A stretch of 64,000 nucleotides of DNA from positions 908 to 64,907 of the forward strand of contig DASPZJ010000048.1 of NCBI GenBank assembly GCA_035636315.1. Direction: 5' to 3'. The stretch is from Thermoplasmata archaeon (GTDB lineage Archaea; Thermoplasmatota; Thermoplasmata; RBG-16-68-12). A program made the position numbers and the translations under genes. Shown in pieces: positions 1 to 64,000 of this stretch. Positions within the stretch are counted from its first letter, which is position 1. Every line of letters begins with the position of its first letter. The notes under the pieces are model-generated. The model made no database searches, was not told where the DNA came from, and saw only the letters and a list, made by a program, of their open reading frames with translations.

Positions 1-544
1 GCCCGATACGGCGGAAGATAAGGTCGGCATACGTGAGCATGAGCCAGCTCACCGCCATCGTCCCGAGGATCGTGGCCAGGATGATGCCGATCCGCAGCAT
101 GTCCAACTCCGGTGACGACGCGCCCGCCATGAGGACCATGACGGTCGTGATCGCGCCGGGACCGGCGAGCATCGGGATGCCCAGGGGCACCACGCCGACG
201 GCCTCGCGCTCGAGCGCCTCTTGGCGGTCCTGGGGCGTGAGCTGCGTCCGGGACCGCTCGCCCTGCATCATCGAGAACGCAATCGAGAACAGGAGGATCC
301 CGCCCGCGACCCGGAACGCCGGGATCGATGTGCCGAACAGGAGGAAGATGTAGTTCCCGACGAGCGCGAAGACGAGGAGCGCGATCGTCGCCGCGAGGAC
401 CGCCTTCTGGATCACCCGCGTCTTCATGGTCTTCGGATACGCTCGCGTCAACACGACGAAGAACGTCATCGCCCCGATCGGATTGACGATCGCGAAGATC
501 GCGACGAACGTCGTGATGACGAACGTCGTGAGGTCGTAGGCCAT
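1..544 (-). CDS. MarC/UPF0056-family integral membrane protein (3' part of gene lies outside window)
   Basis: Reverse translation from ATG (complement of 542-544) gives MAYDLTTFVITTFVAIFAIVNPIGAMTFFVVL..., multi-TM and MarC-like; not in ORF track because it runs off the window edge; preferred over the low-complexity + strand ORF 33..353. Confidence 0.6.
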   Translation of the reverse strand, partial: MAYDLTTFVITTFVAIFAIVNPIGAMTFFVVLTRAYPKTMKTRVIQKAVLAATIALLVFALVGNYIFLLFGTSIPAFRVAGGILLFSIAFSMMQGERSRTQLTPQDRQEALEREAVGVVPLGIPMLAGPGAITTVMVLMAGASSPELDMLRIGIILATILGTMAVSWLMLTYADLIFRRIG

Positions 545-571
545 GGCCCGGCGGCCACACGACCCCCGATA

Positions 572-1330
572 TTAGAAGGTGTCGAGCACTTTCCGCGCGA
601 ACGAAAGATAGCCGGTGTGGCCGAGCGGTGCAAAGGACGGACGGGTGCCGGAGTCGGACGCCTCGATTTCTCGCTCGATGATTTCCAGGGTACGGATTTC
701 TACGAACGGCCCCGCACGGAGCGCTACCACCGTCTGACTAACCTGCTCCATGTTCGGCGAGTACGACGCGAAATGACCGCACGGACGGAGAGCACTGGCG
801 GCGTTCCCGATCGTTTCCCATGGGTCCGGGATGTCGACGACGAATGCGTCTGCGCCAGTTTCCGGGATGCCGACTCGGGCGTCTCCCACCTTGAATTCGA
901 CTCGTTCCTCGAGTCCCGCTGCCGAGACGTTTCGCTGAGCCACATCCAGGAACTCTGGTCGCAAGTCGTATGAGACGACGCGACCTTTTGGACCGACCGC
1001 GTTCGCGAGTACGACAGTCAGGGCACCGGAACCGGCGCCCACCTCGACGATGAAATCACCGGGTTTCACATCGCTGTTCCACACCAGGGCGGGCAGGTCC
1101 TTGGGACCGATGATTTGGGCTTTCCGTCCGAGCAAACCTACAGTGTCGCGGATAGAAGGCGTGAGCACGAGGAACGATCGGCCTCCTACCGTCCACCGCT
1201 TGCCAATCGAGGCGACCAGAGTTTCGGCCCGAACTACGCCAAGTCGCGGGAGCGTCACCGTTTCTCGGTCGAGGACGACCAAGTGCTTTCTGCCCGAGGG
1301 TTCGAGTAGGATGAGTCGAGTCGGGCCCAT
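572..1330 (-). CDS. trmI: tRNA (adenine-N1)-methyltransferase, TrmI/Gcd14 family
   Basis: 252 aa; SAM-binding motif VVEVGAGSGALT plus TrmI-like C-terminal region. Confidence 0.75.
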   Translation of the reverse strand: MGPTRLILLEPSGRKHLVVLDRETVTLPRLGVVRAETLVASIGKRWTVGGRSFLVLTPSIRDTVGLLGRKAQIIGPKDLPALVWNSDVKPGDFIVEVGAGSGALTVVLANAVGPKGRVVSYDLRPEFLDVAQRNVSAAGLEERVEFKVGDARVGIPETGADAFVVDIPDPWETIGNAASALRPCGHFASYSPNMEQVSQTVVALRAGPFVEIRTLEIIEREIEASDSGTRPSFAPLGHTGYLSFARKVLDTF

Positions 1331-1422
1331 GGGATCGTCAAGTCCGCCCCCATTGTAAGACTTTTCTCTAGCCTGGAAAAGTTAAAAGGTCACGCCCCGT
1401 TGCTCGCGTGACAAGATAGACC

Positions 1423-2580
1423 ATGGCAAGCGTTCCCGAGTCGGACCTCTCAACGCAGACACGGGTGCTTCACCGGCGATGGGAGCTGCTTCATCTCACA
1501 CCGAGAGCCCGCCGCCAGCTCGTGCGTGGTGCGCTCGTAGCCGTCATCTTCCTTGCGTTTAACGGCCTCCTCGCAGTCAGGTTTGGCGTCGAGATTCTAA
1601 ACTATACCATCGCGGGACTATCTGTGGCCAGTATCGTGATCGTCGCTGCCATCGGCCTTACTCTGGTCTACGGCATGAGAGGCTTCGCGAATTTCGCTTA
1701 CGGGGACATCATGAGCTTGGGCGCATATGTTGCGCTTCTCGTCAACCTGAACGGATTTTCCCTCATCTGGGGAGCGATTCTTTCGTTCGTGGTCCTGGCG
1801 CTGGTTGGAGTCCTCCTCGAGGTGGCCGTCTTTTCCCGTCTGGAGGGCCGTGGCCCGGTTCCGCCGATTGTCGCCTCCGTAGGAGTGGGGCTCATCATCC
1901 AGAACGGGATTCGGACGATCGCGACGACACAACCGTGGATTTACCCCGTTCCCGCCATTCAGGAAATCCCGATCGTTCCGGGTCTGGGCGTCCATCCCAT
2001 TCGGCACATCCTAACACCTGCCGTGGGACTCGTTTTCGTCCTCTCGGCGCACATCTTGCTGACCTACACGAACCTTGGGAAGGCGATGCGGGCCACCGCG
2101 GACAACCTCGAGCTTGCGAAAGCAACCGGAATCGACACGAAGCGGGTGACGTACGCGACGTGGGCCCTGAGCTGCTCGTTCGCCTCGACGGCGGGCGTAC
2201 TCCTCGGCCTCTACGGGCTTCTAAAGCCGACGATGGGGTTCGAGGTCCTGCTCCTCATCTTTGCTGCGGTCATCGTGGGCGGAATCGGTTCTCCCTGGGG
2301 AGCTGTCCTCGGAGGCCTCGTCATCGGGCTCTCTCAGGAGATGTCCGTCCCCGTCTTCGTGTGGCTCGGACGACCGGACGTCATCGGTTTGGTCAACGCA
2401 ACGGCGTACAAAGTCGCGATCCCATTCATTGTCATGATCGCGGTCCTAATATTGAGGCCATGGGGAATCGCGGGACGGCCGCCTGCCTTCACCGGTCGCG
2501 TTTTTTTCATTGAGAAAATCGCGAAAGCCTTGGGCAGAGGGCCAAAGACCGGGCCACTCGAGGAAGAGAGCGGGGGTTAA
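1423..2580 (+). CDS. livH: branched-chain amino acid ABC transporter permease LivH (true start may be downstream)
   Basis: Multi-TM permease with LivH-like core (LTLVYGMRGFANFAYGD...); first of livHMGF. Confidence 0.8.
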   Translation: MASVPESDLSTQTRVLHRRWELLHLTPRARRQLVRGALVAVIFLAFNGLLAVRFGVEILNYTIAGLSVASIVIVAAIGLTLVYGMRGFANFAYGDIMSLGAYVALLVNLNGFSLIWGAILSFVVLALVGVLLEVAVFSRLEGRGPVPPIVASVGVGLIIQNGIRTIATTQPWIYPVPAIQEIPIVPGLGVHPIRHILTPAVGLVFVLSAHILLTYTNLGKAMRATADNLELAKATGIDTKRVTYATWALSCSFASTAGVLLGLYGLLKPTMGFEVLLLIFAAVIVGGIGSPWGAVLGGLVIGLSQEMSVPVFVWLGRPDVIGLVNATAYKVAIPFIVMIAVLILRPWGIAGRPPAFTGRVFFIEKIAKALGRGPKTGPLEEESGG

Positions 2581-2585
2581 GAGAA

Positions 2586-3551
2586 ATGGCAATCGATACG
2601 GGAATCCTCATCAATCTCGGGTTCTATGTTAGCATCTCGATTATCTTCGCAATCCTCGCTCTCGGGTTCAACCTTCAGTGGGGATCCACCGGACTCTTCA
2701 ACGCCGGCATCGCTGGCTTCTTTCTCATCGGAGCCTACACGGCGGCAATCGCGATCACCCCCCCGACACCCCCGAGCACTGGATACCCGGGACATCTCGG
2801 GGGCTACCAACTCCCGCTTGCCATCGGGGCCCTGCTCGCGATGCTGATGTCCGGTCTCGCTGCCGCCCTCGTCGCGCTCCCCACCGTGCGTCTCCGGGCC
2901 GATTATTTGGCGATCGCGACTCTCGCTTTTGCGGAGGTCGTCCGGACTGTCGCCATTAACCTCGAACCGGTGACCGCCGGAACAATCGGGATTTTTCCGA
3001 TTCCTCACCTTCTCGATTTCACGGGACCGAACGCCGCGTTCCTGAACACGGCCACCGACGTCGGGGTCGGGGCAGCGATCCTCCTCGCGTTGTTCCTTGG
3101 TCTGCATTTCATCGTAGAGTCCCCGTGGGGTCGGGTGCTGCGTGCTATACGCGAGGATGAAGAAGCTACGATGGCAGTCGGAAAGAATACGTTTCGGTAC
3201 AAGCTTCAAGTCTTCGCGATTGGAGGGGCGCTCATGGGTCTCGCTGGGTGGCTCTTCGCGCTGACCCTCCTTTACATCGAGCCTTCTGGCAGCTTCGCTC
3301 CTGCCATCACGTTTTCAGTCTGGGTGATGGTCATCGTTGGCGGAGCGGGCAACCTCCGGGGCGTAATCGCCGGAGCTTTCGTCGTGTATGGCCTGGAGTG
3401 GCTTTCCGTACAGCTGAAGGATGTTGCCCCGGCTTCGCTCAAGGATTCGATTCCCTATATCCGCCTCATGGTGGTCGGCGCGTTGCTGATTCTCCTGATC
3501 ATTTACCGCCCGCAAGGTATCCTTCGGGAGAAGAAACGCGTCTTACGGTGA
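2586..3551 (+). CDS. livM: branched-chain amino acid ABC transporter permease LivM
   Basis: 321 aa hydrophobic permease immediately downstream of livH. Confidence 0.8.
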   Translation: MAIDTGILINLGFYVSISIIFAILALGFNLQWGSTGLFNAGIAGFFLIGAYTAAIAITPPTPPSTGYPGHLGGYQLPLAIGALLAMLMSGLAAALVALPTVRLRADYLAIATLAFAEVVRTVAINLEPVTAGTIGIFPIPHLLDFTGPNAAFLNTATDVGVGAAILLALFLGLHFIVESPWGRVLRAIREDEEATMAVGKNTFRYKLQVFAIGGALMGLAGWLFALTLLYIEPSGSFAPAITFSVWVMVIVGGAGNLRGVIAGAFVVYGLEWLSVQLKDVAPASLKDSIPYIRLMVVGALLILLIIYRPQGILREKKRVLR

Positions 3552-3560
3552 ACGAGATCA

Positions 3561-4324
3561 TGGAGCACCCTGGGATCTTGGGAGTCGTGGGCGTTCGAAA
3601 GGCTTTCGGCGGAATCAGCGCGGTGGACGATTGCTCGCTCTCTGTGTCCGCGCAATCGGTGACCGGACTGATCGGCCCGAACGGCGCGGGGAAATCAACG
3701 CTTTTCAATCTAATCGCGGGTTTGTACCGGCCCGACGGGGGCGAAATCTGGTTCAACGAAACGCGAATCGACGGCCGGCCCCCCTATGAAATCGTTCATC
3801 TGGGCTTGACGAAGACATGGCAGATCCCTCACGAGCTCCGGAACATGACAGTGTTGGAGAACCTCGTCTTAGCCGCTAAACACAACGCTGGGGAGCATTT
3901 GCTCAACCTGTTCGCTCGCCCCGGCCAGGTCCAGCGGGACGAAAAAATGTGCAGGGCCCGGGCCCGCGAGGTTCTGAAGTTGACGCAGCTCGACGCCCTC
4001 GCGAACGAGCACGCAAAGAGCCTGTCCGGCGGTCAGAAGAAGCTCCTCGAGCTCGCGCGGGCTTTGATGACCGATCCGACGCTGGTATTGCTCGACGAGC
4101 CTGTCGCGGGGGTGAATCCGACACTCGCCGCGAGCCTAATGGACCTTATTGAGAAGCTTCGACAGGGGGGACGGACCTTTTTCCTCATCGAACACGACAT
4201 GAACGTCGTAATGAACCGCTGTGACCGAGTAATCGTCATGCACCAGGGACGGACGATCGCGGACGGAACACCGGCCAGTGTGAAGGAGAACCCTCTTGTC
4301 ATCGATTCCTACCTTGGGGGATAG
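3561..4324 (+). CDS. livG: branched-chain amino acid ABC transporter ATP-binding protein LivG
   Basis: Walker A GPNGAGKST, ABC signature LSGGQKK, Walker B LLDEP; ORF-track start 3248 rejected (overlaps livM); start taken at MEHPGILG. Confidence 0.8.
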
Positions 4325-4326
4325 CG

Positions 4327-5097
4327 ATGCTCCTCGAGGCCCAGGGAGTCCATTCCGGCTACGGGGAAATGGAGATTCTCCACGGCGTTACGATGACCCT
4401 TGACCAAGGCGAGATCGTTGCTGTCATCGGCCCAAACGGTGCGGGGAAATCGACGCTCATCAAGACGATTTTCGGTCTCCTGCCTGCGACCCAGGGTCAC
4501 GTGTTGTTCCAGGGCGCGGAAATCACGGGAAGGCATCCGCGGGATCTCGTCCTCATGGGCCTCGCGTACGTGCCGCAGACGAACAACACATTTCCATCGC
4601 TCACGGTCCTCGAGAATCTCGAGATGGGAGCCATCACCCGTCGGACATCGCCGATACCGCTCCCGTGGAACCCCCGGGAACGGACCCACACCCAATCCCA
4701 TATGATGAACGATGCGCAAATCCGGGAACGGGCCGCTGGAGTAATTGAGCTGTTCCCGAACCTGCGCCCCAAACTTCGCGAGCGGGCGGGCAACCTGAGC
4801 GGAGGAGAACAACAGCTCGTCGCATTGGCGAAATCGATGATGCTCGATCCCGACGTCCTTCTGATCGACGAGCCGTCTGCCGGGCTCGCACCAAAGCTGG
4901 TCGACGTCCTCTTCTCGAAGATCGTCGAAATCAACCAGAACGGGAGCGCTGTGGTGATGGTGGAGCAGAACGCGAAGAAGGCATTGGCGATCGCTGATCG
5001 TGGATATGTCCTCGAGACCGGTCGGAACCGGTTCGAAGGCGCCGGGCAAGCGCTCCTTCACAATCCGGACGTGGCGAGACTCTACCTTGGCGGCTGA
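4327..5097 (+). CDS. livF: branched-chain amino acid ABC transporter ATP-binding protein LivF (with ~20 aa insertion)
   Basis: Walker A GPNGAGKST, LSGGEQQ, LIDEP; C-terminal LivF-like; insertion RRTSPIPLPWNPRERTHTQSHMMND. Confidence 0.8.
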   Translation: MLLEAQGVHSGYGEMEILHGVTMTLDQGEIVAVIGPNGAGKSTLIKTIFGLLPATQGHVLFQGAEITGRHPRDLVLMGLAYVPQTNNTFPSLTVLENLEMGAITRRTSPIPLPWNPRERTHTQSHMMNDAQIRERAAGVIELFPNLRPKLRERAGNLSGGEQQLVALAKSMMLDPDVLLIDEPSAGLAPKLVDVLFSKIVEINQNGSAVVMVEQNAKKALAIADRGYVLETGRNRFEGAGQALLHNPDVARLYLGG

Positions 5098-5112
5098 GAC
5101 AAGCTCAGGGCT

Positions 5113-5151
5113 GAGAGAAGAGAAAAGAAAAGAGAAGAAAGGGAAAAAGAG
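5113..5151. repeat. 39-nt homopurine/homopyrimidine tract (GAGAGAAGAGAAAAGAAAAGAGAAGAAAGGGAAAAAGAG)
   Basis: Seen directly between convergent livF and livJ; gives T/C-rich tract on minus strand right after livJ stop (oligo-T terminator-like; H-DNA capable). Confidence 0.6.
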
Positions 5152-5152
5152 T

Positions 5153-6580
5153 TCAGTCTTGCCTCGAAATTGCGACCGCCTGAATCTTCGACACAAAGAT
5201 GTTCGTTTGGGGGGCAAGTACGTTCAAGTCCGCCACTGCCGCCGCCGGTTGTACGAGCGACTCCCCAAAGTACGCAAGGCGGTAAATCTTGAAGTTCGGG
5301 GAAGCGCTGACGCCCCAAACCTCATAGCTCCCGCGGCCGGGATCGTTCGTTGCGTTCAGGTTCTCCGACCCCGCTGATCCTTCCCAGTTGATCGCGTGCC
5401 CGGCGGCAAGCTCCGTCAGTGCTTTCGACCATTGGCCACCGTTGATGACGGTTCCGTTCGGACCCGAGACTGCGCGGAGCTGGGACTTGATTGACGCGCC
5501 GTCAACGGCCCCTGCCTTCTGGGCAGCCAGCGCGATCATGTACACCGCATCATACGCATGAGACGCGTACAGGACGGGCACCTGGTTGAAGAAGCGTGCC
5601 TCGTAGCGTGCGGCGAAGGCGTTGTACAGTGTGCTGTTCGGCGAAGCCGGGGCGGTGCCCCAAATCCGCGTGACGTCGACCCCAACCGCCGGATCCCGCA
5701 ACGAGTCGACAAAGGTCTGATCATCGAGGCCTTCCGAGAACACCCACTGCTTGTTCCAAGAAGGGTGTGTCGACAACCCGGCTTGCCACTGCTTCATCAC
5801 GGTCAACCCGGTGTCTGGGTACGCGACAAAGTACACGACCTCCGGGTTCGTGCTGAAGAGCTGCGTGAGTGCGCTCGTATAGTCCGTCTGCGCTTCCGGT
5901 ATGATCACGGTGTCGTTGACGATTCCCGTCAGGGCGGTGAACTTCGCCTTGAAGTTGGCGGCCAATCCGACCCCATAGGGGTTGTTGATCGCCATGGCGT
6001 TTGCGTATCTGAACGAACTGTTCGTGTACAGATAGCTCCCTGCGACGGCTCCCTGGAGGGCGTCCGAGGAGATGGTTCGGAAGAACCAACCTTTTGTGAC
6101 GGAGAGGTCCGAGAGCTTAACGGAGGTCGCCGAGGGCGAAACCATGACGACTCCATTGGTCGCCGCAATGTCGATTGAAGCGAGGGTGCCACCCGAGAAC
6201 TGAGCCCCGACGATCGCATTCACGTGATTCTGGGTGATGAGTTTCGTCGTCGCCGCGGCGGCCGCGGTCGATTGTGTTTGGTCGTCCTCATTATAGATCT
6301 GAACGGGCTCCCCGAGGACTCCACCCGCGGCGTTGATTTCCTCGACGGCGAGGTTCGCACCTTTCGTATCGCCCGGTCCGTACGGGGACAACCCTCCCGT
6401 CAACGACAGCAGCGTCCCAATCCGCAGTGCAGGTTTCCCTGCCGGCGCGAATAACCCACCGAGCGCCGCGGCCACCACGACCACGATGATCACGACGATG
6501 ACCGCAATGGCAATCCACAACGCCTTGCTCTTCGGGGCGGGCTTTGCAGTCTCCCCCGAAGGTCCCTGTTGCTCCTCCAT
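5153..6580 (-). CDS. livJ: branched-chain amino acid ABC transporter substrate-binding protein (LivJ/LivK type) with N-terminal TM anchor
   Basis: C-terminal 475 aa of the long ORF 5153..8281; MEEQQ..., TM helix WIAIAVIVVIIVVVVAAALGG, then periplasmic-binding-protein type I fold; upstream part of the ORF is low-complexity and spurious. Confidence 0.75.
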   Translation of the reverse strand: MEEQQGPSGETAKPAPKSKALWIAIAVIVVIIVVVVAAALGGLFAPAGKPALRIGTLLSLTGGLSPYGPGDTKGANLAVEEINAAGGVLGEPVQIYNEDDQTQSTAAAAATTKLITQNHVNAIVGAQFSGGTLASIDIAATNGVVMVSPSATSVKLSDLSVTKGWFFRTISSDALQGAVAGSYLYTNSSFRYANAMAINNPYGVGLAANFKAKFTALTGIVNDTVIIPEAQTDYTSALTQLFSTNPEVVYFVAYPDTGLTVMKQWQAGLSTHPSWNKQWVFSEGLDDQTFVDSLRDPAVGVDVTRIWGTAPASPNSTLYNAFAARYEARFFNQVPVLYASHAYDAVYMIALAAQKAGAVDGASIKSQLRAVSGPNGTVINGGQWSKALTELAAGHAINWEGSAGSENLNATNDPGRGSYEVWGVSASPNFKIYRLAYFGESLVQPAAAVADLNVLAPQTNIFVSKIQAVAISRQD

Positions 6581-6757
6581 AGTGACCCCGCGGGCCACAT
6601 GATGCGACACGCCTTTAAGGATTACGAAAGCGCTTTTGCTTTGGTCAACTCTCGAACGTATGCACGGGATTTCGGTCGTTGCGGACCGTGCGCTTGCGGG
6701 CCGGTCGGACCCTTTAAATATCCTCAACCGCATGCGCGGCCGGAGGGCGGGTCCGTG

Positions 6758-7147
6758 GTGTTGGCAACGATTCCGGGCGCGTTTCAGACGGAGCTTCTCG
6801 GAGGCGCGCTGTGCGCGCTCCTCGTCGTGATTTGGGTCATCTTTCTGCTCGTTGCGATCTGGGTGTATCGCGACGCCGAGAGCCGGGGGATGAGCGGCGT
6901 CCTCTGGCTGATCGTCGTCCTGCTGTTCGGGCTCATCGGGCTGATCATCTACCTCGTCGTTCGCAAGGACAAAGTCCAGCCGATGATGACGCAGCCGTAC
7001 GGCCAGCCGCCGTGGCAGCCGCCGCCGGCAGGCGGCATGCCGCCTTCCGCCGGTCCGGCGCCCCCTGCACAGATGACGTGCCGGAACTGCGGTTCGCCGC
7101 TCGCCCCCGGCGCGACGTTCTGCGGGAAGTGCGGCGCGAAGGTCTGA
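6758..7147 (+). CDS. small membrane protein: PLDc_N-like (cardiolipin-synthase N-terminal) 2-TM domain + C-terminal zinc ribbon
   Basis: YRDAESRGMSGVLWLIVVLLFGLIGLIIYLVVRK motif typical of PLDc_N; P/Q-rich linker; CRNCGSPL...CGKCGAKV zinc ribbon; GTG/TTG start 6758/6761 downstream of TATA-like CTTTAAATAT (~6713). Confidence 0.5.
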   Translation: MLATIPGAFQTELLGGALCALLVVIWVIFLLVAIWVYRDAESRGMSGVLWLIVVLLFGLIGLIIYLVVRKDKVQPMMTQPYGQPPWQPPPAGGMPPSAGPAPPAQMTCRNCGSPLAPGATFCGKCGAKV

Positions 7148-7243
7148 GCGGCGGTAGCGGGCGGCACGGGACATCGCTCGAGATCGGACGCCGCCGCGAA
7201 CTCTGCGGAACCCGGCGACGCAAGCGCAGGCTTCGATGCTTTT

Positions 7244-8569
7244 ATGGCGACGGAGCCTTCTCCCGCGCGCGGTGCGCGCATGAAGAGTTCCGACGTGTCC
7301 GGCTTCTACAAGAAGAGCCCGGAGGACCGCTGGCAGACGATCCGCGGTTTCGGCGAGCTCACGGACGCGGAGGTCGACACGATCCGCAACACGGGAGCCC
7401 TGAAGTTCGAGCAGGTCGACCGGATGATCGAGAACGTCGTGGGCACGATGCCGATCCCGCTCGGGATCGCGGTGAATTTCCGAATCAACGGACGCGATTA
7501 CCTCGTGCCGATGGCGATCGAGGAGCCAAGCGTTGTCGCGGCGGCGTCGAATGCCGCGAAGATGGCCCGAGACCGCGGCGGCTTCGCGACCAGCTCGACC
7601 GGACCCATCATGATCGGCCAGATCCAACTCGTCGGGGTGCCGGACCCGCACGGGGCGCGCATGACGATCCTGGCGCACCGCGACGAGATCCTCTCCCTGG
7701 CCAACGAGAAGGACCCGATGCTCGTGAAGGTCGGCGGCGGCGCGAAGGACGTGGAGGTGCGCGTCCTCGAGACGCCTCGCGGGCCGATGGTCGTCACGCA
7801 TCTCCTCGTGGACTGCCGCGACGCGATGGGGGCGAACGCGGTGAACACGATGGCGGAGGCGGTCGCGCCCCAGCTGGAAAAGTGGACGGGGGGGCGGGTG
7901 TACCTTCGGATCATCTCGAACCTCGCGGTGCGACGCCTCGTTCGGGCCCGGGCCGTGTTCTCGAAGGACGCGATCCGATCGGAGAACGCCTCCGGGGAAG
8001 ACGTCGTCGAGGGCGTCCTCGAGGCGTACGCGTTCGCCGAAGCGGACCCGTTCCGGTGTGCGACGCACAACAAAGGGATCATGAACGGTATCGACGCGGT
8101 CGTCGTCGCCACGGGGAACGATTGGCGGGCGATCGAGGCCGGCGCCCATTCGTACGCGGCCTGGAAATCGGGCGGCTACCGGTCTCTCACGGCGTGGGAG
8201 AAGGATGCCAACGGGGACCTCGTCGGGACGATCGAAGTCCCCCTGGCGGTCGGGCTGGTGGGGGGAGCGACGGCGGTCCATCCCACGGCCAAGGCCAACG
8301 TCCGCTTGCTCGGAGTGAAGACCGCGCAGGAATTAGGCGAGATCATCGCGTCGGTCGGGCTCGCACAGAATTTCGCGGCGCTCCGCGCGCTGGCGACAGA
8401 AGGGATTCAACGAGGTCACATGTCCCTCCACGCTCGCAACATCGCCGCGACGGTCGGGGCGACAGGGGATGAGGTCGAGCAGGTCGCTCAGCTCCTCGTC
8501 AAGGAGCGAAAGGTGCGGATGGACCGAGCAAAAGAAATTCTCGACGAAATGAGGAAGAAGCGCCACTAA
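7244..8569 (+). CDS. hmgA: 3-hydroxy-3-methylglutaryl-CoA reductase (likely class II / bacterial-type); start possibly at M13 (7280)
   Basis: ENVVGTMPIPLGIA, DAMGANAVNTMAE, GTIEVPLAVGLVGG motifs; ~430 aa. Confidence 0.85.
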   Translation: MATEPSPARGARMKSSDVSGFYKKSPEDRWQTIRGFGELTDAEVDTIRNTGALKFEQVDRMIENVVGTMPIPLGIAVNFRINGRDYLVPMAIEEPSVVAAASNAAKMARDRGGFATSSTGPIMIGQIQLVGVPDPHGARMTILAHRDEILSLANEKDPMLVKVGGGAKDVEVRVLETPRGPMVVTHLLVDCRDAMGANAVNTMAEAVAPQLEKWTGGRVYLRIISNLAVRRLVRARAVFSKDAIRSENASGEDVVEGVLEAYAFAEADPFRCATHNKGIMNGIDAVVVATGNDWRAIEAGAHSYAAWKSGGYRSLTAWEKDANGDLVGTIEVPLAVGLVGGATAVHPTAKANVRLLGVKTAQELGEIIASVGLAQNFAALRALATEGIQRGHMSLHARNIAATVGATGDEVEQVAQLLVKERKVRMDRAKEILDEMRKKRH

Positions 8570-8780
8570 TATATTGGAATCTGGATTATTCCGTTACGCC
8601 GCATTTAGGCCGGAGGTATACTTCGATATGTAGGAGCGATACATGCTATCCGATTCATACATCGGAGCGAATTGTGGGATTTGCATGTTATTTTGTAGCG
8701 CGGGATCGTCAATCCACGCTTATTTCGATATGCGCGGCCGAATAAAAATGACCTCGCTCGGCGACGGCTAAACGCATCGA

Positions 8781-10430
8781 GTGATGCCGTCGACGTCGAC
8801 GCACGGCGTCAGACTTTCGTCGGACCGGCAGACTTTTTTACCCGCAGGTGCCTTTGCGGCCACGGGATGGGTGCGCACGGTACGCGTCGCGATCTACACT
8901 AGAGTGTCGACGGAAGACCAGGCAAAGGAAGGGTTTTCCCTCGATGCACAGAGGGAGCGCCTCCAGGCGTACTGCCTCGCCCGCGACTGGGCGGTCGCGG
9001 CTACCTACATCGACGACGGCCACTCGGGTCGAAACACGAAACGGCCCGCGTATCAGCGGATGATGGCCGAGCGCGAACGTTGGGATGCGCTCCTCGTCAT
9101 CAAGATGGATCGGATTCACCGCAACGCCCGGAACTTCATGGAGATGATGGACGATCTCCGGGAGTGGGAGAAGGACTTCGTCTCCGCGACGGAGTCGCTC
9201 GATACGTCCACGGCCATGGGCCGCTTCGTGATGGACATCATCCAGCGGATCGCCCAGCTCGAGTCCGAGCAGATTGGGGAACGCGTGTACATGGGCATGT
9301 CGCAGAAGGCGAAGGTGGGTCCGGGGATGCTCGGATTCCATGCTCCACTTGGCTACGAGGTTTTGGAGGGTCAGCTCGTCCCTGAGGCCCAAGAGGCGAA
9401 CCTCGTGCGCGAGATCTTCGACCGGTGCCGCGAGGGGCGCACCCTCGATGAGATCGCCTCCGGCCTCAACGCCGACGGTCATAGGACAAAACGAGGCACC
9501 GAGTGGACGGCGGTCAAGGTCTACCGCATCGTGCACAATCCGGTCTACGCAGGTTTCCTGCGGTGGGACGGCATCCTGCGGCGGGCGGAGCACCCCGCAA
9601 TCGTCCCCGTCGAGACGTTCAACGAAGCGCAAGAATCCCTCCGGCATCGGGCCCTGCTCGCGAACGCAAACGGTCCTCCGATCCTCTTGGAGGTGTAAGC
9701 CGTGGACGGACGATGTGCGCGGTGCTGGAGTCCGAAGAATCTCGTGAACCACGAGGCGGACGCGAATCCCCGAGCGGATCCCACCGTGCGCAGGGAGAAG
9801 GTAGTCCTCTGCAAACACTGCGGGGACGGGGCCCCCCTGGACGCGCTGCTGTTCTGGGAAGTATACATGCGCTTCGGCTCGACGCGCGAACTTCTGCAGC
9901 ACTACGGGACAGATTCGGAAGAGCTCGCGTTGCAGAAGCTGTGCACGGAGCGCGGGTTGAACGAGCGGGAGGTCCTCCGCCGCGCTCGCGGACAGCAGAG
10001 CGCTGAGGCGCTCAACAACGCCGTCAAGAAGGCGAACGCTTTCCTCACGTATGCCAGCCCGTACGGGTACGATTACGTGAATGGAATCCTCCAGCTACGG
10101 CAGGATGAGGCTCGCGTCGTCTCGCTCATCTTCCGCAGGTATCTCGAGGGCAAGGGCATCGCAAAAATCTGCCAGGAACTGAACCGGGATGGCTATCGCA
10201 CCAAGACGGGCCGCGCTTGGGCGAGTCAGACGATTGCGAATATCCTCAGCAACCCCGTGTACTGCGGCCTCGCCCGCTTGAACGGCGGCATCAAGCGAGG
10301 AAGGCACGAACCCCTGATCGAAATCGACACGTTCAACCGGGTCCAGAACGAAATGCAACGCCGGATCCGCCGACCCGATCAGAGGAAGGCTCAGCCGCCG
10401 CAGCTGCGGCTCGAGGACTACTCCCCGTGA
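8781..10430 (+). pseudogene. large serine recombinase (resolvase catalytic domain + recombinase domain + zinc ribbon + second recombinase-like domain) interrupted by in-frame TAA at 9699-9701
   Basis: ORFs 8781..9698 and 9702..10430 are in the same frame separated by a single TAA; N-terminal VRVAIYTRVSTEDQ (catalytic Ser region, likely GTG start 8871); recombinase-domain blocks YEVLEGQLVPEAQEANLVREIF... and YGYDYVNGILQLRQDEARVVSLIF...; zinc ribbon CARCW...CKHCGDG. Confidence 0.6.
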
Positions 10431-10445
10431 GCGGAGCGTGGGACA

Positions 10446-10512
10446 GACCGAGTGGCCCGTTCCCCCGGGATTTTCGGCCCACTCACGACATTGGATCCGT
10501 TGCGGCTCGGTC
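10446..10512. promoter_or_regulatory. nested imperfect inverted repeats (GACCGAG/CTCGGTC outer; GAGTGGCCCG/CGGCCCACTC inner) directly after recombinase ORF; candidate recombination (att) site or terminator
   Basis: Read directly from sequence. Confidence 0.35.
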
Positions 10513-10555
10513 TACCCAGCGTATATGGCTGCGGGGGCAGGTCCGCATTGACAAT

Positions 10556-10586
10556 CCATAGAACTATCCGGACACATAGGGCTATG
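10556..10586. promoter_or_regulatory. CATAG/CTATG half-site cluster (CCATAG..CTAT..CATAGGGCTATG) upstream of RHH gene; candidate operator
   Basis: Palindrome CATAG-GG-CTATG at 10574-10586 plus CCATAG at 10556; ~20-45 nt upstream of RHH ATG. Confidence 0.3.
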
Positions 10587-10602
10587 GGCGTCGGGCCCAG
10601 TC

Positions 10603-10755
10603 CATGTCAAAGCGTGACAAGGCTCTCACGACGATTCAGCTGACGACGGAAACGCGCGATCGGGTCTTTCGCCTCAAGTTCCGGAAGACGTACGACGAGT
10701 TCCTGCAGGAACTATGCGACCTCTACGATGCTCAACACGCGGACGCACGAAAATG
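10603..10755 (+). CDS. small ribbon-helix-helix (CopG/Arc-like) DNA-binding protein, 50 aa
   Basis: MSKRDKALTTIQLTTETRDRVFRLKFRKTYDEFLQELCDLYDAQHADARK; beta-strand then two helices, typical RHH; below ORF-track size cutoff, found by manual translation. Confidence 0.5.
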
Positions 10756-10805
10756 AGCCTTGTCGGTCGCGTCAACGTCTAACCTATAATTTCACATATG
10801 GTATT

Positions 10806-10832
10806 GTGACAGCTATACAAAGCATATGTCAC
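10806..10832. promoter_or_regulatory. inverted repeats (CACATATG...CATATGTCAC; GTGACA/TGTCAC) with TATA-like elements upstream of rfcL
   Basis: ttcacatatggtattgtgacagctatacaaagcatatgtcac read directly; 60-90 nt upstream of RFC-L ATG. Confidence 0.3.
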
Positions 10833-10891
10833 GCCTACCTGAGCGGTTTCGCGCGACCCGTTGATAGAGTTATGTCGGCGCTCCCCGTTCC

Positions 10892-12277
10892 GTGTCCGAA
10901 CAAATGACGGCATGGACCGAGAAGCATCGGCCGAAGACCCTCGAGGAGATCGTCGGGAACCCGACCGCGGTGGCGGAGCTCCGGAAGTGGGCGGAGGCCT
11001 GGCAGCGCGGTCGCCCGGAGAAGCGGGCCGTGGCATTGCAGGGCGACCCGGGCGTCGGGAAGACCAGCGCCGCGCTCGCCCTCGCGAGCGAGATGGGCTG
11101 GAGCATCGTCGAGATGAACGCCTCGGACAGCCGCAACGCGGAGGCGATCCGCAAGGTCGCGACCCGAGGAGCCGTCCTCCAGACGTTCAGCGACACGGGC
11201 GAGTTCCTGGAGATCGAGAACGGAGGCCGAAAGCTCATCGTGCTCGACGAAGCGGACAACATCTTCGGGCGGGAAGACAAGGGCGGCGTCGCGGCGATCG
11301 TCGAGATGATCCAGAGGACGCAGCAGCCCGTCGTGCTGATCGTCAACGACTACTACGCGCTCACGCGCCGGTCGTCCTCCCTGAAGCGACTCTGCAAGAC
11401 CATCAAATTTCAAGGTATTCATGATGATGCGATGAAAAATATACTTCGAACCATCGCAGGGAGGGAAGGCCTCGATGCGGCCCCCGACGTCCTCGACGTC
11501 ATCGTCGAGCGGGCGAGCGGCGACCTGCGCTCGGCCATCAACGACCTCGAGTCCATTGCGATCGGCAAGAAGGAAGTCCGTGCGGCGTCCACGAAGTCCT
11601 TGGGCTATCGGGACCGCGAGCCCACGATCTTCCCGGTCATCGAGGAAATCTTGCGGTCGGGCGATGCGAGGCGGGCCCGCGAGGCGGTCCGAGACCTCGA
11701 CGAGACGCCGGAGGATCTCATCCTGTGGATCGATCAGAATTTGGCGCACGAGTTCGGCCGACCCGACGACCTCGTCCGGGGTTACGATGTCCTGAGCCGA
11801 GCCGACCTATTCCTGGGCCGGGTCCGCCGGCGACAGAGCTACGGCCTGTGGTCGTACGCCCGCGAGCTCATGTCGAGCGGCGTGGCGGTGGCCCGGAGAG
11901 GCCGGGCGCGCGGCGGACAGCTCGAGTTTCCGTACTACCTGATTCAGATGGCGCGATCCCGGGCGCAGCGCGGGGCCCGCAACTCGGTCGCGAGCAAGTT
12001 CGCCCGCTACCTGCATGCCTCGCAATCCCTGATGCGGAGCGATGTCCTGCCGGTCCTGAAAGCCCTGTTTGCCGGCGACGAGGAACTCCGAATCCAGTTG
12101 ACGGCCGAGCTGGGCCTCGATGAACGAGAGGTCGCGTTCCTCCTGGATGAGGCGGAGGCGAGCCACGCGGTCAAACATCTCCTTGAAAAAGCCGCTAAGA
12201 TCGCCCATCCGAAAGCGCGCGACGCGGCGGCCGGGCGGCTCCACGCGTTCGACGAGGGCGAGACGGACGACGCGTGA
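10892..12277 (+). CDS. rfcL: replication factor C large subunit
   Basis: WTEKHRPKTLEEIVGN, Walker A GDPGVGKTS, DEAD-like LIVLDEAD, RFC-L C-terminal region; 461 aa. Confidence 0.85.
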   Translation: MSEQMTAWTEKHRPKTLEEIVGNPTAVAELRKWAEAWQRGRPEKRAVALQGDPGVGKTSAALALASEMGWSIVEMNASDSRNAEAIRKVATRGAVLQTFSDTGEFLEIENGGRKLIVLDEADNIFGREDKGGVAAIVEMIQRTQQPVVLIVNDYYALTRRSSSLKRLCKTIKFQGIHDDAMKNILRTIAGREGLDAAPDVLDVIVERASGDLRSAINDLESIAIGKKEVRAASTKSLGYRDREPTIFPVIEEILRSGDARRAREAVRDLDETPEDLILWIDQNLAHEFGRPDDLVRGYDVLSRADLFLGRVRRRQSYGLWSYARELMSSGVAVARRGRARGGQLEFPYYLIQMARSRAQRGARNSVASKFARYLHASQSLMRSDVLPVLKALFAGDEELRIQLTAELGLDEREVAFLLDEAEASHAVKHLLEKAAKIAHPKARDAAAGRLHAFDEGETDDA

Positions 12278-12300
12278 AGCGGGCATCCGCCAGCGGAGCA

Positions 12301-12827
12301 TCGTCGGTCGACGGCTGGCCCTGGAGGACGCGGAGATCATCACGAAGTACACCTTCCCGTTCGTCGACGCGGAGTGGCGGGTCACGTTCACGGTCGTGGA
12401 CCGGATCGGGGGACCGCCGCGCGTCCTCGAGGGAGCGATCCGGTTCGACGGGGACCGACTGCACGCACCGAGCCGCGTGGCCGATCTGCGGCCGGTCGAA
12501 TCAATCCCGGCGGATCGCTTCGCGGAACTCGCGCATTTCGACCCCTGGTGGGCGTTCCGCGGGGTTTCCGGCGTGGACCGTCGATGGGTCGAAACGATTT
12601 TCTCGACGAACATCGCGCGGACGTTCGTTCAGGAGCATCGAACCCTGAAGGTCCACGACCTGCGGTTCTCCGACGATCTGCGTACACTCGAGGTGCTCCT
12701 CACGAAGGACGACGCGTTCCGAACGGTCGAGTTCCATGCGCGGGAGATTGATCTCCGTTCGCGTCGACGCGCACCGCACAGGTGCCGGGAGGCCGAGGCC
12801 CTCGGAAGCACGAAAGCCCTTTAACCC
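12301..12827 (+). CDS. hypothetical protein; coding-like frame without canonical start codon until 12415 (possible non-canonical start, frameshift or pseudogene)
   Basis: Frame of ORF 12120..12824 after rfcL stop reads ...LALEDAEIITKYTFPFVDAEWRVTFTVVDRIGGPPRVLEGAIRFDGDRL...DPWWAFRGVSGVDRRWVETIFSTNIARTFVQEHRTLKVHDLRFSDDLRTLEVLLTKDDAFRTVEFHAREIDL with GC3-rich codons; alternative frames are RS-rich junk. Confidence 0.35.
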
Positions 12828-12836
12828 GAACGGCAC

Positions 12837-13787
12837 ATGCCGCGGCGGATGGACCCGGAGAAGAAGGACGTCCTCGAGCGGCAAGGGTACCGCATCGTCG
12901 GAGAGCACAGCGGCGTCAAGCTCTGCCACTGGACGAAGGCGAGTCTGACGAAGGGCATCGGCTGCTACAAGCAGACCTTCTACGGGATCGAAAGCCACCG
13001 GTGCCTCCAGATGACGCCCACCGTGGACGCGTGCAACCTCTCGTGTCAGTTCTGCTGGCGCACGCAGGAGTGGGGATCGGACAGTCTGCTCGAGGCGGAC
13101 GACCCGGTGTTCCTCGTCGACGAATCGATCGAGGCGCAACGAGAGTTGCTGAGCGGCTACAACGGCAACCCGAACGTGAGCCGCGAACGATTCCTGGAGG
13201 CGTGGCACCCCTCGAACGTGGCGATCAGCCTGACGGGCGAACCGACGCTCTACAAGCGGCTCGGGGAGATGATCGACGAGTTCAAGCGACGGCACATCTC
13301 CACGTTCCTCGTGACGAACGGCACGACGCCCTCGGTCCTCCGGCGCATGCACGCGGAGGGCCGACTCCCGACGCAACTGTACGTCACCGTGGCGGCGCCG
13401 AACGAGGAGGTCTACCGCAAGCTCGTCGCGCCGAAGTCGGACCACGAGTTCCGGAAGCTGCGGGAGACGCTCGCCCTGCTCCCCACCCTTCCCACGAGGA
13501 CGGTGATCCGACACACCCTCGTGCAGGGCTGGAACCTCGGTTGGGAGGACGAATACGCGGAACTCGACCGCGTCGCGCAGCCGATGTTCATCGAGTGCAA
13601 AGGGTACAGCTTCGTAGGCGAGAGCCGCCTGCGCCTCCAGGCGGACAACGTCCCCTCCCACGCGTCCATCCGGACCTTCGCGGAACGCCTCGCGGACCGC
13701 ATCGGATACCGACCGGCGGCGGAGCGCGAGGACAGCCGCGTTCTACTCTTGACCCGGGACGGCCAGCTCCATCCTCTTTCCGGATGA
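12837..13787 (+). CDS. taw1: tRNA wyosine biosynthesis radical-SAM enzyme Taw1 (TYW1 homolog)
   Basis: CNLSCQFCWR radical SAM cluster motif; upstream Cys cluster; 316 aa. Confidence 0.8.
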   Translation: MPRRMDPEKKDVLERQGYRIVGEHSGVKLCHWTKASLTKGIGCYKQTFYGIESHRCLQMTPTVDACNLSCQFCWRTQEWGSDSLLEADDPVFLVDESIEAQRELLSGYNGNPNVSRERFLEAWHPSNVAISLTGEPTLYKRLGEMIDEFKRRHISTFLVTNGTTPSVLRRMHAEGRLPTQLYVTVAAPNEEVYRKLVAPKSDHEFRKLRETLALLPTLPTRTVIRHTLVQGWNLGWEDEYAELDRVAQPMFIECKGYSFVGESRLRLQADNVPSHASIRTFAERLADRIGYRPAAEREDSRVLLLTRDGQLHPLSG

Positions 13788-14494
13788 GAGAATTTACGGC
13801 GTCGGTTTTTATAACCCCGTTCGGATACGACGCCATTACCCTCCAGGTCGCAAGCCTGATCCGGCGAGGATACGACACGATCGCCGTCCGCGTCAAGAAG
13901 CTGGGCCGTCGGAAGATCCTCATCGGTGCGGGCATCGTCGCGATCGTCGTGTTCGTCGTCGGGCTCGGCCTGGGATCGGTCGACCTGCTTGGCGTGCTCA
14001 CCGAGGCGTACAATACGCCCTGGCTCTACATGCTGATCGCTTTCGTGTACGCGATCCTCGTCGCGGTGATCCTGCCGATCCCGATTGAGATCGCTCTGCT
14101 GCCTCCGCTCCTGGAGGACCGCTGGGGCTATCTGGCCGGCACCGCGCTCGCGATCGCGGCGGGCAAGACGATCGGCGCCTGGCTGATCTTCTGGTTCGGG
14201 CTGAACCTCGAAGGCTCGGTCCGAAAGTGGTCAGACCGATGGCGGCTCGCCCGGTGGTTCGTGGCCAAGGCGGAGAAGTTCGTTGGGAAGACGGGCTACA
14301 CCGGAATCTACCTGCTCCTCAGCGTCCCTCTGATGAGCGACACAATCCCGATCTACATCTACTCGCTCTTCAACGCCGATGGCAAGGCGCTCGAGCGGAA
14401 CATGTTCCTCATCGCGAACTTTCTCGCGGCGCTGAATCGCGTCGCGATCCTCGGCGTCGCGTTCGCGATCGGCGCGAACCTCTTCGCCCGGTGA
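13784..14494 (+). CDS. integral membrane protein (possibly DedA/VTT-like)
   Basis: ATG overlaps taw1 stop (ATGA); ~5 TM helices; MREFTASVFITPFGYD...; family assignment uncertain. Confidence 0.5.
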   Translation: MREFTASVFITPFGYDAITLQVASLIRRGYDTIAVRVKKLGRRKILIGAGIVAIVVFVVGLGLGSVDLLGVLTEAYNTPWLYMLIAFVYAILVAVILPIPIEIALLPPLLEDRWGYLAGTALAIAAGKTIGAWLIFWFGLNLEGSVRKWSDRWRLARWFVAKAEKFVGKTGYTGIYLLLSVPLMSDTIPIYIYSLFNADGKALERNMFLIANFLAALNRVAILGVAFAIGANLFAR

Positions 14495-14533
14495 CGCCCG
14501 AACCCTTATCCGAGGACGCGGATTGGCGCGGCC

Positions 14534-15517
14534 GTGTTCGAGCTCCCGTCGATCCTGACGGCGGACGGCCTCCTCGACAAGGCGTTCGGTCGCGCGATGA
14601 AGGCGACCGCGAAGGGCCCGGACCGCATGACGCGAGCGCGGAACCTGGCGGTCGCCCGCGTCGGGACCGCGGGGAAGGCGATCGAATCGACGCTCCGCGG
14701 ATACGTGAAAGGCTTCCCGAGCCTAGAGCGGCTCCCGCCGTTCTACCGCGAGCTGGTCGACGTCCTGGTGGACCTCGGCCAGTTGAAGAAGCACCTCGGC
14801 GCGGTCGACTGGGCCGCGCAGAAGGCCGCGGAGATCACGAGGGACTACCGCCGGCGGATCGGGCGAGGGCCAGGGGCCGACATCGGCGCCCTGCGGCGGG
14901 AGGCGTACGGCCGGCTCTCCTCCCTCGTGCGCCAGGTGAGCGGCGACCTCGACGCCCTCGTGGAGGCCCGCCGGGCGTTGCGGAAGCTCCCGTCCATCGA
15001 CCCCGAGGTGCCGACGATCGTCGTCGCTGGCTATCCGAACGTGGGCAAGAGCTCGTTCGTCCGCGCCGTGTCGACCGGCCGTCCGAAGATCGCGGACTAT
15101 CCCTTCACGACGAAAGGCGTGTCCCTCGGTCACATCCAACGCGGCGTGCGCCGATACCAGATCCTCGACACCCCGGGGATCCTCGATCGGCCCATGGAGA
15201 AGCGGAATCGCATGGAGCGCCAGGCGATCGCGGCGCTGCGGCATCTCGCGGAGGCCGTCGTCTTCCTGGTCGATCCGACGGAGACGTGCGGCTACCCGCT
15301 TGACGACCAGATGCGGCTCCTCGAGGAGGTGCGGGCGCTCTTCCCGGACGTCCCGCTCGTCGTCGCGGAGAACAAGGCCGACCTCGAAGGTCCGTCGCGG
15401 GGCCACCTGCGGATCTCGACCCTCAGCGGCGAGGGCGTGGTCGACGTCCTCGACCAGGTCCTGTCGACGCTCACCAGCCGCGATCCTGCATTCGCGCTTC
15501 GATCGGCATCGCCTTAG
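14534..15517 (+). CDS. NOG1-family GTP-binding protein (archaeal Nog1)
   Basis: G1 [10 protein letters not shown]3 DTPG, G4 ENKADL; NOG1 N-terminal helical domain. Confidence 0.8.
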
Positions 15518-16490
15518 CGTCGAGGCCCTTCATCGCCAAGCCGATCCCCTTCGAGACCTCCGCGACCGTGCCCGGGTCGTCGAAGTGGGCGACCGCATCG
15601 ACGATCGCGCGGCCGCGGGTCTCGGGGTTCTCCGACTTGAAAATGCCCGATCCGACGAAGACGCCGTCGCAGCCCATGAGCATCATCAGCGCCGCGTCCG
15701 CCGGGGTCGCGATCCCGCCCGCGGCGAAGTTGACGACGGGCAGACGCTGGATCTTCTTGACCTCACCGAGGATCTGGAAGATGCCCTCCGAAATGTCGTC
15801 CAGGGTCGCGCCGGCGAACACGACGTCGGCCTCGTGCACGACGGCATCCTGACCGTGCGCCGTCCGGACCTCCCGCAGAAGCGTCGTGAAGCTGTCCGCG
15901 AACTTCGTCGCGATCCCGTAGAGCCGGTCGTTGTCCTGCGACTTGAGCTCCGCGATGGCCTGCGTCATGAGGCGCATGTGGCGGACCGCCTCGACGACGT
16001 CGCCGGTGCCCGGCTCGCCCTTCGTGCGGATCATCGCCGCGCCCTCCCAGACGCGCCGCACCGCCTCGCCGAGGTTTCGGGCCCCGCAGACGAACGGGAC
16101 CTCGAAGGCGCGCTTGTTGACATGGAGGAAGGGATCCGCGGGCGTCAGGACCTCGGACTCGTCGATCATGTCCGCGCCGAGGGACTCAAGGGCCCGGGCC
16201 TCGGCCTCGTGCCCGATGCGGCACTTCGCCATGACGGGGACCGTGACGGCATCCATGATCTCCTGGATCCTGATCGGGTCCGCCATGCGGGCCACGCCGC
16301 CGGCCGCGCGGATGTCCGCGGGGACGCGCTCGAGTGCCATCACCGCGACGGCGCCGGCCTCCTCCGCGATCAACGCCTGCTCGGCGTTCGTGACGTCCAT
16401 CACGACGCCGCCTTTCTGCATCTTCGCGAAGCCGCGCTTGAGCAGCTCCGTGCCGAATCGCAGCTTCGTCAGGTCGAGGTCGAGGGGCAT
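15471..16490 (-). CDS. pdxS: pyridoxal 5'-phosphate synthase subunit PdxS
   Basis: C-terminal 339 aa of ORF 15471..17165: GGVIMDV.., [16 protein letters not shown] motifs; upstream part of that ORF is spurious. Confidence 0.85.
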
Positions 16491-16660
16491 TCTCGCGCTC
16501 CGGGTCGAGCTACGGTCCGTGGGTATTTCTATTTTGTGGGCGCCATTATGGGAAAACGCATCCTTAAGGTTGCAAGGAGACGCCCGCGCCGGAGGTCCTC
16601 GCTCACCGCCTTCACGCGTCGTGTCTCTCCCGACGAATGGCGCCTTCGGAACCTCGGCCT

Positions 16661-17146
16661 TCAAAGGGCTTTGTGAGAGGCCCACATGACGTCGGCAACA
16701 TTGAACACGGCAGTAATCAAGAGATAGATGGGGGCGGCTCCTAGAAAGTACGTGCCGAAGTCTTCGCCGGGTGATATCTCCGTTTCGACGTAGATCAGGG
16801 CGAAGATCGGAACAACGGAAAGAGACAAAGCCCCGAGCACGGCGAGCCAGACCGCCCTGGATCGCTCGGCGGGGGTCTTTCGGTACCACCCATTCCGGCG
16901 CTGCATGTAGGCCCTCTGGTACCGCGGGGTGAGCGAGTACAGCACAGCGAACAGGAAGATCGAAAACGCAATCATGAAGACGATCTCCCCAAAGGCTATT
17001 GGAGACCCGCTCAACAGCCGCGGCAGAACAAACAAGACACGAAGGAGAAGATTGAACGCGATGGCCGCCGCCAGAAAATAGGAACTTAATCTCAGCGTCC
17101 TGAGGTCCGCGGCCGCAGGACCGACTGAGAAGTTCGCGGTCTCCAT
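16661..17146 (-). CDS. hypothetical 4-TM membrane protein
   Basis: 161 aa with four hydrophobic helices, not low-complexity; overlaps only spurious frames. Confidence 0.45.
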
Positions 17147-17272
17147 TCATACTTGCATGGCGCATGGGGCCATAGCTCTTGCGAACCGGAGGGCTTGCCG
17201 TTTCCGGTTTCAGGGACGAGGCCGACGCGCTGCGGGAAACGCTTAAGCCGGGCTCCCGTTTCCTCGCGTCCC

Positions 17273-17809
17273 GTGCACGTCGTCTGTGTCACGGGAATGC
17301 CCGGATGCGGCAAGGAGGAGGTCCTGTCCGTGGCGCAGGAACTCGGGTTCTCAATCGTCCGCATGGGCGACGTCGTGCGAGAGGAGGCCCAACGGCGAGG
17401 CCTGCCGATCACGGACGCCGCGGTCGGCGGGCTCGCGCATGCGGAGCGTCAGGCGCACGGGTATGGCGTGTGGGCCGAGCGGATCCTGCCTCGAATCCGG
17501 GGCGAGCGCATCCTGGTCGACGGCCTCCGGGGCCGTGCCGAACTCGACGTGTTCCGCAAGGCGATCGGAGACCACCTGACGGTCCTCGCGATCCACGCCT
17601 CCCCGATGACCCGCTACCAACGCATGATGAAGCGCCGCCGAACGGACGACGCGCCGGGGTACGAGGCGTTCCGGGCCCGGGACATCCGGGAGCTGGGCTG
17701 GGGGCTCGGCGAGGTCATCGCGATCGCGGATGTCATGCTCGTGAACGAAGGCGCTCTCGAAGAATTCCGCCGGCAGGCGCGCGAGGCGTTGGAGCGGCTG
17801 CATGGCTAA
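17273..17809 (+). CDS. UPF0200-family P-loop nucleotide kinase-like protein
   Basis: GTG start; [44 protein letters not shown] matches UPF0200 N-terminus (MKIIGITGMPGSGKS...); ORF-track N-terminal extension rejected. Confidence 0.6.
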
Positions 17810-18236
17810 GCTGCCCGTGCACTGGATCGAAGCCCGGGCGTACTGCCATGCGACGGAGGAGGAGGCGCGTGTCGCCCAGGCGCTCGACACCGCCTGCCCT
17901 GCCGGGGAGACCGTGCGGGAATCGCTGGAGGGGCACTTTGGCAACCCGCTTGTGCGGCTCACGCGACGCGTCGAAGAGGGGAAGGCGATCCGCTCGGTTT
18001 GGGATCGATGGACCGCCGCCGGCCTCCCGGAGAGCATCGCGCGGGATCTCGAGAGCCGGGTGGACGACGATGGGGTCCTCCACTTCCGGATCGACAAGCA
18101 GGCCGCCTACCTCGAGAAGCTGACGCTCGCGCAGGACACCGACCCGATTGATGTGCGCCTGAAACTGATGGCGTTCCCGGCGAAACCGGAGGTGGCGAGG
18201 CAACTTGCCCGCTCCATCCTAGCGGGAGGACTTTGA
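17802..18236 (+). CDS. UPF0201 / COG1325-like predicted RNA-binding (exosome-associated) protein
   Basis: [28 protein letters not shown] resembles H.IE.R.F.H.TEDEEKV signature; overlaps upstream gene by 8 nt. Confidence 0.5.
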   Translation: MAKLPVHWIEARAYCHATEEEARVAQALDTACPAGETVRESLEGHFGNPLVRLTRRVEEGKAIRSVWDRWTAAGLPESIARDLESRVDDDGVLHFRIDKQAAYLEKLTLAQDTDPIDVRLKLMAFPAKPEVARQLARSILAGGL

Positions 18237-19400
18237 GTGCGGCTCACGACGGCGCAACGGCGCCTCCGGGACGAAGGCTCGCCCGCCCAACGGACGTCGA
18301 TGCGGCTCCTCCTGACGGTCGCTCGACTCTCGGACGCGGACCGGCTCGTGCCGATCACCTCGGCCCACGTCTCCGGGGCGTCGTACAAGATGATCGGCGA
18401 CCCGGGACTCGAGTTCCTCGAGGACTTCGCCCGAGACGCCCGCGTCAGGGTCCCGACGACGGTGAACCCGCTCGGCACGGATCTCGCGCAATGGAGAGAG
18501 CTCGGGGTGTCGGAGACGTTCGCGGCAAAACAACGACGCATCGCGTCCGCGTACGAGACGATGGGCGCGCGGCCGACCTACTCGTGCACGCCGTACGATG
18601 ATCTCCCTCGCCCCGCGTTTGGCGAGCACCTCGCGTGGGCCGAATCGAATGCGGTGTGTTTCGCAAATTCCGTGCTCGGCGCCCGCACGAACCGGGAAGG
18701 CGGTCCGTCCGCCCTCGCCGCGGCGATCGTCGGCGCCACGCCCGACTACGGGCTGCATCGGGACGAGGGACGCCAGCCCACGGTCATCGTCGACGTGCGC
18801 ACGAGGCCCCGAGGGATCGACTTCTCCCTCCTCGGACTCGTGGCCGGCGAGCGGGTGGGAGACGGCCTCCCGTACTTCCGCGGATTCCGCGGCACGGAAG
18901 CCGACCTGAAGTGGCTCGGCGCGGCGCTCGCTTCCTCCGGATCGTGCGCGATGTTCCATCTCGCGGGCATCACCCCCGAGGCGCGCCGCGCGCGTCTCCG
19001 GGGGCTGAAAACCATTTCGATCGACCGCGCCGACCTTCGGGCGACCGAGCGGCGCTACTCCGACGGCACGGACGCCGACCTGATTGCGTTCGGGTCGCCG
19101 CAGCTCTCGGCCGCCGAGTTGCGCGATGTCGCGACGCTCGTCGGTCGGACGCCGCCTCGCATCCCGGTCTGGGTCTTCACGAGCCGCGCGGTGCGGGAGG
19201 CGAATCCGGATTCCGTGGCCGCGATCGAGCGGCACGGAGGCCGGGTCCTCGCCGACACCTGCCTCGAGGTCACGATGCTGGAGCACCGATTCGGCACGGT
19301 CGCGACGCCCTCGGGGAAGGGCGCGTACTATCTGCCGAGCCTGTGCCACCAGAAGGTCATCCTGGCCGACGTCCGGTATCTCCTGGAGCGGTACGCATGA
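18237..19400 (+). CDS. aconitase X (AcnX) large/catalytic subunit; likely phosphomevalonate dehydratase large subunit of the archaeal mevalonate pathway
   Basis: 387 aa; PITSAHVSGASY..GDPGLEFL, cysteine ligand region SGSCAMFHLAG; GTG start abuts UPF0201 stop (TGAGTG). Confidence 0.65.
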   Translation: MRLTTAQRRLRDEGSPAQRTSMRLLLTVARLSDADRLVPITSAHVSGASYKMIGDPGLEFLEDFARDARVRVPTTVNPLGTDLAQWRELGVSETFAAKQRRIASAYETMGARPTYSCTPYDDLPRPAFGEHLAWAESNAVCFANSVLGARTNREGGPSALAAAIVGATPDYGLHRDEGRQPTVIVDVRTRPRGIDFSLLGLVAGERVGDGLPYFRGFRGTEADLKWLGAALASSGSCAMFHLAGITPEARRARLRGLKTISIDRADLRATERRYSDGTDADLIAFGSPQLSAAELRDVATLVGRTPPRIPVWVFTSRAVREANPDSVAAIERHGGRVLADTCLEVTMLEHRFGTVATPSGKGAYYLPSLCHQKVILADVRYLLERYA

Positions 19401-20251
19401 GGATCCGCGCGCGGCCGATCGCTCCCGGTCGGGCGACCGGGACCGCCCTCGTCCATCCGCAGCCATTCTCCTTCGTGGGCGGGGTGGATCCGAGGACCGG
19501 GGCCGTGCTCGACCGCGGCGCGCCCGCGCCGGGACGTTCGCTCGCGGGGCGCGTGTTCGCCTTCCCGCATGGAAAGGGGAGCACGGTCGGGTCGTACGTG
19601 CTCTACGGCCTGGGACGGCGCGGCGTGGGGCCGGCGGCGATCGTGAACTCGCGCGCCGAAGCGATCGTCGCGGTCGGCGCCGTCCTCGCGGGCGTCCCGA
19701 TGGTCGACCGAGTGGATGTCGGAGGAATCCGGTCGGAGGATCGGATCACGGTCGATGGGGATCGCGGCGTCGTCGAGCTCCCCGAGGTACGTGGGCGCGC
19801 CGTCGTGTCCGCGGTCCTCCGAAACCATGGACGGATCCTGATCGTCCGGCGGAGCGAAGCGGTCGGGAGCTTCCAGGGTCGCTGGTCCGCGGTATCCGGC
19901 TACATCGAGGGGCGAGAGGATCCGCGCGACCGCGCGGTCCGCGAGGTCCGGGAGGAGACGGGCCTCCGACGTCTCGTCCTTCGGGCGACCGGGCAGCCGG
20001 TGCTCGCACGGACCGACGCCACGGTGTACGTCGTCCATCCGTTCCTCTTCGACGTCCCGAGCCGCGCGGTCCGACTCGACTGGGAGAACGTCGATCACGC
20101 GTGGGTCCGGCCCGAGGACCTGGGCCGATACGACACGGTCCCCCGACTGGAGGACGTCATCGGGTCCGTCCTGCCGTCGACCGCGTCGACTCCCAGGCCG
20201 TCCCCGAGGCGTCCCCGGAAGACGATCAGGAAGACGGTTTCCCCGGGATGA
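19397..20251 (+). CDS. AcnX small subunit (DUF126-like) fused to C-terminal Nudix hydrolase domain
   Basis: ATG overlaps large-subunit stop (ATGA); N-terminal ~130 aa MRIRARPIAPGRATGTALVHPQPFSFVGGVDPRTG...; C-terminal perfect Nudix box GYIEGREDPRDRAVREVREETGL. Confidence 0.6.
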   Translation: MRIRARPIAPGRATGTALVHPQPFSFVGGVDPRTGAVLDRGAPAPGRSLAGRVFAFPHGKGSTVGSYVLYGLGRRGVGPAAIVNSRAEAIVAVGAVLAGVPMVDRVDVGGIRSEDRITVDGDRGVVELPEVRGRAVVSAVLRNHGRILIVRRSEAVGSFQGRWSAVSGYIEGREDPRDRAVREVREETGLRRLVLRATGQPVLARTDATVYVVHPFLFDVPSRAVRLDWENVDHAWVRPEDLGRYDTVPRLEDVIGSVLPSTASTPRPSPRRPRKTIRKTVSPG

Positions 20252-23200
20252 CTCGGTCCACTTCCCGCTCGAAGAGCGTCAGCTGATGCGCATCGAGGGC
20301 GGACGGGTTGACGGACAGCAGGAGGACCGCCCCGTTGATTGCCACCTGGTCTCGCAGGGACTGGATGAGCCGGAGGATCGTGATGAAATTGTTATTCGTC
20401 ACGAGGTATTCGAGGCCGTCGATCAAGACGACTCCGGTCGTCCCGCCGAGGAATTGCTCGACCGAGAGGGAGAGTTTCTCCAGGTCCTTCGGTCGAACCG
20501 AGTTCTCCTTCCCGACGTTGCTGAGCCAGAGGATCCGGAGGTCCACACCTCCGAACCGCTCACGGACCTTCTTCGGATAGACCCGCGTGATGCAGAGGCC
20601 CGTCTTGCCGGCCTGCAAGGCGGTCCGGAACAAGTCGTACACCTCGCTCGGAGTCTTCTCTTCGATCAGGTACGTCGAGGAGTCCTTCAGAGGCTGCGCG
20701 GCTCCTTTCGCATCGCCGGCCTCGGGGTGACCTGCGCCCGGCGTCTGCGAGGCGCCACACGCGGGGCACACCGTCCACTCGGGTGGAAGCAGGGCGCCGC
20801 AGGCGACGCACGCGACGCGGGGTGCGACTGACGGCCCGATACCCGAGAGCACGAAGCCGCATGCCTCGCATGCGTCCGAGCCGGGCGGGACCGGAGCTTG
20901 GCAGTGGGGACAGGGCGTCGCCTTCGTCGTCGCGGGCTCGCCGCACCGGGGGCATCGTCGCACGCCGGCCGGAATCGTCGCGCCGCAGGTCGCACACTCG
21001 ACGTCGGCGGGTCCTTCCTTCGACAGCGCCCCCATGATCCGCTCGGCATCGGACGGTTCGAGGCCCTCGATGGCCGCGAGTTCCGCCTTCGTCGCCGCCT
21101 TGAGAGCGCCGACGCTCTTGTACCCGGCATCGAAGAGGGCCATCGCCTTCGCCGTCGTGATGCCGGGAACCTTCGTGAATTCGCGGAGCGACTCCGACAT
21201 GTGGAGCGGCGTCACCCCGATCGTGACCGAGCGGCCATCGACATCCTTCCATTCGACCACGTACTCCGATTCGACGTCCTTGTCCGTGAACGCGAGTCTG
21301 CGGGACCGCGTCTCCCGCGCCATGAACGCGGCCTGAGGCGCGAGCGTCGCGGCGAACTCCTTGTTCGTCTTGACGACCGTCGCAATGAAATCGTCCACTT
21401 CGAGGTCGATCTCCTTCCGCATCTGTTGCACGCGCCGGATGATCTCTCGGGCGTAGGCCTCCGCCTGGAGCTCCGGCGTCACGCGGAGGTCGAGATACAG
21501 CTCGCCGTGCGGTGTCGTCGCGACGAGGACGTCCGGAGGCACCTGCTTCTCGAATCGCACCATGGACGCGTCGATCGTGACGATCTGGCCTTCCACGCCG
21601 ACCTCGTACGGCCCCCGCTCGAGCGCCTTCCGGATCTCCTCGGCGGGCCGCGCCTCGAGGACCTTCACGATCTTCGGCTGGAGGACCTTGTACGCCTTTC
21701 CGATCGCGGCGGGATCTGGCTTGGCGACGATCGCCATCCCGGGGAACTCGTCCGTGGGCTTGAGGACGGCGAGCTCCTTCGCGTTCGTCAGTTCGAGGAA
21801 GACGCCCTTCAACGAATCGAGGGCGGCGGCCGCACCCGGCGTGGGTGCTCGGACCGCCACGAGCTTCAGCGGCCAGCGGAGCTTGCGGCCTCCCTTCTGC
21901 CGCTCCTTCGACACGACCTCGACGAGCTCTTGCACGATCGCCATCGACGCTTCGAGGTCCTCCTTGCGGCGTCCTTCGATGGTCGAGGGCCAATCGAGCA
22001 TGTGGACGCTGAGCTTGCGGCCGTCGAGACGCTGGTAGATCGCCTCGGCGATGTACGGCGTGATCGGCGCGAGCAGCGCGGCGACCGTCCCGAGCGATTC
22101 GTGCAGGACGCGGTAGGCGGCGAGCTTGTCACGGTCCGTCGCATCGGTCCACGTCCGTTCGCGGACGAGCTTGACGTACCAGCGGGACAAGTCGTCCAGG
22201 ATGAACGACTCGACGGCGCGGTACGCTCGGTGGAGGCTGTACGTCGCCATCTCGGCGTCGACCGTCGCCTTCACGCCCTCGAGGCGCGAGAGGAGCCAGC
22301 GGTCCTCGTGTCGAAGATGGCCCTCGACGTTCGGCGCGCCCGGTGCAAACGGATCGAACCGATCCAGTACCATGTACGTCGTCGCGAATCGGAGGACGTT
22401 CCAAAGGATATTCAGGGTGCGAAGGGCCGTCCGGACCCCGTCCTCTTGGAACGTGATGTCGTCCCAGGGAGCGTTCACGAGGACCATGTAGAGGCGGAGC
22501 GCGTCGACGCCGAACTTGTCCACGACCGTCGACGGCTCGACGTAATTCCCGAGGGACTTGTGCATCTGCCTACCATCTGGCCCGTTCACCCATCCGTGCA
22601 TAAGGACGGATTCGTACGGGGCACGGTCGAAGGCGACGACGCCGGCGGCGAGTTGCGAGTTGAACCAGCCGCGCGTCTGGTCCGGACCCTCGACGATCCA
22701 ATCCGCGGGCCACCACCGCTTGAACTCGTCCTCCCCCGCCGGATAGCCGAGGCTCGCCCAGGTCGAGACGCCGCTGTCGAACCAGACATCGACGATGTCG
22801 CGCACCCGCGCCATCGTCCCGCCGCACTCGCCGCACGGCAGGGTGACGGCATCGATGCCCGGCCGGTGGAGGTCCATGCCGTCCTGGTAGCCGCGGCCCT
22901 GCCGGAGTTCCACGGACGACCCAACGACGATCCAGTGGCGGCACTTTACGCACCGCCAGATCGGGAGAGGGATGCCCCAGTACCGCTGTCGGGAAACGCA
23001 CCAGTCGCGCAGGTCCTCCGTCCAGTGGAGCTGCCGGGCGGAGCCGGCCCAGTCCGGGTACCACCGGACGCGCCGCACCTCGTCGACCATCTTCGGCTTG
23101 ATGTCGGAGACCTTCAGGAACCATTGGACCGTGGCGCGGAACAGGATCGGCGTCTTGCACCGCCAGCAGTGGCCGTAGGCGTGGACGAGGGTCCCTTCGG

Positions 23201-24365
23201 CGAACAGCGCGCCCGCGGACCGCAGATCGTCGATGATGATCGGGTTCGCCTCTTTCACGTGTTTCCCGGCGTACTCGCCGGCGTCCGGCGTGAAGTGCCC
23301 CCGCTCGTCGACCGGGGAGAACGCCGGCAGGCCGAGCCGCTGCCCGAGCTCGAAGTCCTCCGGACCGTGACCGGGCGCGGAGTGGACCAGGCCCGTGTGC
23401 TCGGCCTCGACGACCTCGGACGCCACGACCTTGTGCACCCAATCGCCTTTGATGCCGGCCTGGTACGGGATCCGCGGGGCGAGCGGATGCAGGTACGCGC
23501 GGCCGACGAGCCGGTCCCCCGTCGTTCGTTCGGCGATGTCGTACGAGGCAATGCCACCGAGCGCCATCACCGTCGGGACCGCGGATTCCATCATCCAGAC
23601 GTACTCCGCCTTGTCGCCCGAACCAAACCGCACCTTGGCGTACGAGAACTGCGGATGGATCGCGATCGCGAGATTCGCGGGTAGCGTCCACGGCGTCGTG
23701 GTCCAAATGAGCAGGGATTCCTTCAGATGGCCCGCGAGCGGGAACTTCACGTAGATCGATGGATCGGTCTCGTCCGCGTACTCGACCTCCGCGTCCGCCA
23801 GGGCTGTCTCGTCCCGCGTGCACCATTGGATCGATCGCAGCGCTTCGTATAGGAGCCCCCTCTCGTACGCGCGCTTCAGGGTCCACCATGCGCCTTCGAT
23901 GTACTCGTTGCGGATCGTCATGTAGGGACGGTCCCAGTCCAGCCAGACACCGAGCGATTGGAACTGCTCCGTCATCTTCTTCAGGAGGTCCAGGGAGAAG
24001 TTCCGGCAGGTGTCGATGAACTTCGCGATTCCGAGGTCCTCGATCTCCTTCTTGTTCGTGATCCCGAGGGTCTTCTCGACCTGGACCTCGATCGGGAGGC
24101 CATGCATGTCGTAACCCGGCTGGTCGCGGACGCGGAAGCCCCGCATCCGGCGGTAGCGGACGACGGCGTCCTTGATCGTCTTGTTCAGCACCTGTCCAAG
24201 GTGGATCGTGCCGGTCGTGTACGGCGGGCCGTCGCCGAAGTAGTATTCCTCTCCGCGCTCGCGCGCGGCGACCGTCTTCGGGTAGACTTTCGCGCGCGTC
24301 CAGAATTCCTGGACCTGACGCTCTAGCTCCGCTGGAAGGTACGACTTCTCCGCCTGCTTGATCAT
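20226..24365 (-). CDS. ileS: isoleucyl-tRNA synthetase, continuing in frame without a stop into a ~324-aa HhH / multi-zinc-ribbon / DUF835-like module
   Basis: Start taken at MIKQAEKSY (ORF track 24398); class I motifs PPYTTGTIHLGQ and KSLGN, editing and anticodon domains; IleRS-like end ...SVTIGVTPLHM at ~21201, then SLREFTKVPGITTAKAM... (HhH), 4 CxxC pairs, then DUF835-like GLCITR...VLIDGLEYL... Confidence 0.8.
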   Translation of the reverse strand: MIKQAEKSYLPAELERQVQEFWTRAKVYPKTVAARERGEEYYFGDGPPYTTGTIHLGQVLNKTIKDAVVRYRRMRGFRVRDQPGYDMHGLPIEVQVEKTLGITNKKEIEDLGIAKFIDTCRNFSLDLLKKMTEQFQSLGVWLDWDRPYMTIRNEYIEGAWWTLKRAYERGLLYEALRSIQWCTRDETALADAEVEYADETDPSIYVKFPLAGHLKESLLIWTTTPWTLPANLAIAIHPQFSYAKVRFGSGDKAEYVWMMESAVPTVMALGGIASYDIAERTTGDRLVGRAYLHPLAPRIPYQAGIKGDWVHKVVASEVVEAEHTGLVHSAPGHGPEDFELGQRLGLPAFSPVDERGHFTPDAGEYAGKHVKEANPIIIDDLRSAGALFAEGTLVHAYGHCWRCKTPILFRATVQWFLKVSDIKPKMVDEVRRVRWYPDWAGSARQLHWTEDLRDWCVSRQRYWGIPLPIWRCVKCRHWIVVGSSVELRQGRGYQDGMDLHRPGIDAVTLPCGECGGTMARVRDIVDVWFDSGVSTWASLGYPAGEDEFKRWWPADWIVEGPDQTRGWFNSQLAAGVVAFDRAPYESVLMHGWVNGPDGRQMHKSLGNYVEPSTVVDKFGVDALRLYMVLVNAPWDDITFQEDGVRTALRTLNILWNVLRFATTYMVLDRFDPFAPGAPNVEGHLRHEDRWLLSRLEGVKATVDAEMATYSLHRAYRAVESFILDDLSRWYVKLVRERTWTDATDRDKLAAYRVLHESLGTVAALLAPITPYIAEAIYQRLDGRKLSVHMLDWPSTIEGRRKEDLEASMAIVQELVEVVSKERQKGGRKLRWPLKLVAVRAPTPGAAAALDSLKGVFLELTNAKELAVLKPTDEFPGMAIVAKPDPAAIGKAYKVLQPKIVKVLEARPAEEIRKALERGPYEVGVEGQIVTIDASMVRFEKQVPPDVLVATTPHGELYLDLRVTPELQAEAYAREIIRRVQQMRKEIDLEVDDFIATVVKTNKEFAATLAPQAAFMARETRSRRLAFTDKDVESEYVVEWKDVDGRSVTIGVTPLHMSESLREFTKVPGITTAKAMALFDAGYKSVGALKAATKAELAAIEGLEPSDAERIMGALSKEGPADVECATCGATIPAGVRRCPRCGEPATTKATPCPHCQAPVPPGSDACEACGFVLSGIGPSVAPRVACVACGALLPPEWTVCPACGASQTPGAGHPEAGDAKGAAQPLKDSSTYLIEEKTPSEVYDLFRTALQAGKTGLCITRVYPKKVRERFGGVDLRILWLSNVGKENSVRPKDLEKLSLSVEQFLGGTTGVVLIDGLEYLVTNNNFITILRLIQSLRDQVAINGAVLLLSVNPSALDAHQLTLFEREVDRVIPGKPSS

Positions 24366-24710
24366 CGCAGCCCCTCTCCCGGGGAATCGGGCCACCAAGA
24401 GGCTTCTTCATCGCCTCGGAGCGGCGGTCCGTTTATGCCAATAGCCATATTAAAAAGTGCGGGCCTACGCGGCTGCGTTCCACGGCCCCGCCCCTAACTC
24501 CGGTCGTGGAACAATCTGCTACGGCCGTGGAACAGGGAACGCCGCATTGGGTCGGTAGTCGTTGAATGGCGCGACGCCAGGGCATTGCCTCCAAGACGTG
24601 GACCGGACGAAATCGATAAAACGCCGGTGCCGATTCCGCCCGGCATGGCCAAGCCCGGCGACATCACATCTGTTCTGAACGTATAAGTATCCTCGCAGCC
24701 TTCAGTCAAA

Positions 24711-27245
24711 ATGGGTGGCTTGGAGAGTAGAAGAGACGTTCTGCGAATGTGCCTGATCGCAGGTTCGCTCTTGGCAACTGGCTTCGTTCTTCAAACATTT
24801 AGCACCGCGAATGCACAGGCTGCCCTCATACCTCATCAACCCATATCCATCTATGGCGACGACCAGTTCACGCCTGCCCACGGGGTTGTGACCGGGAATG
24901 GTACGGTGACGGACCCATTCGTTATCCAGGGTTGGGACATCGACGCCTCTTCGGCTACGGGGATCTATGTTCAAGACACGCAGGCTGTTTTCGTCATCCG
25001 GAATTGTCACATCCACGGCAACGCCGCCATCTCCTTCTGGAACGTGGTGCACGGCAATGTTGAAAACAATTCCATCGACGTCTCGGGACGTGCGATTGAG
25101 TTCGGCGAATCGGACGGCTTGCTTGTCAGCAACAATGATTTCTCGGGACCCGGCAGCGGGGTGGCGACATTCAGTTCCCGCCACGTCACGCTCTTTGCGA
25201 ACAGATTCGCCGCTGGAGGTGTATTTGTCAGCGGTGCTTTCGTCGACCAATATGACTCACTCCAGGTTCCTGCAAACAATACGATCAACGGCCGACCGAT
25301 CATGCTCGTAAAAGACTCGGCCGGCGCCGAGATTGATGGAGGGGACATCGGACAACTCCTATTGGTAAATGTAAGCGGCGCTCGAATTGCCAACCTAACA
25401 GTTGGCGGTGCATACGCGAACATGCTTCTCGCCTTCGTGAACGACACGACGCTTCTGCGGAACGTTGTCGCGAACGGTACGTATGGCATCTATGTGGACA
25501 AGTCATCGGACGTATGGATCACTGACAACAACGTCTCCTCGAACGTGGATACGGGGATCGGCATCTATTATTCAAGTACTGCCACGATAGTCGGAAACAA
25601 CATCGCTTCGAACCAATACGGAATTCGAATGGAGTTCGGGAGTTCCGCATCGATTTTCCACAACAACCTCGTCCGAAATGGGGTCCAAGCTGTCGTCGAC
25701 GTTGATTCCGGAGGGAAGTGGAACGACGTCTACCCGTCGGGGGGCAACTTTTGGTCAGATTATTCCGGTCTAGATTCCTGTAGTGGCAACGACCAAAACG
25801 TCTGTCCGAACCCGGATGGAATCGGCGATACGCCGCGCGCAATCAGCGACCTCCGAGCGGATAGAGACCGTTTTCCGTTGATGTCACCGTTCAGCGGCAC
25901 ATCTCCGCGACAACCGAGTCCGTATCCGCTCTACGGCAGCGTTTCAGAGGGATGGGGTAGCACACCGACATCGCTGACGAGTCCCGGTCCGGTCTTTGCA
26001 ACTCGGGAAGGCGAAACTATAACACTTCACCTTCTCAGCGTCGATGGCCTCACACACAGTTGGTTCCTCGACATCAACAACAACTCAATCCCAGACTCCG
26101 GAGAGCCCGTCAGCCCAGACTTTCAATCAGGAACCGTCCCCCTTAACTTCACGTTCAATGCTCCACCAGGTATGGTGGGCGCGTTCCCGTATCGGTGTCG
26201 CTACCACCCAGCCGTGATGAACGGACAGTTCGTGATTCGACCGAATCGGAGCGAACCGAGCTTCTCCCTCTACGGTAACTTCAACGGGTGGGGCTTGTCA
26301 ATGAACTCTACGTCGAATCCGGGACCGACCCTAGAGCTCTATTATGGAGAGGTCGCAACCCTCCAGCTGACGACGCTCGATTACACCCACTTCTTCACGT
26401 GGTTCATCGACTACAACAACGACACCGTCGAACAGGCATGGGAGCCGTCTTCTGGGGCATTTTGGTACCACTCCCCGATCCAAACGCGTTTCACCGCAAA
26501 CAGGCTAGGCACGTTCACCTATCGTAGCAGCGAATATCCCACAATAATGACTGGCCTAGTCCAAGTCACCGGTACTCAAATCAAACAGTCGGCGCCTCCG
26601 TCGACCGAAGCGAGCCTTGCCGGCAAACGTGGATCGAATGATTGGTTCGTCTCGGCCGTAACCGTCTCCCTGACCGCTTCCGATTTGCTCGGCTCCGTTA
26701 CACGGACTCAGTTCCGCATCGACCTTGGAGTTTGGTCGAACTACACCGCTCCGTTCACCATTGCCACGGATGGATTCCACGTGATGAGCTTCTATTCGAC
26801 CAATGATGCCGGCGACGTCGAAGCGGTGAAGTCCGCAATCGTCCGCATCGACACGGTTCCACCAGGAATCCGGATCTTCGACTCGGCCGAGTCGACAGTC
26901 TCCTCGCCGCTGACTGTGGACTGGCAAGTGCAAGATGCCAGTTCCGGGTTGGGATACTGTGTAATTCAAATGGACCAGGACGACCCCACCAATGTGGGGA
27001 CGACATCCTCCGCGACATTCAATCTCGCCGATGGAGTTCACACGTTCTCGGTCGTAGCGTTTGATTCAGCGGGAAACTCAGCATCAGCAACAGCTCGATT
27101 CGTCGTGGGTGGAAGCGCTGCCCAGAGCCCATTAGGGTTTCCCTCCAACTATGTGAGTGGCGGGGCCATCGCGGGGGTTGCGGGAGGCTTAGCTTTACTT
27201 TCGGCGTGGTGGATTAGAAGGCATCGTCGCCCACCTCGAAGATGA
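24711..27245 (+). CDS. secreted/surface protein: Tat-like signal, NosD-like right-handed beta-helix repeats, two cupredoxin-like domains (one with full type-1 Cu ligand set), Ig-like region, C-terminal TM anchor
   Basis: SRRDVLRMCLIAGSLLATG signal; repeated N..I / GIY..S..V..NN motifs (PbH1); GETITLHLLSVDGLTHSW...YRCRYHPAVMNGQF (H, C-x2-H-x3-M); second copy lacks Cys; C-terminal GGAIAGVAGGLALLSAWWIRRHRR. Confidence 0.65.
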   Translation: MGGLESRRDVLRMCLIAGSLLATGFVLQTFSTANAQAALIPHQPISIYGDDQFTPAHGVVTGNGTVTDPFVIQGWDIDASSATGIYVQDTQAVFVIRNCHIHGNAAISFWNVVHGNVENNSIDVSGRAIEFGESDGLLVSNNDFSGPGSGVATFSSRHVTLFANRFAAGGVFVSGAFVDQYDSLQVPANNTINGRPIMLVKDSAGAEIDGGDIGQLLLVNVSGARIANLTVGGAYANMLLAFVNDTTLLRNVVANGTYGIYVDKSSDVWITDNNVSSNVDTGIGIYYSSTATIVGNNIASNQYGIRMEFGSSASIFHNNLVRNGVQAVVDVDSGGKWNDVYPSGGNFWSDYSGLDSCSGNDQNVCPNPDGIGDTPRAISDLRADRDRFPLMSPFSGTSPRQPSPYPLYGSVSEGWGSTPTSLTSPGPVFATREGETITLHLLSVDGLTHSWFLDINNNSIPDSGEPVSPDFQSGTVPLNFTFNAPPGMVGAFPYRCRYHPAVMNGQFVIRPNRSEPSFSLYGNFNGWGLSMNSTSNPGPTLELYYGEVATLQLTTLDYTHFFTWFIDYNNDTVEQAWEPSSGAFWYHSPIQTRFTANRLGTFTYRSSEYPTIMTGLVQVTGTQIKQSAPPSTEASLAGKRGSNDWFVSAVTVSLTASDLLGSVTRTQFRIDLGVWSNYTAPFTIATDGFHVMSFYSTNDAGDVEAVKSAIVRIDTVPPGIRIFDSAESTVSSPLTVDWQVQDASSGLGYCVIQMDQDDPTNVGTTSSATFNLADGVHTFSVVAFDSAGNSASATARFVVGGSAAQSPLGFPSNYVSGGAIAGVAGGLALLSAWWIRRHRRPPRR

Positions 27246-27290
27246 CAGAAGGAATCATGACCCTCATGATCCACTGCCTTCTCCTTGAGG

Positions 27291-27367
27291 GGCCGGGAGC
27301 GAGATTTGAACTCGCGTCAAGGGATCCACAGTCCCCTAGCATAAGACCAGGCTAGCCCATCCCGGCC
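27291..27367 (-). tRNA. tRNA-His (anticodon GTG) with genomically encoded G-1; no encoded CCA
   Basis: Reverse complement: G-1, acceptor GCCGGGA/TCCCGGC, anticodon arm GGGGA-CTGTGGA-TCCCT (GTG at 34-36), T-arm GCGAG-TTCAAAT-CTCGC, discriminator C; D-arm carries AGCCTGG loop but stem pairing is imperfect. Confidence 0.8.
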
Positions 27368-27390
27368 GCAGGGCGACCGAAGATTCGAGG

Positions 27391-27404
27391 TGCATATAGG
27401 GTTT
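27391..27404 (-). promoter_or_regulatory. BRE/TATA box (CAAAAC-CCTATATGC on minus strand) ~30 nt upstream of tRNA-His 5' end
   Basis: Read directly; spacing matches archaeal promoter architecture. Confidence 0.45.
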
Positions 27405-27513
27405 TGGTCGGTTCGGCGCGAAGCCGGAGGCCGGCGTGCGCTCGAGTTCTTTCACCGACCTCCCGGGGCGGCGTTGAACTACCTCCGAGCCGGTTCGAGT
27501 CCACGGTCCGATT

Positions 27514-28056
27514 ATGTCCTTGCCGAAACGTAGCCCCCGACTCCGTCCCGACCGCGAGCGGTTGGAGTCGCAAATCGGCCGGTCGACGTTGATCGTGGTC
27601 CTGCTGGGATCGGCCGGAAACGGCCTCGAGGAGCGGAGACGGGCCGCCCGCCTCCTTAACGAGCTCGGGATGGCCGCGCTCGTGCCGGAAGATGACTTTC
27701 CTCGAGACGTAGGCGCCTCCGTCTTAGAGCGCGCAATCCTGTCCCGGGCCGACGTCGACTTGGTTTTCGTCAGCGTGGAGTCGTGGGGAAGCGCTACCGA
27801 GTTCGGGCAGTTCCATACGGATCCACGAATCGCCAGCAAACTCCGGGTCCTCGTCGACCCCGAGCACCATCCGCTCCATGACCCGAAAGATGGGTACCTG
27901 AAGGACCTGTACCTGACCCACCTCGCCGCATACGGCCACGTGTACGCCGTGGACGGCGGCCGCATGGTGCGCGTGCCTTCGAAGGAATCCCTCGTGCTCC
28001 TGATGGCGGAACGATACCGGCAGCTCAAACAGTTTCAGCCAAACCTTATCAGGTAA
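27514..28056 (+). CDS. hypothetical protein with nucleoside 2-deoxyribosyltransferase-like (NDT/LOG/SLOG-type Rossmann) features
   Basis: LIVVLLGSAGNG N-terminal strand-Gly loop and DVDLVFVSVESWGSATEFGQF resembling the D.G[ST]A.E.G catalytic-Glu motif of NDT-like enzymes; adjacent to tRNA-His. Confidence 0.4.
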   Translation: MSLPKRSPRLRPDRERLESQIGRSTLIVVLLGSAGNGLEERRRAARLLNELGMAALVPEDDFPRDVGASVLERAILSRADVDLVFVSVESWGSATEFGQFHTDPRIASKLRVLVDPEHHPLHDPKDGYLKDLYLTHLAAYGHVYAVDGGRMVRVPSKESLVLLMAERYRQLKQFQPNLIR

Positions 28057-28086
28057 AGATACTTATACCTCATCAACTATCGTTGA

Positions 28087-28449
28087 TTCACGAAAGCCGT
28101 TCCCGATATCCAAGAGATCGGCCCAGAGCTCCTCGACCTCCTGCGGGCGTACACCGCCCTCGACAATCCGATTCGCCTCAAGGCGTATCTTCTCGTCCGC
28201 GAGTCGGGCGACATCCCGTTTCACGCGCTGGCGAAGAGGTTGGGCGTGGAGAGTGGATTGCTCGCCTACCACCTCGGAGTCCTCAAGGTGGCGGACCTGG
28301 TCGAGATGAGATACGAGCGCGCGGGGCGCGAAATCTCGAGATACCGCCTCTCCGAACGTGGAAGGGAGCTCTACCCCACGCTGTTCCCGCCACGAAAGGA
28401 AGCGTCCAGGAAGTCCGCGAAAGCTTCCGTCCGAGTCGCCGCTCGATAG
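28087..28449 (+). CDS. ArsR/SmtB-type winged-HTH transcriptional regulator; no canonical start before internal TTG at 28240
   Basis: In-frame translation from stop at 28084: ...PELLDLLRAYTALDNPIRLKAYLLVRESGDIPFHALAKRLGVESGLLAYHLGVLKVADLVEMRYERAGREISRYRLSERG; TATA-like ACTTATAC at ~28063. Confidence 0.45.
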   Translation, partial: FTKAVPDIQEIGPELLDLLRAYTALDNPIRLKAYLLVRESGDIPFHALAKRLGVESGLLAYHLGVLKVADLVEMRYERAGREISRYRLSERGRELYPTLFPPRKEASRKSAKASVRVAAR

Positions 28450-28467
28450 GCGGACGGCGGCGTCGCG

Positions 28468-28725
28468 TCACTCTTTGGGCATCTCAAGAAGCCCCGCGAG
28501 TGGTTTTTGGACGAGGACCAGCGCCGATCCGATGAACACGATGCCGATCCCCATGACTCCGAGGAGCACCGCAACGTTCACCGGGGTAAGGATGACGCCG
28601 ATGCCGCCTGCGAACAGCAGCACGACGCCCGCGGTGCCGACCCGCACGCTCGTTCTCCGCCGACGTGCCGCAGCCTCCCGGGCCTCCCGCGCTCGCTCGG
28701 CGGGCGTCGTCCGGCTCGACTCCAT
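28468..28725 (-). CDS. small 2-TM membrane protein (hypothetical)
   Basis: 85 aa, R-rich N-terminus then two hydrophobic helices; weak. Confidence 0.3.
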
Positions 28726-28818
28726 GGAACCCGATTCGGCCCCTCTCTATTTCAGACCTCCGCACAGCGCCGCTGTCCCTGCACAAACGTTTTGTATCGC
28801 ACGAAGGATGGCACGCGG

Positions 28819-29748
28819 ATGGCCGCCAAGCGAGACCTCGTTTCGATGCTCGACGTCCGCGACGACCTGGTCGGGCTGCTCGAGTTGGCGGGAAAGATCA
28901 AGAATCGGACTAAGGCCGGCGAGCCGTACGAACCGCTGCGCGGAAAGAGCCTCGCGATGATCTTCGAGAAGGCGTCGACGCGCACGCGCGTCTCCTTCGA
29001 GGTCGGCATGACGCAACTCGGCGGCCATGCGCTCTTCCTGAGCCCGAACGACACGCAGGTCGGTCGAGGCGAGACGATCGCCGATACCGCCCGGGTCCTG
29101 AGCCGCTACGTCGACGGCATCATGTACCGCGCCTTTCGGCGGGAGAGCGTCCGAGAGCTCGCGGCGAACGCAACCGTGCCCGTGATCAATGGCCTCGATG
29201 ACAAGGAGCATCCCTGCCAGATCATCTCCGACCTGTTCACGATCCAGGAGAGGAAACGCTCCCTTTCGGGGCTCAAGCTCGGATACATTGGGGACGGCAA
29301 CAACGTGTGCAACTCCCTCTTGCTCGGGACCGCGATCGTCGGGATGCACATGAGCGCGGCGTGCCCGGAAGGCCACGAGCCAGACCCGGCACTCCTCGCG
29401 GAGGCGCGACGCATCGCGAAGGCGAGCGGCGCAAGACTCGGCATCGAACGCGATCCAAGGGCGGCCGCGAAGGACGCCGATTTCCTGTACACGGACGTGT
29501 GGGTGTCGATGGGGCAGGAGAAGGAACGCGAGGAAAGGGAGCGCGCCTTCAAGGCGTACCAGATCAACGCGAAGCTCCTCGAAGCTGCGAAGGAGGATGC
29601 CCTCGTGATGCACTGCCTACCGGCCCACCGTGGACTCGAGATCACGGACGACGTCATGGATGGGCCGCAGTCGATCGTGTTCGACCAAGCCGAGAACCGC
29701 CTGCACGCGCAGAAGGCGATTCTGGCCCGGCTCTTGGCCGGTATCTGA
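28819..29748 (+). CDS. argF: ornithine carbamoyltransferase
   Basis: [18 protein letters not shown] motifs; start taken at MAAKRDL (ORF-track upstream extension rejected). Confidence 0.85.
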
Positions 29749-29794
29749 CCTCGCGCGACAACCCGTATATACGCCCCATCCTTTGCGGGCCGCG

Positions 29795-31483
29795 ATGCGA
29801 GGCGCCCGGCGGTGGCTCCGGCTCTTCGCCGGCGCCATGATTCTCGCTGGCGTCGCGGCAGCCCTCCTGAATCCGTCGTCTGCGCTGGACGCAATCCAGC
29901 TCCCTCTCCTCGGCGCCTTCTCGACCGTGCGGATGGTCGTCGCGTACCTCCTCTCCCTCCTCTTCGCGATTGTCTTCGGTCACACCGCCGCGACGAACAA
30001 GAAGGCCGCAATCGTCATGCTGCCGCTCCTCGACGTCCTCCAGTCGATCCCCATCCTGGTCTTCTTCCCCGCCGCCCTGCTCTTCTTCGTCGCGACGTTC
30101 CACGGGAATCCGATCGGCATCGAATTCGCGGTCGTCTTCCTGATCTTCACGAGCATGGCGTGGAACATGGCGTTCGGGGTGTACGAATCCATCACGACGA
30201 TCCCCCAGGACCTCGAAGCGGCCGCCACGAGCTTCGGCCTCACCGGTTGGCTTCGGTTCCGCCTCCTCGCCTTTCCCGCCGTCATCCCGAAACTCGTCTA
30301 CAACTCGATCCTCTCCTGGACGAACGGCTGGTTCTTCCTCGTTGCGAGCGAAATCTTCTCGGGAAACGGCGCGGAGTTCCAGCGGCCCGGCCTCGGCGCT
30401 TTCATCGCGATCGCGGGCCGGAACGGGGACGTTCCGTCGATCGCGATCGGCCTAGCTGTCCTCGCCGCAATCGTGCTCGCGCTCGACGTGTTCGTGTGGC
30501 GTCCGCTGAGCGTCTGGTCCGAACGATTTCGGATCGATGCCGTGGCGCGCGAGGGGGCGAAGGTCCCGAGGTACGAGCCGTTCCGGTGGCTCCCTCGCCT
30601 TTCGCGAGTGAGGCGGACGATCCTCACGCGCGCGCGGCCCGTCGCGGACACGTACCATCGCGCCTCGGTCCGGCTCGACCGTGTGTATGCGTCGCACCGT
30701 CGCGCCGTCCGCGAGATCCGCGCGGTGGACCTCATAATGTTCCTGATCATCTTCGTCATCGTCGTCACGACGGGACTCGTCGGCCTGACGCAACTCTTCC
30801 TCCGTCCGCTGCCCGCCAAGGCGGGGCTCCTGCCGGAAGCCACGCTCTTCTCGTTCACGCGCCTCCTGATCGCCTACGGCATCGCCCTCGGATGGACCAT
30901 CCCGATGGCCGTCCTCCTGGGCGAGAGCGACCGAGCGTCTCGATTGCTCACGCCGGTCCTCGAGATCTTCGCGTCGCTCCCCGCGACCGCCTTGCTGCCC
31001 GTGATCCTGGGGTTCTCGCTCCTCGTCGCCGCGTCGGCGGCGGACACGGCGGGGCAACTCGCGGCGATCCTGATCGCTCTGTTCAGCATGCAGTGGTACC
31101 TGCTGTTCAACCTGATCGCGGGGGTCCGCAGCATCCCGGAGGACCTCCGAGAGGCGGCTCGATCCTTCGGGCTCCGCGGTCGGACGTATTGGAAACGGGT
31201 GTTGCTGCCGGCGATGACGCCGTCCCTGCTCACCGGGAGCATCACCGCGTGGGGAGCGGGCTGGAACGCCCTCATCGTCTCCGAGTACGTGCAGTACGCG
31301 CGGCGCTTGTACGAGGTGCCCGGCCTGGGATCGCTCCTCAGTGAGTCGGTCTACCTCACGCCGGACGCCGAGATGCTCTTCCTCACCGCCCTCTCGATGA
31401 TCGTCGTCGTCCTCGCAATGAACAAGCTCCTCTGGCGGCCCCTCTTCAAGCGCGCGGCGATCCGCTATCGCCTCGAGGTGTAG
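29795..31483 (+). CDS. ABC transporter permease, NitT/TauT (nitrate/sulfonate/bicarbonate) family, tandem-duplicated (two permease domains in one polypeptide)
   Basis: ~560 aa, 12 TM; two EAA-like loops (TSFGLTGWLRFRLLAFP and RSFGLRGRTYWKRVLLP). Confidence 0.75.
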   Translation: MRGARRWLRLFAGAMILAGVAAALLNPSSALDAIQLPLLGAFSTVRMVVAYLLSLLFAIVFGHTAATNKKAAIVMLPLLDVLQSIPILVFFPAALLFFVATFHGNPIGIEFAVVFLIFTSMAWNMAFGVYESITTIPQDLEAAATSFGLTGWLRFRLLAFPAVIPKLVYNSILSWTNGWFFLVASEIFSGNGAEFQRPGLGAFIAIAGRNGDVPSIAIGLAVLAAIVLALDVFVWRPLSVWSERFRIDAVAREGAKVPRYEPFRWLPRLSRVRRTILTRARPVADTYHRASVRLDRVYASHRRAVREIRAVDLIMFLIIFVIVVTTGLVGLTQLFLRPLPAKAGLLPEATLFSFTRLLIAYGIALGWTIPMAVLLGESDRASRLLTPVLEIFASLPATALLPVILGFSLLVAASAADTAGQLAAILIALFSMQWYLLFNLIAGVRSIPEDLREAARSFGLRGRTYWKRVLLPAMTPSLLTGSITAWGAGWNALIVSEYVQYARRLYEVPGLGSLLSESVYLTPDAEMLFLTALSMIVVVLAMNKLLWRPLFKRAAIRYRLEV

Positions 31484-31484
31484 G

Positions 31485-32246
31485 ATGGCCGCGGCCACGC
31501 CTCTCCTCGACGTGCGGGACGTCACGAAGTCCTACTACGAGAACGGGAAGGAGTTCAAGGTGCTTGAACTCATCCGATTCTCCCTCACGGAACGCGATTT
31601 CGTCTGCGTGGTCGGCCCATCCGGCTCCGGGAAGTCGACGCTCCTCCGGATCCTCGTCGGCCTCGAGAAGCCCACGTCCGGCGAGGTGCTGTTCGAAGGC
31701 GAGCCGATTCGTGCGGACAACCCGCAGGTCGCGATGGTGTTCCAATCGTTCGCCTTGTTCCCCTGGCTCACCGTCGCGCAAAACGTCGAGATCGGGCTCG
31801 AGGCGAAGGGGTTGACATCGGAGCAGAGGCAAGGGCCGGCGCATAAGTTCATCGACGCGGTCGGGCTGACGGGGTTCGAGAACGCGTTCCCCCGCGAGCT
31901 CAGCGGCGGGATGAAGCAGCGGGTCGGCATCGCCCGGGCCCTCGCGATTGAGCCGTTGCTCCTGTGCATGGATGAGCCCTTCTCCTCCCTCGACCCCCTG
32001 ACGGCGCAGAACCTGCGGGATGAGATCTTGCAGCTGTGGTCGGACCCCAACCTCCCGCCGAAAGCCGTCCTCATGGTCACGCACAGCATCGAGGAGGCGG
32101 TCTACCTGGCGGACCGCGTGATCGTGATCTCGAGCCGTCCTGGGCGGATGGTTGCCGAGCTCGTCATCGACCTTCCGAGGCCCCGGAATCGCAAGGAGCC
32201 GGAGTTCTATGGCTGGGTGGACGAGATCTACTCGCTGATCGTTTGA
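31485..32246 (+). CDS. ABC transporter ATP-binding protein, NitT/TauT family
   Basis: Walker A GPSGSGKST, LSGGMKQR, CMDEP, H-loop VTHS. Confidence 0.8.
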   Translation: MAAATPLLDVRDVTKSYYENGKEFKVLELIRFSLTERDFVCVVGPSGSGKSTLLRILVGLEKPTSGEVLFEGEPIRADNPQVAMVFQSFALFPWLTVAQNVEIGLEAKGLTSEQRQGPAHKFIDAVGLTGFENAFPRELSGGMKQRVGIARALAIEPLLLCMDEPFSSLDPLTAQNLRDEILQLWSDPNLPPKAVLMVTHSIEEAVYLADRVIVISSRPGRMVAELVIDLPRPRNRKEPEFYGWVDEIYSLIV

Positions 32247-32260
32247 AAACCGGAGGTCAA

Positions 32261-32785
32261 ATGTCTAATAGCGGCGACGACGTTGGACCGCCAAAGCGGG
32301 TGAAGGACTTTCACTCCATTTCAAAGGCTTCCGTGGGCCAAGTCCTTGGACTCGTCGAGGCCGTCGACGAGACCGGAGGGACCGCGGACGTCGCCACGAT
32401 CTCGAGAGAGGTCGAGATGGACATCGACCGTCTCGGGCCCATCCTCGCCGCCGCAGAATTCCTTGGACTCCTCGAGGTCGAGGACGGCGACGTGCGCATG
32501 ACGGACCTCAGCCGCAAACTCCTCTCGGCGAGCGTCCGTGAACGGAAGTCCATCGTCCGGGGCATCATCGACGACTTGCCCGTGTTCCGCCGCGTGACGG
32601 AGATGGCCCGCGTCGCGGGCCGCCCGCTCGATCGGCGGGAAGTCGTCGACGCCCTCGCGGCGAACGTCGGGAGCCACCAGGCGGACGAGGTCTTCAAGGC
32701 GCTCGTCTACTGGGGCCGCTACGTCGAACTCGTCCGATACGACAGCGAGTCGGAGCTGCTCAGCCTGCGGACGCCGTCGAAATAA
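32261..32785 (+). CDS. stand-alone AAA-associated C-terminal domain-like protein (as found fused to NitT/TauT ABC ATPases)
   Basis: 175 aa, MSNSGDD...; position right after the ABC ATPase; domain assignment from memory, not searched. Confidence 0.45.
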   Translation: MSNSGDDVGPPKRVKDFHSISKASVGQVLGLVEAVDETGGTADVATISREVEMDIDRLGPILAAAEFLGLLEVEDGDVRMTDLSRKLLSASVRERKSIVRGIIDDLPVFRRVTEMARVAGRPLDRREVVDALAANVGSHQADEVFKALVYWGRYVELVRYDSESELLSLRTPSK

Positions 32786-32788
32786 TCG

Positions 32789-34393
32789 CTATTCGGTCGC
32801 GCCGAAGAACTGCCGAAGGACCGGATGCATCTCCATCATCTGCTCGCGGCCGATCGCCTCATACAGCTGGATCATGATGCCGACGGACAGCAGGACCCCG
32901 GTGCCGGACGCGTTGCCCACCGTCCCGATCATGTCGGCGCCCGCCGCGAGGGCGCCCACCGAGGCTCCAGAAATCACCGCCACCACCGGGATGTACCGGT
33001 CCAGCACCCGGCGCAAGACGCGCGGGTCTCGCCGGAATCCGGGGATTTGCATCCCGCTTGACTCGATCTGGCGAGCGACGTCCTCCGGTCCCATGTTCGT
33101 CGTCATGATCCAGAACTTCGCGAACATGACGGATCCGCCGATGAATACGAGCAGGAACACCAGGAGATGCACCAAGACCTGCCAGTACTGGAGTCCCCGC
33201 AGGTAGACGCCGTACTGGAGCGGATTGAAGAGCGGCAGGAGCCAGTCCTGCACGCCGTTGATGTTCGAGAAGTAGTACGCCAGCCCGCCGATGGGCGTCG
33301 TCCGTTGCAGCTGCCCGTTCACGACTCGGTAGTCGGACGCGCTCGGATAGGCCCCGATGAGCGGATTCTGGCCGAGGACGGGCCATTCGGGATGCTGCCA
33401 GAGTAGCAGCGAGAACATGCTGACGTTCGCGAGGACCGCGGCGACGAGGATGACGGGGATGTTCGACGCGTACATCAGGCGGATGGGATAGCGGCCCCGC
33501 GCCCCTCGGGCCATCCCGTGAGCCAGGGGGAGCTCAATCCGGGTCGACTCGACGTATGCGACGATCAGGAAGATCGCAATCGTGCCGATCAACGCGATGA
33601 GCGGGTTCGGCGGCTGGACGAGGAGTTGCTCGATTCGTCCGTTCGCGAGCGCGCTCGCGGAGAAGTTCTGGAAGTAGTAGACCGTCTTCGGGATCGCTCC
33701 CGCGGGGATCGGGCTCCCCGGGTTGGCGGGCTCGAAATTGAACGTCCCGGTGAAGATCTGCTGCGCAACCCCGCCCGCGATGAAGAGCGAGATGCCCGAC
33801 CCGATCCCCCACTTCGACACGACCTCGTCCATCAGGAACACGAGGTAGGATCCGCCGAAGAGCTGCGCGATGATGAAGAACTTGGCCCAGCTCTCCCCAT
33901 GGCCCGCCGGAAGCACCCCGAAGAACCCCGCCCCGTTCAGGCTCGTCACGAACGGCGCGGCGGGGGTCAGGAATCCGTAGACCTGCGGGACCGCCTCGAC
34001 GAAGATCATCACGATGACCAGGAACTTCTGGGTCCCTTGGTAGACGCTCTTGTCTTCGTCGTCCTGGAGATCGAGGTTGATGATCTTCGCCCCGGCGAAG
34101 AGTTGCATGATGATCGAAGCGGTGACGATCGGGCCGATGCCGAGGTGCATCAATGATCCCTGGGCACCCGCGAGGATGGCCCGGAGGCTCGAGAAGAAGT
34201 CGATGACGTTCGAGCGATCGAGGCCGTAGATGAAGATGTTCGTCATCGCGAAGTAGATGACGAGGATCGCAAGGACCCAGAACATCTTCGTTCGGAATTG
34301 GACGTGACCTTCCGGACGCGTGACCGCGGGAAGGCGGTCCGTCAGCGGCTTGAGCGCATACAGCCGACTCTTCTTCTGCTCTTCGAGGGGCAT
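32789..34393 (-). CDS. secY: preprotein translocase subunit SecY
   Basis: 534 aa, 10 TM, SecY motifs; terminal gene of ribosomal spc-like operon. Confidence 0.9.
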   Translation of the reverse strand: MPLEEQKKSRLYALKPLTDRLPAVTRPEGHVQFRTKMFWVLAILVIYFAMTNIFIYGLDRSNVIDFFSSLRAILAGAQGSLMHLGIGPIVTASIIMQLFAGAKIINLDLQDDEDKSVYQGTQKFLVIVMIFVEAVPQVYGFLTPAAPFVTSLNGAGFFGVLPAGHGESWAKFFIIAQLFGGSYLVFLMDEVVSKWGIGSGISLFIAGGVAQQIFTGTFNFEPANPGSPIPAGAIPKTVYYFQNFSASALANGRIEQLLVQPPNPLIALIGTIAIFLIVAYVESTRIELPLAHGMARGARGRYPIRLMYASNIPVILVAAVLANVSMFSLLLWQHPEWPVLGQNPLIGAYPSASDYRVVNGQLQRTTPIGGLAYYFSNINGVQDWLLPLFNPLQYGVYLRGLQYWQVLVHLLVFLLVFIGGSVMFAKFWIMTTNMGPEDVARQIESSGMQIPGFRRDPRVLRRVLDRYIPVVAVISGASVGALAAGADMIGTVGNASGTGVLLSVGIMIQLYEAIGREQMMEMHPVLRQFFGATE

Positions 34394-34396
34394 CGC

Positions 34397-34834
34397 TCAC
34401 GTCCCGGGTGGAGAGGGGAGGACCACCTCACCGCCCGCGCCGGCGACCTTGGCGACCGCGGCCTCCGACGCTTTCGCGACGGTGATGCGCATCGGCATCG
34501 TTACGCGACCAGACCCTAATAGCTTGTCGATTCCTGCGGCGGTCAGGTCGACATCGATTCGAGAATTGTCCTTCTTCACGCGACCCGCGGCCTCGAATTC
34601 CCCCAGGTGGCGCACGAGATCCTCGAGATCGATCGACGTCGTCGCGTGCATCTGCGCGTGCCGGGTGAAGCCGTGCCGCCCGAAGTGATCCGGGTCGTAC
34701 TTGATCATCCACTTCCGTTTGTGTTTGTGGAGGCCCGCGTTCCCCGTCCCGCCGCGTCCGCCCGCACCGCGACCGTGCTTCTTGCCGCGCCCGTGTGTGC
34801 GGCTCCCTCTCAGCTTGCGCGTCCTAGAGACCAT
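34397..34834 (-). CDS. rpl15: 50S ribosomal protein L15 (uL15)
   Basis: MVSRTRKLRGSRTHGRGKKHGRGAGGRGGTGNAG...; ORF-track N-extension rejected. Confidence 0.85.
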   Translation of the reverse strand: MVSRTRKLRGSRTHGRGKKHGRGAGGRGGTGNAGLHKHKRKWMIKYDPDHFGRHGFTRHAQMHATTSIDLEDLVRHLGEFEAAGRVKKDNSRIDVDLTAAGIDKLLGSGRVTMPMRITVAKASEAAVAKVAGAGGEVVLPSPPGT

Positions 34835-35312
34835 CGGTTGCCTCCTCGAAGAGCATCCGCTGAAGCAACTCGTTGATCGCCTTGCCGCGGTACCCGAGGT
34901 CCCCGCCGTCGTGGTACCCGCGCTTGATCCCGCGATACCCCCTCCGCGGCGGCGGCAACCGCAGCACGGGTCGCAGCTCGCCAACATCCGCAAGGGAGGC
35001 TTCGCCCTTCGCGATCGCCTGACTGAGGTCCCAGATCGACTTGTACTTGCTGTGCGCCTTCACGAAGGCATCGTCGATCGGCTTGTCCCCGACCCGGCGG
35101 CCCCGCTTCAGGAGCATCTTCGCGAGGACCTCCGCCTCGACCTCGCCCCACGTGACGTGGTCCTTAACGAGCTGGAGCATGCCGAGGTACGTCGGGTTCT
35201 GCGGGATGATCGAGCAGTGGTTCTGACGCGTCAGGTGGAGCATGCGCAAGGTGTCCTTCACGTCGGCGCGGAGGTCGCCTTTCCCCCGGAGTCGCAGGAC
35301 GGCGAAGCTCAT
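34824..35312 (-). CDS. rpl30: 50S ribosomal protein L30 (uL30)
   Basis: MSFAVLRLRGKGDLRADVKDTLRMLHL... Confidence 0.85.
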   Translation of the reverse strand: MSFAVLRLRGKGDLRADVKDTLRMLHLTRQNHCSIIPQNPTYLGMLQLVKDHVTWGEVEAEVLAKMLLKRGRRVGDKPIDDAFVKAHSKYKSIWDLSQAIAKGEASLADVGELRPVLRLPPPRRGYRGIKRGYHDGGDLGYRGKAINELLQRMLFEEATDGL

Positions 35313-36151
35313 TCCTCCTTCCCCTCCTCCCCTGCGTCCGGGGCCGTCGCCTGCGTCAGGTCCTCACCCTCGACCGCGATCTCCTCCGGGAGCTCGGGGG
35401 CCGCTTCCGGCTCCGGAACCGCCGCCGGTGCGATCTTGCGAACGAAGACCTGCTCCGCCCCCGCCTTGATCTTGAGGCGGTCGGTCTGCTCCCCGCGCAC
35501 CTTCAGTTCCGACGTCCGCCGGAGCGCTTCGAACGTCGCCAGGGCGTAGTTGACCGTCGTCTTCGTGTGGCCTTTCGTGAAGCCCCACGCGTCCGTGATG
35601 CCGCCGAGGCGGAGGACGCTCTTCGCCACATCGCCGACCGCGAGGCCGACGCCCTGCGGCGCGGGCTTCAGGACGACCACGACGGAGCCGCTGCGTCCCA
35701 TGACCTTGAAGGGGAGCGAGTGGGCCCGTTGGCACCCGCACTCCCAGGAGCCACACCCCCGTTTGATCTCGATCATGTTCAGCTTCGCGTTGTCGATCGC
35801 CCGACGGATCGAGGGCCCGACCTCGCGTCCCCGCGCCCGACCGAGTCCGGCGAAGCCGTCCTTGTTCCCGACGATGCACGTGATCACGAAGTTCACGCGG
35901 CGGCCGGAATCCGTCATCCGCTGCACCATGTTCACGTCGAGGACTTCGTCTTCCGTCTCGGGGAGGAGGACGTCGACGATCTCCGGCTCGCGGATCGGGA
36001 GGCCGGTCTTCAGGGCGTCGCCGAGCGTCGTGAGGGTGCCTGCGAGGACCAGGCGGCCGAGTTTCGTCTTCGGGACCCATTGGCTCAAGTCCCGCTCGGG
36101 ACGGGCCGCGCGCGCCTCGCGCCGGCGCCCGCCGCCGCGCCGTCCCGGCAT
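35309..36151 (-). CDS. rps5: 30S ribosomal protein S5 (uS5) with ~55 aa acidic C-terminal extension
   Basis: S5 dsRBD and C-domain; tail PEPEAAPELPEEIAVEGEDLTQATAPDAGEEGKEE. Confidence 0.85.
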   Translation of the reverse strand: MPGRRGGGRRREARAARPERDLSQWVPKTKLGRLVLAGTLTTLGDALKTGLPIREPEIVDVLLPETEDEVLDVNMVQRMTDSGRRVNFVITCIVGNKDGFAGLGRARGREVGPSIRRAIDNAKLNMIEIKRGCGSWECGCQRAHSLPFKVMGRSGSVVVVLKPAPQGVGLAVGDVAKSVLRLGGITDAWGFTKGHTKTTVNYALATFEALRRTSELKVRGEQTDRLKIKAGAEQVFVRKIAPAAVPEPEAAPELPEEIAVEGEDLTQATAPDAGEEGKEE

Positions 36152-36654
36152 CAGGTCCCCTCCAGCTTCGTCTTCACGGCGTCGAACTGCTTCGGCACGT
36201 CCGGGCCGATGTGAACGCCTCGGATCCGGTCCTTCGCCGGCAGCACGTCGGGGCTGTGGGGGACCGCCACGCCGGAGTCCACGAGACCCTGGAGCGCCGC
36301 GAACAGCCGGCCGCCCTTCGAGGGCCGCTGCACACCGATGTCGAGCACCGCTTCCTTGACGCCCTTCGCGGACGCCTTCTTTCCGGCGAGGAATCCCGTG
36401 AGGTACGCCGCCGGGAGGTTGCCGGTGCCGGCGGACCAGCCGTGGTCCTTGAGCTCGAGGGACTGCGCCGCCGCGACCACGCGATCCCCCGCGGGATCCG
36501 GGGTCACGAGTTGCACGATCGTCTGGTTGAGCGTCTTCCGTACGACGGCCCGCGGCTTCTGGCTCCGGAGGAGCTTCGAGCGGACCCGATAGTCCGTGCG
36601 TCCTTCCCGCCGTCGGCGGAACGGCACGCGGTAGTGTGGACCCTGGCTCGTCAT
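36151..36654 (-). CDS. rpl18: 50S ribosomal protein L18 (uL18)
   Basis: MTSQGPHYRVPFRRRREGRTDYRVRSKLL... Confidence 0.85.
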   Translation of the reverse strand: MTSQGPHYRVPFRRRREGRTDYRVRSKLLRSQKPRAVVRKTLNQTIVQLVTPDPAGDRVVAAAQSLELKDHGWSAGTGNLPAAYLTGFLAGKKASAKGVKEAVLDIGVQRPSKGGRLFAALQGLVDSGVAVPHSPDVLPAKDRIRGVHIGPDVPKQFDAVKTKLEGT

Positions 36655-37115
36655 GCCTTCGCCTCCTTCAGCGCGCCGGAGGCGCGCAGCTGCTGCTCCA
36701 GGTGCGACCGGGATTTGAACATGCCGCCCTTCGCCTGCCGGTAGAACCGCCGGTACGTCCGCACGTCGATCCGCCCCTGGCCCTTCAGCTCCCGCAGGTA
36801 TCGACGCATCCCGCGGATCACGCCGATCCATCGGGTCTTCTGCGGCGTCCGTGCGTTCAACCCTCCCTTCCGGCTCCCGTGCCCGCGCCGCCGGCCCTTC
36901 GCCCGCTGCGCCGCCCGGTACCTCGCCCGTCCGCGCGACACGCCCCGTTCCGGGCGCTTCTGGATCACGTTCCGGCGGATGAGGCCGCGGATGAGGTCGC
37001 GCGTGATCGCGTCGAGGATGTTCTCCTGTTCCTTCGGGTCCGGACTGATGTACACGCGGTTGATGCCGACCCCGAGGAGCGAGGCCGCGAGCCGTCGCTG
37101 GTAGTCGAACCTCAT
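36651..37115 (-). CDS. rpl19e: 50S ribosomal protein L19e (eL19)
   Basis: 154 aa, basic, L19e-like. Confidence 0.85.
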   Translation of the reverse strand: MRFDYQRRLAASLLGVGINRVYISPDPKEQENILDAITRDLIRGLIRRNVIQKRPERGVSRGRARYRAAQRAKGRRRGHGSRKGGLNARTPQKTRWIGVIRGMRRYLRELKGQGRIDVRTYRRFYRQAKGGMFKSRSHLEQQLRASGALKEAKA

Positions 37116-37915
37116 TCCGTCACCATCCGGTTCAGGACTCGCAGGCCCTTATCGTCGCACGCCCGCTCGATCAGCCCGCGCTTCCGCGCGCCAACGCCGT
37201 GGGCGATCCGGACCGCCTGCCGGTCCGGGTCGAGGCCCTCGAGTTCTCGGGGATTGTGGACCAGGACCTCTTGGAACCCACTCGGATGGAAGCCGCGGAC
37301 TTCCCTCGGGCCGCGATAGCCGATCGACGGCAGGTTCCAGCGATATCCGAAGTGACGGCGCAGTTTCGACTGCCCGCCCTGGGGCTTTCGCCATTCGTCT
37401 CCGAACTTCTTGTATCGGAACCATTCTTGGCGGCGGAACTTCGGCCGCTGAGCCGATTTGGAGGCCCGCAGGGCGAGGAGCCGCCGGAGGTCCGGACTCA
37501 GCTTCGGCTTCTGGCGGGGCTCGTGCGGCTCTTCCGCCGCTTCCTCCTCTTCCTTCTTCGTCTCCTCTTTCTTCGCACGCTTGGCGGGCTTCTTCTCCTT
37601 CCGCTTCGCTTCCCCGCGGGGCTTCTTCTCTGCCTTCGCCGGCTTCTCCGGCTTCTCTTCGCGCGCCGCGGGCGGTTCCTTCGGTGCGGCGGCCTTCGCC
37701 TCCTGCTTCTCGACGTATGCGAGGAGGCGTTTCCGCAAATCGTCGACCTTGCCTTCCGTCTCGAGCCCGAATTTCTCCGAAATCGAGACGAGCTCCGCCT
37801 TCTTCGCCTCACGGATCTCGTGAGGCGTCGGGAGGGTGACCGGCGGTTCCTTCGGTGCCTCCGGGACGGCCTTCTTCGCCTTCTTCTCGACTTTCGGTTC
37901 TTTCTCGTCCGCCAT
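37112..37915 (-). CDS. rpl32e: 50S ribosomal protein L32e (eL32) with ~130 aa K/E/P-rich N-terminal extension containing a SAP-like motif
   Basis: C-terminal PKFRRQEWFRYKKFGDEWRKPQGGQSKLRRHFGYRW... L32e core; N-terminal ELVSISEKFGLETEGKVDDLRKRLLAYVEK. Confidence 0.8.
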   Translation of the reverse strand: MADEKEPKVEKKAKKAVPEAPKEPPVTLPTPHEIREAKKAELVSISEKFGLETEGKVDDLRKRLLAYVEKQEAKAAAPKEPPAAREEKPEKPAKAEKKPRGEAKRKEKKPAKRAKKEETKKEEEEAAEEPHEPRQKPKLSPDLRRLLALRASKSAQRPKFRRQEWFRYKKFGDEWRKPQGGQSKLRRHFGYRWNLPSIGYRGPREVRGFHPSGFQEVLVHNPRELEGLDPDRQAVRIAHGVGARKRGLIERACDDKGLRVLNRMVTE

Positions 37916-37917
37916 GC

Positions 37918-38463
37918 TCAGGCCTCCCCGGCCTTCCTCGTGATGTAGATGCCGTCCTGGAAGATGCGCGGATCGAACCCGCGGATCCGGGTCGCCTGTT
38001 CGATGTTCGCGGCCGTCTGGGAGACCGCTTCGATGTCGGGTCCCGTCAGAACGACCTGATCGCCCTTCACCTCGACCTTCGTCTCCCCGACGATCGTCGT
38101 CTTGCGCGGGAACTTCTCCCCGAGGAAGTTCTCGATGACGAACTCGGGCCCCTTCACCATCGCCTTGACCGGGAAGTGGCTGTACACGATCTTCATCTCA
38201 TACGTGAATCCGTCCGTCACGCCCACGATCATGTTCCGCAGGTGGGCGGCAAACGTCCCGACGAGCGCCCCGTCCTTCCGTCGGGGAAATTCGCAGCGGA
38301 TCTTGACCTGCTTCCCGTCGACCTGCATCCGGATCCGGGGATGGGACAGACTCCGTCGAAGGGCGTGTCGCGGTCCCTTTACGACGACGTGACCTCCTTC
38401 GATCTGGACCTGGACGCCGTCCGGGACGTCGACCACCCGTTCGATGAAACCGGCGACAGGCAT
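37918..38463 (-). CDS. rpl6: 50S ribosomal protein L6 (uL6)
   Basis: 181 aa, two L6 repeats. Confidence 0.9.
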   Translation of the reverse strand: MPVAGFIERVVDVPDGVQVQIEGGHVVVKGPRHALRRSLSHPRIRMQVDGKQVKIRCEFPRRKDGALVGTFAAHLRNMIVGVTDGFTYEMKIVYSHFPVKAMVKGPEFVIENFLGEKFPRKTTIVGETKVEVKGDQVVLTGPDIEAVSQTAANIEQATRIRGFDPRIFQDGIYITRKAGEA

Positions 38464-38472
38464 CGAGGCACC

Positions 38473-38862
38473 TCAGTACACGTAGGCGAGGAGCTTCCCG
38501 CCCACGCCGATCTGCTTCGCTTTCGTCTGGGAGATGACGCCTTCCGTCGTGGTGAGAATCAGGACGCCGAAATCCTGCGCGGGCAGGTAGCGGGCCTCGA
38601 ACTTCTCAAGATCCGTCCGCCGAACGGCGAATCGGGGCTTGATCACGCCGCAGTTGTTGATGCTCCCGACGAGCCCGACCCGATAGAGATTTCCGCGGCC
38701 GTCCTCGACGAGCTCGAACGATCGGATGTACTGGTGCTCCTCCATCACCTTGAGGACGTGACCGATCAGCTTCGACGCCGGACGGATGAAGCACTCCGCC
38801 TTCCCCGCGGCCTCCGCGTTCCGGATCGTCGCCATCGCGTCGTTCAGAGGATCTTGAAGCAT
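38473..38862 (-). CDS. rps8: 30S ribosomal protein S8 (uS8)
   Basis: 129 aa MLQDPLNDAMATIRNAE... Confidence 0.9.
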   Translation of the reverse strand: MLQDPLNDAMATIRNAEAAGKAECFIRPASKLIGHVLKVMEEHQYIRSFELVEDGRGNLYRVGLVGSINNCGVIKPRFAVRRTDLEKFEARYLPAQDFGVLILTTTEGVISQTKAKQIGVGGKLLAYVY

Positions 38863-38871
38863 CGTCCCGCC

Positions 38872-39018
38872 TCAGCTGTATTTCCGGAAGCCGAGCTCGT
38901 ACGCGATCTCGCGGAAGCATTGTCGGCACAGGTGGAGGCCGTACCGCCGGACGATGCCGCGCTTCCGGCCGCACCGGAGGCAGCCCCGCTTTCGGCCGAA
39001 GTCCTTCGTCCGCCTCAC
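38872..39018 (-). CDS. rps14: 30S ribosomal protein S14 type Z (zinc-binding, uS14), 48 aa
   Basis: Manual translation: (GTG)[47 protein letters not shown]; GTG start overlaps L5 stop (GTGA); below ORF-track cutoff. Confidence 0.8.
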
Positions 39019-39524
39019 TCCACCACCTCGACCTTGAATGCATCGCGCATGAACTGGACGCCCTCGTCCCGGGAGATTCGGTGCCGCCGCGGGATGCGAC
39101 GCGGCTTCGCGGCCCGGCGGGCGATGCGGAACCCGGGGCGCTGGAGGACCACGCTCACGTCCATCCCGAACACGCCGATCTCCGGATCGTACTTCATGCC
39201 GGGGAAGTCGGTATAGTCCTGAATCCCGAACGAGACGTTGCCGCGTGGATCGAAGCTGTACGATGGGAGGCGGTTGTTCCGGATCTCCAGCGCGTCCTTG
39301 AGGAACGCCACCGCGGGGTCGCCCCGCAACGTAACGCGCGTGCCGATCGGCATGTTGCGTCGCACGCCCCAGTCCCGGACTGCGGTGTGGCTGAGCGTCT
39401 GCACGGGCTTCTGCTTCGCGACGAGCCCGAGGACCTTCTGAGCCTTGACGAGCTTCTCACCGGCCTCCCCGACGCCGATGTTGATCACGACCTTCTCGAT
39501 CCGGATGTCTCGCATGCCCGCCAT
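39015..39524 (-). CDS. rpl5: 50S ribosomal protein L5 (uL5)
   Basis: [25 protein letters not shown]...; ORF-track upstream extension rejected. Confidence 0.9.
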
Positions 39525-39532
39525 CGTACCAC

Positions 39533-40243
39533 CTAGATCGCCGGGGCCTCCGGCATTCGGATCATCGGGGCTTCCTTGCCGACGACGAAGACCTTTTCGA
39601 TGTCGGTCGAGAATCCCTCCTTGAACGTCACGATGTTCGACCGCGGGTTCCTGGTCCGCTGAATCGCGGCGACGTGCGCGATCTCGCCGACGTGCTGCCC
39701 TCCCGTCACGAGCACCGGCGCGCCCTCGACGAGCTCGTAGTGTTCCGCGACCTTCTGGTCCGGGACGTGGATCTTGAGCGTCGTGCCGGTCTTGTACGCA
39801 TCCTTTGCCAGCAGGATGTTTCGCCCATCGTGCAGGTTCAGTTGCGTCCTGCCCGCGCGGACCGTCGTCTTGTCCTCGACGCGGCAGAGCTTCCACGAGG
39901 CGTCGTCCGCTTCGACGGGAACGAGGGCCATGCGGCCCCGCGCGTCGACGAGCATGCGGTAGTGCGCCTTGACGTCGGCGAGGGACAGCACGTCCATCAA
40001 TCCGACCGAGAACCTCGGGTCCGTCACGACGCGGCCGTCGACCCGCACGGCGCGATTGTTCAGGATGTGCCGCGCCTCCCGCGCCGAGTCGCAGATCTTC
40101 AGCATGTCCCGCAGGATCAGCCCGAGCGGGACGCTGCGTTCGGCGGGGTGCGGGCCCGGGGACGGCCGGGACACCCAGAAGTCCGTCTTACGGGTGACCG
40201 TCCAGCTCCGGGGGGCCGGCAACCGCTTCAGATGTTTCTTCAC
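39533..40243 (-). CDS. rps4e: 30S ribosomal protein S4e (eS4)
   Basis: 236 aa MKKHLKRLPAPRSW... Confidence 0.9.
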   Translation of the reverse strand: MKKHLKRLPAPRSWTVTRKTDFWVSRPSPGPHPAERSVPLGLILRDMLKICDSAREARHILNNRAVRVDGRVVTDPRFSVGLMDVLSLADVKAHYRMLVDARGRMALVPVEADDASWKLCRVEDKTTVRAGRTQLNLHDGRNILLAKDAYKTGTTLKIHVPDQKVAEHYELVEGAPVLVTGGQHVGEIAHVAAIQRTRNPRSNIVTFKEGFSTDIEKVFVVGKEAPMIRMPEAPAI

Positions 40244-40250
40244 GATCCCC

Positions 40251-40541
40251 TCACTCCTCGAATCGGCGGCGCCTCCAGGCGTCCGTGTCGTCCATCCGTA
40301 CGATCATCAGGTTGGACGCGTGGATCGGGCGAGCGACCTTCTTCTCGTCCACCTTCTCGATCGTGATGCCCTCCACGACGACCGTCCCGTCCACCCGGTC
40401 CACACTGACGACCTTGCCTTCGCGCCCCTCGAAGCCGCCGCGCATCACGCGGACCGTATCGCCCTTGCGGACCGGGATGGCCCGGGGGATGCGTCCTTTC
40501 GCTTTGTCGTGCAGCTCCGGCGCCACGTGCGAGGACGCCAT
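40251..40541 (-). CDS. rpl24: 50S ribosomal protein L24 (uL24)
   Basis: KOW motif VRKGDTVRVMRGGFEGREGKV. Confidence 0.9.
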   Translation of the reverse strand: MASSHVAPELHDKAKGRIPRAIPVRKGDTVRVMRGGFEGREGKVVSVDRVDGTVVVEGITIEKVDEKKVARPIHASNLMIVRMDDTDAWRRRRFEE

Positions 40542-40619
40542 GAGGCGTTTCCGATGGAGGGGCGCGTTCGCCGCCCGCTTCCGTTGCTTCCGTGCCTTCG
40601 CGCTCGCCGTCGTCTCACC

Positions 40620-41018
40620 TCACACGATCATGCTCGCGGTCGCGGCGACTCTCGGCCAGCGCTCCGCGGCCTCTCGGGCGACGGGCCCTTTGATGTCCGA
40701 TCCCTTGACCTCGCCCTCCGGGGTCACGATGACGCACGCGTTGTCCTCGAACTGCACCATCATCCCCTCCGGTCGCCGGAACGGACGCCTCTGCCGCACG
40801 ATGACGGCGTTCATGACTTGCTTCCGCGTCTCCGGCGTCCCCTTCTTGACCGTGACGACCAAGAGGTCCGCGATGCCCGCGGACGCGAGGCGGTTGCGGA
40901 CGCCGCGGTACTTCAGCACCTCGATGATCTCGACGACCTTCGCGCCGGTGTTGTCGATGCACTCGAGGCGAGCGCCTTTCGGAAGGCCCCGCGTCTGCCG
41001 TCCGGGAAGTCCCTTCAT
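40620..41018 (-). CDS. rpl14: 50S ribosomal protein L14 (uL14)
   Basis: [34 protein letters not shown]... Confidence 0.9.
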
Positions 41019-41416
41019 GCGGCCACCGCCTGGTTGTGGATCGCGACGAAGTGCACCGTCTTTCCGAGAGGCCGACACTCCATCATCGTGATGCGATTCC
41101 CGACCTGCAGCCCGAGGCACGGCGGCGCATGGACGTTCATGCGGTGGGTGCGCTTCTCATACCGTTCGTATTTCCGGATGTATCGCAGATATTCGCGCTC
41201 GACGACGACCGTGTTCTGCATCTTCGCGGAGACGACGACGCCCTCGAGGCTCTGACCGCGGACCGGGAGACCCCCGTGGAACGGGCACTTCGCATCCGTG
41301 CACGTCCGCCCGGGGACCGGCACGTCGATCCCGATGTCCCGCGCCCCCTGCGCCGCGGATCGCGCGGGCGCCGTCGGGGCCGAGGCGGGTTTCTTCGCGG
41401 CTTTCTTCTCGGCCAT
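41015..41416 (-). CDS. rps17: 30S ribosomal protein S17 (uS17) with A/K-rich N-terminal extension
   Basis: OB-fold core [40 protein letters not shown]. Confidence 0.85.
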
Positions 41417-41420
41417 GGAA

Positions 41421-41678
41421 TCACCGGGCCTTCTTCACGCGGTCTTCGGGCCGATAGCGAATTTCGTCGCCGTCGAGCTCGAGGCCGCCTTGAACGTCAA
41501 ATCGGAACCGGCTCCCGTGCTTCGGGATCCGCTTCTCCTCCCCCGCGATCTCGAGGACGAGCATGTTCCGCGTCTCGTCGACCACGCGGCCGTGGAGGTG
41601 GGCCTGGGTCGGGTCCGTCGCGCCGAGCACCTCGACGCGCAGCCCGATCAGCTCATGCTTCCGGAGGTTCAATGTCAC
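41421..41678 (-). CDS. rnp1: ribonuclease P protein component 1 (Rpp29/Pop4 homolog)
   Basis: 85 aa Sm-like; canonical position between SUI1 and S17. Confidence 0.75.
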   Translation of the reverse strand: MTLNLRKHELIGLRVEVLGATDPTQAHLHGRVVDETRNMLVLEIAGEEKRIPKHGSRFRFDVQGGLELDGDEIRYRPEDRVKKAR

Positions 41679-41971
41679 ACCACCTGGACTCGGTAGCCCA
41701 TGCCCTGGAGGACTTCCTGCACCCGCTTGCGGTGCTCGCCTTGCAGCTCGATACGGCCTTCCTTGGCCGTGCCCCCGGCGGCGCAGCGGTTCTTCAGGGT
41801 CCGTGCGAGCTCATCGATGTCGATGTCCCCGATGTCCAGCCCCTCGACGATCGTCATCGTCTTGCCGTACCGGCGCGTGTCATGGCTCACGCGAATCAGC
41901 TGCTGCTCCTTCGCGATCTCCTCGCACACACAAAGCTCGTCCGGGAGGCCGCACGTCGCGCAGATCGCCAT
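41675..41971 (-). CDS. sui1: translation initiation factor SUI1 (aSUI1/eIF1 homolog)
   Basis: CATCGLPDELCVC zinc motif then SUI1 fold. Confidence 0.85.
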   Translation of the reverse strand: MAICATCGLPDELCVCEEIAKEQQLIRVSHDTRRYGKTMTIVEGLDIGDIDIDELARTLKNRCAAGGTAKEGRIELQGEHRKRVQEVLQGMGYRVQVV

Positions 41972-42225
41972 CAGGTCGCCTCCTTCGGTTCGGGCTTTGG
42001 AGAGGCCGCCGGCTTCGCAGTCCCGAGCATCTCTTCTTCCCGGGTGATCGTGAGGATGCGGGCGATGTTCTTCCGCAGCGCGCGGATCTTTCCGGGGTTC
42101 GGCGGCGCGCCGCCCATCGCTGCGACGCCCCGCTCGTGCATCAACTCGTCTTGGAGCTCCGTGAGCTTCTTCGCGAGCGTCTCCGCGTCCATCGCGCGGA
42201 TCTCCTTCGTCCGGAGGAGCGGCAT
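41971..42225 (-). CDS. rpl29: 50S ribosomal protein L29 (uL29)
   Basis: 84 aa helical. Confidence 0.85.
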   Translation of the reverse strand: MPLLRTKEIRAMDAETLAKKLTELQDELMHERGVAAMGGAPPNPGKIRALRKNIARILTITREEEMLGTAKPAASPKPEPKEAT

Positions 42226-43131
42226 CTACGATTCGTCGCCTCCTTCCGCCCCGAGGTCGGCGTCGACCCCGAGTTCTTTGACTTCCTTCGCGACCTTCTT
42301 CAGTCGCTTCGTCGCGACCTTGCTCTTCTTCACTTTCTTTGCGGTGTCGTCGGCGTCATCGAGCGGCAACAGCGGCTCGGCTTCCTCGGGCTCCTCGCCC
42401 TCCGCGGCGGCGACTATCGGGACCTCCGGCTTCGCCTCCACGACGGACGCCGATTCGGCCGCCCGGGCCGCCGCCTCGACGGCGGCGGCCTCCGCCGCTG
42501 CGACGTACTCCGCGGATGGCTGCTTGACCTCGACCTCGTCGGGCAACCGGGCTCTCGGGCTCATGATCTCGACGGTGACGCCGATGACCCCAGGCTTCAG
42601 CTTCGCCACCGCAAATCCGAGGTCCATCCAAAGGTGCCGCGGCTCGCCGCAGTACTTGATATGACCGGCTTTGAACTTCTCTCTCCGGTGACGCTGCCCG
42701 GTCAGCTTGCCCGCGATCACGACGAGGCAGCCTTTCGCGCCCGCCTCCATGATCCGCCGGACGGTCGAGTGCCCCGCCCGCCGGAAGTGCCATCCACGCT
42801 CAAGCGCGTTCGACAACTTTTCCGCCATGATCTGCGCGTTCAGCGCCGGGGTCTCGACCTCCTGCACCTCGATCTGGGGATTGTCGAACTTGAACTGCCG
42901 CTCAACCGCCTCCGTGAGGCTCTTGATGGCGCCGCCTTTCCGGCCGATGACGAGCCCGGGTCGTTCCGCCAACAGCGAGACCCGTGTGCCCATCGGCGTC
43001 CTCTGGATGTCGAGGCCCCCGAATCCCGCGCGGCGCGTCTCGCTCATCAGATATTCTTTCAGGAGGACGCGGCGCACGTTCTCGACGATGATGCGTTTGT
43101 CCTTCCGCTCAACCTTCGCTTCGCGCGCCAC
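42226..43131 (-). CDS. rps3: 30S ribosomal protein S3 (uS3) with A/E/K-rich C-terminal extension
   Basis: KH domain + S3-C; tail AAAEAAAVEAAARAAES...KKVKKSKVATKRLKK. Confidence 0.9.
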   Translation of the reverse strand: MAREAKVERKDKRIIVENVRRVLLKEYLMSETRRAGFGGLDIQRTPMGTRVSLLAERPGLVIGRKGGAIKSLTEAVERQFKFDNPQIEVQEVETPALNAQIMAEKLSNALERGWHFRRAGHSTVRRIMEAGAKGCLVVIAGKLTGQRHRREKFKAGHIKYCGEPRHLWMDLGFAVAKLKPGVIGVTVEIMSPRARLPDEVEVKQPSAEYVAAAEAAAVEAAARAAESASVVEAKPEVPIVAAAEGEEPEEAEPLLPLDDADDTAKKVKKSKVATKRLKKVAKEVKELGVDADLGAEGGDES

Positions 43132-43132
43132 G

Positions 43133-43600
43133 TCACGCCACCTCTTCCAGCACGATCTCGAGGTTGACGGTGTCCTGGTTCCACGGCCCGCTGCGGCCGT
43201 ACGCCCGCGGCCGCATCGCCTTCGTGATCGAGCCCTTGTGCGCGTTGATCACCCGGATCACCATCGCGTCGGGGTCGTCTTTTCCCGTGAACTCCGCGTT
43301 CGAGACCGCGCTCTCGAGCACCTTGAGGAACGCCTTCGCAGCCTTGACAGGATAGCGGGCCGGGCCCATTCCGGACTTGTGGGCGACCCAGCGCTTGTAC
43401 TTCTTCATCGGGACGGGCTGCTTCAGCGAGATCACCCGCTCCAGGTACTCGCGGGCGTTGTCGACCGTCTTGCCGCGGAGCGCCCGGGCGAGCTCCACGG
43501 ACTTCTTCCAGGCGAGGGGCATGTCCCGGCCGTACGCTCGGGCCATCGTCTCGATCTTGTATTCCATCGTATACCCGAGCTTGGTCATGCGTCCCCTCAT
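43133..43600 (-). CDS. rpl22: 50S ribosomal protein L22 (uL22)
   Basis: 155 aa. Confidence 0.9.
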   Translation of the reverse strand: MRGRMTKLGYTMEYKIETMARAYGRDMPLAWKKSVELARALRGKTVDNAREYLERVISLKQPVPMKKYKRWVAHKSGMGPARYPVKAAKAFLKVLESAVSNAEFTGKDDPDAMVIRVINAHKGSITKAMRPRAYGRSGPWNQDTVNLEIVLEEVA

Positions 43601-44067
43601 TTCAGCGGCATGAACTTCGACGATCGCGTCGCGCCGACGCCGGGCCCGCTGTGGACCACGGGCCTGCGTGTCATCGCGAACTCGCCGACGTAATGCCCGA
43701 TCATCTCCGGTTTGATCTCGACCGTCACGAACTCCTTCCCGTTGTGGATCGCGACCTTCTTCCCGATGAAGTCCGGGAGGATCGGCACGTCCCGGCAGTG
43801 CGTCCGCACCGCATCCTCCGTGCCGTTGGCGCGCAGCTTCTCGATGAAGGTGAGGCGTTCCTCGTCGATCCCCCGCATGAACGAGCGCCGCGGACGCGCC
43901 GGGAGCAGCTCGATGATCTCTTCGAGGGTCATCGCCTTCATCTCGTCGAGCGTGTACCCGCGGTATGTGAACTCTTTCTTGCGGCGGGTCTCGACGAGCC
44001 CCGCGCGCTTCCGCAGCTTCCGTCGCGCCGCCTTCGCCAGGCCGCCCATCTTCTTTGCCATCCTCAC
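43597..44067 (-). CDS. rps19: 30S ribosomal protein S19 (uS19) (possible N-terminal extension)
   Basis: KKEFTYRGYTLDEMKAMTLEEIIELLPARPRR... Confidence 0.85.
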   Translation of the reverse strand: MRMAKKMGGLAKAARRKLRKRAGLVETRRKKEFTYRGYTLDEMKAMTLEEIIELLPARPRRSFMRGIDEERLTFIEKLRANGTEDAVRTHCRDVPILPDFIGKKVAIHNGKEFVTVEIKPEMIGHYVGEFAMTRRPVVHSGPGVGATRSSKFMPLK

Positions 44068-44777
44068 GTCCTCCGTCGTTTCGCTTTCAGCCGCTTCGGC
44101 TGCGGCGACATCCGGCCGACCTTGCGACCGGGAGGAGCATCATAGCCCACCGTCGACGGCTTTCCGACGTGCTGGTGGGAACCGCCGCCGTGGGGATGGT
44201 CCACCGGGTTCATCGCGACCCCGCGCACGTTGAACATCGCCTTGCTGAAGGAACGGTACGAGAACCACTTCTTCCCCGCCTTCGTGAAGGGCTTGTCGCC
44301 GCGGCCCGCGCCCGCGACCGCGCCGATCGTCGCGCGGCACTCCCGATGGAACGAGTGGAACTGACCGGACGGGAGTTGCACGACGGTACGCTCACCGTGG
44401 CTCACCACGACCGCCTGGGTGCCGGCGGCGCGGACGAACCGACCTCCGTCTCCGGGCCTCGCCTCGATGTTGTACACGAGGGTTCCCTCCGGGATGTCCT
44501 TCAGGGGCAGCGTGTTCCCGCGGTCGATGTTCGGGGCGCCGTGGGTGACCCGCTGTCCAACGGACAGCCCGTCGCACGCGATCATGAGGACCTCCTGTCC
44601 GCCGAACCGCACGCGGGCGAGGGGCGCCGTGTGGCCGGGCGCCTGAAAGATGTCCGTCACCACGCCGGCACCGGGGAGGCGGGGATGCGCGACCAGTCCG
44701 GGATGTCGATGGCTCGGCGATCGGTACGTCGGGGACGTACCGCGGCCGCGGCGCTGGGAGCGCAGGTTCTTTCCCAT
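44064..44777 (-). CDS. rpl2: 50S ribosomal protein L2 (uL2)
   Basis: 237 aa; ...HPHGGGSHQHVGK... Confidence 0.9.
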   Translation of the reverse strand: MGKNLRSQRRGRGTSPTYRSPSHRHPGLVAHPRLPGAGVVTDIFQAPGHTAPLARVRFGGQEVLMIACDGLSVGQRVTHGAPNIDRGNTLPLKDIPEGTLVYNIEARPGDGGRFVRAAGTQAVVVSHGERTVVQLPSGQFHSFHRECRATIGAVAGAGRGDKPFTKAGKKWFSYRSFSKAMFNVRGVAMNPVDHPHGGGSHQHVGKPSTVGYDAPPGRKVGRMSPQPKRLKAKRRRT

Positions 44778-45058
44778 CAGAACACCCCGATCCGCATGCC
44801 GATCTCTTCCGCGGAGAATTCCGGCTTGAGCTTGATGATCGCATGCTTGCCGTCCTTCCGGACGAACGTGTTGACTTTCGCGACCTTCACCTGGAACAGG
44901 TCCTCGAACGCTTTCTTGACCTCGGCCCGGGTTGCCTCCCGCCGTACGAGGAACTCGAGGCGGTTCCCGTCTTTCAGATTCTGCGCGGGGGTGCCTTGTA
45001 GCATGTTGAGTGATTTTTCCGTGACGTAGGGATGCAGGAGAATCTCGTGCGGCTTCAT
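44777..45058 (-). CDS. rpl23: 50S ribosomal protein L23 (uL23)
   Basis: 93 aa. Confidence 0.9.
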   Translation of the reverse strand: MKPHEILLHPYVTEKSLNMLQGTPAQNLKDGNRLEFLVRREATRAEVKKAFEDLFQVKVAKVNTFVRKDGKHAIIKLKPEFSAEEIGMRIGVF

Positions 45059-45990
45059 GGGCTCCAGCTCCGCAGGACCTCGAGCGCGCCCTCGCTGAAC
45101 ACGGTGAGTCGCCCGGGATCGCCGCCGGGCGCGAGCAACTCCGCGTTGAGCGCGGCCGGACTCACGACCTCGACGCCGGGGAGGTTGCCGAAGAGACGGC
45201 GCACCTTATCCGCCTCCTTGACCACGATGAGCAGGCTCCGCGGTTGGCGGTACCGCCGACCGCGCATCTTCCCGCGACCGGCTCGGATGTGGCGCCCGTC
45301 CTTTGCGCGATCGACGTCGGCGATCACGCCGAGGCGATTCAGGATGCGGAGGCCTTCGCGGGTCGCGCGGTTGTCCAGGTCGACCGCCTCGATGCCATCT
45401 TCGACGATTACCGGGAGACTCAGGTCCTCGTCGAACCGGTGGCCCCTCAACGAGACGAGCGAAGGATCCCTGACCGCGGCGAGCGCCGCGTTGCGAGCGA
45501 GCCGCCGTTCGTGATCGTTAATCTTCTTCGCCCAGATGGCCTGAATCCGAGGCGGGTGCGCGCGACGGCCGCCGACGGTCCCGGGAGCCTGCGCCCCGAT
45601 CATCGTCCCGCGAATCCGCGGCACCCGTGAAACGCCGTGGCCTTTTCCGGACCACCGGACGGAATGGCGCGTGCCCGCGGTGAAGGACGACCCGTACGGT
45701 TGGCGGCGGTTCGCCTGCGCGGACGTCACCGCGCGTCGGATGAGGTCCGTGCGAACTTCCGATTGAAAGACCGGGGGCAACTCGACGCTCTTCAGGACGT
45801 CGCCGTCGAGGGAGTACACGTGGACCTGGCCCGCCGTCAGCGCGGGTCGTTCGGTCTTCTTCTCCTTGGGCTTCGACTCTTTCTCGGCCTTGGTCGCCTT
45901 GGTCGCCTTGGCGGCCTTGGCGGGCTTCTTCGCGCGAAGGCGCCGCTTGGGTGCTTCCTTCTCGGCGGATTCCGCGGCCGACTCCTTCAT
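45055..45990 (-). CDS. rpl4: 50S ribosomal protein L4 (uL4) with ~50 aa K/A/E-rich N-terminal extension
   Basis: MKESAAESAEKEAPKRRLRAKKPAKAAKATKATKAEKESKPKEKK then canonical L4 start-like VHVYSLDGDVLKSVELPPVF; ORF-track upstream part rejected. Confidence 0.8.
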   Translation of the reverse strand: MKESAAESAEKEAPKRRLRAKKPAKAAKATKATKAEKESKPKEKKTERPALTAGQVHVYSLDGDVLKSVELPPVFQSEVRTDLIRRAVTSAQANRRQPYGSSFTAGTRHSVRWSGKGHGVSRVPRIRGTMIGAQAPGTVGGRRAHPPRIQAIWAKKINDHERRLARNAALAAVRDPSLVSLRGHRFDEDLSLPVIVEDGIEAVDLDNRATREGLRILNRLGVIADVDRAKDGRHIRAGRGKMRGRRYRQPRSLLIVVKEADKVRRLFGNLPGVEVVSPAALNAELLAPGGDPGRLTVFSEGALEVLRSWSP

Positions 45991-46013
45991 GTCTTCGGGA
46001 TCTGCCAAGCCGG

Positions 46014-47018
46014 TCACACCCCCTGCTTCGCTTCTCGTGAGACATACGTCAGCTCGGGCGACTTCTCCAGCTTGACGTAGCCGACGCGGGCCGCGTCCCG
46101 GAATCGGATCAACCGCTTCGTCGGGCCCGGGATCGAGCCGTGCAGGAGCACGTACGGATTCCGCACCAAGCCGTAGTGGAGGAAGCCGCCATTCGGCGTG
46201 ATATCGTCGCCCTTCTCGCCGATCTTCAGGATCCGCTTGTTGTACTCGGTCCGCTGGTGGTACCCGAACTGGCCGCCCTGCGGCACGGTCGGCCGCACGT
46301 ACCCGGGCTGGAAGTTCCCGAGCGTCCCGATGTTCCGGCGGTGCTTCGAGTTCTTGTGGCTCAGGAGGCGCGTGCCCCAACGCGTGTGATGACCCTGCCA
46401 TCCCTTGCCCTTCGTGATCGCCGCGACATCGACCATCGAGCCCTCGCGACAGAATTCAGTCACGGGAATCTCTTTCCCGAGCAGGCCTTTCGCATACTTG
46501 ACGCGGTCGTCTACAGAACCCCCGGCCACCCGATTCTCCATGAGATCCGGCTTCTTCTTCGGGACCCCTGTGACGAGCGCGGGCTGTGTGAAGGTGATGA
46601 GTCGGACGTCGTCCACATCGGCGGTATTCGCCTTCTTCCATGCGTCGTCGGCATCGTAGTCCTTCGGAATGGGGAAGACCCGCCGCAGTTCCTTGTCGAG
46701 CCGCGGGCTCCACACCTCGGTGACCGTCTTCAGGCCCTCCGGGACCCGGCGGTACAGGCGCACGCCTGCGACGCGCATCGGCGGCACCTCGACGACCGTG
46801 ACGGGCACCTGCACCTCTTGCCCCGAGGTCGTCGACGTCGGTCGATAGTCGATCACGATCGCGTGGGTCATGCCGGCTTTGTATCCCGCGAAGCCCTGGA
46901 CTTTCGGGGCCCCGCCGTCGGTGTCGGGCCAGCTCGAGAAATGAGGAATCGGGCTCTCGCTCCGCTTGCGGGGCGAAAAGCCCATCGATCCGTGTCGGGG
47001 TCGGTGCTCCTTGGGCAC
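46014..47018 (-). CDS. rpl3: 50S ribosomal protein L3 (uL3); first gene of superoperon
   Basis: GTG start giving VPKEHRPRHGSMGFSPRKRSES (cf. archaeal MPK.HRPRRGSL.FSPRKRA); alternative ATG at 46985. Confidence 0.85.
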   Translation of the reverse strand: MPKEHRPRHGSMGFSPRKRSESPIPHFSSWPDTDGGAPKVQGFAGYKAGMTHAIVIDYRPTSTTSGQEVQVPVTVVEVPPMRVAGVRLYRRVPEGLKTVTEVWSPRLDKELRRVFPIPKDYDADDAWKKANTADVDDVRLITFTQPALVTGVPKKKPDLMENRVAGGSVDDRVKYAKGLLGKEIPVTEFCREGSMVDVAAITKGKGWQGHHTRWGTRLLSHKNSKHRRNIGTLGNFQPGYVRPTVPQGGQFGYHQRTEYNKRILKIGEKGDDITPNGGFLHYGLVRNPYVLLHGSIPGPTKRLIRFRDAARVGYVKLEKSPELTYVSREAKQGV

Positions 47019-47151
47019 TGCGCCACTCCTCCGGAGAGAGTAATCTCTCGTCGCGTGCTTCGAGACGCGAGCCGTTGCCGCGCCACCGTGACGCTGCCTG
47101 CGGACCCAGAACAAACGGGCCCGCATTGCCGGGATCCGCAAGGGATTGCCC

Positions 47152-47183
47152 GGGAGCGTGTGGTCGGCGCGCTGAGCGCTCCC
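47152..47183. promoter_or_regulatory. 7-bp inverted repeat (GGGAGCG...CGCTCCC, 18-nt spacer) abutting TATA-like elements of the ribosomal operon promoter region
   Basis: Read directly; TATA-like TTAAATAG / CTATAGAG on minus strand at 47185-47205. Confidence 0.25.
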
Positions 47184-47266
47184 TATAGAGGGGGTCTATT
47201 TAATTCTTTGGAGAACGTCGTGCGTTCTCTGGAGGAAACCGTCGACCGATCGGACGCCGGAGGGAT

Positions 47267-47434
47267 TCAGTGGAGGAGCGCCTTGGGCTTCGCCTTCCGC
47301 GGCTCCAGGGTCTCGATGGCGATCGGCTTGACGATCGGATCGTCCTCGGCCGCCTCGAGCTCTTCGTCCGCTTCTTCCTCTGCGAGCGCCCGCCAGAACG
47401 CCCGCATGCGGGCGTCGTAGTATTCGTCGCACAT
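47267..47434 (-). CDS. small acidic hypothetical protein (55 aa; alternative start 47473)
   Basis: MCDEYYDARMRAFWRALAEEEADEELEAAEDDPIVKPIAIETLEPRKAKPKALLH; strong GC3 codon bias versus antisense ORF 47270..47548. Confidence 0.3.
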   Translation of the reverse strand: MCDEYYDARMRAFWRALAEEEADEELEAAEDDPIVKPIAIETLEPRKAKPKALLH

Positions 47435-47610
47435 CGTCGCGCCTTTGGGACCCTCAGCGCTTGGAGGATACAATACGCTTTCTCATTCCGAGCGCTCGCG
47501 GCCGCGGCGGAATGGGTGGCAGGCACGGGCTCGGCGTATCGGGGCTGATAACATTCCCATAACTTTTAAGCGGGTCTCCCCGGCTATGCCACGTCGCGCG
47601 GCGGTCTTTC

Positions 47611-48174
47611 ATGGAAGTAAAGCGGATGAAAGTGAAGGTGTGCCTCGTCGGCGAGGCGGCCGTCGGGAAGACGTCGCTCATCCGCCGGTTCGTCTTGGAC
47701 AACTTCGACGACAAGTACATCCAGACGCTCGGCACGAAGGTCTCGAAGAAAGAACTCACGTCCTCGGTGCCCGAAGGCGCCGGCGAGCTCAAGATCGACA
47801 TGACGATCTGGGACATCATGGGTCAGAAGGGGTTCCGGGAACTCCTCAAGGAAGCGTACTTCTACGGTGCCCGGGGGATCCTCGCGGTGTGCGACGTCAC
47901 CCGCCGGAAGACCCTCGACGATCTCGACGACTGGATCGAAGGCGTCTACAGCGTCACCGGGAAGATCCCGATCGAGTTCCTGGGGAACAAGGTCGACCTG
48001 AAGGACCAGGCACAGATCACGGAGGACGAGATGGTCCAGGCGGCGCGCGCGTACGACAGTCCCTTCCATTTCACCTCCGCCAAGACGGGCGTCAACGTCG
48101 AGACCGCCTTCCAGTCCCTCGCCGAACGTGTCGCGAAAGAGCGCTACACCCGGAAGGTTATCCCCGAAGAATGA
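47611..48174 (+). CDS. Rab-like small GTPase (Ras superfamily), paralog 1
   Basis: G1 GEAAVGKTS, switch I YIQTLGTKV, G3 WDIMGQ, G4 GNKVD, G5 TSAK; 187 aa, no C-terminal Cys. Confidence 0.75.
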   Translation: MEVKRMKVKVCLVGEAAVGKTSLIRRFVLDNFDDKYIQTLGTKVSKKELTSSVPEGAGELKIDMTIWDIMGQKGFRELLKEAYFYGARGILAVCDVTRRKTLDDLDDWIEGVYSVTGKIPIEFLGNKVDLKDQAQITEDEMVQAARAYDSPFHFTSAKTGVNVETAFQSLAERVAKERYTRKVIPEE

Positions 48175-48309
48175 GAATCGTCAGGGGCAATCGGAGCGAG
48201 GACAAGCCGCCCTTACTCTAACTCTTCCTGATGCCGATCGGCGCTCGTCGCTGAAGATTGAGAGCGAACAGGGTGGGACGGCGACTCCCCCAGGCGCATA
48301 TCGACGACC

Positions 48310-48322
48310 GATAATACTTATC
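48310..48322. promoter_or_regulatory. palindrome GATAA-TAC-TTATC upstream of GTPase paralog 2, followed by TATA-like ACATAAAT (~48349)
   Basis: Read directly. Confidence 0.3.
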
Positions 48323-48379
48323 AGGGACGATACTCGCGTCCTCACGGTACATAAATCAGCGCCGGGTTGGGCGTCGTTG

Positions 48380-48934
48380 ATGGCGGTGCCCGCGTTGGTC
48401 GGCCAGAAGCACGTCAAGGTGAAAGTGTGCTTGGTCGGCGACGTCGCCGTCGGAAAGACATCCCTCATCAAGCGGTACGTGCAGGACGCGTTCGAGGACC
48501 GGTACATCGCGACCGTTGGGACCAAGGTCACGAAGAAGACGGTCGACGTGATGTGGAGAGGCGCGAACGCGAGCCTCGACATGATGGTGTGGGACATCAT
48601 GGGGGAGAAAGGGTTCCGAGCGCTCCTCCGTGACGCGTACTTCGAGGGCTCCCACGGCGTGATCGCGGTCTGCGACATGACCCGCAAGGATACGTTCTAC
48701 GACCTGAACAACTGGGTGCAGATGATCCGGAAGCAGGTGGGCAACGTCCCCATCGTCTTCCTGGGAAACAAGTTCGATCTGAAGGAGCGCCTCGTCGTGA
48801 GCGAGGAGGAACTCGCGCGGATGGGCACGATCCACAACGCGAAGCACTTCGTCACTTCGGCGAAGACCGGCCAGGGAGTCAACGAGGCGTTCAAGGTCCT
48901 CGGGGACGCGATCGCGCACGGCGGCGATGCGTGA
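48380..48934 (+). CDS. Rab-like small GTPase, paralog 2 (switch II Gln replaced by Glu)
   Basis: MAVPALVGQKHVKVKVCLVGDVAVGKTS..., WDIMGEKGF, GNKFD, TSAK; ORF-track start 48128 rejected. Confidence 0.75.
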   Translation: MAVPALVGQKHVKVKVCLVGDVAVGKTSLIKRYVQDAFEDRYIATVGTKVTKKTVDVMWRGANASLDMMVWDIMGEKGFRALLRDAYFEGSHGVIAVCDMTRKDTFYDLNNWVQMIRKQVGNVPIVFLGNKFDLKERLVVSEEELARMGTIHNAKHFVTSAKTGQGVNEAFKVLGDAIAHGGDA

Positions 48935-48966
48935 GCCGCCGCGGCGCATCGAGTCAAGACGTGCGT

Positions 48967-48984
48967 GTTATCTCATCAGATAAC
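48967..48984. promoter_or_regulatory. perfect palindrome GTTATCT-CATC-AGATAAC upstream of GTPase paralog 3, followed by TATA box TTTATAAT (~48998-49007)
   Basis: Read directly. Confidence 0.35.
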
Positions 48985-49047
48985 CGTTGAGCAATTCCTT
49001 TATAATCTGAGCCTCGTGAGCGCGACGCAACCCGTCCGGGGACTTCC

Positions 49048-49581
49048 ATGGACCGCCAGCGAATGAAGGTCAAGATCTGCCTCGTCGGGGAGGGCGCGGT
49101 CGGCAAGACGTGCCTGATTCGCCGATTCATCCAGGACCAATTCGATGATCGATACATCTCCACGTTGGGCGCGAAGGTCTCGAAGAAGGAGATCAAGGTC
49201 GACGGCCCGAACGGGGGCACGGACATCGACATGACGATCTGGGACATCATGGGCGAGAAGGGATTCCGCGAATTGCTGAAGGAAGCGTACTTCCACGGGG
49301 CCCAAGGCGTCCTCGCCGTGTGCGACGTCACGCGGAGGGAGACGCTCGACGACCTCGACGAATGGGTCGCCGCGGTCGTGAAGGTCACGGGCAACATTCC
49401 GATCGAGTACCTCGCGAACAAAGCGGACCTCCGAGACCAGATGGCGGTGAAGGAAGCCGACGTAAAGCGAGCCGCCGAGTCCCACGGCGCTCCCTGGATG
49501 TTCACGTCGGCGAAGACGGGCGACAACGTCGAGCGCGCGTTCGCAAAGCTCGCGCAGATGATCGCGGGTCCGAGTGCGTGA
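49048..49581 (+). CDS. Rab-like small GTPase, paralog 3 (switch II Glu)
   Basis: GEGAVGKTC, YISTLGAKV, WDIMGEKGF, ANKADL, TSAK; 177 aa. Confidence 0.75.
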   Translation: MDRQRMKVKICLVGEGAVGKTCLIRRFIQDQFDDRYISTLGAKVSKKEIKVDGPNGGTDIDMTIWDIMGEKGFRELLKEAYFHGAQGVLAVCDVTRRETLDDLDEWVAAVVKVTGNIPIEYLANKADLRDQMAVKEADVKRAAESHGAPWMFTSAKTGDNVERAFAKLAQMIAGPSA

Positions 49582-49607
49582 GCCCGTTTCGGTTCGCGAT
49601 TTGTCCC

Positions 49608-49650
49608 GAGAGCGACAGAACTTTTCTGCTCTCTCATTCCTGTCTTCTAG
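49608..49650 (+). terminator. hairpin (GAGAGCGACAGAA-CTTT-TCTGCTCTCTC) followed by T/C-rich tract after GTPase 3
   Basis: Read directly; archaeal-style T-rich terminator. Confidence 0.35.
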
Positions 49651-49715
49651 GTCAAAGTGTTTAAGTAGAAGGCTCGTGTATTCGAACGTGACCAACGCGC
49701 GGGGCCGGTCAAAAC

Positions 49716-51701
49716 ATGGTGGAGACCGCGGGAGAACCGGACGAGCTGCCCCCGGTGGATTCCTGGATTAACAAGGTGGATTTCCGCAGCACCGCCGAGG
49801 TCAAGATCCCGGAGAGGCTCGTCGACCAGGTGATCGGTCAGGAGCGGGCTGTCGAGGTCATCCGGAAGGCTTCGGAGCAGAAGCGGCACGTCATGCTCAT
49901 CGGCGATCCGGGCACCGGCAAGTCGATGCTCGCTCGCGCGATGACGGAACTCCTTCCGCGGGACGAACTCCAGGATATTATCGTCTATCACAACCCCGAG
50001 GACCCGAACGAGCCGAAGATCCGCGTCGTGCCCGCCGGCAAGGGCCGGGAGATCGTCAACGCCCAGAAGGCGGAGGCGATGCAGCGACGCGAACAGAAGG
50101 CCTCGATGGTCATGACGATCGTGTTCTTCATCATCGGCCTCAGCGTGATCATGTCGTATAACTGGGGGGGACCGTCTCCCGGTTTCAACCCGGAAGCGCC
50201 GCAGATCATCCTGTTCGGCATCTTGGTTGCGGCAATCATCTACATCGCGAGCCGCTACACGGGACACCGCCAGGAGAACCTGATGGTGCCCAAGCTCCTC
50301 GTGAGCCACACCCCGGACGAGTCTCCGCCGTTCATCGACGCGACCGGCAGCCACGCGGGCGCCCTCCTCGGGGACGTGAAGCACGACCCGTTCCAGAGCG
50401 GCGGCCTCGAGACGCCCGCCCACGAGCGCGTCGAATCCGGTGCGATTCACAAAGCGCACAAGGGCGTCCTGTTCGTCGACGAGATCAACGTGCTCCGAAT
50501 GGAGAGCCAGCAGTCGCTGCTGACCGCCATGCAGGAGAAGAAGTTCTCCATCGTCGGCCAGAGCGAGCGGTCCTCCGGCGCGATGGTGAAGACGGAAGCC
50601 GTGCCCTGCGATTTCATCCTCGTGGCCGCGGGGAACCTCGACGCCGTGCAAGGCATGCATCCGGCCCTGCGGTCGCGGATCCGCGGTTACGGTTACGAGA
50701 TCTACATGAAGAGCACGATGCCGGACACGGAAGAGAACCGGCTCAAACTCGTGCGATTCGTCGCGCAAGAGGTCTCGAAGGATCGCAAGATCCCCCATTT
50801 CGACCGCACGGCCGTCCTCGAGATCCTGCGAGAGGCGCAGCGCCGCGCGGGTCGACGCGGCCAGCTCACCCTCCGACTGCGCGAGCTCGGCGGCCTCATT
50901 CGGGTCGCGGGCGACATCGCGCAAGAAGAGGGCACGCCACTCGTCACGGCGAAGAACGTCCTCAACGCAAAGCGCATCGCGCGGTCCCTCGAACAGCAGG
51001 TCGCAGACCGAATGATTGAACGCGGCAAGGAGTACCAGACGTTCATCACGGAAGGCGCGATTGTGGGCATGGTGAACGGCCTCGCGGTGCTCGTCGGCGA
51101 CAACTCGATCGCGGAGTTCAGCGGGATCGTCCTCCCAATCGCGGCGGAGGTCACGCCGGCCCAGGCGAAGCAGGGCGGACGGATCATCGCCACGGGCCGA
51201 CTCGGGGAGATCGCGAAGGAGGCCGTCGAGAACGTCGCCGCCCTGATCAAGAAGTACACGGGCGAAGACATCTCGAATCATGACATCCACGTGCAGTTCG
51301 TCGGCTCGCGGGAAGGGACGGAGGGCGACAGCGCCTCGATCTCCGTCGCCACGGCGGTGATCAGCGCCCTCGAGGAAGTCCCGGTCAGCCAAGCGGTCGC
51401 GATGACGGGCTCGCTGAGCGTCCGCGGGCAGGTCCTGCCCGTCGGCGGCGTCACGGCGAAGATCGAGGCGGCCGCGGAACTCGGGATCAAGAAGGTCGTG
51501 ATTCCCCGAACGAACCTCAAAGACGTCCTGCTCGAGGACAAATACCAGGGAAAGATCGAGATCGTCCCGGTTGACACGCTGAGCGAGGTGCTCGAACAGG
51601 CCCTCGTCGGCCCGAAGAAGTCCGGGTTGATCAGCAAGCTTGCGGCTCTCGTCCCCAAGATGACCCCGGACAAGCCAGGCCCTGCAGCGGTCCCTCACTG
51701 A
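49716..51701 (+). CDS. lonB: archaeal membrane-bound Lon protease (LonB)
   Basis: Walker A GDPGTGKS, two TM helices inserted in AAA domain, Lon protease domain with catalytic Ser (MTGSLSVRGQ) and Lys. Confidence 0.9.
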   Translation: MVETAGEPDELPPVDSWINKVDFRSTAEVKIPERLVDQVIGQERAVEVIRKASEQKRHVMLIGDPGTGKSMLARAMTELLPRDELQDIIVYHNPEDPNEPKIRVVPAGKGREIVNAQKAEAMQRREQKASMVMTIVFFIIGLSVIMSYNWGGPSPGFNPEAPQIILFGILVAAIIYIASRYTGHRQENLMVPKLLVSHTPDESPPFIDATGSHAGALLGDVKHDPFQSGGLETPAHERVESGAIHKAHKGVLFVDEINVLRMESQQSLLTAMQEKKFSIVGQSERSSGAMVKTEAVPCDFILVAAGNLDAVQGMHPALRSRIRGYGYEIYMKSTMPDTEENRLKLVRFVAQEVSKDRKIPHFDRTAVLEILREAQRRAGRRGQLTLRLRELGGLIRVAGDIAQEEGTPLVTAKNVLNAKRIARSLEQQVADRMIERGKEYQTFITEGAIVGMVNGLAVLVGDNSIAEFSGIVLPIAAEVTPAQAKQGGRIIATGRLGEIAKEAVENVAALIKKYTGEDISNHDIHVQFVGSREGTEGDSASISVATAVISALEEVPVSQAVAMTGSLSVRGQVLPVGGVTAKIEAAAELGIKKVVIPRTNLKDVLLEDKYQGKIEIVPVDTLSEVLEQALVGPKKSGLISKLAALVPKMTPDKPGPAAVPH

Positions 51702-51720
51702 GTCGCCTCGGAGGGACCCC

Positions 51721-51888
51721 ATGGAAGATGCGCCCGAGCCGTTCGAATTCTCCGAACCGATGCCCTGCTACGAGCCGAATCCGGCCCTGGCCCCCGGGCA
51801 AGAGGACGGCCGCTGCGTGCACTGCCGCAAGTTCCTGACGCTCGAGTGCCCGTACATCGAGCACTTCCTCGGAGAGGATGAGGAGTGA
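51721..51888 (+). CDS. small Cys-containing (putative zinc-binding) protein, 55 aa
   Basis: MEDAPEPFEFSEPMPCYEPNPALAPGQEDGRCVHCRKFLTLECPYIEHFLGEDEE; stop overlaps GTG start of nadM (GTGA); below ORF-track cutoff. Confidence 0.4.
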   Translation: MEDAPEPFEFSEPMPCYEPNPALAPGQEDGRCVHCRKFLTLECPYIEHFLGEDEE

Positions 51889-52430
51889 GCGGGAGAGCCT
51901 TCTTCATCGGGCGGTTCCAGCCGTTCCACCGGGGCCATCTCGCGACGGTGCGGCGGATCCTGGAGACGCACGACGAGATCATCGTCGGGATCGGCTCGGC
52001 GCAGTACAGCCACACCGGCGAGAACCCCTTCACCGCCGGGGAGCGGTACGAGATGATCAAGCGCGCCCTCGATGCGGAGGGCATCCACAACTACCACATC
52101 GTGCCGATTCCGGACACGCATGTGCACAGCGTCTGGGTGAGCCACGTCCTCTCCCTCGTGCCGCGCTTCGACGTCGTGTACTCGAACTCCGACCTGGTGG
52201 TCCGGCTCTTCCGGGAACACGGGTTCAAGGTCCTCTCACCGCCCCTCGTGGACCGGGAGCGGCTGTCCGGGACCCGCGTGCGGGAAGCGATGCTGAAAGG
52301 CGGCGACTGGCAATCGCTTGTCCCCGGCGTCGTCGCGGAGTACGTCAACGAGATCGACGGGGTCGAACGGATCCGAGAGACGCACAAGTACTCGACGCCG
52401 TACGGCACCCGTGAGAACCACGACGAATGA
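51885..52430 (+). CDS. nadM: nicotinamide-nucleotide adenylyltransferase (archaeal NadM type)
   Basis: FIGRFQPFHRGH (HxGH-type nucleotidyltransferase), ~180 aa. Confidence 0.85.
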   Translation: MSGRAFFIGRFQPFHRGHLATVRRILETHDEIIVGIGSAQYSHTGENPFTAGERYEMIKRALDAEGIHNYHIVPIPDTHVHSVWVSHVLSLVPRFDVVYSNSDLVVRLFREHGFKVLSPPLVDRERLSGTRVREAMLKGGDWQSLVPGVVAEYVNEIDGVERIRETHKYSTPYGTRENHDE

Positions 52431-52603
52431 GAAAGCACACCCGTCCGCGACCCTTCCGAGGACGGGCGCCGGCAGGCATCCCTCCAGAACGAGCGTTCGT
52501 TCGCCTAGATTCCTGCCTCATCCTGTCACGGCCTCTCGGGTCATAATGCATGGTTACCTGGAAGTTACCAGCGAATGTTCCGTTCTCGACGTTCCCCGAC
52601 GGC

Positions 52604-53428
52604 TCACCACGAGATCAGGTAGCCGCAGTACGGGTCGTCCTTCAGCATGCAGGCGACTTTCGTCACGGTCCCTTGGATCCCGATGAGCGCGAGGAACCCT
52701 TCGTAGGTCCCAAGCCACGCCGCGCATCGCGCCGGGCTGCTCATCCAGTCGTAGTGCTTCATGAGCGCCCGACGGTCCTGGACATCGACTTCGAGACGGC
52801 CATGGTTGTAGTCCCGGTTGTACGCGTTCGGCGAGAGCTCCAGGAGGAGGGGGAGCGGGAGCGCCCGGGTCAGGAGGCGGCGGAGGGACGCGAAATTGCG
52901 GGCCTCCTCGCGGAGCATGGTCCTCGTCGCTTCGTACGTCCCGTCGCCGAAGCGGGATTCGACAAGATCCAGGACCTCCAGCACGGATCGCAGCGGATAC
53001 CACCGGTCGACGTCCAGGCGGGCGGGGTCGATGCCCGCTTCGAGCAGCAACGAATCCGCCGCCGTCCGGCCGCGCCTGACGGATACCCAATGATGGTAGT
53101 TCCGAAACTGGCTCCCCCGCACCATCGGCGCGACGAGCCGGTCTCCGCGCGCATCCGCAACCTCGCTGAAGACCGCGACGCCGAGGTTCGTCGGCGCATA
53201 GAGCTTCCCCCGGCGCTCCGCGCCGACCGATCGAACAAGGCCCGCGCGGACGAGCTCGCCGAGCGTCCGGCTCACGTGCGGGAGCCGCAGGCCGGTGTTC
53301 TTCGCGAGCTGCCCGGGCGTCTTCGGACCCGGGATGACGGCGGCGAGGACCTTCTCACGCTGCCGACTCGCGATCACGTACGAGAGCCGCTCGAGCGAAT
53401 CCGGAGGACGGGCGCGAACCGAGTCCAT
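52604..53428 (-). CDS. transcriptional regulator: N-terminal winged HTH + C-terminal V4R-like domain (tentative)
   Basis: LERLSYVIASRQREKVLAAVIPGPKTPGQLAKNTGLRLPHVSRTLGELVRAGLV HTH; C-terminal KVACMLKDDPYCGYLISW two-Cys motif. Confidence 0.5.
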   Translation of the reverse strand: MDSVRARPPDSLERLSYVIASRQREKVLAAVIPGPKTPGQLAKNTGLRLPHVSRTLGELVRAGLVRSVGAERRGKLYAPTNLGVAVFSEVADARGDRLVAPMVRGSQFRNYHHWVSVRRGRTAADSLLLEAGIDPARLDVDRWYPLRSVLEVLDLVESRFGDGTYEATRTMLREEARNFASLRRLLTRALPLPLLLELSPNAYNRDYNHGRLEVDVQDRRALMKHYDWMSSPARCAAWLGTYEGFLALIGIQGTVTKVACMLKDDPYCGYLISW

Positions 53429-53477
53429 CCTGGTTCCCGTGAGGCTGCCAATGTGGCTCGGACCTCATTACCCTTTC

Positions 53478-54800
53478 TCAGGCAGTCGCGAGGTAGCCGA
53501 TGAGGACCGGGACGAGGAGAGACGCCATCAGATGCACCCGCCGGACGCGGAGCGAGATTGGGACGAGACCGACGACCGCGGCCAGCGACGCGATGGCGAG
53601 GCCGACCGGACCGGAGACGACCGCGAGGAGGGCGACGAGCGCGACGAGGGACGCGCCGCAGACGCGACGCGGGTCCGCCGTCGACGAACGCGATGCCACC
53701 CAGCGGGCCATGCGGACGGCGAGGGGCGCGGCGACGGCCGTCGCGAGGACGGTCCCCACAATTAAGACGGCCAGCGACGCCGGGACCCGGAGTGGATCTG
53801 GCCAAGACCCGACCTCGGGCAGCAGCCGATCCACGGCGACGGCCGCGCCGCTGCGCGAGCGATGGATCATGTAGAGGACCGCGACGCTCAGGAGGGCGGT
53901 CGAGCTGGACACCGCCCCGAGGACGACCATGAACTGCGACGGACCCGTCGACTTCCGGACGCGCAGGGAGGCCAAGGTCGCCGCCGCACCGCCGCTCAGG
54001 CCCGGGAGCCACGAGACGCTCGCGCCCGCGAGCGTGCCGCGAATCGATGAGCGGACGTCCATCCGGTTGATTGCGCGCAGAGGTTCGAGCCGCTGCGGCG
54101 GGATCGTGCCGGGCCCCGCCCTCAGTCCGATGAGCAGGCTCGGGATCCCGAAGAGCCCGGAGAACAACGGGAACAGGATCACTCCAGCGTCGAGCGAGGT
54201 CGGTCCTCGCAATGTCGCCACACCGAGAGCCCCGGCGAGGGCCTGGACCCATGCCGCCCTCCAGACTCGACGGGCCTTCCCTCCGCGGGACTCGGACACG
54301 AGCAACGCCCCGAGGACGAACGCCAGGAACACGGCGGACCACGGTCGAAAGAGGTCCGCGAGCCCGATCGGATCCGAGAGGACGGCCCGCAAGGGGATCA
54401 GCGCGAGCACCGCGAACGCTGTGCCGAGCACGACGCCCCGCGCCGCGAGGGCGACCGCCTTCGCCCCCTGTCCGACCCGGAGGAGGCGATGGCCGGGCAA
54501 CGCGGCCAGCGCGGTGTCCTCGCTGGGTGCGCCCAAGAACACGCTCGGGATGAAGTCGAAGACGGCGTGGGCGGCCGCGGTCGCGAGCAGGTAGAGCGCG
54601 AGGAAGATGCCGACGCCGCTCGCCGCGGTGGCTTCCGGGAGGATCGACGCGAGGAACGCCGCCCACGCGGGTTCGGTCGCCAAGACGAATGCGGCAACGT
54701 TGTTCACATGCAACCCCGGCGAAAGGCCGGTCACGATGCCGGTGAGGACGCCGAGCATCACGACGAGGACGAAGCCGAGGAGGAACGCCGCGAGGAGCAC
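53478..54800 (-). CDS. TctA-family (DUF112) large membrane permease
   Basis: 440 aa, ~12 TM, repeated G..PG..G motifs (GLSPGL, LPGLSGGAA). Confidence 0.55.
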   Translation of the reverse strand: MLLAAFLLGFVLVVMLGVLTGIVTGLSPGLHVNNVAAFVLATEPAWAAFLASILPEATAASGVGIFLALYLLATAAAHAVFDFIPSVFLGAPSEDTALAALPGHRLLRVGQGAKAVALAARGVVLGTAFAVLALIPLRAVLSDPIGLADLFRPWSAVFLAFVLGALLVSESRGGKARRVWRAAWVQALAGALGVATLRGPTSLDAGVILFPLFSGLFGIPSLLIGLRAGPGTIPPQRLEPLRAINRMDVRSSIRGTLAGASVSWLPGLSGGAAATLASLRVRKSTGPSQFMVVLGAVSSSTALLSVAVLYMIHRSRSGAAVAVDRLLPEVGSWPDPLRVPASLAVLIVGTVLATAVAAPLAVRMARWVASRSSTADPRRVCGASLVALVALLAVVSGPVGLAIASLAAVVGLVPISLRVRRVHLMASLLVPVLIGYLATA

Positions 54801-54854
54801 GCGAGCGGAGCGTGCGTCCGGAAGGTGAAGGTCCGCGGTGCAGGTAGGCTACAC

Positions 54855-56419
<1,565 letters not shown>

Positions 56420-56423
<4 letters not shown>

Positions 56424-58351
56424 GTGCCCACCTCGATCACGAGCAGGCCGGGAGGTCGGATCGACACGCGCGCGTCCGGAGGGACGACGGTCGTCGCGTG
56501 GTCCTCTTCGATGATGGCGGGTCCATCGACTTCGGCGGCGATTCCGAGCGAATCGCGATGCACGACCTGGGCATCCAGCCATCCGTCCTCGAACAGAACT
56601 CGTCGGTGGCCGGGTGGACGCGATGCGCGGGTCGGTCGGGCCGGAGTTCGGACGGGCCTCGGGACCCGCACCGCGAGACGGACCGTGACGAGCTCGATCG
56701 GTTCATGACGGGATACGTATCCATATCGAGCTCGATGGGCGCGTCGGAAGGACGCCGCAAGGTCTCCGCGGAGCGGGACGCTTAGCTCATAACTCTGACC
56801 GCGAAAGCGAAGGTCGACGGTCGCGTCCATGAGCGCGCGCCGGGGATCGAACCCCTGGGATTCGAGATCCGATCGCGCACGCTCCTTGAATTCCTCAATC
56901 ACCCGCGCGATCGCCGGCCCCGCGCGGTCGAGTGGACGTACGACGCTGCGGCTGTACTCCCGACCGACGGGAGAGATGAGGACGCCGTAGGCGGAGAACG
57001 CCCCGGGCAAGAACGGCACGACGACGGTCCGCATGCCAATCTCGCGCGCGAGCGCGACGGCGTGCATCGGGCCGGCACCGCCGAAGGCGAGGAGCGCCTG
57101 TTCCGTTGGATCGACCCCGCGGCGGGCGAGCACGAGGCGCATCGCCTTCGCCATCGAGGCTCGGACGACCCGTTGCACCCCGAGCACCGTCTCGTCGGCC
57201 GAAATCCGGAGGTCGGCCGCGAGCCGTTCGACCGCCTTCGCGGCGAGTTCCTTGCGCAGCGGGAGCGCGCCTCCGAGAAGTCCAGGGCCCAACGCTCCGC
57301 CTACGAGGTCCGCATCGGTCACCGTGACGCGGTCGCCGCCCTTGCCGTACGCGACGGGTCCGGGGTCCGCCCCCGCGCTCTCCGGTCCGACCCGCAACGC
57401 ACCCCCGGGATCGATCACGGCGAGGCTCCCGCCGCCGGCCCCCACCGACTCGATGTCGACGACGGGCAATGCAAGCGGGAAGGTGTCGATGACCGCCTCC
57501 GTCGTCCAAGTGGGCTGGCCGTTCTCCAAGACGGAGAAGTCGGCACTTGTCCCGCCCATGTCGAACGTCATTAGGTATCGAAGTCCCGGCGCGCGGGCGA
57601 CCGATGCCGCCGCGGCCACGCCTCCCGCGGGGCCGCTGAGGACCATGTCGATCGGCCGCCGAACGACCGCGCGGTCCGTGGTCACGCTCCCGGACGAACG
57701 CATGACGAGGAAGCCCTTGCGGAGGGAAGCGTCCAGCGCGGCGAGGTACCGAGTCACGAGCGGCTTCACGTACGCGTCGAGGACCGTCGTCGACGAGCGT
57801 TCGTATTCTCGAAATTCCGCGAGGACTTCGTGGCTCACGGAAATCGGGAGGTCGCCCAAGGCCCGGGCCATCGCTCGTTCGTGCTGGGGACGGAGGAACG
57901 AGAACAGCAGCGAAACCGCGACCGACTCCGCTCCCGACTTGCGCACCGCCCGCACCACGCGTTGGATTTCTCGGGGTGTCGGGCGCAACAACGGACGGCC
58001 GCGCGCGTCGACGCGTTCGCGGAGTCCAAAGCACCCCTCGCGCGGCACGGGAGACGAGGGTCGCGTCACGCGGAAGTCGTATAGCGACGGGCGATCCTGC
58101 CGTGCAATCGTGAGCAGGTCTTCGAACCCCGCAGTCGTGATGAACGCAACGCGCGCACCCTTCCGCTCGAGGATCGCGTTCGTCGCCACGGTGGTCCCGT
58201 GGGACATCCCTGTGGCACCGAGTTCCCGCATCCCCGTGAGGACCGCCCCCGACGGGTCGCGAGTCGTCGGCAGCTTCGCCGAGATCACGGCGCGGCCATG
58301 GAAGCCGACGAAGTCCGTGAACGTCCCGCCGACATCCACACCGACGTCCAC
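56420..58351 (-). CDS. hyuA: hydantoinase A / oxoprolinase family protein (HyuA)
   Basis: MDVGVDVGGTFTDFV..., TFDMGGTSADFSV motifs; 643 aa. Confidence 0.85.
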
Positions 58352-58360
58352 GCCGGGGAA

Positions 58361-58864
58361 TCACGCGGACCGGGTCAATGATTGCGGCAGCTCGGGAATC
58401 CCGCGTATCCGGAACACGACGGAGAAAAGACCGGTGACCACCATCACGATGCCGGGGATGAACGCCGGCCAGAACGGCAGGAACACTTCTTGACATCCCC
58501 CCGGATCCGCGCACTGCAAGAAAAACGAATAGTTGAATCCGTGGAAGACCAATGCGATTCCGACGGCGAGGCTCACGGAGCCATACGTTAGGAAAAAAAC
58601 ACGCCTCCGCTCGTCGCCGGCCTCAAGTGGATCGACCAAGGCTGCGGCAACGCCGAATATCCCGGTGGCAAGTAGCGCGACGCTCGGGATCAGGGTCGCC
58701 AAGTACGGTCGGAACACGGTCTGAGGCTCCGTCTCACCCGGCGGTGTGAAGGTAAACCAAGATTGCTCAATCGAGTACTGAGCTAGATACGTGCCCGCGA
58801 CGAATGAGGCGAGCCCAACCAGCACCAACGCCGCGACCGCGCGAGAAAGGGCCGTACGGGGCAT
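58361..58864 (-). CDS. 4-TM small membrane protein, possibly TctB-like partner of the TctA-family permease
   Basis: 167 aa, four TM helices; first gene of minus-strand cluster membrane-hyuA-hyuB-tctA-regulator. Confidence 0.4.
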   Translation of the reverse strand: MPRTALSRAVAALVLVGLASFVAGTYLAQYSIEQSWFTFTPPGETEPQTVFRPYLATLIPSVALLATGIFGVAAALVDPLEAGDERRRVFFLTYGSVSLAVGIALVFHGFNYSFFLQCADPGGCQEVFLPFWPAFIPGIVMVVTGLFSVVFRIRGIPELPQSLTRSA

Positions 58865-59024
58865 CTTGGCCTCGATTCGGAAGTAGTTTTCGGAATCGTT
58901 CGGAACGCCGAGAACAATCCCGTTTGGGCCATCCGAACGCGTGCGCCCGGAGAAGGTAGAAATCGTCCGGACCCCCGCCCCGCCGGCCCGGACGTGGATT
59001 GGGTTGTTCCCGGGGCCGGTCGTC

Positions 59025-60371
59025 TCAGGCGTTGCCGTTGTTCTTCAGGGAGCCCTCCATGAACTGTCGATATCCTTCGAGGTCCAGCAGCCCGTGGCCG
59101 CTGTAGTTGAACGCGATCACCGTCTCCTCGTTCCGGGCCTTCGCTTCGAGGGCCAGGTCGATCGCCCCGCGAATCGCGTGGCACGTCTCCGGTGCCGGGA
59201 TGAGTCCCTCGGTCTTCGCGAAGATTTGACCCGCTTCGAACGTGCTCAGCTGGTCCACGGCGCGCGGCTCGACGATCCCGGCATCTAGGAGCACGCTGAG
59301 CGTCGCGGCGGTCCCGTGGTACCGCAATCCGCCCGCGTGGATGCGCGGCGGCACGAAGGTGTGGCCGAGCGTGTGCATCTTGACGAGCGGCGTCATCTCG
59401 CCCGTGTCGCCGAAGTCGTACTCGTATTTGCCCTGGGTCATCGACGGGACGGATACCGGCTCGACCGCGACGAAGCGCGTCTCGGACCGGCCGTGGAGAC
59501 GTTCGCCGATCATCGGGTAGGCGAAGCCCGCGAAGTTCGATCCGCCGCCGACGCTGCCCACCATGTAGTCTGGGGTGACGTCCGCGATCTCGAGCTGCCG
59601 GATCACCTCTTGGCCGATGATCGTCTGATGCATGAGGACGTGGTTCAGCACGCTGCCCAGGGAGTACTTCGTGTTCGTCCCGGTGACGGCGGCCTCGATC
59701 GCCTCGGAGATCGCGATGCCGAGAGAGCCGGGGTGGTCGGGGTCCGCGGCGAGGATCTTCTTCCCGACGTTCGTGCGGTCGCTGGGGCTCGGGATCACCT
59801 CCGCCCCGTAGAGCTGCATCACGTACTTCCGGTACGGCTTCTGGTCGTACGAGACGCGGACCATGAAGACCTTCGCCTTCATCCCGAAGTAGTTCGCCGC
59901 GAGGGCGAGCGCGGACCCCCACTGGCCCGCGCCGGTCTCCGTGGCGTACGCCTCGACGCCCTCCCGGCTCGCGAAGTACGCTTGCGCGAACGCCGTGTTC
60001 GGCTTGTGCGAGCCGACGGGCGAGAGATCCTCCCGCTTGTAATAGATCCGCGCGGGCGTCTTGAGGAACGCCTCGAGGCGCGTCGCGCGGTAGAGCGGCG
60101 TCGGCCGGCCGATCCGGAAGTACGCCTCGCGCAACGCTTCCGGAATCGGCTCCGCTCGGTTCGGACTCATCTCCTGCCGGATCAGCTCCCTGGGGAACAG
60201 GGGCTCGAACGCCTGGGGGGGCACGGGCTCCTTCGTCCCCGGATGCAGGTAGGGCGGGAACGGCGCCGGGAGGTCCGGGAGGATGTTGTACCAGGCTTTC
60301 GGCAGGTCCTCGGTGTCGAGGAGGATCTTCACGTCGCTCGCACCCGCCGATTCCGGTTTCAAAGCCTGCAT
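59025..60371 (-). CDS. trpB2: tryptophan synthase beta-like protein, TrpB2 type
   Basis: 448 aa; PLP-lysine region [17 protein letters not shown]; TrpB2 length and N-terminal extension. Confidence 0.85.
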
Positions 60372-60503
60372 GGGACCACGATGTCCGGAGGATGGATAAT
60401 TTGCACACTATATAACGATTCTGTTCTATGATGTATCTTTTATAACTCTGAGTGACGAAAACATTAACCCTCAGAGCGCTCTTCCGTACATTGGGCCAGG
60501 CAC

Positions 60504-61004
60504 ATGTGGGCACGGTTCCGTCCTTACTTCAAAGGGTTCCCGGCGCAGGAGAAGGTCGCGCAGCTCATGGTCGTCTACGGGCTGCGGGTGCATGAGGGGA
60601 GCGTGTTCGCCGGCGACATCAAGCTGTCGGACACGGCGATGGCCCGCGCCGCCGGGGTGGACCGCCGCGTCGTCACCGCGACCGTCGAGACGATCGACCG
60701 GAACGGCGAGTTGAAAGCGTTCTTCGACAAGCTCCGGCCCGTGTGCCACCTCCGGGAAATTGCGCCGCTGATGAACTGGGGGGCGATCGAGATCGTGCCG
60801 ACGAACGCCTCGAAGCCCGGCATCCTCGCGGGCGTGGCGGCGATCATCGCGCAGGCCGGCATTTCGATCCGGCAGGCGATCATGGACGACCCGGAGATCG
60901 TCGACGATCCGCACGGGTTCATCGTGACCGAGGCGCCCGTACCCGAGCGGTTGCTCCCGCAGATCAAGCAGGTCGACGGGGTCAAGTCCGTCGTCTTGCA
61001 TTGA
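60504..61004 (+). CDS. ACT-domain-containing putative regulator of amino-acid metabolism (COG2150-like)
   Basis: 166 aa; C-terminal GILAGVAAIIAQAGISIRQAIMDD ACT-like; divergent from trpB2. Confidence 0.45.
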   Translation: MWARFRPYFKGFPAQEKVAQLMVVYGLRVHEGSVFAGDIKLSDTAMARAAGVDRRVVTATVETIDRNGELKAFFDKLRPVCHLREIAPLMNWGAIEIVPTNASKPGILAGVAAIIAQAGISIRQAIMDDPEIVDDPHGFIVTEAPVPERLLPQIKQVDGVKSVVLH

Positions 61005-61075
61005 GCCCGGGCGATGCGTCTCGTCCTAACGTCGAGCCGACACCCTTTTCCCGCGAAGACCCGTGGCGGGTGCCT

Positions 61076-61699
61076 ATGGGATGGCACGGCCTTCTGCGCG
61101 TCGTGGACTTCCAGGCGCTCCTCGTCTCCCAGCCATCGATCGCCGCAGCGCTGGACAAGGCGCAGCGGGCGAGCGGGACCAAGTCACCCCAGGCGAAGGC
61201 GCTCCGTGAGGCGTACCACCTCCTCGCGAAGGTCCTGTGGACTCGTCGCGCCTCGATTCAGCGGGTCCACGACCTGGCGTGGCTGGATCACTCGGTCGTG
61301 TCCGCCTCGGCTCGCCTCGGGCGCGTCTGGCAGGGTGAGGACGGCCTCCGGTCGATCGGGAGCGTCGAGGCCGTCGCGTCGGATGCCGTCTTCCTCGAGC
61401 TCTTCCCATCGAAAGGCTCGGATTGGATCGAGGTCCCGGTCGAGGCATTCGCGGGAATCAGCCCGACGGTGAAGCTCGAGCGAGGAGTCGCCGGGCCGAT
61501 CCGCGTCGGGCTCGTCCCGGAACCACGACTCAAGGCGCTGTACGATGCCGCAGCGACCACGAAGTTCGATGCGCCGCCGTCCGCGGTGACCGTCCTTGGA
61601 GAAATCGAGGCCCTTGCCGCTTCCGCGCGCCGCGCCGGGAGCCCAAGCGCCGCGGTCGTGTTCGCCGCATCGTCATTCGAGGATGTGACCGCCGAATAG
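61076..61699 (+). CDS. hypothetical protein
   Basis: MGWHGLLRVVDFQALLVSQPS..., 207 aa; ORF-track upstream part is a different spurious context. Confidence 0.4.
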   Translation: MGWHGLLRVVDFQALLVSQPSIAAALDKAQRASGTKSPQAKALREAYHLLAKVLWTRRASIQRVHDLAWLDHSVVSASARLGRVWQGEDGLRSIGSVEAVASDAVFLELFPSKGSDWIEVPVEAFAGISPTVKLERGVAGPIRVGLVPEPRLKALYDAAATTKFDAPPSAVTVLGEIEALAASARRAGSPSAAVVFAASSFEDVTAE

Positions 61700-62095
61700 C
61701 CGCGCGTGGTCGCGCATCATGCAGCGGTCTTGGACGACCGTCTTCCCGGCGGCCTGCGCCTTCTTCGCGGCGTCCTCATGGCGAATCCCGAGCTGCATCC
61801 AGATCACCTTCGCGGGGCCGCGGATCGCCTGCTCGACGATCGGCGGGACGTCGACCGATGGTCGGAAGACGTCCACCGCATCGTATGGGATCGGGACCGA
61901 ATCCAGGGAGGGATAGGCTTTCTCCCCGAGGATCACATCCGCGGTCGGGTTCACCGGGATGATTCGGTAGCCGGCCATTTGCATATACTTCGGGACGCGG
62001 TGCGCGTCCTTCGCGGGATCCTTCGAGCATCCCACGACGGCGATCGTCCGGATCGTCGTGAGGATCCGCCGAACCTCCGAATCGTCCACGTCCAA
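61673..62095 (-). CDS. CoA-binding domain protein (YccU/COG1832 family)
   Basis: IAVVGCSKDPAKDAHRVPKYMQMAGYRIIPVNP. Confidence 0.7.
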   Translation of the reverse strand: MDVDDSEVRRILTTIRTIAVVGCSKDPAKDAHRVPKYMQMAGYRIIPVNPTADVILGEKAYPSLDSVPIPYDAVDVFRPSVDVPPIVEQAIRGPAKVIWMQLGIRHEDAAKKAQAAGKTVVQDRCMMRDHARLFGGHILE

Positions 62096-62124
62096 ACCCG
62101 ATGCGGCCTAGCCGCAGGTCTCGC

Positions 62125-62523
62125 TTAAGCTTTCGCGGAGAGCCTGCGAATCGCCTCCTTCAGGCTCGATGCGAGTTCGAGCCGGTCGGCGTCTTCAAAG
62201 GGGAACCATCGGATCTCGGAGTGCTCCTCGTTCGCGATTCGCGGTTCTCCTTCCCAGCGTGTCACGAGGAAGAGGTAGTGGCGGAAGAGGTCCTTCGACG
62301 TCGGGTCGACGTCCTCGTAGATCCCGAGGAATCGCGGACCCGTCACGCGGATCCCGAGCTCCTCCTCGAGCTCGCGGACGAGGGCCATCGCCGGCTCTTC
62401 GCACGGCACGAGATGCCCGCCGAACGCGTCCCACATCCCGGCAAACCGGGTCGTACTCGTCCGCCTCCCGAGGAGTACCCGGTCTCCGTGGACGATCAGG
62501 CCGGTCGAGGTGACGTGGATCAC
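62125..62523 (-). CDS. Nudix hydrolase
   Basis: Nudix box GGHLVPCEEPAMALVRELEEELG. Confidence 0.75.
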   Translation of the reverse strand: MIHVTSTGLIVHGDRVLLGRRTSTTRFAGMWDAFGGHLVPCEEPAMALVRELEEELGIRVTGPRFLGIYEDVDPTSKDLFRHYLFLVTRWEGEPRIANEEHSEIRWFPFEDADRLELASSLKEAIRRLSAKA

Positions 62524-62589
62524 GGAGGCCCCATCGCGCTCCCCTTGATATTTCGTTCTCGCAGGCGAGTTAGACCAGACGGCAGCGGG

Positions 62590-62612
62590 GTTTCGTGATT
62601 GTACACGAAAAC
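62590..62612. promoter_or_regulatory. perfect 8-bp inverted repeat GTTTCGTG-ATTGTA-CACGAAAC between divergent Nudix and RecJ-like genes
   Basis: Read directly. Confidence 0.35.
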
Positions 62613-62687
62613 GCAGAGGTCCTTTGCAACCCTGTGTTCGCAGCCCTCTCCCAAAGATTCATCTCGGCAGCCCACGCTTGACCGGAC

Positions 62688-64000
62688 ATGGAGGCGGTCG
62701 CTCGCGAGATCGCGGAGCGGCTACGCGCCGCGCCGTCGGTGCGGATCGTGACGCACATCGACACGGACGGCATCACCGGCGGAGCGATCGCCTCGGAGTC
62801 CCTTGACCGTGCGGGGATCCACCACGAGGTCGCGTTCGTCAAGACGCTCGACGAGGCCGTCATCGCGGACATCAAGCGACACGGCACGCCGCTCGCGTGG
62901 TTCGTCGACCTCGGCGCGGGAATGCTCCATGCCCTCCAAGGACTCGACGCCGTCGTCACGGATCACCATGTGCCGACCGCCCGCGTGGTGCCGCGCGCGC
63001 TCCGTGGCGATCTGATCCGGTTCGCCGAGTCGCAGGATCGTGTCCTGATGTTGAACCCTCACCTGGAGGGCGAAGGCTCCGATGTCGCGAGCGGCGCCGG
63101 CTGCGCCTATGCGGTCGCGAAGGCCCTCGACCCGAAGAATGCGGATCTCGCCGCGATCGCGATCGTCGGCGCGGTCGGGGACGTCCAGGACCAGGAGTTC
63201 CGCCGACTCTCCGGGTACAACCGCACGATCCTCGAGGACGGCATCGCCGCCGGCGTCGTTGCGGCGGAGATCGACCTTCGGCTCTTCGGACGGGAGACCC
63301 GGCCCGCATACAAGATGTTGCAGTACGCCACCGACCCGTGGATTCCGCGGCTTAGCGGCAACGAGGAGGCGTGCATCGCGTTCCTCCTCGAACTCGGGAT
63401 CGACCTGAAGGTGGAGGAACACTGGCGGAGCTGGTCCGATCTGGACCGCGGGGAGAAGCGCCGAGTCGTCTCGGCCCTTGCGTCCCACATGCTCGAACGC
63501 GGGTGCGGAATCAAGGAGGTCGAGCGCCTCGTCGGAGAGACGTACACCCTCGTCCGGGAGCCGGCCGGAAGCCCGACGCGCGATGCGAAGGAGTTCGGGA
63601 CCCTGATCAACGCGTGCGGTCGGTACGACGAGGCCGACGTCGGATATCGGGTGTGCCGCGGCGACCGGGACGAGGCGCTCGCCCGCGCGCTTCAGCTGCT
63701 TAGGGGCCATCGGGAGTATCTGGTCGAATCAATGGACGCGATCGCGGAGGCGGGGATCAAACAGATGGACGCGATTCAGTACTTCCACGCGGCCGACCGG
63801 ATCCGGGACACCGTCGTCGGCATCGCCGCGAGCCTCGCCCTGAACCAGGAGGGCGCGACGAAGGATTTGCCCATCATCGCGTTCGCGAAGGCCGATGACG
63901 GGATCAAGGTGAGCGCGCGGACGACCCGCGACCTCGTCGCTCGGGGGCTCGACCTCGCGGCCGTCATGCAGGAAGCGAGCCGCGCCGTCGGGGGACACGG
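62688..64000 (+). CDS. DHH-family phosphoesterase, archaeal RecJ/Cdc45-like (3' end beyond window)
   Basis: Motifs HIDTDGITGGAIA, FVDLG, VVTDHH; runs off window end so absent from ORF track. Confidence 0.7.
   Translation, partial: MEAVAREIAERLRAAPSVRIVTHIDTDGITGGAIASESLDRAGIHHEVAFVKTLDEAVIADIKRHGTPLAWFVDLGAGMLHALQGLDAVVTDHHVPTARVVPRALRGDLIRFAESQDRVLMLNPHLEGEGSDVASGAGCAYAVAKALDPKNADLAAIAIVGAVGDVQDQEFRRLSGYNRTILEDGIAAGVVAAEIDLRLFGRETRPAYKMLQYATDPWIPRLSGNEEACIAFLLELGIDLKVEEHWRSWSDLDRGEKRRVVSALASHMLERGCGIKEVERLVGETYTLVREPAGSPTRDAKEFGTLINACGRYDEADVGYRVCRGDRDEALARALQLLRGHREYLVESMDAIAEAGIKQMDAIQYFHAADRIRDTVVGIAASLALNQEGATKDLPIIAFAKADDGIKVSARTTRDLVARGLDLAAVMQEASRAVGGH

Follow-up and report, generated by a model that had tools for sequence, protein, structure and literature searches.

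An apparently old fusion of isoleucyl-tRNA synthetase with a terminal DUF835 domain in Thermoplasmatota

The isoleucyl-tRNA synthetase (IleRS) gene of a soil archaeon of the phylum Thermoplasmatota continues in frame into a long tail made of helix-hairpin-helix (HhH), zinc-ribbon and DUF835 domains. Comparison with related genomes indicates that this fusion is genuine, old and vertically inherited, and that it extends across much of the phylum. We propose, with a probability of about one half, that DUF835 in this inherited fusion is a module on a flexible tether that serves in docking or assembly. The gene lies in a 64-kb stretch of DNA that was analysed as a whole (the window) and that contains only one ileS; its features are collected in Table 1.

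Table 1. Features of the fused ileS gene in the window, with residues numbered from the first TTG codon
Feature	Position	Strand	Residues	Evidence
ileS-HhH-ZnR-DUF835, whole fused gene	20226..24398	minus		ORF call, Pfam, TIGRFAM match, NCBI protein match
Class I catalytic (HUP) domain with inserted CP1/editing domain	22470..24314	minus	29-643	Pfam tRNA-synt_1, E=3e-125
Anticodon-binding helical domain	21861..22304	minus	699-846	Pfam Anticodon_1, E=5e-32
Type-2 C-terminal tRNA-recognition module ARD2/ARD3	21201..21785	minus	872-1066	Pfam DUF5915, E=2e-22
Helix-hairpin-helix domain	21018..21200	minus	1067-1127	Pfam HHH_5, E=3e-11
Three Cys4 zinc ribbons	20757..20996	minus		Pfam DZR (E=6e-17), Zn_Ribbon_1, Zn_ribbon_3, Zn_ribbon_15
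Individual ribbon	20943-20996	minus	1135-1152	
Individual ribbon	20859-20912	minus	1163-1180	
Individual ribbon	20757-20810	minus	1197-1214	
Linker, poorly conserved	20679..20756	minus	1215-1240	pLDDT <50 at tail residues 155-166
DUF835 (PF05763, iKaiC), putative inactivated KaiC/RecA-like domain	20244..20678	minus	1241-1385	

Gene model and synthetase body

Counted from its first TTG at 24398, the reading frame encodes 1390 aa and ends at a TGA codon at 20226-20228. The real start is probably the ATG at 24365, giving a protein of 1379 aa, because alignments of orthologues begin at about residue 5-12; an identical 1379-aa protein is deposited at NCBI (HYS73186.1), and its 90% cluster comprises 24 members from mutually independent assemblies. 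At 65-70% GC, the DNA of the window frequently yields long stop-free frames by chance, and its ORF list holds many spurious ones, so coding status was judged from domain E-values, conservation and dN/dS and not from ORF length. For every part of the tail dN/dS lies between 0.13 and 0.41 (<0.45), and the tail is under purifying selection.

The protein scores 915.5 bits against the TIGR00392 ileS equivalog (cut-off 621.4) and, judging by its domain content, encodes a complete type-2 IleRS. Homology to both solved and unfused IleRS stops at about residue 1066 (nt 21201): alignments to PDB structures reach only the end of the ARD2/ARD3 module, the unfused relatives P0125, P0129 and P0133 terminate at that same place and the DUF5915 match spans residues 872-1060. 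As the initial annotation had read it, no stop codon follows, and 324 further codons precede the TGA. Alignments place class I signature 1 at HLGQ (residues 66-69, 24192-24203), where solved IleRS show HVGH, and signature 2 at QMHKS (residues 611-615, 22554-22568), the canonical HxGH and KMSKS being absent. Such variation is common (HxG[TQN] is frequent among the nearest IleRS representatives, fused and unfused alike), so HLGQ/QMHKS is read as a lineage variant and not as evidence of inactivity. A tie between HLGQ and the fusion was considered and rejected, as many of the nearest relatives that lack the fusion, a Halobacteria MAG among them, have HxGT/Q/N too.

Synteny is conserved at the locus, which adjoins AcnX and AcnX-swivel/NUDIX. 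A search near ileS for tRNA-Ile or other RNA elements returned only a tRNA-His gene (27289-27366).

Architecture of the tail

The HhH domain begins three residues past the last ARD3 strand. It matches HHH_5 with 44.0 bits (threshold 27), forms five short helices in the AF2 model and finds PDB profile matches in the N-terminal extension of haloarchaeal eL32, NusA AR1/AR2, the N-terminal domain of RadA/Rad51 and Hel308. The AF2 model of residues 860-1130 has a pLDDT of 88 and a pTM of 0.69; across the ARD3/HhH junction, where pLDDT is 86-94, it contains no low-confidence linker. The methionine at 21200 (residue 1067), proposed earlier as the start of a separate downstream gene, does not behave as one: the position is M, L, I, A, T, F or V in orthologues.

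Zinc ribbons are present, as had been claimed, but not as four CxxC pairs: the sequence reads as six CxxC motifs forming three Cys4 units, with a DZR match of 62 bits (threshold 27.3) and three pairs of beta-hairpins at these positions in the AF2 model. Among orthologues the CxxC count varies between 6, 4, 2 and 0, and 10 of the 52 intact ones lack any CxxC. Mean identity across the linker that follows is 20%.

The DUF835 match covers profile positions 3-135 of 136, with 111.9 bits (cut-off 33.1) and E=2.6e-32. AF2 models the domain with a pLDDT of 87.7; it is predicted to adopt a RecA/KaiC-like alpha/beta fold. Both the HhH and the DUF835/KaiC-like assignments of the initial annotation are thus upheld. 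A PDB profile search with DUF835 alone gave insignificant matches only (FlaH, E=0.41; a CcpA-like regulator, E=0.13). Its Walker B-like strand, VVLIDGLEYL, is conserved, aligns to the Walker-B strand of FlaH and ends in Asp. The beta1-alpha1 loop is just five residues long (KTPSE) and does not match Walker A, GxxxxGK[ST]. No P-loop ([AG]xxxxGK[ST]) occurs within the DUF835 of any of 53 tails, the sole pattern match, at locus L064, lying outside the domain, and DUF835 in the tail is predicted to be catalytically dead. Two polar/basic motifs, RPKDLEKL and EYLxTNNNF, are strictly conserved. Identity over DUF835 is 63%, against 66-68% for the catalytic core, and 59% against 58-59% in distant orthologues; the domain is conserved as strongly as the core.

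Distribution in relatives

The junction is read through in frame in 79 of 80 related species genomes. In 52 related genomes one unbroken ORF of 1359-1672 aa covers the gene, with 46-95% identity, and the interruptions seen in relatives are all confined to the IleRS body and spare the junction. At locus L054, from a Methanomassiliicoccus sp. MAG, the ORF measures 1422 aa from stop to stop, and complete genomes with the fusion include CP070748.1, OW818644.1 and OY968769.1. More distant IleRS representatives (33-50% identity, 1228-2329 aa), from Ca. Sysuiplasma acidicola and Ca. Thermoplasmatota MAGs, carry tails of about 190-1290 aa, at the end of which DUF835, or a diverged domain resembling it, is always present. 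These fused relatives, the intact ORFs and the 24 independent assemblies support a genuine synthetase fusion, one of the explanations that the initial annotation had offered. Its alternative, a separate gene joined by loss of the ileS stop, finds no support as a recent event, read-through being kept down to 33-50% identity. At database level homologous IleRS routinely carry the tail, which the initial annotation had named as grounds for regarding it as known, and the fusion therefore occurs beyond the window genome. Public records label the fused proteins simply 'isoleucine--tRNA ligase'; in many cases gene calling has detached the tail and listed it separately as a 'DUF835 domain-containing protein'. 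The tail is not described in the literature consulted on IleRS fusions in Methanomassiliicoccales or on KaiC-like proteins together with tRNA synthetases.

The separate HhH-ZnR-DUF835 gene that the initial annotation had suggested looking for 3' of ileS in relatives was not found at the loci checked. No unfused relative checked showed a DUF835 gene downstream of ileS; the contigs of P0125 stop about 150 bp after the stop codon, and P0128 carries unrelated genes there. Stand-alone HhH/DUF835 paralogues were also considered as partners or ancestors of the tail and rejected, as those checked are 3' ends of fused ileS at the syntenic locus: P0095 (locus L084) proved by tblastn to be an intact fused gene, and P0109 and P0043 are fragments caused by gene calling or contig ends.

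What lies between IleRS and DUF835 differs by lineage and comprises zero to three HhH domains, zero to three zinc ribbons, TPR repeats (in the longer tails) and disordered acidic segments 20 to >1000 residues long. Ca. Sysuiplasma has IleRS and DUF835 only, the HhH and zinc ribbons being absent. Spacer length ranges over 37-1134 residues among the representatives, and spacer net charge over -2 to -115 (-28 to -115 in long-tail forms). DUF835 appears to be the sole constant element of the tail and is always terminal.

Discussion

We favour a docking or assembly role for the tail. To judge by the varying spacer, DUF835 would need no fixed geometry relative to IleRS, and the charge of the tail ranges from neutral to acidic; together these points make such a domain the most likely reading. 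Docking could take two forms. First, DUF835 might self-associate into RecA/KaiC-type rings. Second, it might bind a KaiC-like ATPase or another cellular partner. Either would put IleRS into a higher-order complex, much as the C-terminal repeats of human IleRS would in the multi-synthetase complex, in connection with whose membership they have been discussed (PMC4394549). In the lineage of the window, no linker separates the first HhH from the anticodon-recognition domain, and this HhH may provide an additional, non-specific contact with the tRNA backbone. Several points count against docking. The abutment of HhH and anticodon-recognition domain fits tRNA binding in cis, at least for the HhH, and RPKDLEKL and EYLxTNNNF could equally make a small-ligand pocket. 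Additionally, neither a second DUF835 copy nor a KaiC-like gene was found in the window, and none is conserved beside ileS in relatives.

A more ambitious form of the docking proposal, in which the dead tail makes IleRS part of archaeal KaiC-like ATPase signalling hubs or in which IleRS forms ring-shaped oligomers, is a long shot. If true, Thermoplasmatota would have a direct coupling between signal transduction and the charging of tRNA-Ile, and hence the supply of isoleucine or branched-chain amino acids. In eukaryotes synthetase complexes are linked to stress signalling, and this coupling would be the archaeal counterpart.

Among the other explanations, we regard a cis-acting tRNA-binding appendage as unlikely. 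Arc1p/EMAPII/Trbp111 domains and the RecA-like Elp456 ring provide models of tRNA binding, and by analogy the HhH, zinc ribbons and RecA-like DUF835 would bind tRNA-Ile, raising affinity or retaining the tRNA for channelling. However, the tail has no basic part, with net charges of about -2 for the HhH and about 0 for DUF835 and spacers down to -115. The HhH and zinc ribbons are moreover dispensable, as Ca. Sysuiplasma and the orthologues without CxxC illustrate, and a distance between DUF835 and the enzyme that varies by more than 1000 residues is ill-suited to a positioned tRNA contact.

A regulatory or sensor module is likewise an improbable reading. Here DUF835 would bind a small ligand or take input from the archaeal KaiC-like/two-component network, and would switch the activity, localisation or moonlighting of IleRS, or inform that network of the state of charging. 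The invariant polar residues of DUF835 sit at strand C-termini, the ligand site of RecA-like folds, and this placement, like the TPR repeats of longer tails, suits a sensor. It is implausible, however, that allostery would work across disordered linkers hundreds of residues long, no conserved signalling gene was seen near ileS and no ligand is predicted.

DNA-directed moonlighting, with an HhH and RecA-like core that mimic RadA/Rad51 so that the tail binds DNA for repair or chromatin tethering, is very improbable: the RadA/Rad51 models, whose cut-offs are 259-478 (259-361 for RadA), give about 20 bits with the HhH alone aligning, Walker A is missing, some lineages lack the HhH and the tail is not basic. 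Finally, an assembly error (a possibility raised by the initial annotation), a sequencing error that deleted the stop of ileS or a recent mutational loss of that stop has practically no chance of being correct, since its only support is that high-GC DNA produces long chance ORFs, whereas the independent assemblies of the 24 cluster members and the intact ORFs of 52 orthologues refute an assembly chimera and the 79 in-frame junctions, conservation down to 33% identity, a dN/dS well below 1 and relatives' interruptions that spare the junction argue against accident of any kind.

Large non-catalytic appendages of synthetases are usually regarded as eukaryotic, with ties to signalling and the assembly of complexes. 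In these archaea an essential type of synthetase has retained one over a wide span of the phylum, and its conservation is on a par with that of the active site. The inactivated-KaiC group, to which DUF835 belongs, has been proposed to wire archaeal signalling. The fused tail offers a testable handle on what DUF835/iKaiC binds and on a possible use of such domains by archaea to organise or regulate the charging of tRNA. Annotation is affected too, as the fused proteins are hidden under plain IleRS names or split DUF835 genes.

Comparison with known systems

Type-2 IleRS (archaeal, eukaryotic and some bacterial; ARD2-INS-ARD3) share with the window protein the catalytic, editing, anticodon-binding and DUF5915 domains, whereas the window protein adds about 324 C-terminal residues and has HLGQ/QMHKS in place of HxGH/KMSKS. 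A curated prokaryotic IleRS fusion has a precedent in NCBIfam NF040702 'ileS_w_GNAT' (IleRS with an N-acetyltransferase domain), but there the partner domain is another one, and the window protein, whose 430.8 bits fall below the cut-off of 1999, is not a member. Single-domain archaeal KaiC-like ATPases (PH0284, ArlH/FlaH, SSO2452) differ from DUF835 of the tail, which lacks Walker A and so presumably does not hydrolyse ATP. Elongator Elp456 is a separate hetero-hexamer and not an appended domain, and the comparison with it rests on no sequence relationship.

The iKaiC group is said to have been defined by Makarova and colleagues in mBio in 2017. Galperin et al. 2018 (PMC5847659) enter DUF835 under the name 'iKaiC' among the output domains that archaeal response regulators use; those domains share with the tail PF05763, a P-loop-less RecA/KaiC-like fold and a terminal, non-enzymatic use, but the tail DUF835 is attached to an essential enzyme of translation and not to REC or PAS input domains. 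Finally, although the archaeal tail folds are unrelated to those of appended eukaryotic synthetases (the human IleRS repeats and the GST-like/EMAPII domains of the multi-synthetase complex), and although we infer the archaeal role, both have a non-catalytic C-terminal extension for which assembly or tethering is the proposed function.

Results

The isoleucyl-tRNA synthetase (IleRS) gene of the window runs without interruption past the end of IleRS homology into a tail of helix-hairpin-helix (HhH), zinc-ribbon and DUF835 domains (see table). Alignments to solved IleRS structures (8c9d, 8wnd and 9w01) and to unfused relatives end at about residue 1066 (nucleotide 21201), where the window sequence has no stop codon, as the initial annotation had described; the four CxxC pairs it counted proved to be six CxxC motifs, forming three Cys4 zinc ribbons. 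By NCBIfam the protein is an ileS equivalog (915.5 bits against a cut-off of 621.4), and it is a member of the IleRS family that also carries Pfam DUF835, HHH_5 and DZR. Assignment as RadA or as the curated 'ileS_w_GNAT' variant was rejected by the NCBIfam scan. Orthologues begin to align at about residue 5-12, and the version starting at ATG 24365 (1379 aa) is identical to NCBI HYS73186.1, titled 'MAG TPA: isoleucine--tRNA ligase [Thermoplasmata archaeon]'.

Features of the fused gene and its surroundings (nt, nucleotides; aa, residues of the 1390-aa ORF; L, loci from relatives' genomes, in locus coordinates)
Feature	Position	Strand	Remark
AcnX	nt 18237-19400	+	
AcnX-swivel (small-subunit) domain fused to NUDIX hydrolase domain	nt 19388-20251	+	
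Fused ileS	nt 24398 to TGA 20226-20228	-	one ORF, 1390 codons from first TTG
tRNA-synt_1	aa 29-643	-	Pfam
HLGQ (for HxGH)	nt 24192-24203	-	class I motif
QMHKS (for KMSKS)	nt 22554-22568	-	class I motif
Anticodon_1	aa 699-846	-	Pfam
DUF5915	aa 872-1060	-	Pfam
HHH_5	aa 1072-1125	-	Pfam
Double zinc ribbon and zinc-ribbon models	aa 1133-1216	-	Pfam
Cys4 zinc ribbons	aa 1135-1152, 1163-1180, 1197-1214	-	
DUF835	aa 1248-1379	-	Pfam, 111.9 bits (tail alone), cut-off 33.1
Low-GC segment	nt ~24500-27250		GC 0.53-0.57, from ~0.68
NosD/right-handed beta-helix protein	nt 24711-27245	+	844 aa, C-terminal hydrophobic stretch; in low-GC segment
tRNA-His	nt 27289-27366	-	after low-GC segment
ORF directly upstream of fused ileS, ARD2-ARD3-like end	L042 3-2702, L043 1-2697, L055 1-2670, L056 3-2669, L060 1-1350		
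Truncated syntenic ileS	L001 6001-7836		GCA_041320395.1, 944-kb contig
Unfused IleRS (P0128)	L088/L089 5001-8372		Thermoplasmata MAG GCA_034667685.1

The DNA here is 65-70% GC, in which chance yields long open frames, so coding status rests on domain matches, conservation and dN/dS. On this evidence the read-through is real. Clustered at 90% identity, the window protein belongs to a group of 24 proteins, mostly 1379 aa long, which come from independent NCBI, ENA and JGI assemblies. With each GTDB species represented by one genome, a scan turned up 193 stretches encoding a relative of the junction and tail; among the best 80 of these, which were fetched, 79 cross the junction in one tblastn segment, in one frame and without a stop. 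Fifty-two of the 80 carry a single stop-to-stop ORF (1359-1672 aa, 46-95% identity) covering query residues 2-12 through 1381-1390; a contig end cuts the gene in 17, and in 10, several of them long-read MAGs, it is interrupted within the IleRS body, in none of the 10 at the junction itself. Comparison of the window with five relatives gave dN/dS values of 0.11-0.24 in the IleRS body, 0.21-0.33 in HhH, 0.26-0.41 in the zinc ribbons and linker together, and 0.13-0.32 in DUF835. The fusion is real, as one alternative of the initial annotation had it, and it is under selection. An artefact, whether through assembly error or recent loss of a stop, is excluded for practical purposes by the independent assemblies, the in-frame junctions and the low dN/dS along the tail, and the internal start proposed at Met 21200 falls on residue 1067, which is M, L, I, A, T, F or V across orthologues.

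Conservation is uneven along the protein. Averaged over the 52 intact orthologues, identity to the window reaches 68% and 66% in the two catalytic halves, 61% in the anticodon domain, 59% in the editing domain and 63% in DUF835; it is 49% in DUF5915, 48% in HhH, 27% in the zinc ribbons and 20% in the linker. When only the 30 most distant orthologues are averaged, DUF835, at 59%, is on a par with the catalytic core (58-59%).

With the IleRS body alone as query, 1.84 billion cluster representatives were searched exhaustively by HMMER; the nearest IleRS proved to be a mixture of unfused proteins (1048-1123 aa) and fused ones (1228, 1323, 1369, 1404, 1436, 1480, 1495, 1644, 1671, 1733, 1773, 1782 and 2329 aa), and in each of the latter the IleRS part takes up about 1050 residues, N-terminal or nearly so. 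Tail architectures, read directly from the C-termini and by Pfam scans, range from DUF835 almost directly after IleRS (Ca. Sysuiplasma acidicola), through zinc ribbons and DUF835 (the representative P0122) and the HhH, three zinc ribbons and DUF835 of the window and its relatives, to HhH, zinc ribbon, HhH, zinc ribbon and DUF835 (Methanomassiliicoccaceae-type). In several Ca. Thermoplasmatota MAGs, hundreds of acidic low-complexity residues separate a first HhH and zinc ribbon from a second such pair, which is followed by TPR, linker and DUF835. The last domain is always DUF835 or, in P0147 and P0191 (33-35% identity, among the most distant representatives), a divergent DUF835-like domain; the Pfam scan of P0147 did not detect DUF835. 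Because DUF835 is always last while the intervening domains vary, the constant pairing is IleRS with DUF835, and all between is optional. Some Thermoplasmata IleRS lack the tail (P0125, 1065 aa). P0128, an unfused close relative, ends instead in about 60 basic, Lys/Ala-rich residues that resemble histone H1. Within the phylum the IleRS C-terminus has gained extensions of more than one kind.

Gene calls in public collections often record, as a separate 'DUF835 domain-containing protein', no more than the final 200-600 aa of the fused gene (loci L084, L090 and L091), which makes it look, falsely, as if HhH-DUF835 proteins stood alone; in L084 the full fused ORF is intact despite the separate call.

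The tail was modelled with AlphaFold2 from a 64-sequence alignment (mean pLDDT 87.7); the predicted elements are a five-helix HhH, three zinc-ribbon hairpin pairs and an alpha/beta domain that follows a disordered linker. The HhH most resembles the haloarchaeal eL32 N-terminal HhH extension, NusA AR1/AR2, the RadA/Rad51 N-terminal domain and Hel308 domain 5. In a second model, of ARD2-ARD3 (the DUF5915 module) and HhH (residues 860-1130; pLDDT 88.3, pTM 0.69), the predicted ARD3/HhH junction shows no dip in confidence, with three residues between the last ARD3 strand and the first HhH helix. DUF835 is a KaiC-like domain without a P-loop: its beta1-alpha1 loop, at the P-loop position, is five residues long (KTPSE), and a regular-expression search of 53 tails found no Walker A motif in DUF835, the sole match (L064) lying outside the domain. 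This agrees with Galperin et al. (PMC5847659), and an active KaiC-like ATPase is rejected. A Walker-B-like strand, VVLIDGLEYL, is conserved; its alignment with the FlaH counterpart is weak.

The class I motifs are also unusual. HxG[T/Q/N/A] occurs in 52/52 intact fused orthologues, and of the 150 nearest IleRS representatives, whether or not they are fused, about 50 have T, Q or N in fourth position; the aligned motif of solved IleRS is HVGH. His-to-Gln at this position is reported only from laboratory-selected mupirocin-resistant S. aureus, the natural variant being G/AxHH (Brkic 2023, PMC10485003), and the IleRS papers compared make no mention of a natural HxGT/Q class.

Downstream, the convergent AcnX-swivel/NUDIX gene overlaps ileS by 26 nt (20226-20251), including the ileS stop, and the AcnX pair is conserved there in distant relatives. 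Upstream, the low-GC segment may have been acquired horizontally beside the tRNA gene. In five relatives' loci the ORF directly upstream is at least 890 aa long, is open at the start of the locus and has an N-terminal part rich in coiled coil; its last 230 or so residues are 26-32% identical to IleRS ARD2-ARD3 (E 1e-18 to 7e-23). This second protein carries a duplicate of the IleRS anticodon-recognition module. The syntenic L001 locus encodes 611 aa only (Anticodon_1, DUF5915, HhH and DUF835, matching query residues 775-1386), with an opposite-strand EamA gene where the catalytic and editing parts would be expected; possible explanations are a truncated paralogue, a split gene and a misassembly.

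Discussion

The initial annotation held that the tail would count as known if homologous IleRS routinely carried it, and fused proteins are indeed already in public databases, named only 'isoleucine--tRNA ligase', with fragments named 'DUF835 domain-containing protein'. No description of an IleRS-DUF835 fusion was found in the searchable literature, where a single paper uses the term DUF835, and a 2026 preprint on C-terminal remodelling of 96,219 IleRS uses none of helix-hairpin, KaiC, fusion, extension or Thermoplasmat-. The fusion, built of known domains only and shared beyond the window genome, is an appended-domain synthetase so far undescribed in that literature. Such a tail on a prokaryotic housekeeping synthetase is surprising, and it offers a usable entry point to the function of iKaiC, the inactivated KaiC-like domain.

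The role of the tail we infer as follows. The DUF835 family is a non-enzymatic output of response regulators, which points to protein-protein interaction. Among fused representatives DUF835 lies 37 to >1100 residues from the enzyme, across spacers of net charge -2 to -115 (-28 to -115 in long-tail forms), and neither HhH (about -2) nor DUF835 (about 0) is basic. Variable spacing, acidic spacers and non-basic domains fit a docking or assembly domain on a tether, able to reach its target from any distance; we give a probability of roughly 0.5 to this reading, combined with a first HhH that possibly touches tRNA. Docking might be to a KaiC-like ATPase or some other partner, or the domain might self-associate into a RecA/KaiC-type ring; no conserved neighbour of ileS, and no other gene of the window, encodes a KaiC-like or DUF835 protein. 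In lineages that have it, the first HhH, fixed beside the anticodon-recognition domain, may give tRNA backbone contact.

That the whole tail is a cis tRNA-binding appendage is unlikely, since a positioned, electrostatic device fits poorly with acidic spacers of such varied length and non-basic domains. We likewise doubt a ligand- or signal-responsive regulatory module, because allosteric control of catalysis sits badly with the same spacers. DNA-directed moonlighting is very improbable.

For a tethered docking domain, the nearest functional analogy would be the appended C-terminal repeats of human IleRS, which have been discussed in relation to membership of the multi-synthetase complex; archaeal synthetase complexes are known, built by other means (PMC4394549).

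What the first reader, a model, noticed from the sequence alone, without database searches (positions are those of the whole stretch)
24711..27245. Giant Tat-exported beta-helix surface protein with tandem cupredoxin domains, one degenerate
The 844-aa protein combines a twin-arginine-like signal (SRRDVLR), NosD/pectate-lyase-like parallel beta-helix repeats, a cupredoxin domain with a complete type-1 copper ligand set (H...C-x2-H-x3-M), and a second cupredoxin-like domain that has lost the Cys. It ends with Ig-like segments and a C-terminal TM anchor with a basic tail. It is expressed divergently from ileS. This may be a copper-dependent surface oxidoreductase or electron-transfer scaffold, or an S-layer-associated protein.
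Basis: partly seen in the sequence, partly recalled or inferred. Interest (0 to 1): 0.5.

Follow-up and report, generated by a model that had tools for sequence, protein, structure and literature searches.

The report
Archaeal surface beta-helix protein with cupredoxins
This gene of an uncultured Thermoplasmata archaeon encodes a membrane-anchored cell-surface protein in which a NosD-like beta-helix is followed by one intact and one ligand-less blue-copper (cupredoxin) domain; the parts are all known kinds, the twin-arginine export idea does not hold up, but the helix-plus-cupredoxin combination recurs and does not appear in the papers I searched.

Summary
The 844-aa ORF (24711-27245, +) is real and matches NCBI HYS73187.1, 'NosD domain-containing protein', from a Thermoplasmata MAG.

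Architecture, N to C:
- Signal peptide.
- NosD/CASH-type right-handed beta-helix (Pfam NosD E 4e-30; AF2 pLDDT above 95).
- Two Ig-like domains, then a C-terminal TM helix with a basic tail.

Domain 1 keeps the type-1 copper ligands H449/C496/H499/M503. These are HCHM in 153 of 198 family domains. Domain 2 has F562/S606/Y609/M613, so it lost Cys and both His, yet it is as conserved as domain 1.

Readings not supported:
- Tat export: RR is RK in variants at least 90% identical, absent in orthologues, and the Tat model scores below its cut-off.
- Canonical NosD: the inferred His-Met-Met positions are substituted and there are no nos genes in the window.
- Multicopper oxidase or NirK: no HxH or HCH ligands.

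No copper genes lie elsewhere in the 64 kb window. The ileS | gene | tRNA-His order is conserved in two orthologous loci.

Twelve of 45 long family members share the beta-helix-then-cupredoxin order.

Most likely this is a Sec-exported surface protein carrying one redox-active blue-copper module. Interest is moderate.

The parts
24682..24689 (+). TATA-box-like element (TATAAGTA). Its end lies 21 nt upstream of the ATG (centre about 25 nt), consistent with a leaderless archaeal transcript starting at or near the ATG.
   Evidence: Read directly from the sequence. This is inference only; it has not been tested.
24711..27245 (+). CDS of the 844-aa surface protein, stop codon included.
   Evidence: ORF list and translation. 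100% identical to P0001 = NCBI HYS73187.1, 'NosD domain-containing protein [Thermoplasmata archaeon]'.
24711..24821 (+). Signal peptide, aa 1-37. It has a basic n-region (SRRDVLR), a hydrophobic core and AXA sites (ANA/QA, AQA/AL). It is probably Sec-type rather than Tat.
   Evidence: Hydrophobicity maximum at aa 9-32. Tat model below its cut-off. RR is not conserved.
24822..25904 (+). NosD/CASH-type right-handed parallel beta-helix with N-cap and C-cap (aa 38-398). The C-cap includes the GGNFWSDY...C357...C365...DGIGDTP motif shared with canonical NosD.
   Evidence: Pfam NosD E 3.9e-30 and Beta_helix E 2.6e-22. PDB NosD 7o0y E 5.9e-5, with the GNYWSDY alignment. AF2 pLDDT above 95 for aa 40-340 and 50-68 for aa 340-400.
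25923..26243 (+). Cupredoxin domain 1 (aa 405-511) with a complete type-1 copper ligand set. Codons: H449 at 26055-26057, C496 at 26196-26198, H499 at 26205-26207, M503 at 26217-26219.
26262..26573 (+). Cupredoxin domain 2 (aa 518-621). The fold is kept but the copper site is lost: F562, S606, Y609, M613 at the ligand positions.
   Evidence: Family HMM E 7.9e-29. Ligand columns. pLDDT about 90 or more in the two-domain model. It is as conserved as domain 1 between orthologues, 69% against 67%.
26601..26858 (+). Ig-like domain 1, OmpL47-type / Big_13-like beta-sandwich (aa 631-716).
   Evidence: NCBIfam NF047446, 64 bits against a cut-off of 40, aa 646-713. AF2 pLDDT about 90. Foldseek hits to tandem Ig-like adhesin modules.
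26859..27110 (+). Ig-like domain 2, Big_13-like (aa 717-800).
   Evidence: Pfam Big_13 aa 766-798 at its cut-off of 27 bits. AF2 pLDDT about 90.
27159..27242 (+). C-terminal transmembrane helix (aa 817-835, GGAIAGVAGGLALLSAWWI) and basic cytoplasmic tail (RRHRRPPRR).
   Evidence: Sequence and hydrophobicity. No significant archaeosortase-type CTERM model hit; the best was PVV-CTERM at E 0.24. The same kind of anchor is found in most family members.
20226..24398 (-). Context: the divergently transcribed ileS gene, here a 1390-aa ORF with a C-terminal HhH / zinc-ribbon / DUF835 extension.
   Evidence: TIGR00392 915 bits. Pfam domains. The same neighbour is found in L001 and L002.
27289..27366 (-). 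Context: a convergent tRNA-His(GTG) gene 44 bp after the stop codon.
   Evidence: ARAGORN and Rfam. The same arrangement is found in L001 and L002.

Best explanation
The gene encodes a cell-surface protein of an uncultured Thermoplasmata archaeon. It is exported by a cleavable, most likely Sec-type, signal peptide and held in the membrane by a C-terminal helix with a basic tail.

Reading outward from the membrane, there are two Ig-like spacer domains, then a copper-less cupredoxin (domain 2), then a cupredoxin with an intact His-Cys-His-Met type-1 site (domain 1). At the tip is a NosD/CASH-type right-handed beta-helix.

The cupredoxin module belongs to a large family of mostly small, membrane-anchored one- or two-domain blue copper proteins. 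Here, and in at least eleven other 50%-identity clusters, it sits directly after the C-cap of a NosD-like beta-helix.

Proposed mechanism:
- Domain 1 binds one copper and performs one-electron transfer on the outer face of the cell.
- The beta-helix provides binding to a partner or a glycan.
- Domain 2 and the Ig-like domains act as rigid spacers.

What is shown: the domain folds, the ligand conservation, the anchor, and the synteny. What is inferred: copper binding, redox function, topology, Sec export, and what the helix binds.
For: Architecture:
-, as listed under parts.

The cupredoxin family:
- It has 408 representatives at E <= 1e-3.
- The ligand quartet is HCHM in 153 of 198 domains, and 28 of 38 tandem proteins have two intact sites.
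- Members reach Pfam Copper-bind (30.1 bits, cut-off 21.2), Cu-oxidase_3 and Cupredoxin_1.
- The profile hits the PDB NirK cupredoxin at E 4.4e-15, with His, Cys and Met aligned.

Selection on the copper site in the fusion context:
- HCHM is kept in the window protein, in its variants at least 90% identical, and in the 61% and 46% orthologues.
- It is kept in 8 of the 12 beta-helix fusions.
- The domain order, helix then cupredoxin starting 5-10 residues after the C-cap, is conserved in most of them.

Domain 2:
- It is constrained: 69% identity against 67% for domain 1.
- In P0003 it still has H, C, H, A, which dates the loss to after that split.

Surface location:
- Signal peptide plus C-terminal TM helix.
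- 14 N-x-S/T sequons against 9.6 +/- 2.7 expected. This is weak support.

Stable locus:
- The ileS | gene | tRNA-His order is the same in three lineages.
- The protein diverges faster (46-61% identity) than IleRS (68-78%), as is typical of surface proteins.

Literature:
- Thermoplasmatota are known to encode many blue copper proteins, including two-domain forms with two type-1 sites and no function prediction (PMC9038741).
Against: - No copper, respiratory or Tat gene lies in the 64 kb window.
- Two stand-alone family members examined are not next to respiratory complexes either.
- If the protein is extended, domain 1 sits three domains away from the membrane. That is a poor position for exchanging electrons with membrane complexes.
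- Four of the 12 beta-helix fusions have lost ligands (YCYM, HDFM, HCNM, and the second domains), so copper is dispensable in some lineages.
- No dedicated signal-peptide predictor was available.
- The ligand of the beta-helix is unknown.
Confidence: 0.55

Rival explanations
1. A purely structural or adhesive surface protein (adhesin or S-layer-associated). The beta-helix binds glycans or other cells. Both cupredoxin domains serve only as Ig-like spacers, and the ligand set of domain 1 is an inherited feature without a redox role.
For: - Domain 2 has lost three of its four ligands yet is as conserved as domain 1.
- Four of the 12 helix-cupredoxin fusions have degenerate sites.
- The family module also occurs with dockerin, cohesin, PKD and Big_5 modules, which are typical of adhesive surface proteins.
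- NosD-like proteins lacking the His-Met-Met motif have been proposed to act in adhesion (PMC13452462).
- There are no redox partners in the window.
Against: - The four ligands of domain 1 are invariant across orthologues that are only 46% identical overall, and they are kept in 8 of 12 fusions.
- Four specific residues conserved on loops is not what a mere spacer would be expected to show.
Confidence: 0.28
2. The NosD-like beta-helix and the adjacent cupredoxin form one functional unit. Either the helix hands copper to the cupredoxin in cis, as NosD relays Cu(I) to NosZ, or the helix binds a substrate that is oxidised or reduced through the type-1 copper. That would make it a new kind of extracellular copper oxidoreductase.
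For: - The order helix-then-cupredoxin, with a short linker, recurs in 12 of 45 long family members. Their helices are divergent (phmmer E down to 1e-13).
- The C-cap motif is shared with canonical NosD.
- Canonical NosD serves a cupredoxin-containing enzyme (as described in PMC13452462).
Against: - The positions aligned to the inferred His-Met-Met copper site of NosD are Tyr, Asp and Tyr here.
- No alternative conserved His/Met/Cys cluster is evident in the helix. The only HxH motif, H100-I-H102, is not conserved in orthologues.
- NosD-type helices are very common modules in Thermoplasmata surface proteins: 708 hits among the 8000 candidates scored. Some fusions could therefore arise by shuffling alone.
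Confidence: 0.12
3. A Tat-exported, cytoplasmically folded and copper-loaded protein.
For: - The string S-R-R-D-V-L-R resembles the S/T-R-R-x-F-L-K consensus.
- There is a weak TIGR01409 hit at E 0.15.
Against: - The score of 12.5 bits is below the 16.7 cut-off.
- RR is RK in variants at least 90% identical and absent in orthologues.
- Only 7 of 144 family members have an RR-like motif.
- No tatA or tatC gene lies in the window.
Confidence: 0.04
4. A catalytic multicopper enzyme (two-domain laccase or NirK-like), or a genuine NosD maturation factor for nitrous oxide reductase.
For: - The Pfam NosD domain is present.
Against: - There is no HxH or H-C-H motif in aa 399-626, which holds only five His residues, and the Cys is flanked by Arg.
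- The global TM-score to two-domain laccases is only 0.34, because the domain packing differs.
- TIGR04247 scores 63.9 bits against a cut-off of 300.
- There are no nosZ, nosF, nosY or nosL genes in the window.
Confidence: 0.02

Closest known systems
Archaeal 'NosD domain-containing' / parallel beta-helix repeat surface proteins (Pfam PF05048 and PF13229, CASH-type)
   Same: - A signal peptide and an N-terminal right-handed beta-helix with the H-x-P-I-x-I N-cap.
- The GGN(F/Y)WSDY...DGIGDTP C-cap.
- Downstream Ig/PKD-type domains and a C-terminal anchor.
- Hundreds of homologues in Thermoplasmata and other Euryarchaeota MAGs.
   Different: Only a few of them carry cupredoxin domains. None of the eight genome loci recovered with the helix patterns did.
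Canonical NosD of the NosDFY copper-delivery complex (PDB 7o0y; TIGR04247)
   Same: Homologous beta-helix and C-cap (phmmer E 5.9e-5). Both are extracytoplasmic.
   Different: - Scores far below the TIGR04247 cut-off (63.9 against 300 bits).
- The aligned positions of the inferred His-Met-Met copper site are Tyr, Asp and Tyr.
- There are no nosF, nosY, nosZ or nosL neighbours.
- It has its own TM anchor and extra domains.
Membrane-anchored blue copper proteins of Thermoplasmatota: plastocyanin-like one-domain BCPs and 'ancestral' two-domain BCPs with two type-1 sites (Diamond et al. 2022, PMC9038741)
   Same: - The cupredoxin domains here belong to the same kind of protein: signal peptide, one or two type-1 cupredoxins, C-terminal TM anchor.
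- Sequence relatives score E down to 1e-52.
- One relative is named 'plastocyanin' by JGI, with Pfam Copper-bind.
   Different: - Here the module is embedded in an 844-aa multidomain protein behind a beta-helix.
- The second domain has lost its site.
- I did not show that this family is identical to any subfamily named in that paper.
N-terminal cupredoxin domain of three-domain Cu nitrite reductases (2dv6, 6tfd), and two-domain laccases (SLAC, Ssl1)
   Same: - The type-1 His, Cys and Met align.
   Different: - No type-2 or type-3 copper ligands.
- Different inter-domain packing (TM 0.34).
- A shorter ligand loop, C-x2-H-x3-M.

Membership tests
Cupredoxin / type-1 blue copper protein (Pfam clan CL0026) | Greek-key beta-sandwich cupredoxin fold. 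| tested here: met
   [not shown]
Cupredoxin / type-1 blue copper protein (Pfam clan CL0026) | His ... Cys-xn-His-xn-Met ligand set at the canonical positions. | tested here: met
   Domain 1 has H449, C496, H499 and M503, which are conserved family columns, and His, Cys and Met align to the NirK type-1 ligands. Domain 2 does not meet this feature: F562, S606, Y609, M613.
Cupredoxin / type-1 blue copper protein (Pfam clan CL0026) | A match to a curated cupredoxin sequence model above its threshold. | tested here: inconclusive
   The window protein itself has no Pfam cupredoxin hit, even at E <= 10. Family members do: Copper-bind 30.1 bits against a cut-off of 21.2 in P0121, Cu-oxidase_3 in P0250, Cupredoxin_1 in P0276. 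The family profile hits PDB cupredoxins at E 4e-15.
Cupredoxin / type-1 blue copper protein (Pfam clan CL0026) | Binds one copper with blue-copper spectroscopy. | not testable with these tools
   This needs purified protein, UV-vis and EPR.
Canonical NosD (N2O reductase maturation, TIGR04247) | Score above the family cut-off. | tested here: not met
   63.9 bits against a cut-off of 300.
Canonical NosD (N2O reductase maturation, TIGR04247) | The conserved His-Met-Met copper-binding motif (described in PMC13452462, citing the NosDFY structure). | tested here: not met
   In the HMMER alignment to 7o0y, the NosD segments YGVHYM and YALMQ align to YGIYVD and IGIYYS. Which NosD residues form the motif is my inference from that alignment and from the paper's mention of Gly225.
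Canonical NosD (N2O reductase maturation, TIGR04247) | The nosDFY / nosZ / nosL gene context. | tested here: not met
   The neighbours are ileS, tRNA-His, ornithine carbamoyltransferase and a nitrate/sulfonate-type ABC importer. There are no nos genes in the 64 kb window.
Archaeal NosD-domain / parallel beta-helix surface proteins (PF05048, PF13229) | Pfam domain above the gathering score, plus a signal peptide and an extracytoplasmic architecture. | tested here: met
   PF05048 105 bits against 23.6; PF13229 79.6 against 25.9. Hydrophobic N-terminus and C-terminal TM helix.
Tat (twin-arginine) substrates | A conserved S/T-R-R-x-F-L-K motif scoring above the TIGR01409 cut-off. | tested here: not met
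   12.5 bits against 16.7. RK in close variants. No RR in orthologues. 7 of 144 family members have an RR-like motif.
Tat (twin-arginine) substrates | The genome encodes TatA and TatC. | not testable with these tools
   Only the 64-kb window is available, and none was found in it.
Two-domain multicopper oxidase / copper nitrite reductase | Type-2/type-3 (or NirK type-2) histidine ligands: HxH motifs and His flanking the type-1 Cys. | tested here: not met
   There is no HxH motif in aa 399-626. The Cys context is R-C-R. The only HxH in the whole protein is at aa 100-102, in the helix.
Archaeosortase-processed surface proteins (PGF-CTERM and relatives) | A C-terminal sorting signal matching a CTERM model. 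| tested here: not met
   The only hit is PVV-CTERM at E 0.24, 11 bits against a cut-off of 27. It is a plain TM helix plus basic tail.

The most novel reading that the evidence does not exclude
The NosD-like beta-helix and the cupredoxin that always follows it form a functional supra-domain. That would be a so-far undescribed class of archaeal cell-surface copper protein. In it, the helix either metallates the neighbouring type-1 site in cis (a fused analogue of the NosD-to-NosZ copper relay), or it binds an extracellular substrate whose electrons pass through the blue copper centre.
Probability: 0.12. Interest if true: 0.65.

Novelty: new variant of a known kind. Interest (0 to 1): 0.35.

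Why it matters
NosD-domain beta-helix proteins are among the most numerous predicted surface proteins of Thermoplasmata and other Euryarchaeota, and none has a demonstrated function. Blue copper proteins are expanded in soil Thermoplasmatota, and many of them also lack a function.

A recurrent fusion of the two, with the copper ligands kept in most fusions, gives a concrete handle. It suggests that at least some NosD-like surface helices work together with a redox-active copper centre. It also defines a small construct (aa 399-515) that could be expressed and tested.

There is a practical annotation point as well. Neither cupredoxin domain of this protein is detected by Pfam or NCBIfam. Inventories of blue copper proteins that rely on those models will therefore miss this family.

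If the cupredoxins turn out to be only spacers, the finding is an ordinary modular surface protein.

Tried and rejected
1. Direct Pfam scans of the two cupredoxin regions at E <= 10 gave nothing. Single-sequence phmmer against the PDB gave only E about 0.2. The family had to be built first.

2. The word-indexed homologue search found only 6 and then 3 relatives of the cupredoxin region. The structure prediction therefore used a shallow 13-row alignment, which still gave pLDDT 87.

The genome scan with full-length orthologues returned only beta-helix paralogues at about 30% identity, without cupredoxins. I did not obtain the lineage within Thermoplasmata or a complete genome.

4. The afdb50 fold library was unavailable.

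5. Foldseek with the full-length model was dominated by tandem Ig-like adhesins and gave no beta-helix neighbours in the top 50.

6. I considered that the gene is a recently acquired island, because its GC is 55.6% and GC3 0.63, against 66% and 0.875 for ileS, and a tRNA gene lies downstream. I rejected this because the ileS | gene | tRNA-His order and the GC contrast are shared by orthologous loci.

7. Tat export, canonical NosD, MCO/NirK and archaeosortase sorting were each tested and rejected (see Membership tests).

8. The Nature paper on the NosDFY structure was not in the library. The His-Met-Met residues were therefore inferred rather than read.

9. The context of two stand-alone family members showed no respiratory neighbours.
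Full report
**1. The observation**

The window has about 65% G+C. ORF 24711..27245 (+) starts with ATG and encodes 844 aa. It is identical to a protein in public databases, NCBI HYS73187.1, 'MAG TPA: NosD domain-containing protein [Thermoplasmata archaeon]', from a 73-kb contig. So the organism is an uncultured Thermoplasmata archaeon, and the existing annotation names only the beta-helix.

- S6-RR-DVLR12 followed by a hydrophobic core and AXA sites.
- A NosD-type beta-helix: Pfam PF05048 E 3.9e-30, PF13229 E 2.6e-22.
- A C-x2-H-x3-M motif (C496, H499, M503) with an upstream His (H449).
- A second similar segment without the Cys.
- Ig-like segments: NCBIfam OmpL47-type barrel domain 64 bits against a cut-off of 40, and Pfam Big_13 at its cut-off.
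- A C-terminal hydrophobic helix (aa 817-835) followed by RRHRRPPRR.

ileS (TIGR00392, 915 bits) lies divergently, 312 bp upstream.

**2. Are the two middle segments really cupredoxins?**

Pfam and NCBIfam do not see them, even at E <= 10. A single-sequence search of PDB sequences gives only E about 0.2 to Cu nitrite reductases.

An exhaustive HMMER search with aa 399-630 against 1.84 billion representatives found 408 proteins at E <= 1e-3, and 196 at E <= 1e-10. Most are 170-320 aa proteins with a signal peptide, one or two copies of this domain and a C-terminal TM helix with a basic tail.

In 198 domain instances from 159 proteins, the four columns corresponding to H449, C496, H499 and M503 are occupied by:
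- H in 185,
- C in 179,
- H in 166,
- M in 180.

The full quartet HCHM occurs in 153 instances.

Some members reach curated cupredoxin models: Copper-bind 30.1 bits against 21.2; Cu-oxidase_3; Cupredoxin_1; and the JGI name 'plastocyanin'. A profile of 90 family domains hits the N-terminal cupredoxin domain of three-domain Cu nitrite reductases (2dv6, 6tfd) at E 4-5e-15, with the type-1 His, Cys and Met in register. It hits two-domain laccases at about 1e-8.

**3. The copper sites**

Domain 1 (aa 405-511) has the complete type-1 set. Domain 2 (aa 518-621) has F562, S606, Y609 and M613 at the same columns.

The closest orthologue, P0002 (61% identity), has F, S, Y, L. The next, P0003 (46%), still has H, C, H, A in domain 2. 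The site was therefore lost after that split.

Domain 2 is not decaying. Between the window protein and P0002 it is 69% identical, against 67% for domain 1 and 66% for the helix.

The protein is not a multicopper oxidase or a NirK:
- aa 399-626 contain only five histidines.
- There is no HxH motif.
- The Cys is flanked by Arg rather than His.

I could not measure ligand geometry, because model coordinates are not exposed.

**4. Export signal**

The Tat reading does not survive:
- The Tat model TIGR01409 scores 12.5 bits, below its 16.7 cut-off.
- Members of the same 90% cluster begin MESRKDVLRM, RK instead of RR. Several gene calls start at Met13.
- P0002 begins MGRESAVLR, and P0003 has no arginine pair even when read upstream.
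- Among 144 family proteins starting with Met, only 7 have any RR-x-hydrophobic motif, and one has a strict S/T-RR motif.

The basic residues are best read as the n-region of a Sec-type signal peptide. No dedicated predictor was available.

A TATAAGTA element ends 21 nt upstream of the ATG. That fits a leaderless archaeal mRNA and favours the annotated start, but it is inference only.

**5. The beta-helix**

AF2 on the full length (58-row alignment) gives mean pLDDT 80.5. The values are above 95 for aa 40-340, lower for the C-cap loop (aa 340-400), and about 90 for the two Ig-like domains.

The helix is homologous to canonical NosD (PDB 7o0y, E 5.9e-5), including the C-cap GNYWSDY...DGIGD. However:
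- TIGR04247 scores 63.9 bits against a cut-off of 300.
- Canonical NosD carries a conserved His-Met-Met copper site (PMC13452462). In the alignment, the NosD segments YGVHYM and YALMQ face YGIYVD and IGIYYS. I inferred which residues form the motif, because the structural paper was not available.
- There are no nos genes nearby.

The protein thus belongs to the very large group of archaeal 'NosD domain' surface proteins: 708 hits among the 8000 candidates scored, mostly Thermoplasmata/Euryarchaeota MAGs. It is not part of the NosDFY system. A recent paper proposes adhesion roles for NosD-like proteins lacking that motif (PMC13452462).

**6. The combination**

Of 45 family proteins of at least 450 aa, 12 have a NosD-like helix. 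In most of these, the cupredoxin starts 5-10 residues after the helix C-cap, followed by PKD/Big-type domains; nine of the twelve end in a C-terminal anchor. Eight of the 12 keep HCHM in that cupredoxin, and four are degenerate.

Other long members combine the cupredoxin with Big_5, cohesin or dockerin. The module is therefore promiscuous, but the helix-cupredoxin order is a recurrent arrangement. I did not find it described in the papers searched.

Thermoplasmatota rich in blue copper proteins have been described, including two-domain forms with two type-1 sites and no predicted function (PMC9038741).

**7. Context**

Across the called ORFs I scanned in the 64 kb window, I found only housekeeping and transport genes. 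They include ileS, ornithine carbamoyltransferase, ABC transporters, SecY and the ribosomal protein cluster, LonB, recombinases and small GTPases. There is no copper chaperone, multicopper oxidase, cox, nos or tat gene, and no second cupredoxin or helix paralogue.

A tRNA-His gene lies 44 bp after the stop codon.

The gene is compositionally distinct: GC 55.6% and GC3 0.63, against 66% and 0.875 for ileS. That, together with the tRNA, suggested an island. However, the same order, ileS | gene | tRNA-His, occurs in the loci of P0002 and P0003 (with an epimerase gene inserted in one), and the GC contrast is shared. The gene is an old resident that evolves faster (46-61% identity) than its neighbour IleRS (68-78%), as surface proteins usually do.

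Two stand-alone family members examined are not next to respiratory genes. One follows an ammonium transporter.

**8. Interpretation**

Most likely (0.55): a Sec-exported, C-terminally anchored surface protein. Its tip is a ligand-binding beta-helix. It is followed by one redox-competent type-1 copper domain, a structural ex-cupredoxin and two Ig-like spacers.

The conservation of the four ligands across divergent orthologues, and in most fusions, argues that copper matters. The distance of domain 1 from the membrane and the lack of partners nearby argue that it does not simply shuttle electrons between membrane complexes.

The main rival (0.28) is a purely structural or adhesive role. A more novel possibility (0.12) is that the helix and the cupredoxin act as one unit. 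Tat export, canonical NosD and MCO/NirK functions are disfavoured.

**9. Verdict**

All parts are known kinds, and the protein is already in databases under a partial name. The helix-cupredoxin arrangement and the undetected cupredoxin family make it a new variant of a known kind, of moderate interest (0.35).

Noticed in passing
window 20226-24398 (-): The ileS ORF is 1390 aa. After a complete IleRS (to about aa 1060) it continues in frame into a helix-hairpin-helix domain (aa 1072-1125), a double zinc ribbon (aa 1163-1215) and a DUF835 domain (aa 1248-1379). The orthologue in L002 aligns through aa 1314, so the extension is conserved. This is an unusual C-terminal fusion on an aminoacyl-tRNA synthetase.
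   Followed up: partly
window 47611-48174, 48128-48934, 49048-49581 (+): Three tandem genes for Ras-family small GTPases (Pfam Ras E 4e-36, 9e-36 and 3e-39; Roc and Arf also hit), next to the ribosomal protein cluster and LonB. Eukaryote-like small GTPases in a Thermoplasmata genome may deserve a look.
   Followed up: no
window 27289-27366 (-); L001 4936-5010; L002 6715-6789: A tRNA-His(GTG) gene lies convergent to the surface-protein gene and 44 bp downstream of it. The ileS | surface gene | tRNA-His order is conserved in two orthologous loci.
   Followed up: yes
window 24711-27245 compared with its flanks: The surface gene has much lower G+C than its neighbours: 55.6% and GC3 0.63, against 66% and 0.875 for ileS. 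The same contrast is seen in L001, and a weaker one in L002. It is therefore a gene-specific trait, not recent transfer.
   Followed up: yes
window 8781-9698 and 9702-10430 (+): Two adjacent ORFs: a serine recombinase (Resolvase plus Recombinase domains) followed by a second ORF with only the Recombinase domain. This may be a split or frameshifted large serine recombinase, or the remnant of a mobile element.
   Followed up: no
window 5153-8281 (-): A 1042-aa ORF whose only recognised domain, a periplasmic binding protein of the branched-chain amino acid type, covers aa 619-992. The N-terminal 600 residues or so are unassigned. It lies next to Liv-type permease and ATPase genes.
   Followed up: no
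window 27336-28028 (-), 28063-28272 (-), 28358-28960 (+): ORFs just downstream of the surface gene have no family hits. The first overlaps the tRNA-His gene and is probably not real. The real gene here is ornithine carbamoyltransferase, which matches from residue 106 of ORF 28507-29748.
   Followed up: partly
L011 5583-7540: A stand-alone member of the cupredoxin family (P0277, 179 aa) sits directly next to an ammonium transporter gene on an 83-kb contig. This is of possible interest given the proposed link between blue copper proteins and ammonia metabolism in archaea (PMC9038741).
   Followed up: no

What the first reader, a model, noticed from the sequence alone, without database searches (positions are those of the whole stretch)
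47540..49650. Tandem triplet of Rab-like Ras-superfamily GTPases with related palindromic upstream motifs
Three paralogous ~180 aa small GTPases lie between the ribosomal superoperon and lonB. They have Rab-type G1/switch I/G3/G4/G5 motifs (KVCLVG..VGKTSLIRRF; Y..T.G.KV; WDIMGQ/E; NKxD; TSAK) and lack C-terminal prenylation cysteines. Paralog 1 has the switch-II Gln (WDIMGQ); paralogs 2 and 3 have Glu (WDIMGE), suggesting divergent GTPase cycles. Each has its own TATA-like promoter preceded by a GATAA/TTATC-containing element (GATAAC once; GATAA-TAC-TTATC; GTTATCT-CATC-AGATAAC), implying a shared DNA-binding regulator. No Roadblock/MglB or longin-like partner is visible nearby. Eukaryote-like small GTPase arrays are best known from Asgard archaea, so a three-gene array in this non-Asgard-looking context may be a distinct regulatory module.
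Basis: partly seen in the sequence, partly recalled or inferred. Interest (0 to 1): 0.7.

Follow-up and report, generated by a model that had tools for sequence, protein, structure and literature searches.

The report
Co-regulated Rab-like GTPase trio in Thermoplasmata
Three neighbouring genes for Ras/Rab-like molecular switches in a soil archaeon (class Thermoplasmata, not Asgard) each sit behind the same conserved 14-bp DNA palindrome, and this array is kept in order across dozens of related genomes, pointing to a lineage-specific, jointly regulated GTPase signalling module whose function is still unknown.

Summary
Three paralogous small GTPases (187, 184 and 177 aa) lie between rpl3 and lonB.

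- **Family:** they match Pfam Ras (E ~1e-36 to 1e-39). Their best solved relatives, by sequence and by predicted fold, are Rab1/Rab8/Rab27 and a Thorarchaeota Rab. They are far from MglA and score well below Ras against Arf. They form their own Thermoplasmata clade with the signature WDIMG[QE]KGFR.
- **Conservation:** the array G1-G2-G3-LonB-NMNAT recurs in about 60 related MAG loci. Orthology is position-specific. Gene 1 always has Gln; genes 2 and 3 have Glu in every three-gene array; gene 2 has Val at the Ras-Gly12 position in the closer relatives.
- **Shared upstream element:** It occurs exactly three times in the 64 kb window, once per GTPase promoter (0.14 expected). In 775 kb of relatives, 137 of 150 exact copies lie at a fixed distance upstream of array GTPases. 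It ends 11-15 nt before each TATA box, which fits a dimeric transcription-factor site.
- **Partner:** there is no Roadblock gene in the window. In three related contigs a membrane-protein + Roadblock/longin-like operon sits directly upstream of G1, and a fusion joins that second domain to a G1-like GTPase.

Function and regulator remain unknown. Verdict: a new variant of a known kind (prokaryotic Ras-like GTPases), of moderate interest.

The parts
47611..48174 (+). G1: small GTPase, 187 aa. P-loop GEAAVGKT, switch II WDIMGQKGFR (catalytic-type Gln), charged tail KERYTRKVIPEE.
   Evidence: Pfam Ras E 4e-36. The position-1 orthogroup always has Gln and forms its own clade. The AF2 model (pLDDT 85) best matches Rab8, Rab27, Rab1 and Thorarchaeota Rab.
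48380..48934 (+). G2: small GTPase, 184 aa. P-loop GDVAVGKT (Val at the Ras Gly12 position), switch II WDIMGEKGFR (Glu in place of Gln).
   Evidence: Pfam Ras E 2.7e-36. The signature is conserved in position-2 orthologues of the closer relatives. The position-2 genes of the three-gene arrays group together in the NJ tree.
49048..49581 (+). G3: small GTPase, 177 aa. P-loop GEGAVGKT, switch II WDIMGEKGFR.
   Evidence: Pfam Ras E 3.2e-39. 1875 homologues, the named ones from Thermoplasmata / 'Methanobacteriota' MAGs. Best PDB hits are Thorarchaeota Rab and Rab1B at ~1e-28.
47536..47552 (.). Operator O1: GTATC-GGGGCT-GATAAC, upstream of G1.
   Evidence: One of only 3 TATC-N6-GATA hits in the window. 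Conserved at about -74 from the G1 start in orthologous loci.
48318..48333 (.). Operator O2: TTATC-AGGGAC-GATAC, upstream of G2.
   Evidence: Invariant block ATTATCAGGG.CGATACTCGC in six aligned loci.
48967..48984 (.). Operator O3: GTTATC-TCATCA-GATAAC, upstream of G3.
   Evidence: In an unbiased MAFFT alignment of 21 G3 upstream regions, the invariant or nearly invariant columns are essentially the two half-sites and the TATA box.
47564..47570 (+). TATA-like box of the G1 promoter (TTTTAAG; AACGTTTAAG / AACGTTTATATG in relatives). It starts 11 nt after O1 and ends 40 nt before the ATG.
   Evidence: Read from the sequence. Conserved in orthologous loci. Its role as a promoter is inferred, not shown.
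48349..48356 (+). TATA-like box of the G2 promoter (ACATAAAT). It starts 15 nt after O2 and ends 23 nt before the ATG, which suggests a leaderless or near-leaderless mRNA.
   Evidence: Inferred.
48999..49006 (+). TATA box of the G3 promoter (TTTATAAT). It starts 14 nt after O3.
   Evidence: TTTATA is invariant or nearly invariant in 21 loci.
48175..48194 (.). Decayed second copy of operator O2 directly after the G1 stop codon (GAATCGTCAGGGGCAATCGG). It is followed by a ~140-bp insertion found only in the window and L001.
   Evidence: Alignment with L001, L002, L008, L015 and L028.
49716..51701 (+). LonB membrane protease. It is the conserved downstream neighbour of the array, has its own promoter (GGTCAAAGTGTTTAAGTA, 49650-49667) and lacks the operator.
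   Evidence: Pfam Lon_C and LonB_AAA-LID. The adjacency is kept in nearly all loci even where the upstream neighbour changes. No operator is found there.

Best explanation
This is a Thermoplasmata-specific module of paralogous Ras/Rab-like small GTPases: three in this locus, four in some relatives, and at least five per genome in some relatives.

**Transcription.** Each gene is its own transcription unit with an archaeal TATA promoter. All three promoters carry the same operator, TATC-N6-GATA(AC), ending 11-15 nt upstream of the TATA box, where the BRE would lie. The most likely mechanism is that one dimeric DNA-binding regulator, not yet identified, binds the three operators and switches the trio on or off together. 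The position just upstream of BRE/TATA favours an activator, but a repressor is not excluded.

**Proteins.** They are nucleotide-dependent switches that are not redundant. G1 keeps the catalytic-type Gln. G2 and G3 carry Glu, and G2 also carries Val at the Ras-Gly12 position. These differences have been held since before the sampled Thermoplasmata lineages diverged. The three therefore probably have different hydrolysis or regulator requirements.

**Partner.** The likely regulatory partner is a membrane-tethered two-domain Roadblock + longin-like protein, analogous to MglB or Ragulator platforms. This would make the module a membrane-proximal signalling switch rather than a vesicle-traffic Rab system.

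**Shown:** the genes, the family placement, the conservation of order and signatures, the operator's enrichment and conservation, and the Roadblock neighbourhood and fusion.

**Inferred:** transcription-factor binding, the direction of regulation, GTPase kinetics, physical interaction with the Roadblock protein, and the biological output.
For: - **Genes and family:**
- **Conserved array:** L3 / G1 G2 G3 / LonB / NMNAT recurs in about 60 loci from Thermoplasmata MAGs. Orthogroups are position-specific, as are the signatures of positions 1 and 3; position 2's Val holds in the closer relatives.
- **Operator, in the window:** 3 of 3 window hits lie in the GTPase promoters against 0.14 expected. 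A PWM scan finds nothing else in the window.
- **Operator, in relatives:** 137 of 150 exact hits in 775 kb lie 59-95 nt upstream of array GTPase starts, apart from a few outliers. With one mismatch allowed, 191 of 205 array genes carry it, against 13 of 385 random 100-nt windows and 0 of 10 genes of the second GTPase locus type.
- **Operator, conservation pattern:** the half-sites and TATA are conserved while the spacer and flanks are not. The elements would form only weak RNA hairpins: -2.6, -1.1 and -6.4 kcal/mol.
- **Partner, neighbourhood:** a Roadblock/LC7 (PF03259, E 4e-9) two-domain gene sits directly upstream of G1 in L029. Two further contigs, L084 and L086, show the same arrangement with a small TM gene.
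- **Partner, same lineage:** the same protein family is present in MAGs of the window's soil lineage, elsewhere in the genome. There it overlaps a 142-aa TM gene.
- **Partner, second domain:** it is fused to a G1-like GTPase and DUF835 in P0126. It also forms the cytoplasmic tail of ~880-aa receptor-like proteins next to the second GTPase pairs.
Against: - No regulator has been identified. The nearby wHTH gene (52604-53428, PF25213) is syntenic in only 21 loci, and it is missing next to the array in L022 and L030, which keep the operator.
- No expression data, mapped TSS or binding data exist.
- The window itself has no Roadblock gene at BLAST sensitivity. In the window's lineage the Roadblock operon lacks the operator.
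- The adjacency to the Roadblock operon is seen in only three contigs of one sub-lineage.
- The second domain is not significantly Roadblock or longin by sequence. Its fold assignment rests on one AF2 model that was searched as a whole.
- Glu at the Gln61 position is not necessarily inactivating, so the 'divergent cycles' idea is only an inference.
Confidence: 0.6

Rival explanations
1. The array is functionally coupled to LonB. The GTPases act as regulators or adaptors of the membrane-bound LonB protease encoded immediately downstream, and that coupling is why the adjacency is conserved.
For: G-array -> LonB -> NMNAT adjacency holds in nearly all loci, including lineages where the upstream neighbour is argF/SecY or KaiC/DUF835 instead of L3. 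LonB identity falls to about 72% in these. LonB is membrane-anchored, and the candidate Roadblock partner is membrane-tethered.
Against: LonB has its own conserved promoter without the operator. LonB-NMNAT adjacency is equally conserved, so this may simply be a slowly rearranging block next to the ribosomal superoperon. L039 and L040 have the array without LonB downstream. No fusion or co-occurrence test links the two.
Confidence: 0.15
2. They are true Rab-type membrane-traffic GTPases, implying eukaryote-like endomembrane dynamics in a non-Asgard archaeon.
For: The best sequence and fold matches are Rab1, Rab8, Rab27 and Thorarchaeota Rab. NCBI names homologues 'Rab family GTPase'. Longin- and Roadblock-type partners are typical of Rab GEFs.
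Against: - There is no prenylation cysteine and no hypervariable tail.
- RabF1 (IGVDF) is replaced by LGTKV / VGTKV / LGAKV, and switch II reads WDIMG[QE]KGF instead of WDTAGQERF.
- The family branches outside Rab/Ras/Rho/Ran in the NJ tree.
- Published trees could not place the Thermoplasmatales and Aciduliprofundum Rab-like proteins; they form long, divergent branches (PMC4915359). A broader study found no archaeal sequences specifically sister to Rabs (bioRxiv 10.1101/2024.02.28.582541).
Confidence: 0.07
3. The palindromes are not regulator sites. They are chance matches, RNA hairpins or terminators of the preceding gene, or remnants of the duplication that made the paralogues.
For: O2 and O3 lie just downstream of the preceding gene's stop codon (in L002, O2 starts a few nt after the G1 stop). 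O3 could form a -6.4 kcal/mol hairpin. Tandem duplication would copy promoters along with genes.
Against: - O1 is not downstream of a co-directional gene.
- O1 and O2 hairpins are negligible at -2.6 and -1.1 kcal/mol.
- The half-sites are invariant while the spacer drifts freely. That is the pattern of a protein-binding site, not of RNA pairing or neutral duplication remnants.
- The paralogues are only 48-64% identical and the surrounding intergenic DNA is unalignable, yet the 8 core bases persist across about 60 genomes.
- A duplicated copy no longer positioned at a promoter has decayed.
Confidence: 0.04
4. They are MglA-type polarity/motility GTPases or ArvA-type vesiculation GTPases under another name.
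For: A Roadblock (MglB-like) partner is linked to them. ArvA shows that Euryarchaeota do use a small GTPase for vesicle formation (PMC10927574).
Against: - They are 18-21% identical to MglA.
- The G3 Asp is present (WDIMG) and there is no G1-G2 insertion; both features separate Rup/Ras-like proteins from MglA (PMC4316618).
- ArvA is PF01926/Arf-like, has an N-terminal amphipathic helix, and is followed by arvB/arvC (DUF2073 and DUF2072; PMC10927574). Here Ras scores far above Arf and MMR_HSR1, the N-termini are short, and the downstream gene is LonB.
Confidence: 0.03

Closest known systems
Asgard Ras-like (RasL) GTPases, e.g. Thorarchaeota Rab (PDB 7EZB), and eukaryotic Rab1/Rab8
   Same: The single-domain Ras fold with canonical G1-G5 motifs. 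These are the best sequence hits (E ~1e-28, 31-36% identity) and the best fold hits (TM 0.74-0.79). Like Asgard Rab-like proteins, they have no C-terminal cysteine (PMC4915359).
   Different: Switch II reads WDIMG[QE]KGFR rather than WDTAGQERF. RabF1 is absent. Two of the three paralogues have Glu for the catalytic Gln. The host is Thermoplasmata, not Asgard. The genes form a conserved ordered array with a dedicated operator, whereas MK-D1 GTPase genes are generally not in operons with Roadblock, longin or TRAPPC3 genes (PMC10933270).
Rup family (Ras superfamily GTPases of unknown function in prokaryotes), especially Rup2 of Crenarchaeota/Thermoproteaceae
   Same: Small (<240 aa) Ras-like prokaryotic GTPases that keep the G3 Asp, are not MglA, and are highly duplicated within genomes: Rup2 has up to six copies, and this family at least five (PMC4316618).
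   Different: The lineage (Thermoplasmata) and the signature differ. Rup2 has no conserved neighbours and no MglB coupling. This family has a fixed gene order, a shared operator, and neighbourhood and fusion links to Roadblock/longin-like and DUF835 (inactivated KaiC) domains.
MglA-MglB and Rag-Ragulator (small GTPase + Roadblock platform)
   Different: The GTPases are Ras/Rab-like, not MglA or Rag: they lack the Rag C-terminal roadblock domain. The partner is a two-domain Roadblock + longin-like protein. In most genomes, including the window's lineage, it is not adjacent to the GTPases. The interaction is untested.
Archaeal palindromic operators upstream of BRE/TATA, e.g. the TGM site TATCAC-N5-GTGATA of TrmBL1 in Thermococcales (from my own knowledge)
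   Same: An inverted repeat with TATC/GATA-containing half-sites, placed next to BRE/TATA, shared by several promoters.
   Different: The spacing differs: TATC-N6-GATA here against TATC-N9-GATA in TGM. The regulon is restricted to the GTPase array in all the DNA examined. No TrmB-family gene is linked. The resemblance is a lead, not a test.

Membership tests
Ras superfamily small GTPase (Pfam PF00071) | Single ~170-aa G domain with G1 GxxxxGK[ST], switch I Thr, G3 DxxG, G4 NKxD and G5 SAK | tested here: met
   Pfam Ras at 124.5-134.6 bits, full-length matches. All motifs are present and invariant in the three paralogues. The AF2 model has a Ras fold with pTM 0.84.
Rab family sensu stricto | RabF1-F5 motifs (IGVDF, KLQIWDTAGQE, RFrsiT, YYRGA, LVYDIT) | tested here: not met
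   RabF1 is replaced by LGTKV / VGTKV / LGAKV. The RabF2 region reads IDMTIWDIMGQK, RabF3 GFRELL, RabF4 YFYGA / YFEGS / YFHGA (near), and RabF5 AVCDVT (partial). The motif definitions are from PMC4915359 and my own knowledge.
Rab family sensu stricto | C-terminal prenylatable cysteines and a hypervariable tail | tested here: not met
   The tails are ...KERYTRKVIPEE...AHGGDA and ...AGPSA, with no Cys. This is also true of all archaeal Rab-like proteins described so far (PMC4915359).
Rab family sensu stricto | Phylogenetic placement inside the Rab clade | tested here: inconclusive
   The NJ tree places the family as sister to Rab/Ras/Rho/Ran + Thorarchaeota Rab, not inside Rab.
MglA family | Loss of the G3 Asp (group 1), a bacterial G1-G2 insertion, and mglB coupling (PMC4316618) | tested here: not met
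   The G3 Asp is present, there is no insertion, and identity to M. xanthus MglA is 18-21%. Roadblock coupling exists in only three contigs.
Arf/ArvA-type GTPases | Best profile match to Arf/MMR_HSR1, an N-terminal amphipathic helix, and arvB/arvC (DUF2073/DUF2072) downstream | tested here: not met
   Arf scores 37-55 bits against 125-135 for Ras. The N-termini have only about 8-14 residues before beta-1. The downstream gene is LonB. ArvA features are from PMC10927574.
Rup (prokaryotic Ras-like GTPases of unknown function) | <240 aa, single domain, Ras-like rather than MglA, prokaryotic | tested here: met
   The definition is from PMC4316618. The family is not one of the described subgroups (Rup1, bacterial; Rup2, Thermoproteaceae; Rup3, Heimdallarchaeia) by host and signature. 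No joint tree with them was made.
Archaeal transcription-factor operator | A conserved inverted repeat at a fixed position relative to BRE/TATA in several promoters, with half-sites conserved and the spacer free | tested here: met
Archaeal transcription-factor operator | A cognate DNA-binding protein and an effect on transcription | not testable with these tools
   The only lead is the wHTH gene at 52604-53428 (PF25213), which is syntenic in 21 loci.
Roadblock/LC7 (MglB-like) GTPase regulator (the linked partner) | A Robl_LC7 domain with a-b-b-a-b-b-b topology | tested here: met

The most novel reading that the evidence does not exclude
Thermoplasmata, outside the Asgard lineage, maintain a self-contained small-GTPase signalling system of the Asgard/eukaryote type. 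Its components would be:
- at least five Rab-like paralogues in fixed arrays;
- a membrane-tethered Roadblock-longin platform;
- receptor-like proteins ending in the same longin-like domain;
- links to inactivated-KaiC (DUF835) modules;
- a dedicated transcription factor that controls the core trio through TATC-N6-GATAAC.

The trio would act as a GTPase cascade or heteromeric switch (one Gln-type and two Glu-type members) controlling a membrane process, possibly LonB-dependent proteolysis.
Probability: 0.2. Interest if true: 0.75.

Novelty: new variant of a known kind. Interest (0 to 1): 0.5.

Why it matters
Multi-paralogue Ras/Rab-like GTPase sets with Roadblock/longin partners are usually discussed as an Asgard prelude to eukaryotic membrane traffic. 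This locus shows a sizeable, vertically conserved set in Thermoplasmata. It has an ancient division of labour between paralogues (Gln against Glu, and Val at the 'oncogenic' Gly12 position) and a simple, precisely defined operator.

The operator gives an experimental handle that Asgard systems lack. It can be used to fish out the regulator, define the regulon and, through metatranscriptomes, find the conditions under which the switch is used. It also cautions against reading 'Rab family GTPase' annotations in non-Asgard archaea as evidence of trafficking.

Tried and rejected
- **ArvA (archaeal vesiculating GTPase).** Considered and rejected on Pfam profile, N-terminus and neighbours.
- **MglA.** Rejected on motifs and identity.
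- **The neighbouring wHTH gene as the regulator.** It is syntenic in only 21 loci and absent next to arrays that keep the operator. It remains a weak candidate.
- **More operator copies.** A PWM scan of the window found none. 'Other' exact hits in loci lie in a ribosomal-protein coding region or in an AT-rich promoter of one lineage, and look like chance.
- **RNA-hairpin or terminator reading of the palindromes.** Rejected.
- **Representative search.** The top multi-stretch hits (P0124, P0125, P0148, P0153) are eukaryote-type tandem Rab fusions (WDTAGQERF) and irrelevant.
- **Context of the DUF835-GTPase fusion P0126 (L078).** Uninformative.
- **Sequence-profile searches of the second, longin-like domain.** Pfam and PDB searches gave nothing significant. 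Only the AF2 model suggests its fold.
- **Literature.** Makarova et al. 2017 on KaiC hubs could not be read. The statement that DUF835 is an inactivated KaiC rests on PMC5847659.
- **Promoter tool.** The sigma-70 promoter/terminator scanner was not used, because it does not apply to archaeal promoters.
- **Roadblock operon and the operator.** In the window's lineage (L079-L083) the operon has no TATC-N6-GATA. In L084 and L086 its promoter has only a TGATAATC half-site, which is suggestive only.


Full report
**1. Observation**

The region holds three + strand ORFs:
- G1, 47611-48174, 187 aa.
- G2, 48380-48934, 184 aa. I take the ATG that matches the orthologues; the open frame runs back to 48128.
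- G3, 49048-49581, 177 aa.

All three are full-length matches to Pfam Ras (E 4e-36, 2.7e-36, 3.2e-39). Roc scores lower, Arf far lower at 37-55 bits, and the other listed GTPase families (MMR_HSR1, RsgA, Gtr1/RagA) only marginally. NCBIfam gives only the generic small_GTP domain. G1 is 48% identical to G2 and 64% to G3. The G1-G5 motifs are invariant, and none of the three has a C-terminal cysteine. There are no further copies in the window.

Upstream on the - strand lie L3, L4, L23, L2 and S19. Downstream lie LonB, a 55-aa CxxC mini-ORF and an NMN adenylyltransferase-like gene. The window is about 65% GC. The best homologues come from soil and aquifer Thermoplasmata MAGs (EA_xx, SMAG and RBG_16 series). 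One of these (VBMM01000112.1) is 100% identical over the 171 residues of G1 that lie on its contig.

**2. What the proteins are**

- **By sequence.** The best solved relatives are a Thorarchaeota Rab (7EZB, E 1e-28) and Rab1A/B, Rab8A and Rab2.
- **By fold.** An AlphaFold2 model of G1 (pLDDT 85, pTM 0.84) retrieves almost only Rabs from the PDB. These include Rab8, Rab27, Rab1, Rab10, Rab11 and Thorarchaeota Rab, at TM 0.74-0.79.
- **By tree.** In a neighbour-joining tree the Thermoplasmata proteins form one clade. That clade is sister to Rab/Ras/Rho/Ran plus the Thorarchaeota Rab, and well away from Arf and MglA. Identities are 30-36% to Rabs, 27-30% to Ras/Rap and 18-21% to MglA.

The proteins are therefore Ras/Rab-like 'Rup'-type GTPases in the sense of Wuichet & Søgaard-Andersen (PMC4316618), not MglA and not ArvA (PMC10927574).

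They are not Rabs in the strict sense. RabF1 is absent, switch II reads WDIMG[QE]KGFR instead of WDTAGQERF, and there is no prenylation site.

Single Rab-like genes in a Thermoplasmatales archaeon and in Aciduliprofundum were already reported, as long unplaced branches (PMC4915359). NCBI already names homologues 'Rab family GTPase'. The presence of such a gene is therefore not new.

**3. Conservation of the array**

A scan of one genome per GTDB species returned 77 loci, all from Thermoplasmata, Thermoplasmatota, 'Methanomassiliicoccales' or 'Methanobacteriota' MAGs.

- About 60 loci show the same order: G1, G2, G3, LonB, NMNAT, usually with L3/L4 upstream.
- A deeper set (L054-L066, including the complete chromosome CP070767.1) has four tandem GTPases before LonB and different upstream neighbours. 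These are argF/SecY in one lineage and a KaiC ATPase plus a 7TM-DUF835 protein in another.
- The tree groups the proteins by position in the array, so the duplications predate the divergence of these lineages.
- The paralogue signatures are held. Position 1 always has GE[AG]AVGKT and WDIMGQ, with a charged tail. Position 2 has GDVAVGKT (Val at Ras position 12) in the closer relatives, with variants such as GEVAVGKT or GEFAVGKT further out, and WDIMGE. Position 3 has GEGAVGKT and WDIMGE.
- Some of the same genomes carry a second locus with two more paralogues (L071, L074-L077). This gives at least five per genome there.
- Relatives at 45-60% identity that carry a name are again Thermoplasmatota. 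Some are fused to TPR, coiled-coil or DUF835 domains.

**4. The upstream element**

Reading the orthologous upstream regions side by side shows that the shared element is TATC-N6-GATA, usually extended to (G)TTATC-N6-GATAAC.

| Measure | Result |
|---|---|
| Exact hits in the 64 kb window | 3 (47537, 48319, 48969), one before each GTPase gene; 0.14 expected |
| Neighbouring spacings in the window | N4, N5, N8: 0 hits; N7: 2 hits |
| PWM scan of the window | No further site |
| Exact hits in 775 kb of related loci | 150, of which 137 lie upstream of an array GTPase, nearly all 59-95 nt from its start |
| Array genes carrying it (≤1 mismatch) | 191 of 205 |
| Random 100-nt windows carrying it | 13 of 385 |
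| Genes of the second two-gene loci carrying it | 0 of 10 |

An alignment of 21 G3 upstream regions made without reference to the motif has 48% mean column identity. Its invariant or nearly invariant columns are essentially the two half-sites and TTTATA.

The spacer is free and there is no compensatory variation. As RNA, the O1 and O2 elements would be negligible hairpins. O1 is not downstream of a co-directional gene. A duplicated O2 copy stranded by a ~140-bp insertion has decayed. All of this is the behaviour of a binding site for a dimeric protein.

The sites end 11, 15 and 14 nt before the TATA-like boxes, that is, next to where the BRE would lie. From what is established about archaeal promoters, that position is more typical of activators than of repressors. 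This step is inference.

- G1 has a full inverted repeat, not a lone GATAAC.
- The G2 palindrome as drawn (GATAA-TAC-TTATC) is a window-specific overlap.
- The G3 palindrome was correct.

**5. Partners**

The window contains no Roadblock or longin gene detectable by tblastn. Relatives do.

- **Neighbourhood.** In L029, a 287-aa gene with a Roadblock/LC7 domain (PF03259, E 4e-9) lies directly upstream of G1, preceded by a small membrane-protein gene. Two independent metagenome contigs of 42 and 50 kb show the same arrangement. Their Roadblock proteins are 80% and 98% identical to the L029 protein, so at least two lineages are involved. The order there is L3 <- small ORF <- | TM -> Roadblock-X -> G1 -> G2 -> G3 -> LonB -> NMNAT, followed by <- wHTH <- TctA. 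This is the window's locus with two extra genes.
- **Distribution.** The two-domain protein is a conserved Thermoplasmata family with 104 hits. It includes MAGs of the window's own soil lineage. There it lies elsewhere, overlapping a 142-aa multi-pass membrane-protein gene.
- **Recurrence of the second domain.** It is fused between DUF835 and a G1-like GTPase in P0126. It also forms the cytoplasmic tail of ~880-aa receptor-like membrane proteins encoded beside the second GTPase pairs. By sequence alone it is not significantly similar to any Pfam or PDB entry.
- **DUF835.** It is regarded as an inactivated KaiC domain of archaeal signalling (PMC5847659).

Together these links make a Roadblock/longin platform the most likely regulator of the family. 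The interaction itself is untested.

**6. Mechanism proposed**

One unidentified dimeric regulator binds the three operators and co-regulates three separately transcribed, non-redundant GTPase switches. G1 is a conventional Gln-type GTPase. G2 and G3 are Glu-type, and G2 adds Val at position 12, so they probably differ in hydrolysis or in their need for a regulator. The switches probably work at the membrane with the tethered Roadblock/longin platform and receptor-like proteins.

The output is unknown. The persistent adjacency to LonB is the only lead, and it may be mere synteny: LonB has its own operator-less promoter, and L039 and L040 lack LonB downstream of the array.

**7. Comparison, novelty and score**

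The closest known systems are:
- Asgard RasL / Thorarchaeota Rab and eukaryotic Rab1/8 (fold and sequence).
- Rup2 of Thermoproteaceae (multi-copy, archaeal, function unknown).
- MglA-MglB and Rag-Ragulator (GTPase plus Roadblock platform).

I found no paper in the library that combines the Ras superfamily with Thermoplasmatota. Recent classifications list MglA, Rup1-3, RasL, Rag, ArfL and ArfR without a Thermoplasmata group.

The gene family is annotated and has been partly noticed. The following appear undescribed:
- the ordered array;
- the paralogue-specific active-site signatures;
- the operator;
- the Roadblock/longin and DUF835 links.

I rate it a new variant of a known kind, with interest 0.5.

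Noticed in passing
window 20226-24398 (-): A single 1390-aa open frame joins an isoleucyl-tRNA-synthetase-like protein to an HhH-like segment, several zinc ribbons and a C-terminal DUF835 (inactivated KaiC) domain (PF05763, E 8e-33). It is either a real fusion or two genes with no intervening stop codon.
   Followed up: partly
window 47267-47473 (-): A small acidic ORF of 68 aa (or 55 aa from the internal ATG) lies between L3 and G1, divergent from G1. It is conserved by tblastn in roughly 35 related loci and called as a 55-56-aa gene in L084 and L086. It has no Pfam match. Operator O1 lies about 64 nt upstream of it on the other strand.
   Followed up: partly
window 51721-51888 (+): A 55-aa mini-protein with a CxxC...C pattern lies between LonB and the NMNAT-like gene and overlaps the latter's start by 4 nt. 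It is conserved in 31 loci and has no Pfam match.
   Followed up: partly
window 48175-48317: A ~140-bp insertion between the G1 stop and the G2 operator is present only in the window and L001. It begins with a decayed duplicate of the operator (GAATCGTCAGGGGCAATCGG; L001 still reads GAATTATCAGGGGCAATCAG).
   Followed up: yes
window 49650-49667: The LonB promoter block GGTCAAAGTGTTTAAGTA is nearly invariant across the closer loci. It may contain a second, different regulatory site upstream of its TATA box.
   Followed up: no
window 52604-53428 (-): A 274-aa winged-helix regulator (PF25213, HVO_A0261 N-terminal domain) lies downstream of TctA. It is syntenic with the array in 21 close loci and in L084 and L086. 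It is the only nearby candidate for the operator-binding protein.
   Followed up: partly
L056, L057, L059, L060, L062, L063 (about 3300-5720 in L062): In the lineage with four tandem GTPases, a KaiC-family ATPase (PF06745) and a 7TM protein with two DUF835 domains lie divergently upstream of the array. The arrangement is conserved in six loci.
   Followed up: partly
L071, L074, L076, L077 (e.g. L074 5434-6652 and 8320-10956): A second locus type has two further GTPase paralogues with TTAAGTA-type promoters and no TATC-N6-GATA. It is followed by an ~880-aa receptor-like membrane protein with a weak PKD match. In L071, L074 and L077 the cytoplasmic tail of that protein is the same longin-like domain as in the Roadblock-X protein.
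   Followed up: partly
L011 6565-8700: A 2.1-kb insertion between G1 and G2 carries two unknown ORFs (187 and 195 aa). The G2 operator is retained downstream of it.
   Followed up: no
window G1-G3 switch I (residue 35 of G1 and its equivalents): Paralogues with Gln in switch II have D-K-Y in switch I. Most Glu-type paralogues have D-R-Y. The co-variation is incomplete: L039 position 3 and the L076/L077 pairs are exceptions.
   Followed up: no
L082 7500-7530: In the window's lineage, the promoter of the TM + Roadblock-X operon carries a different palindrome, CGATT-GCAA-AATCG, upstream of its TATA-like box.
   Followed up: no
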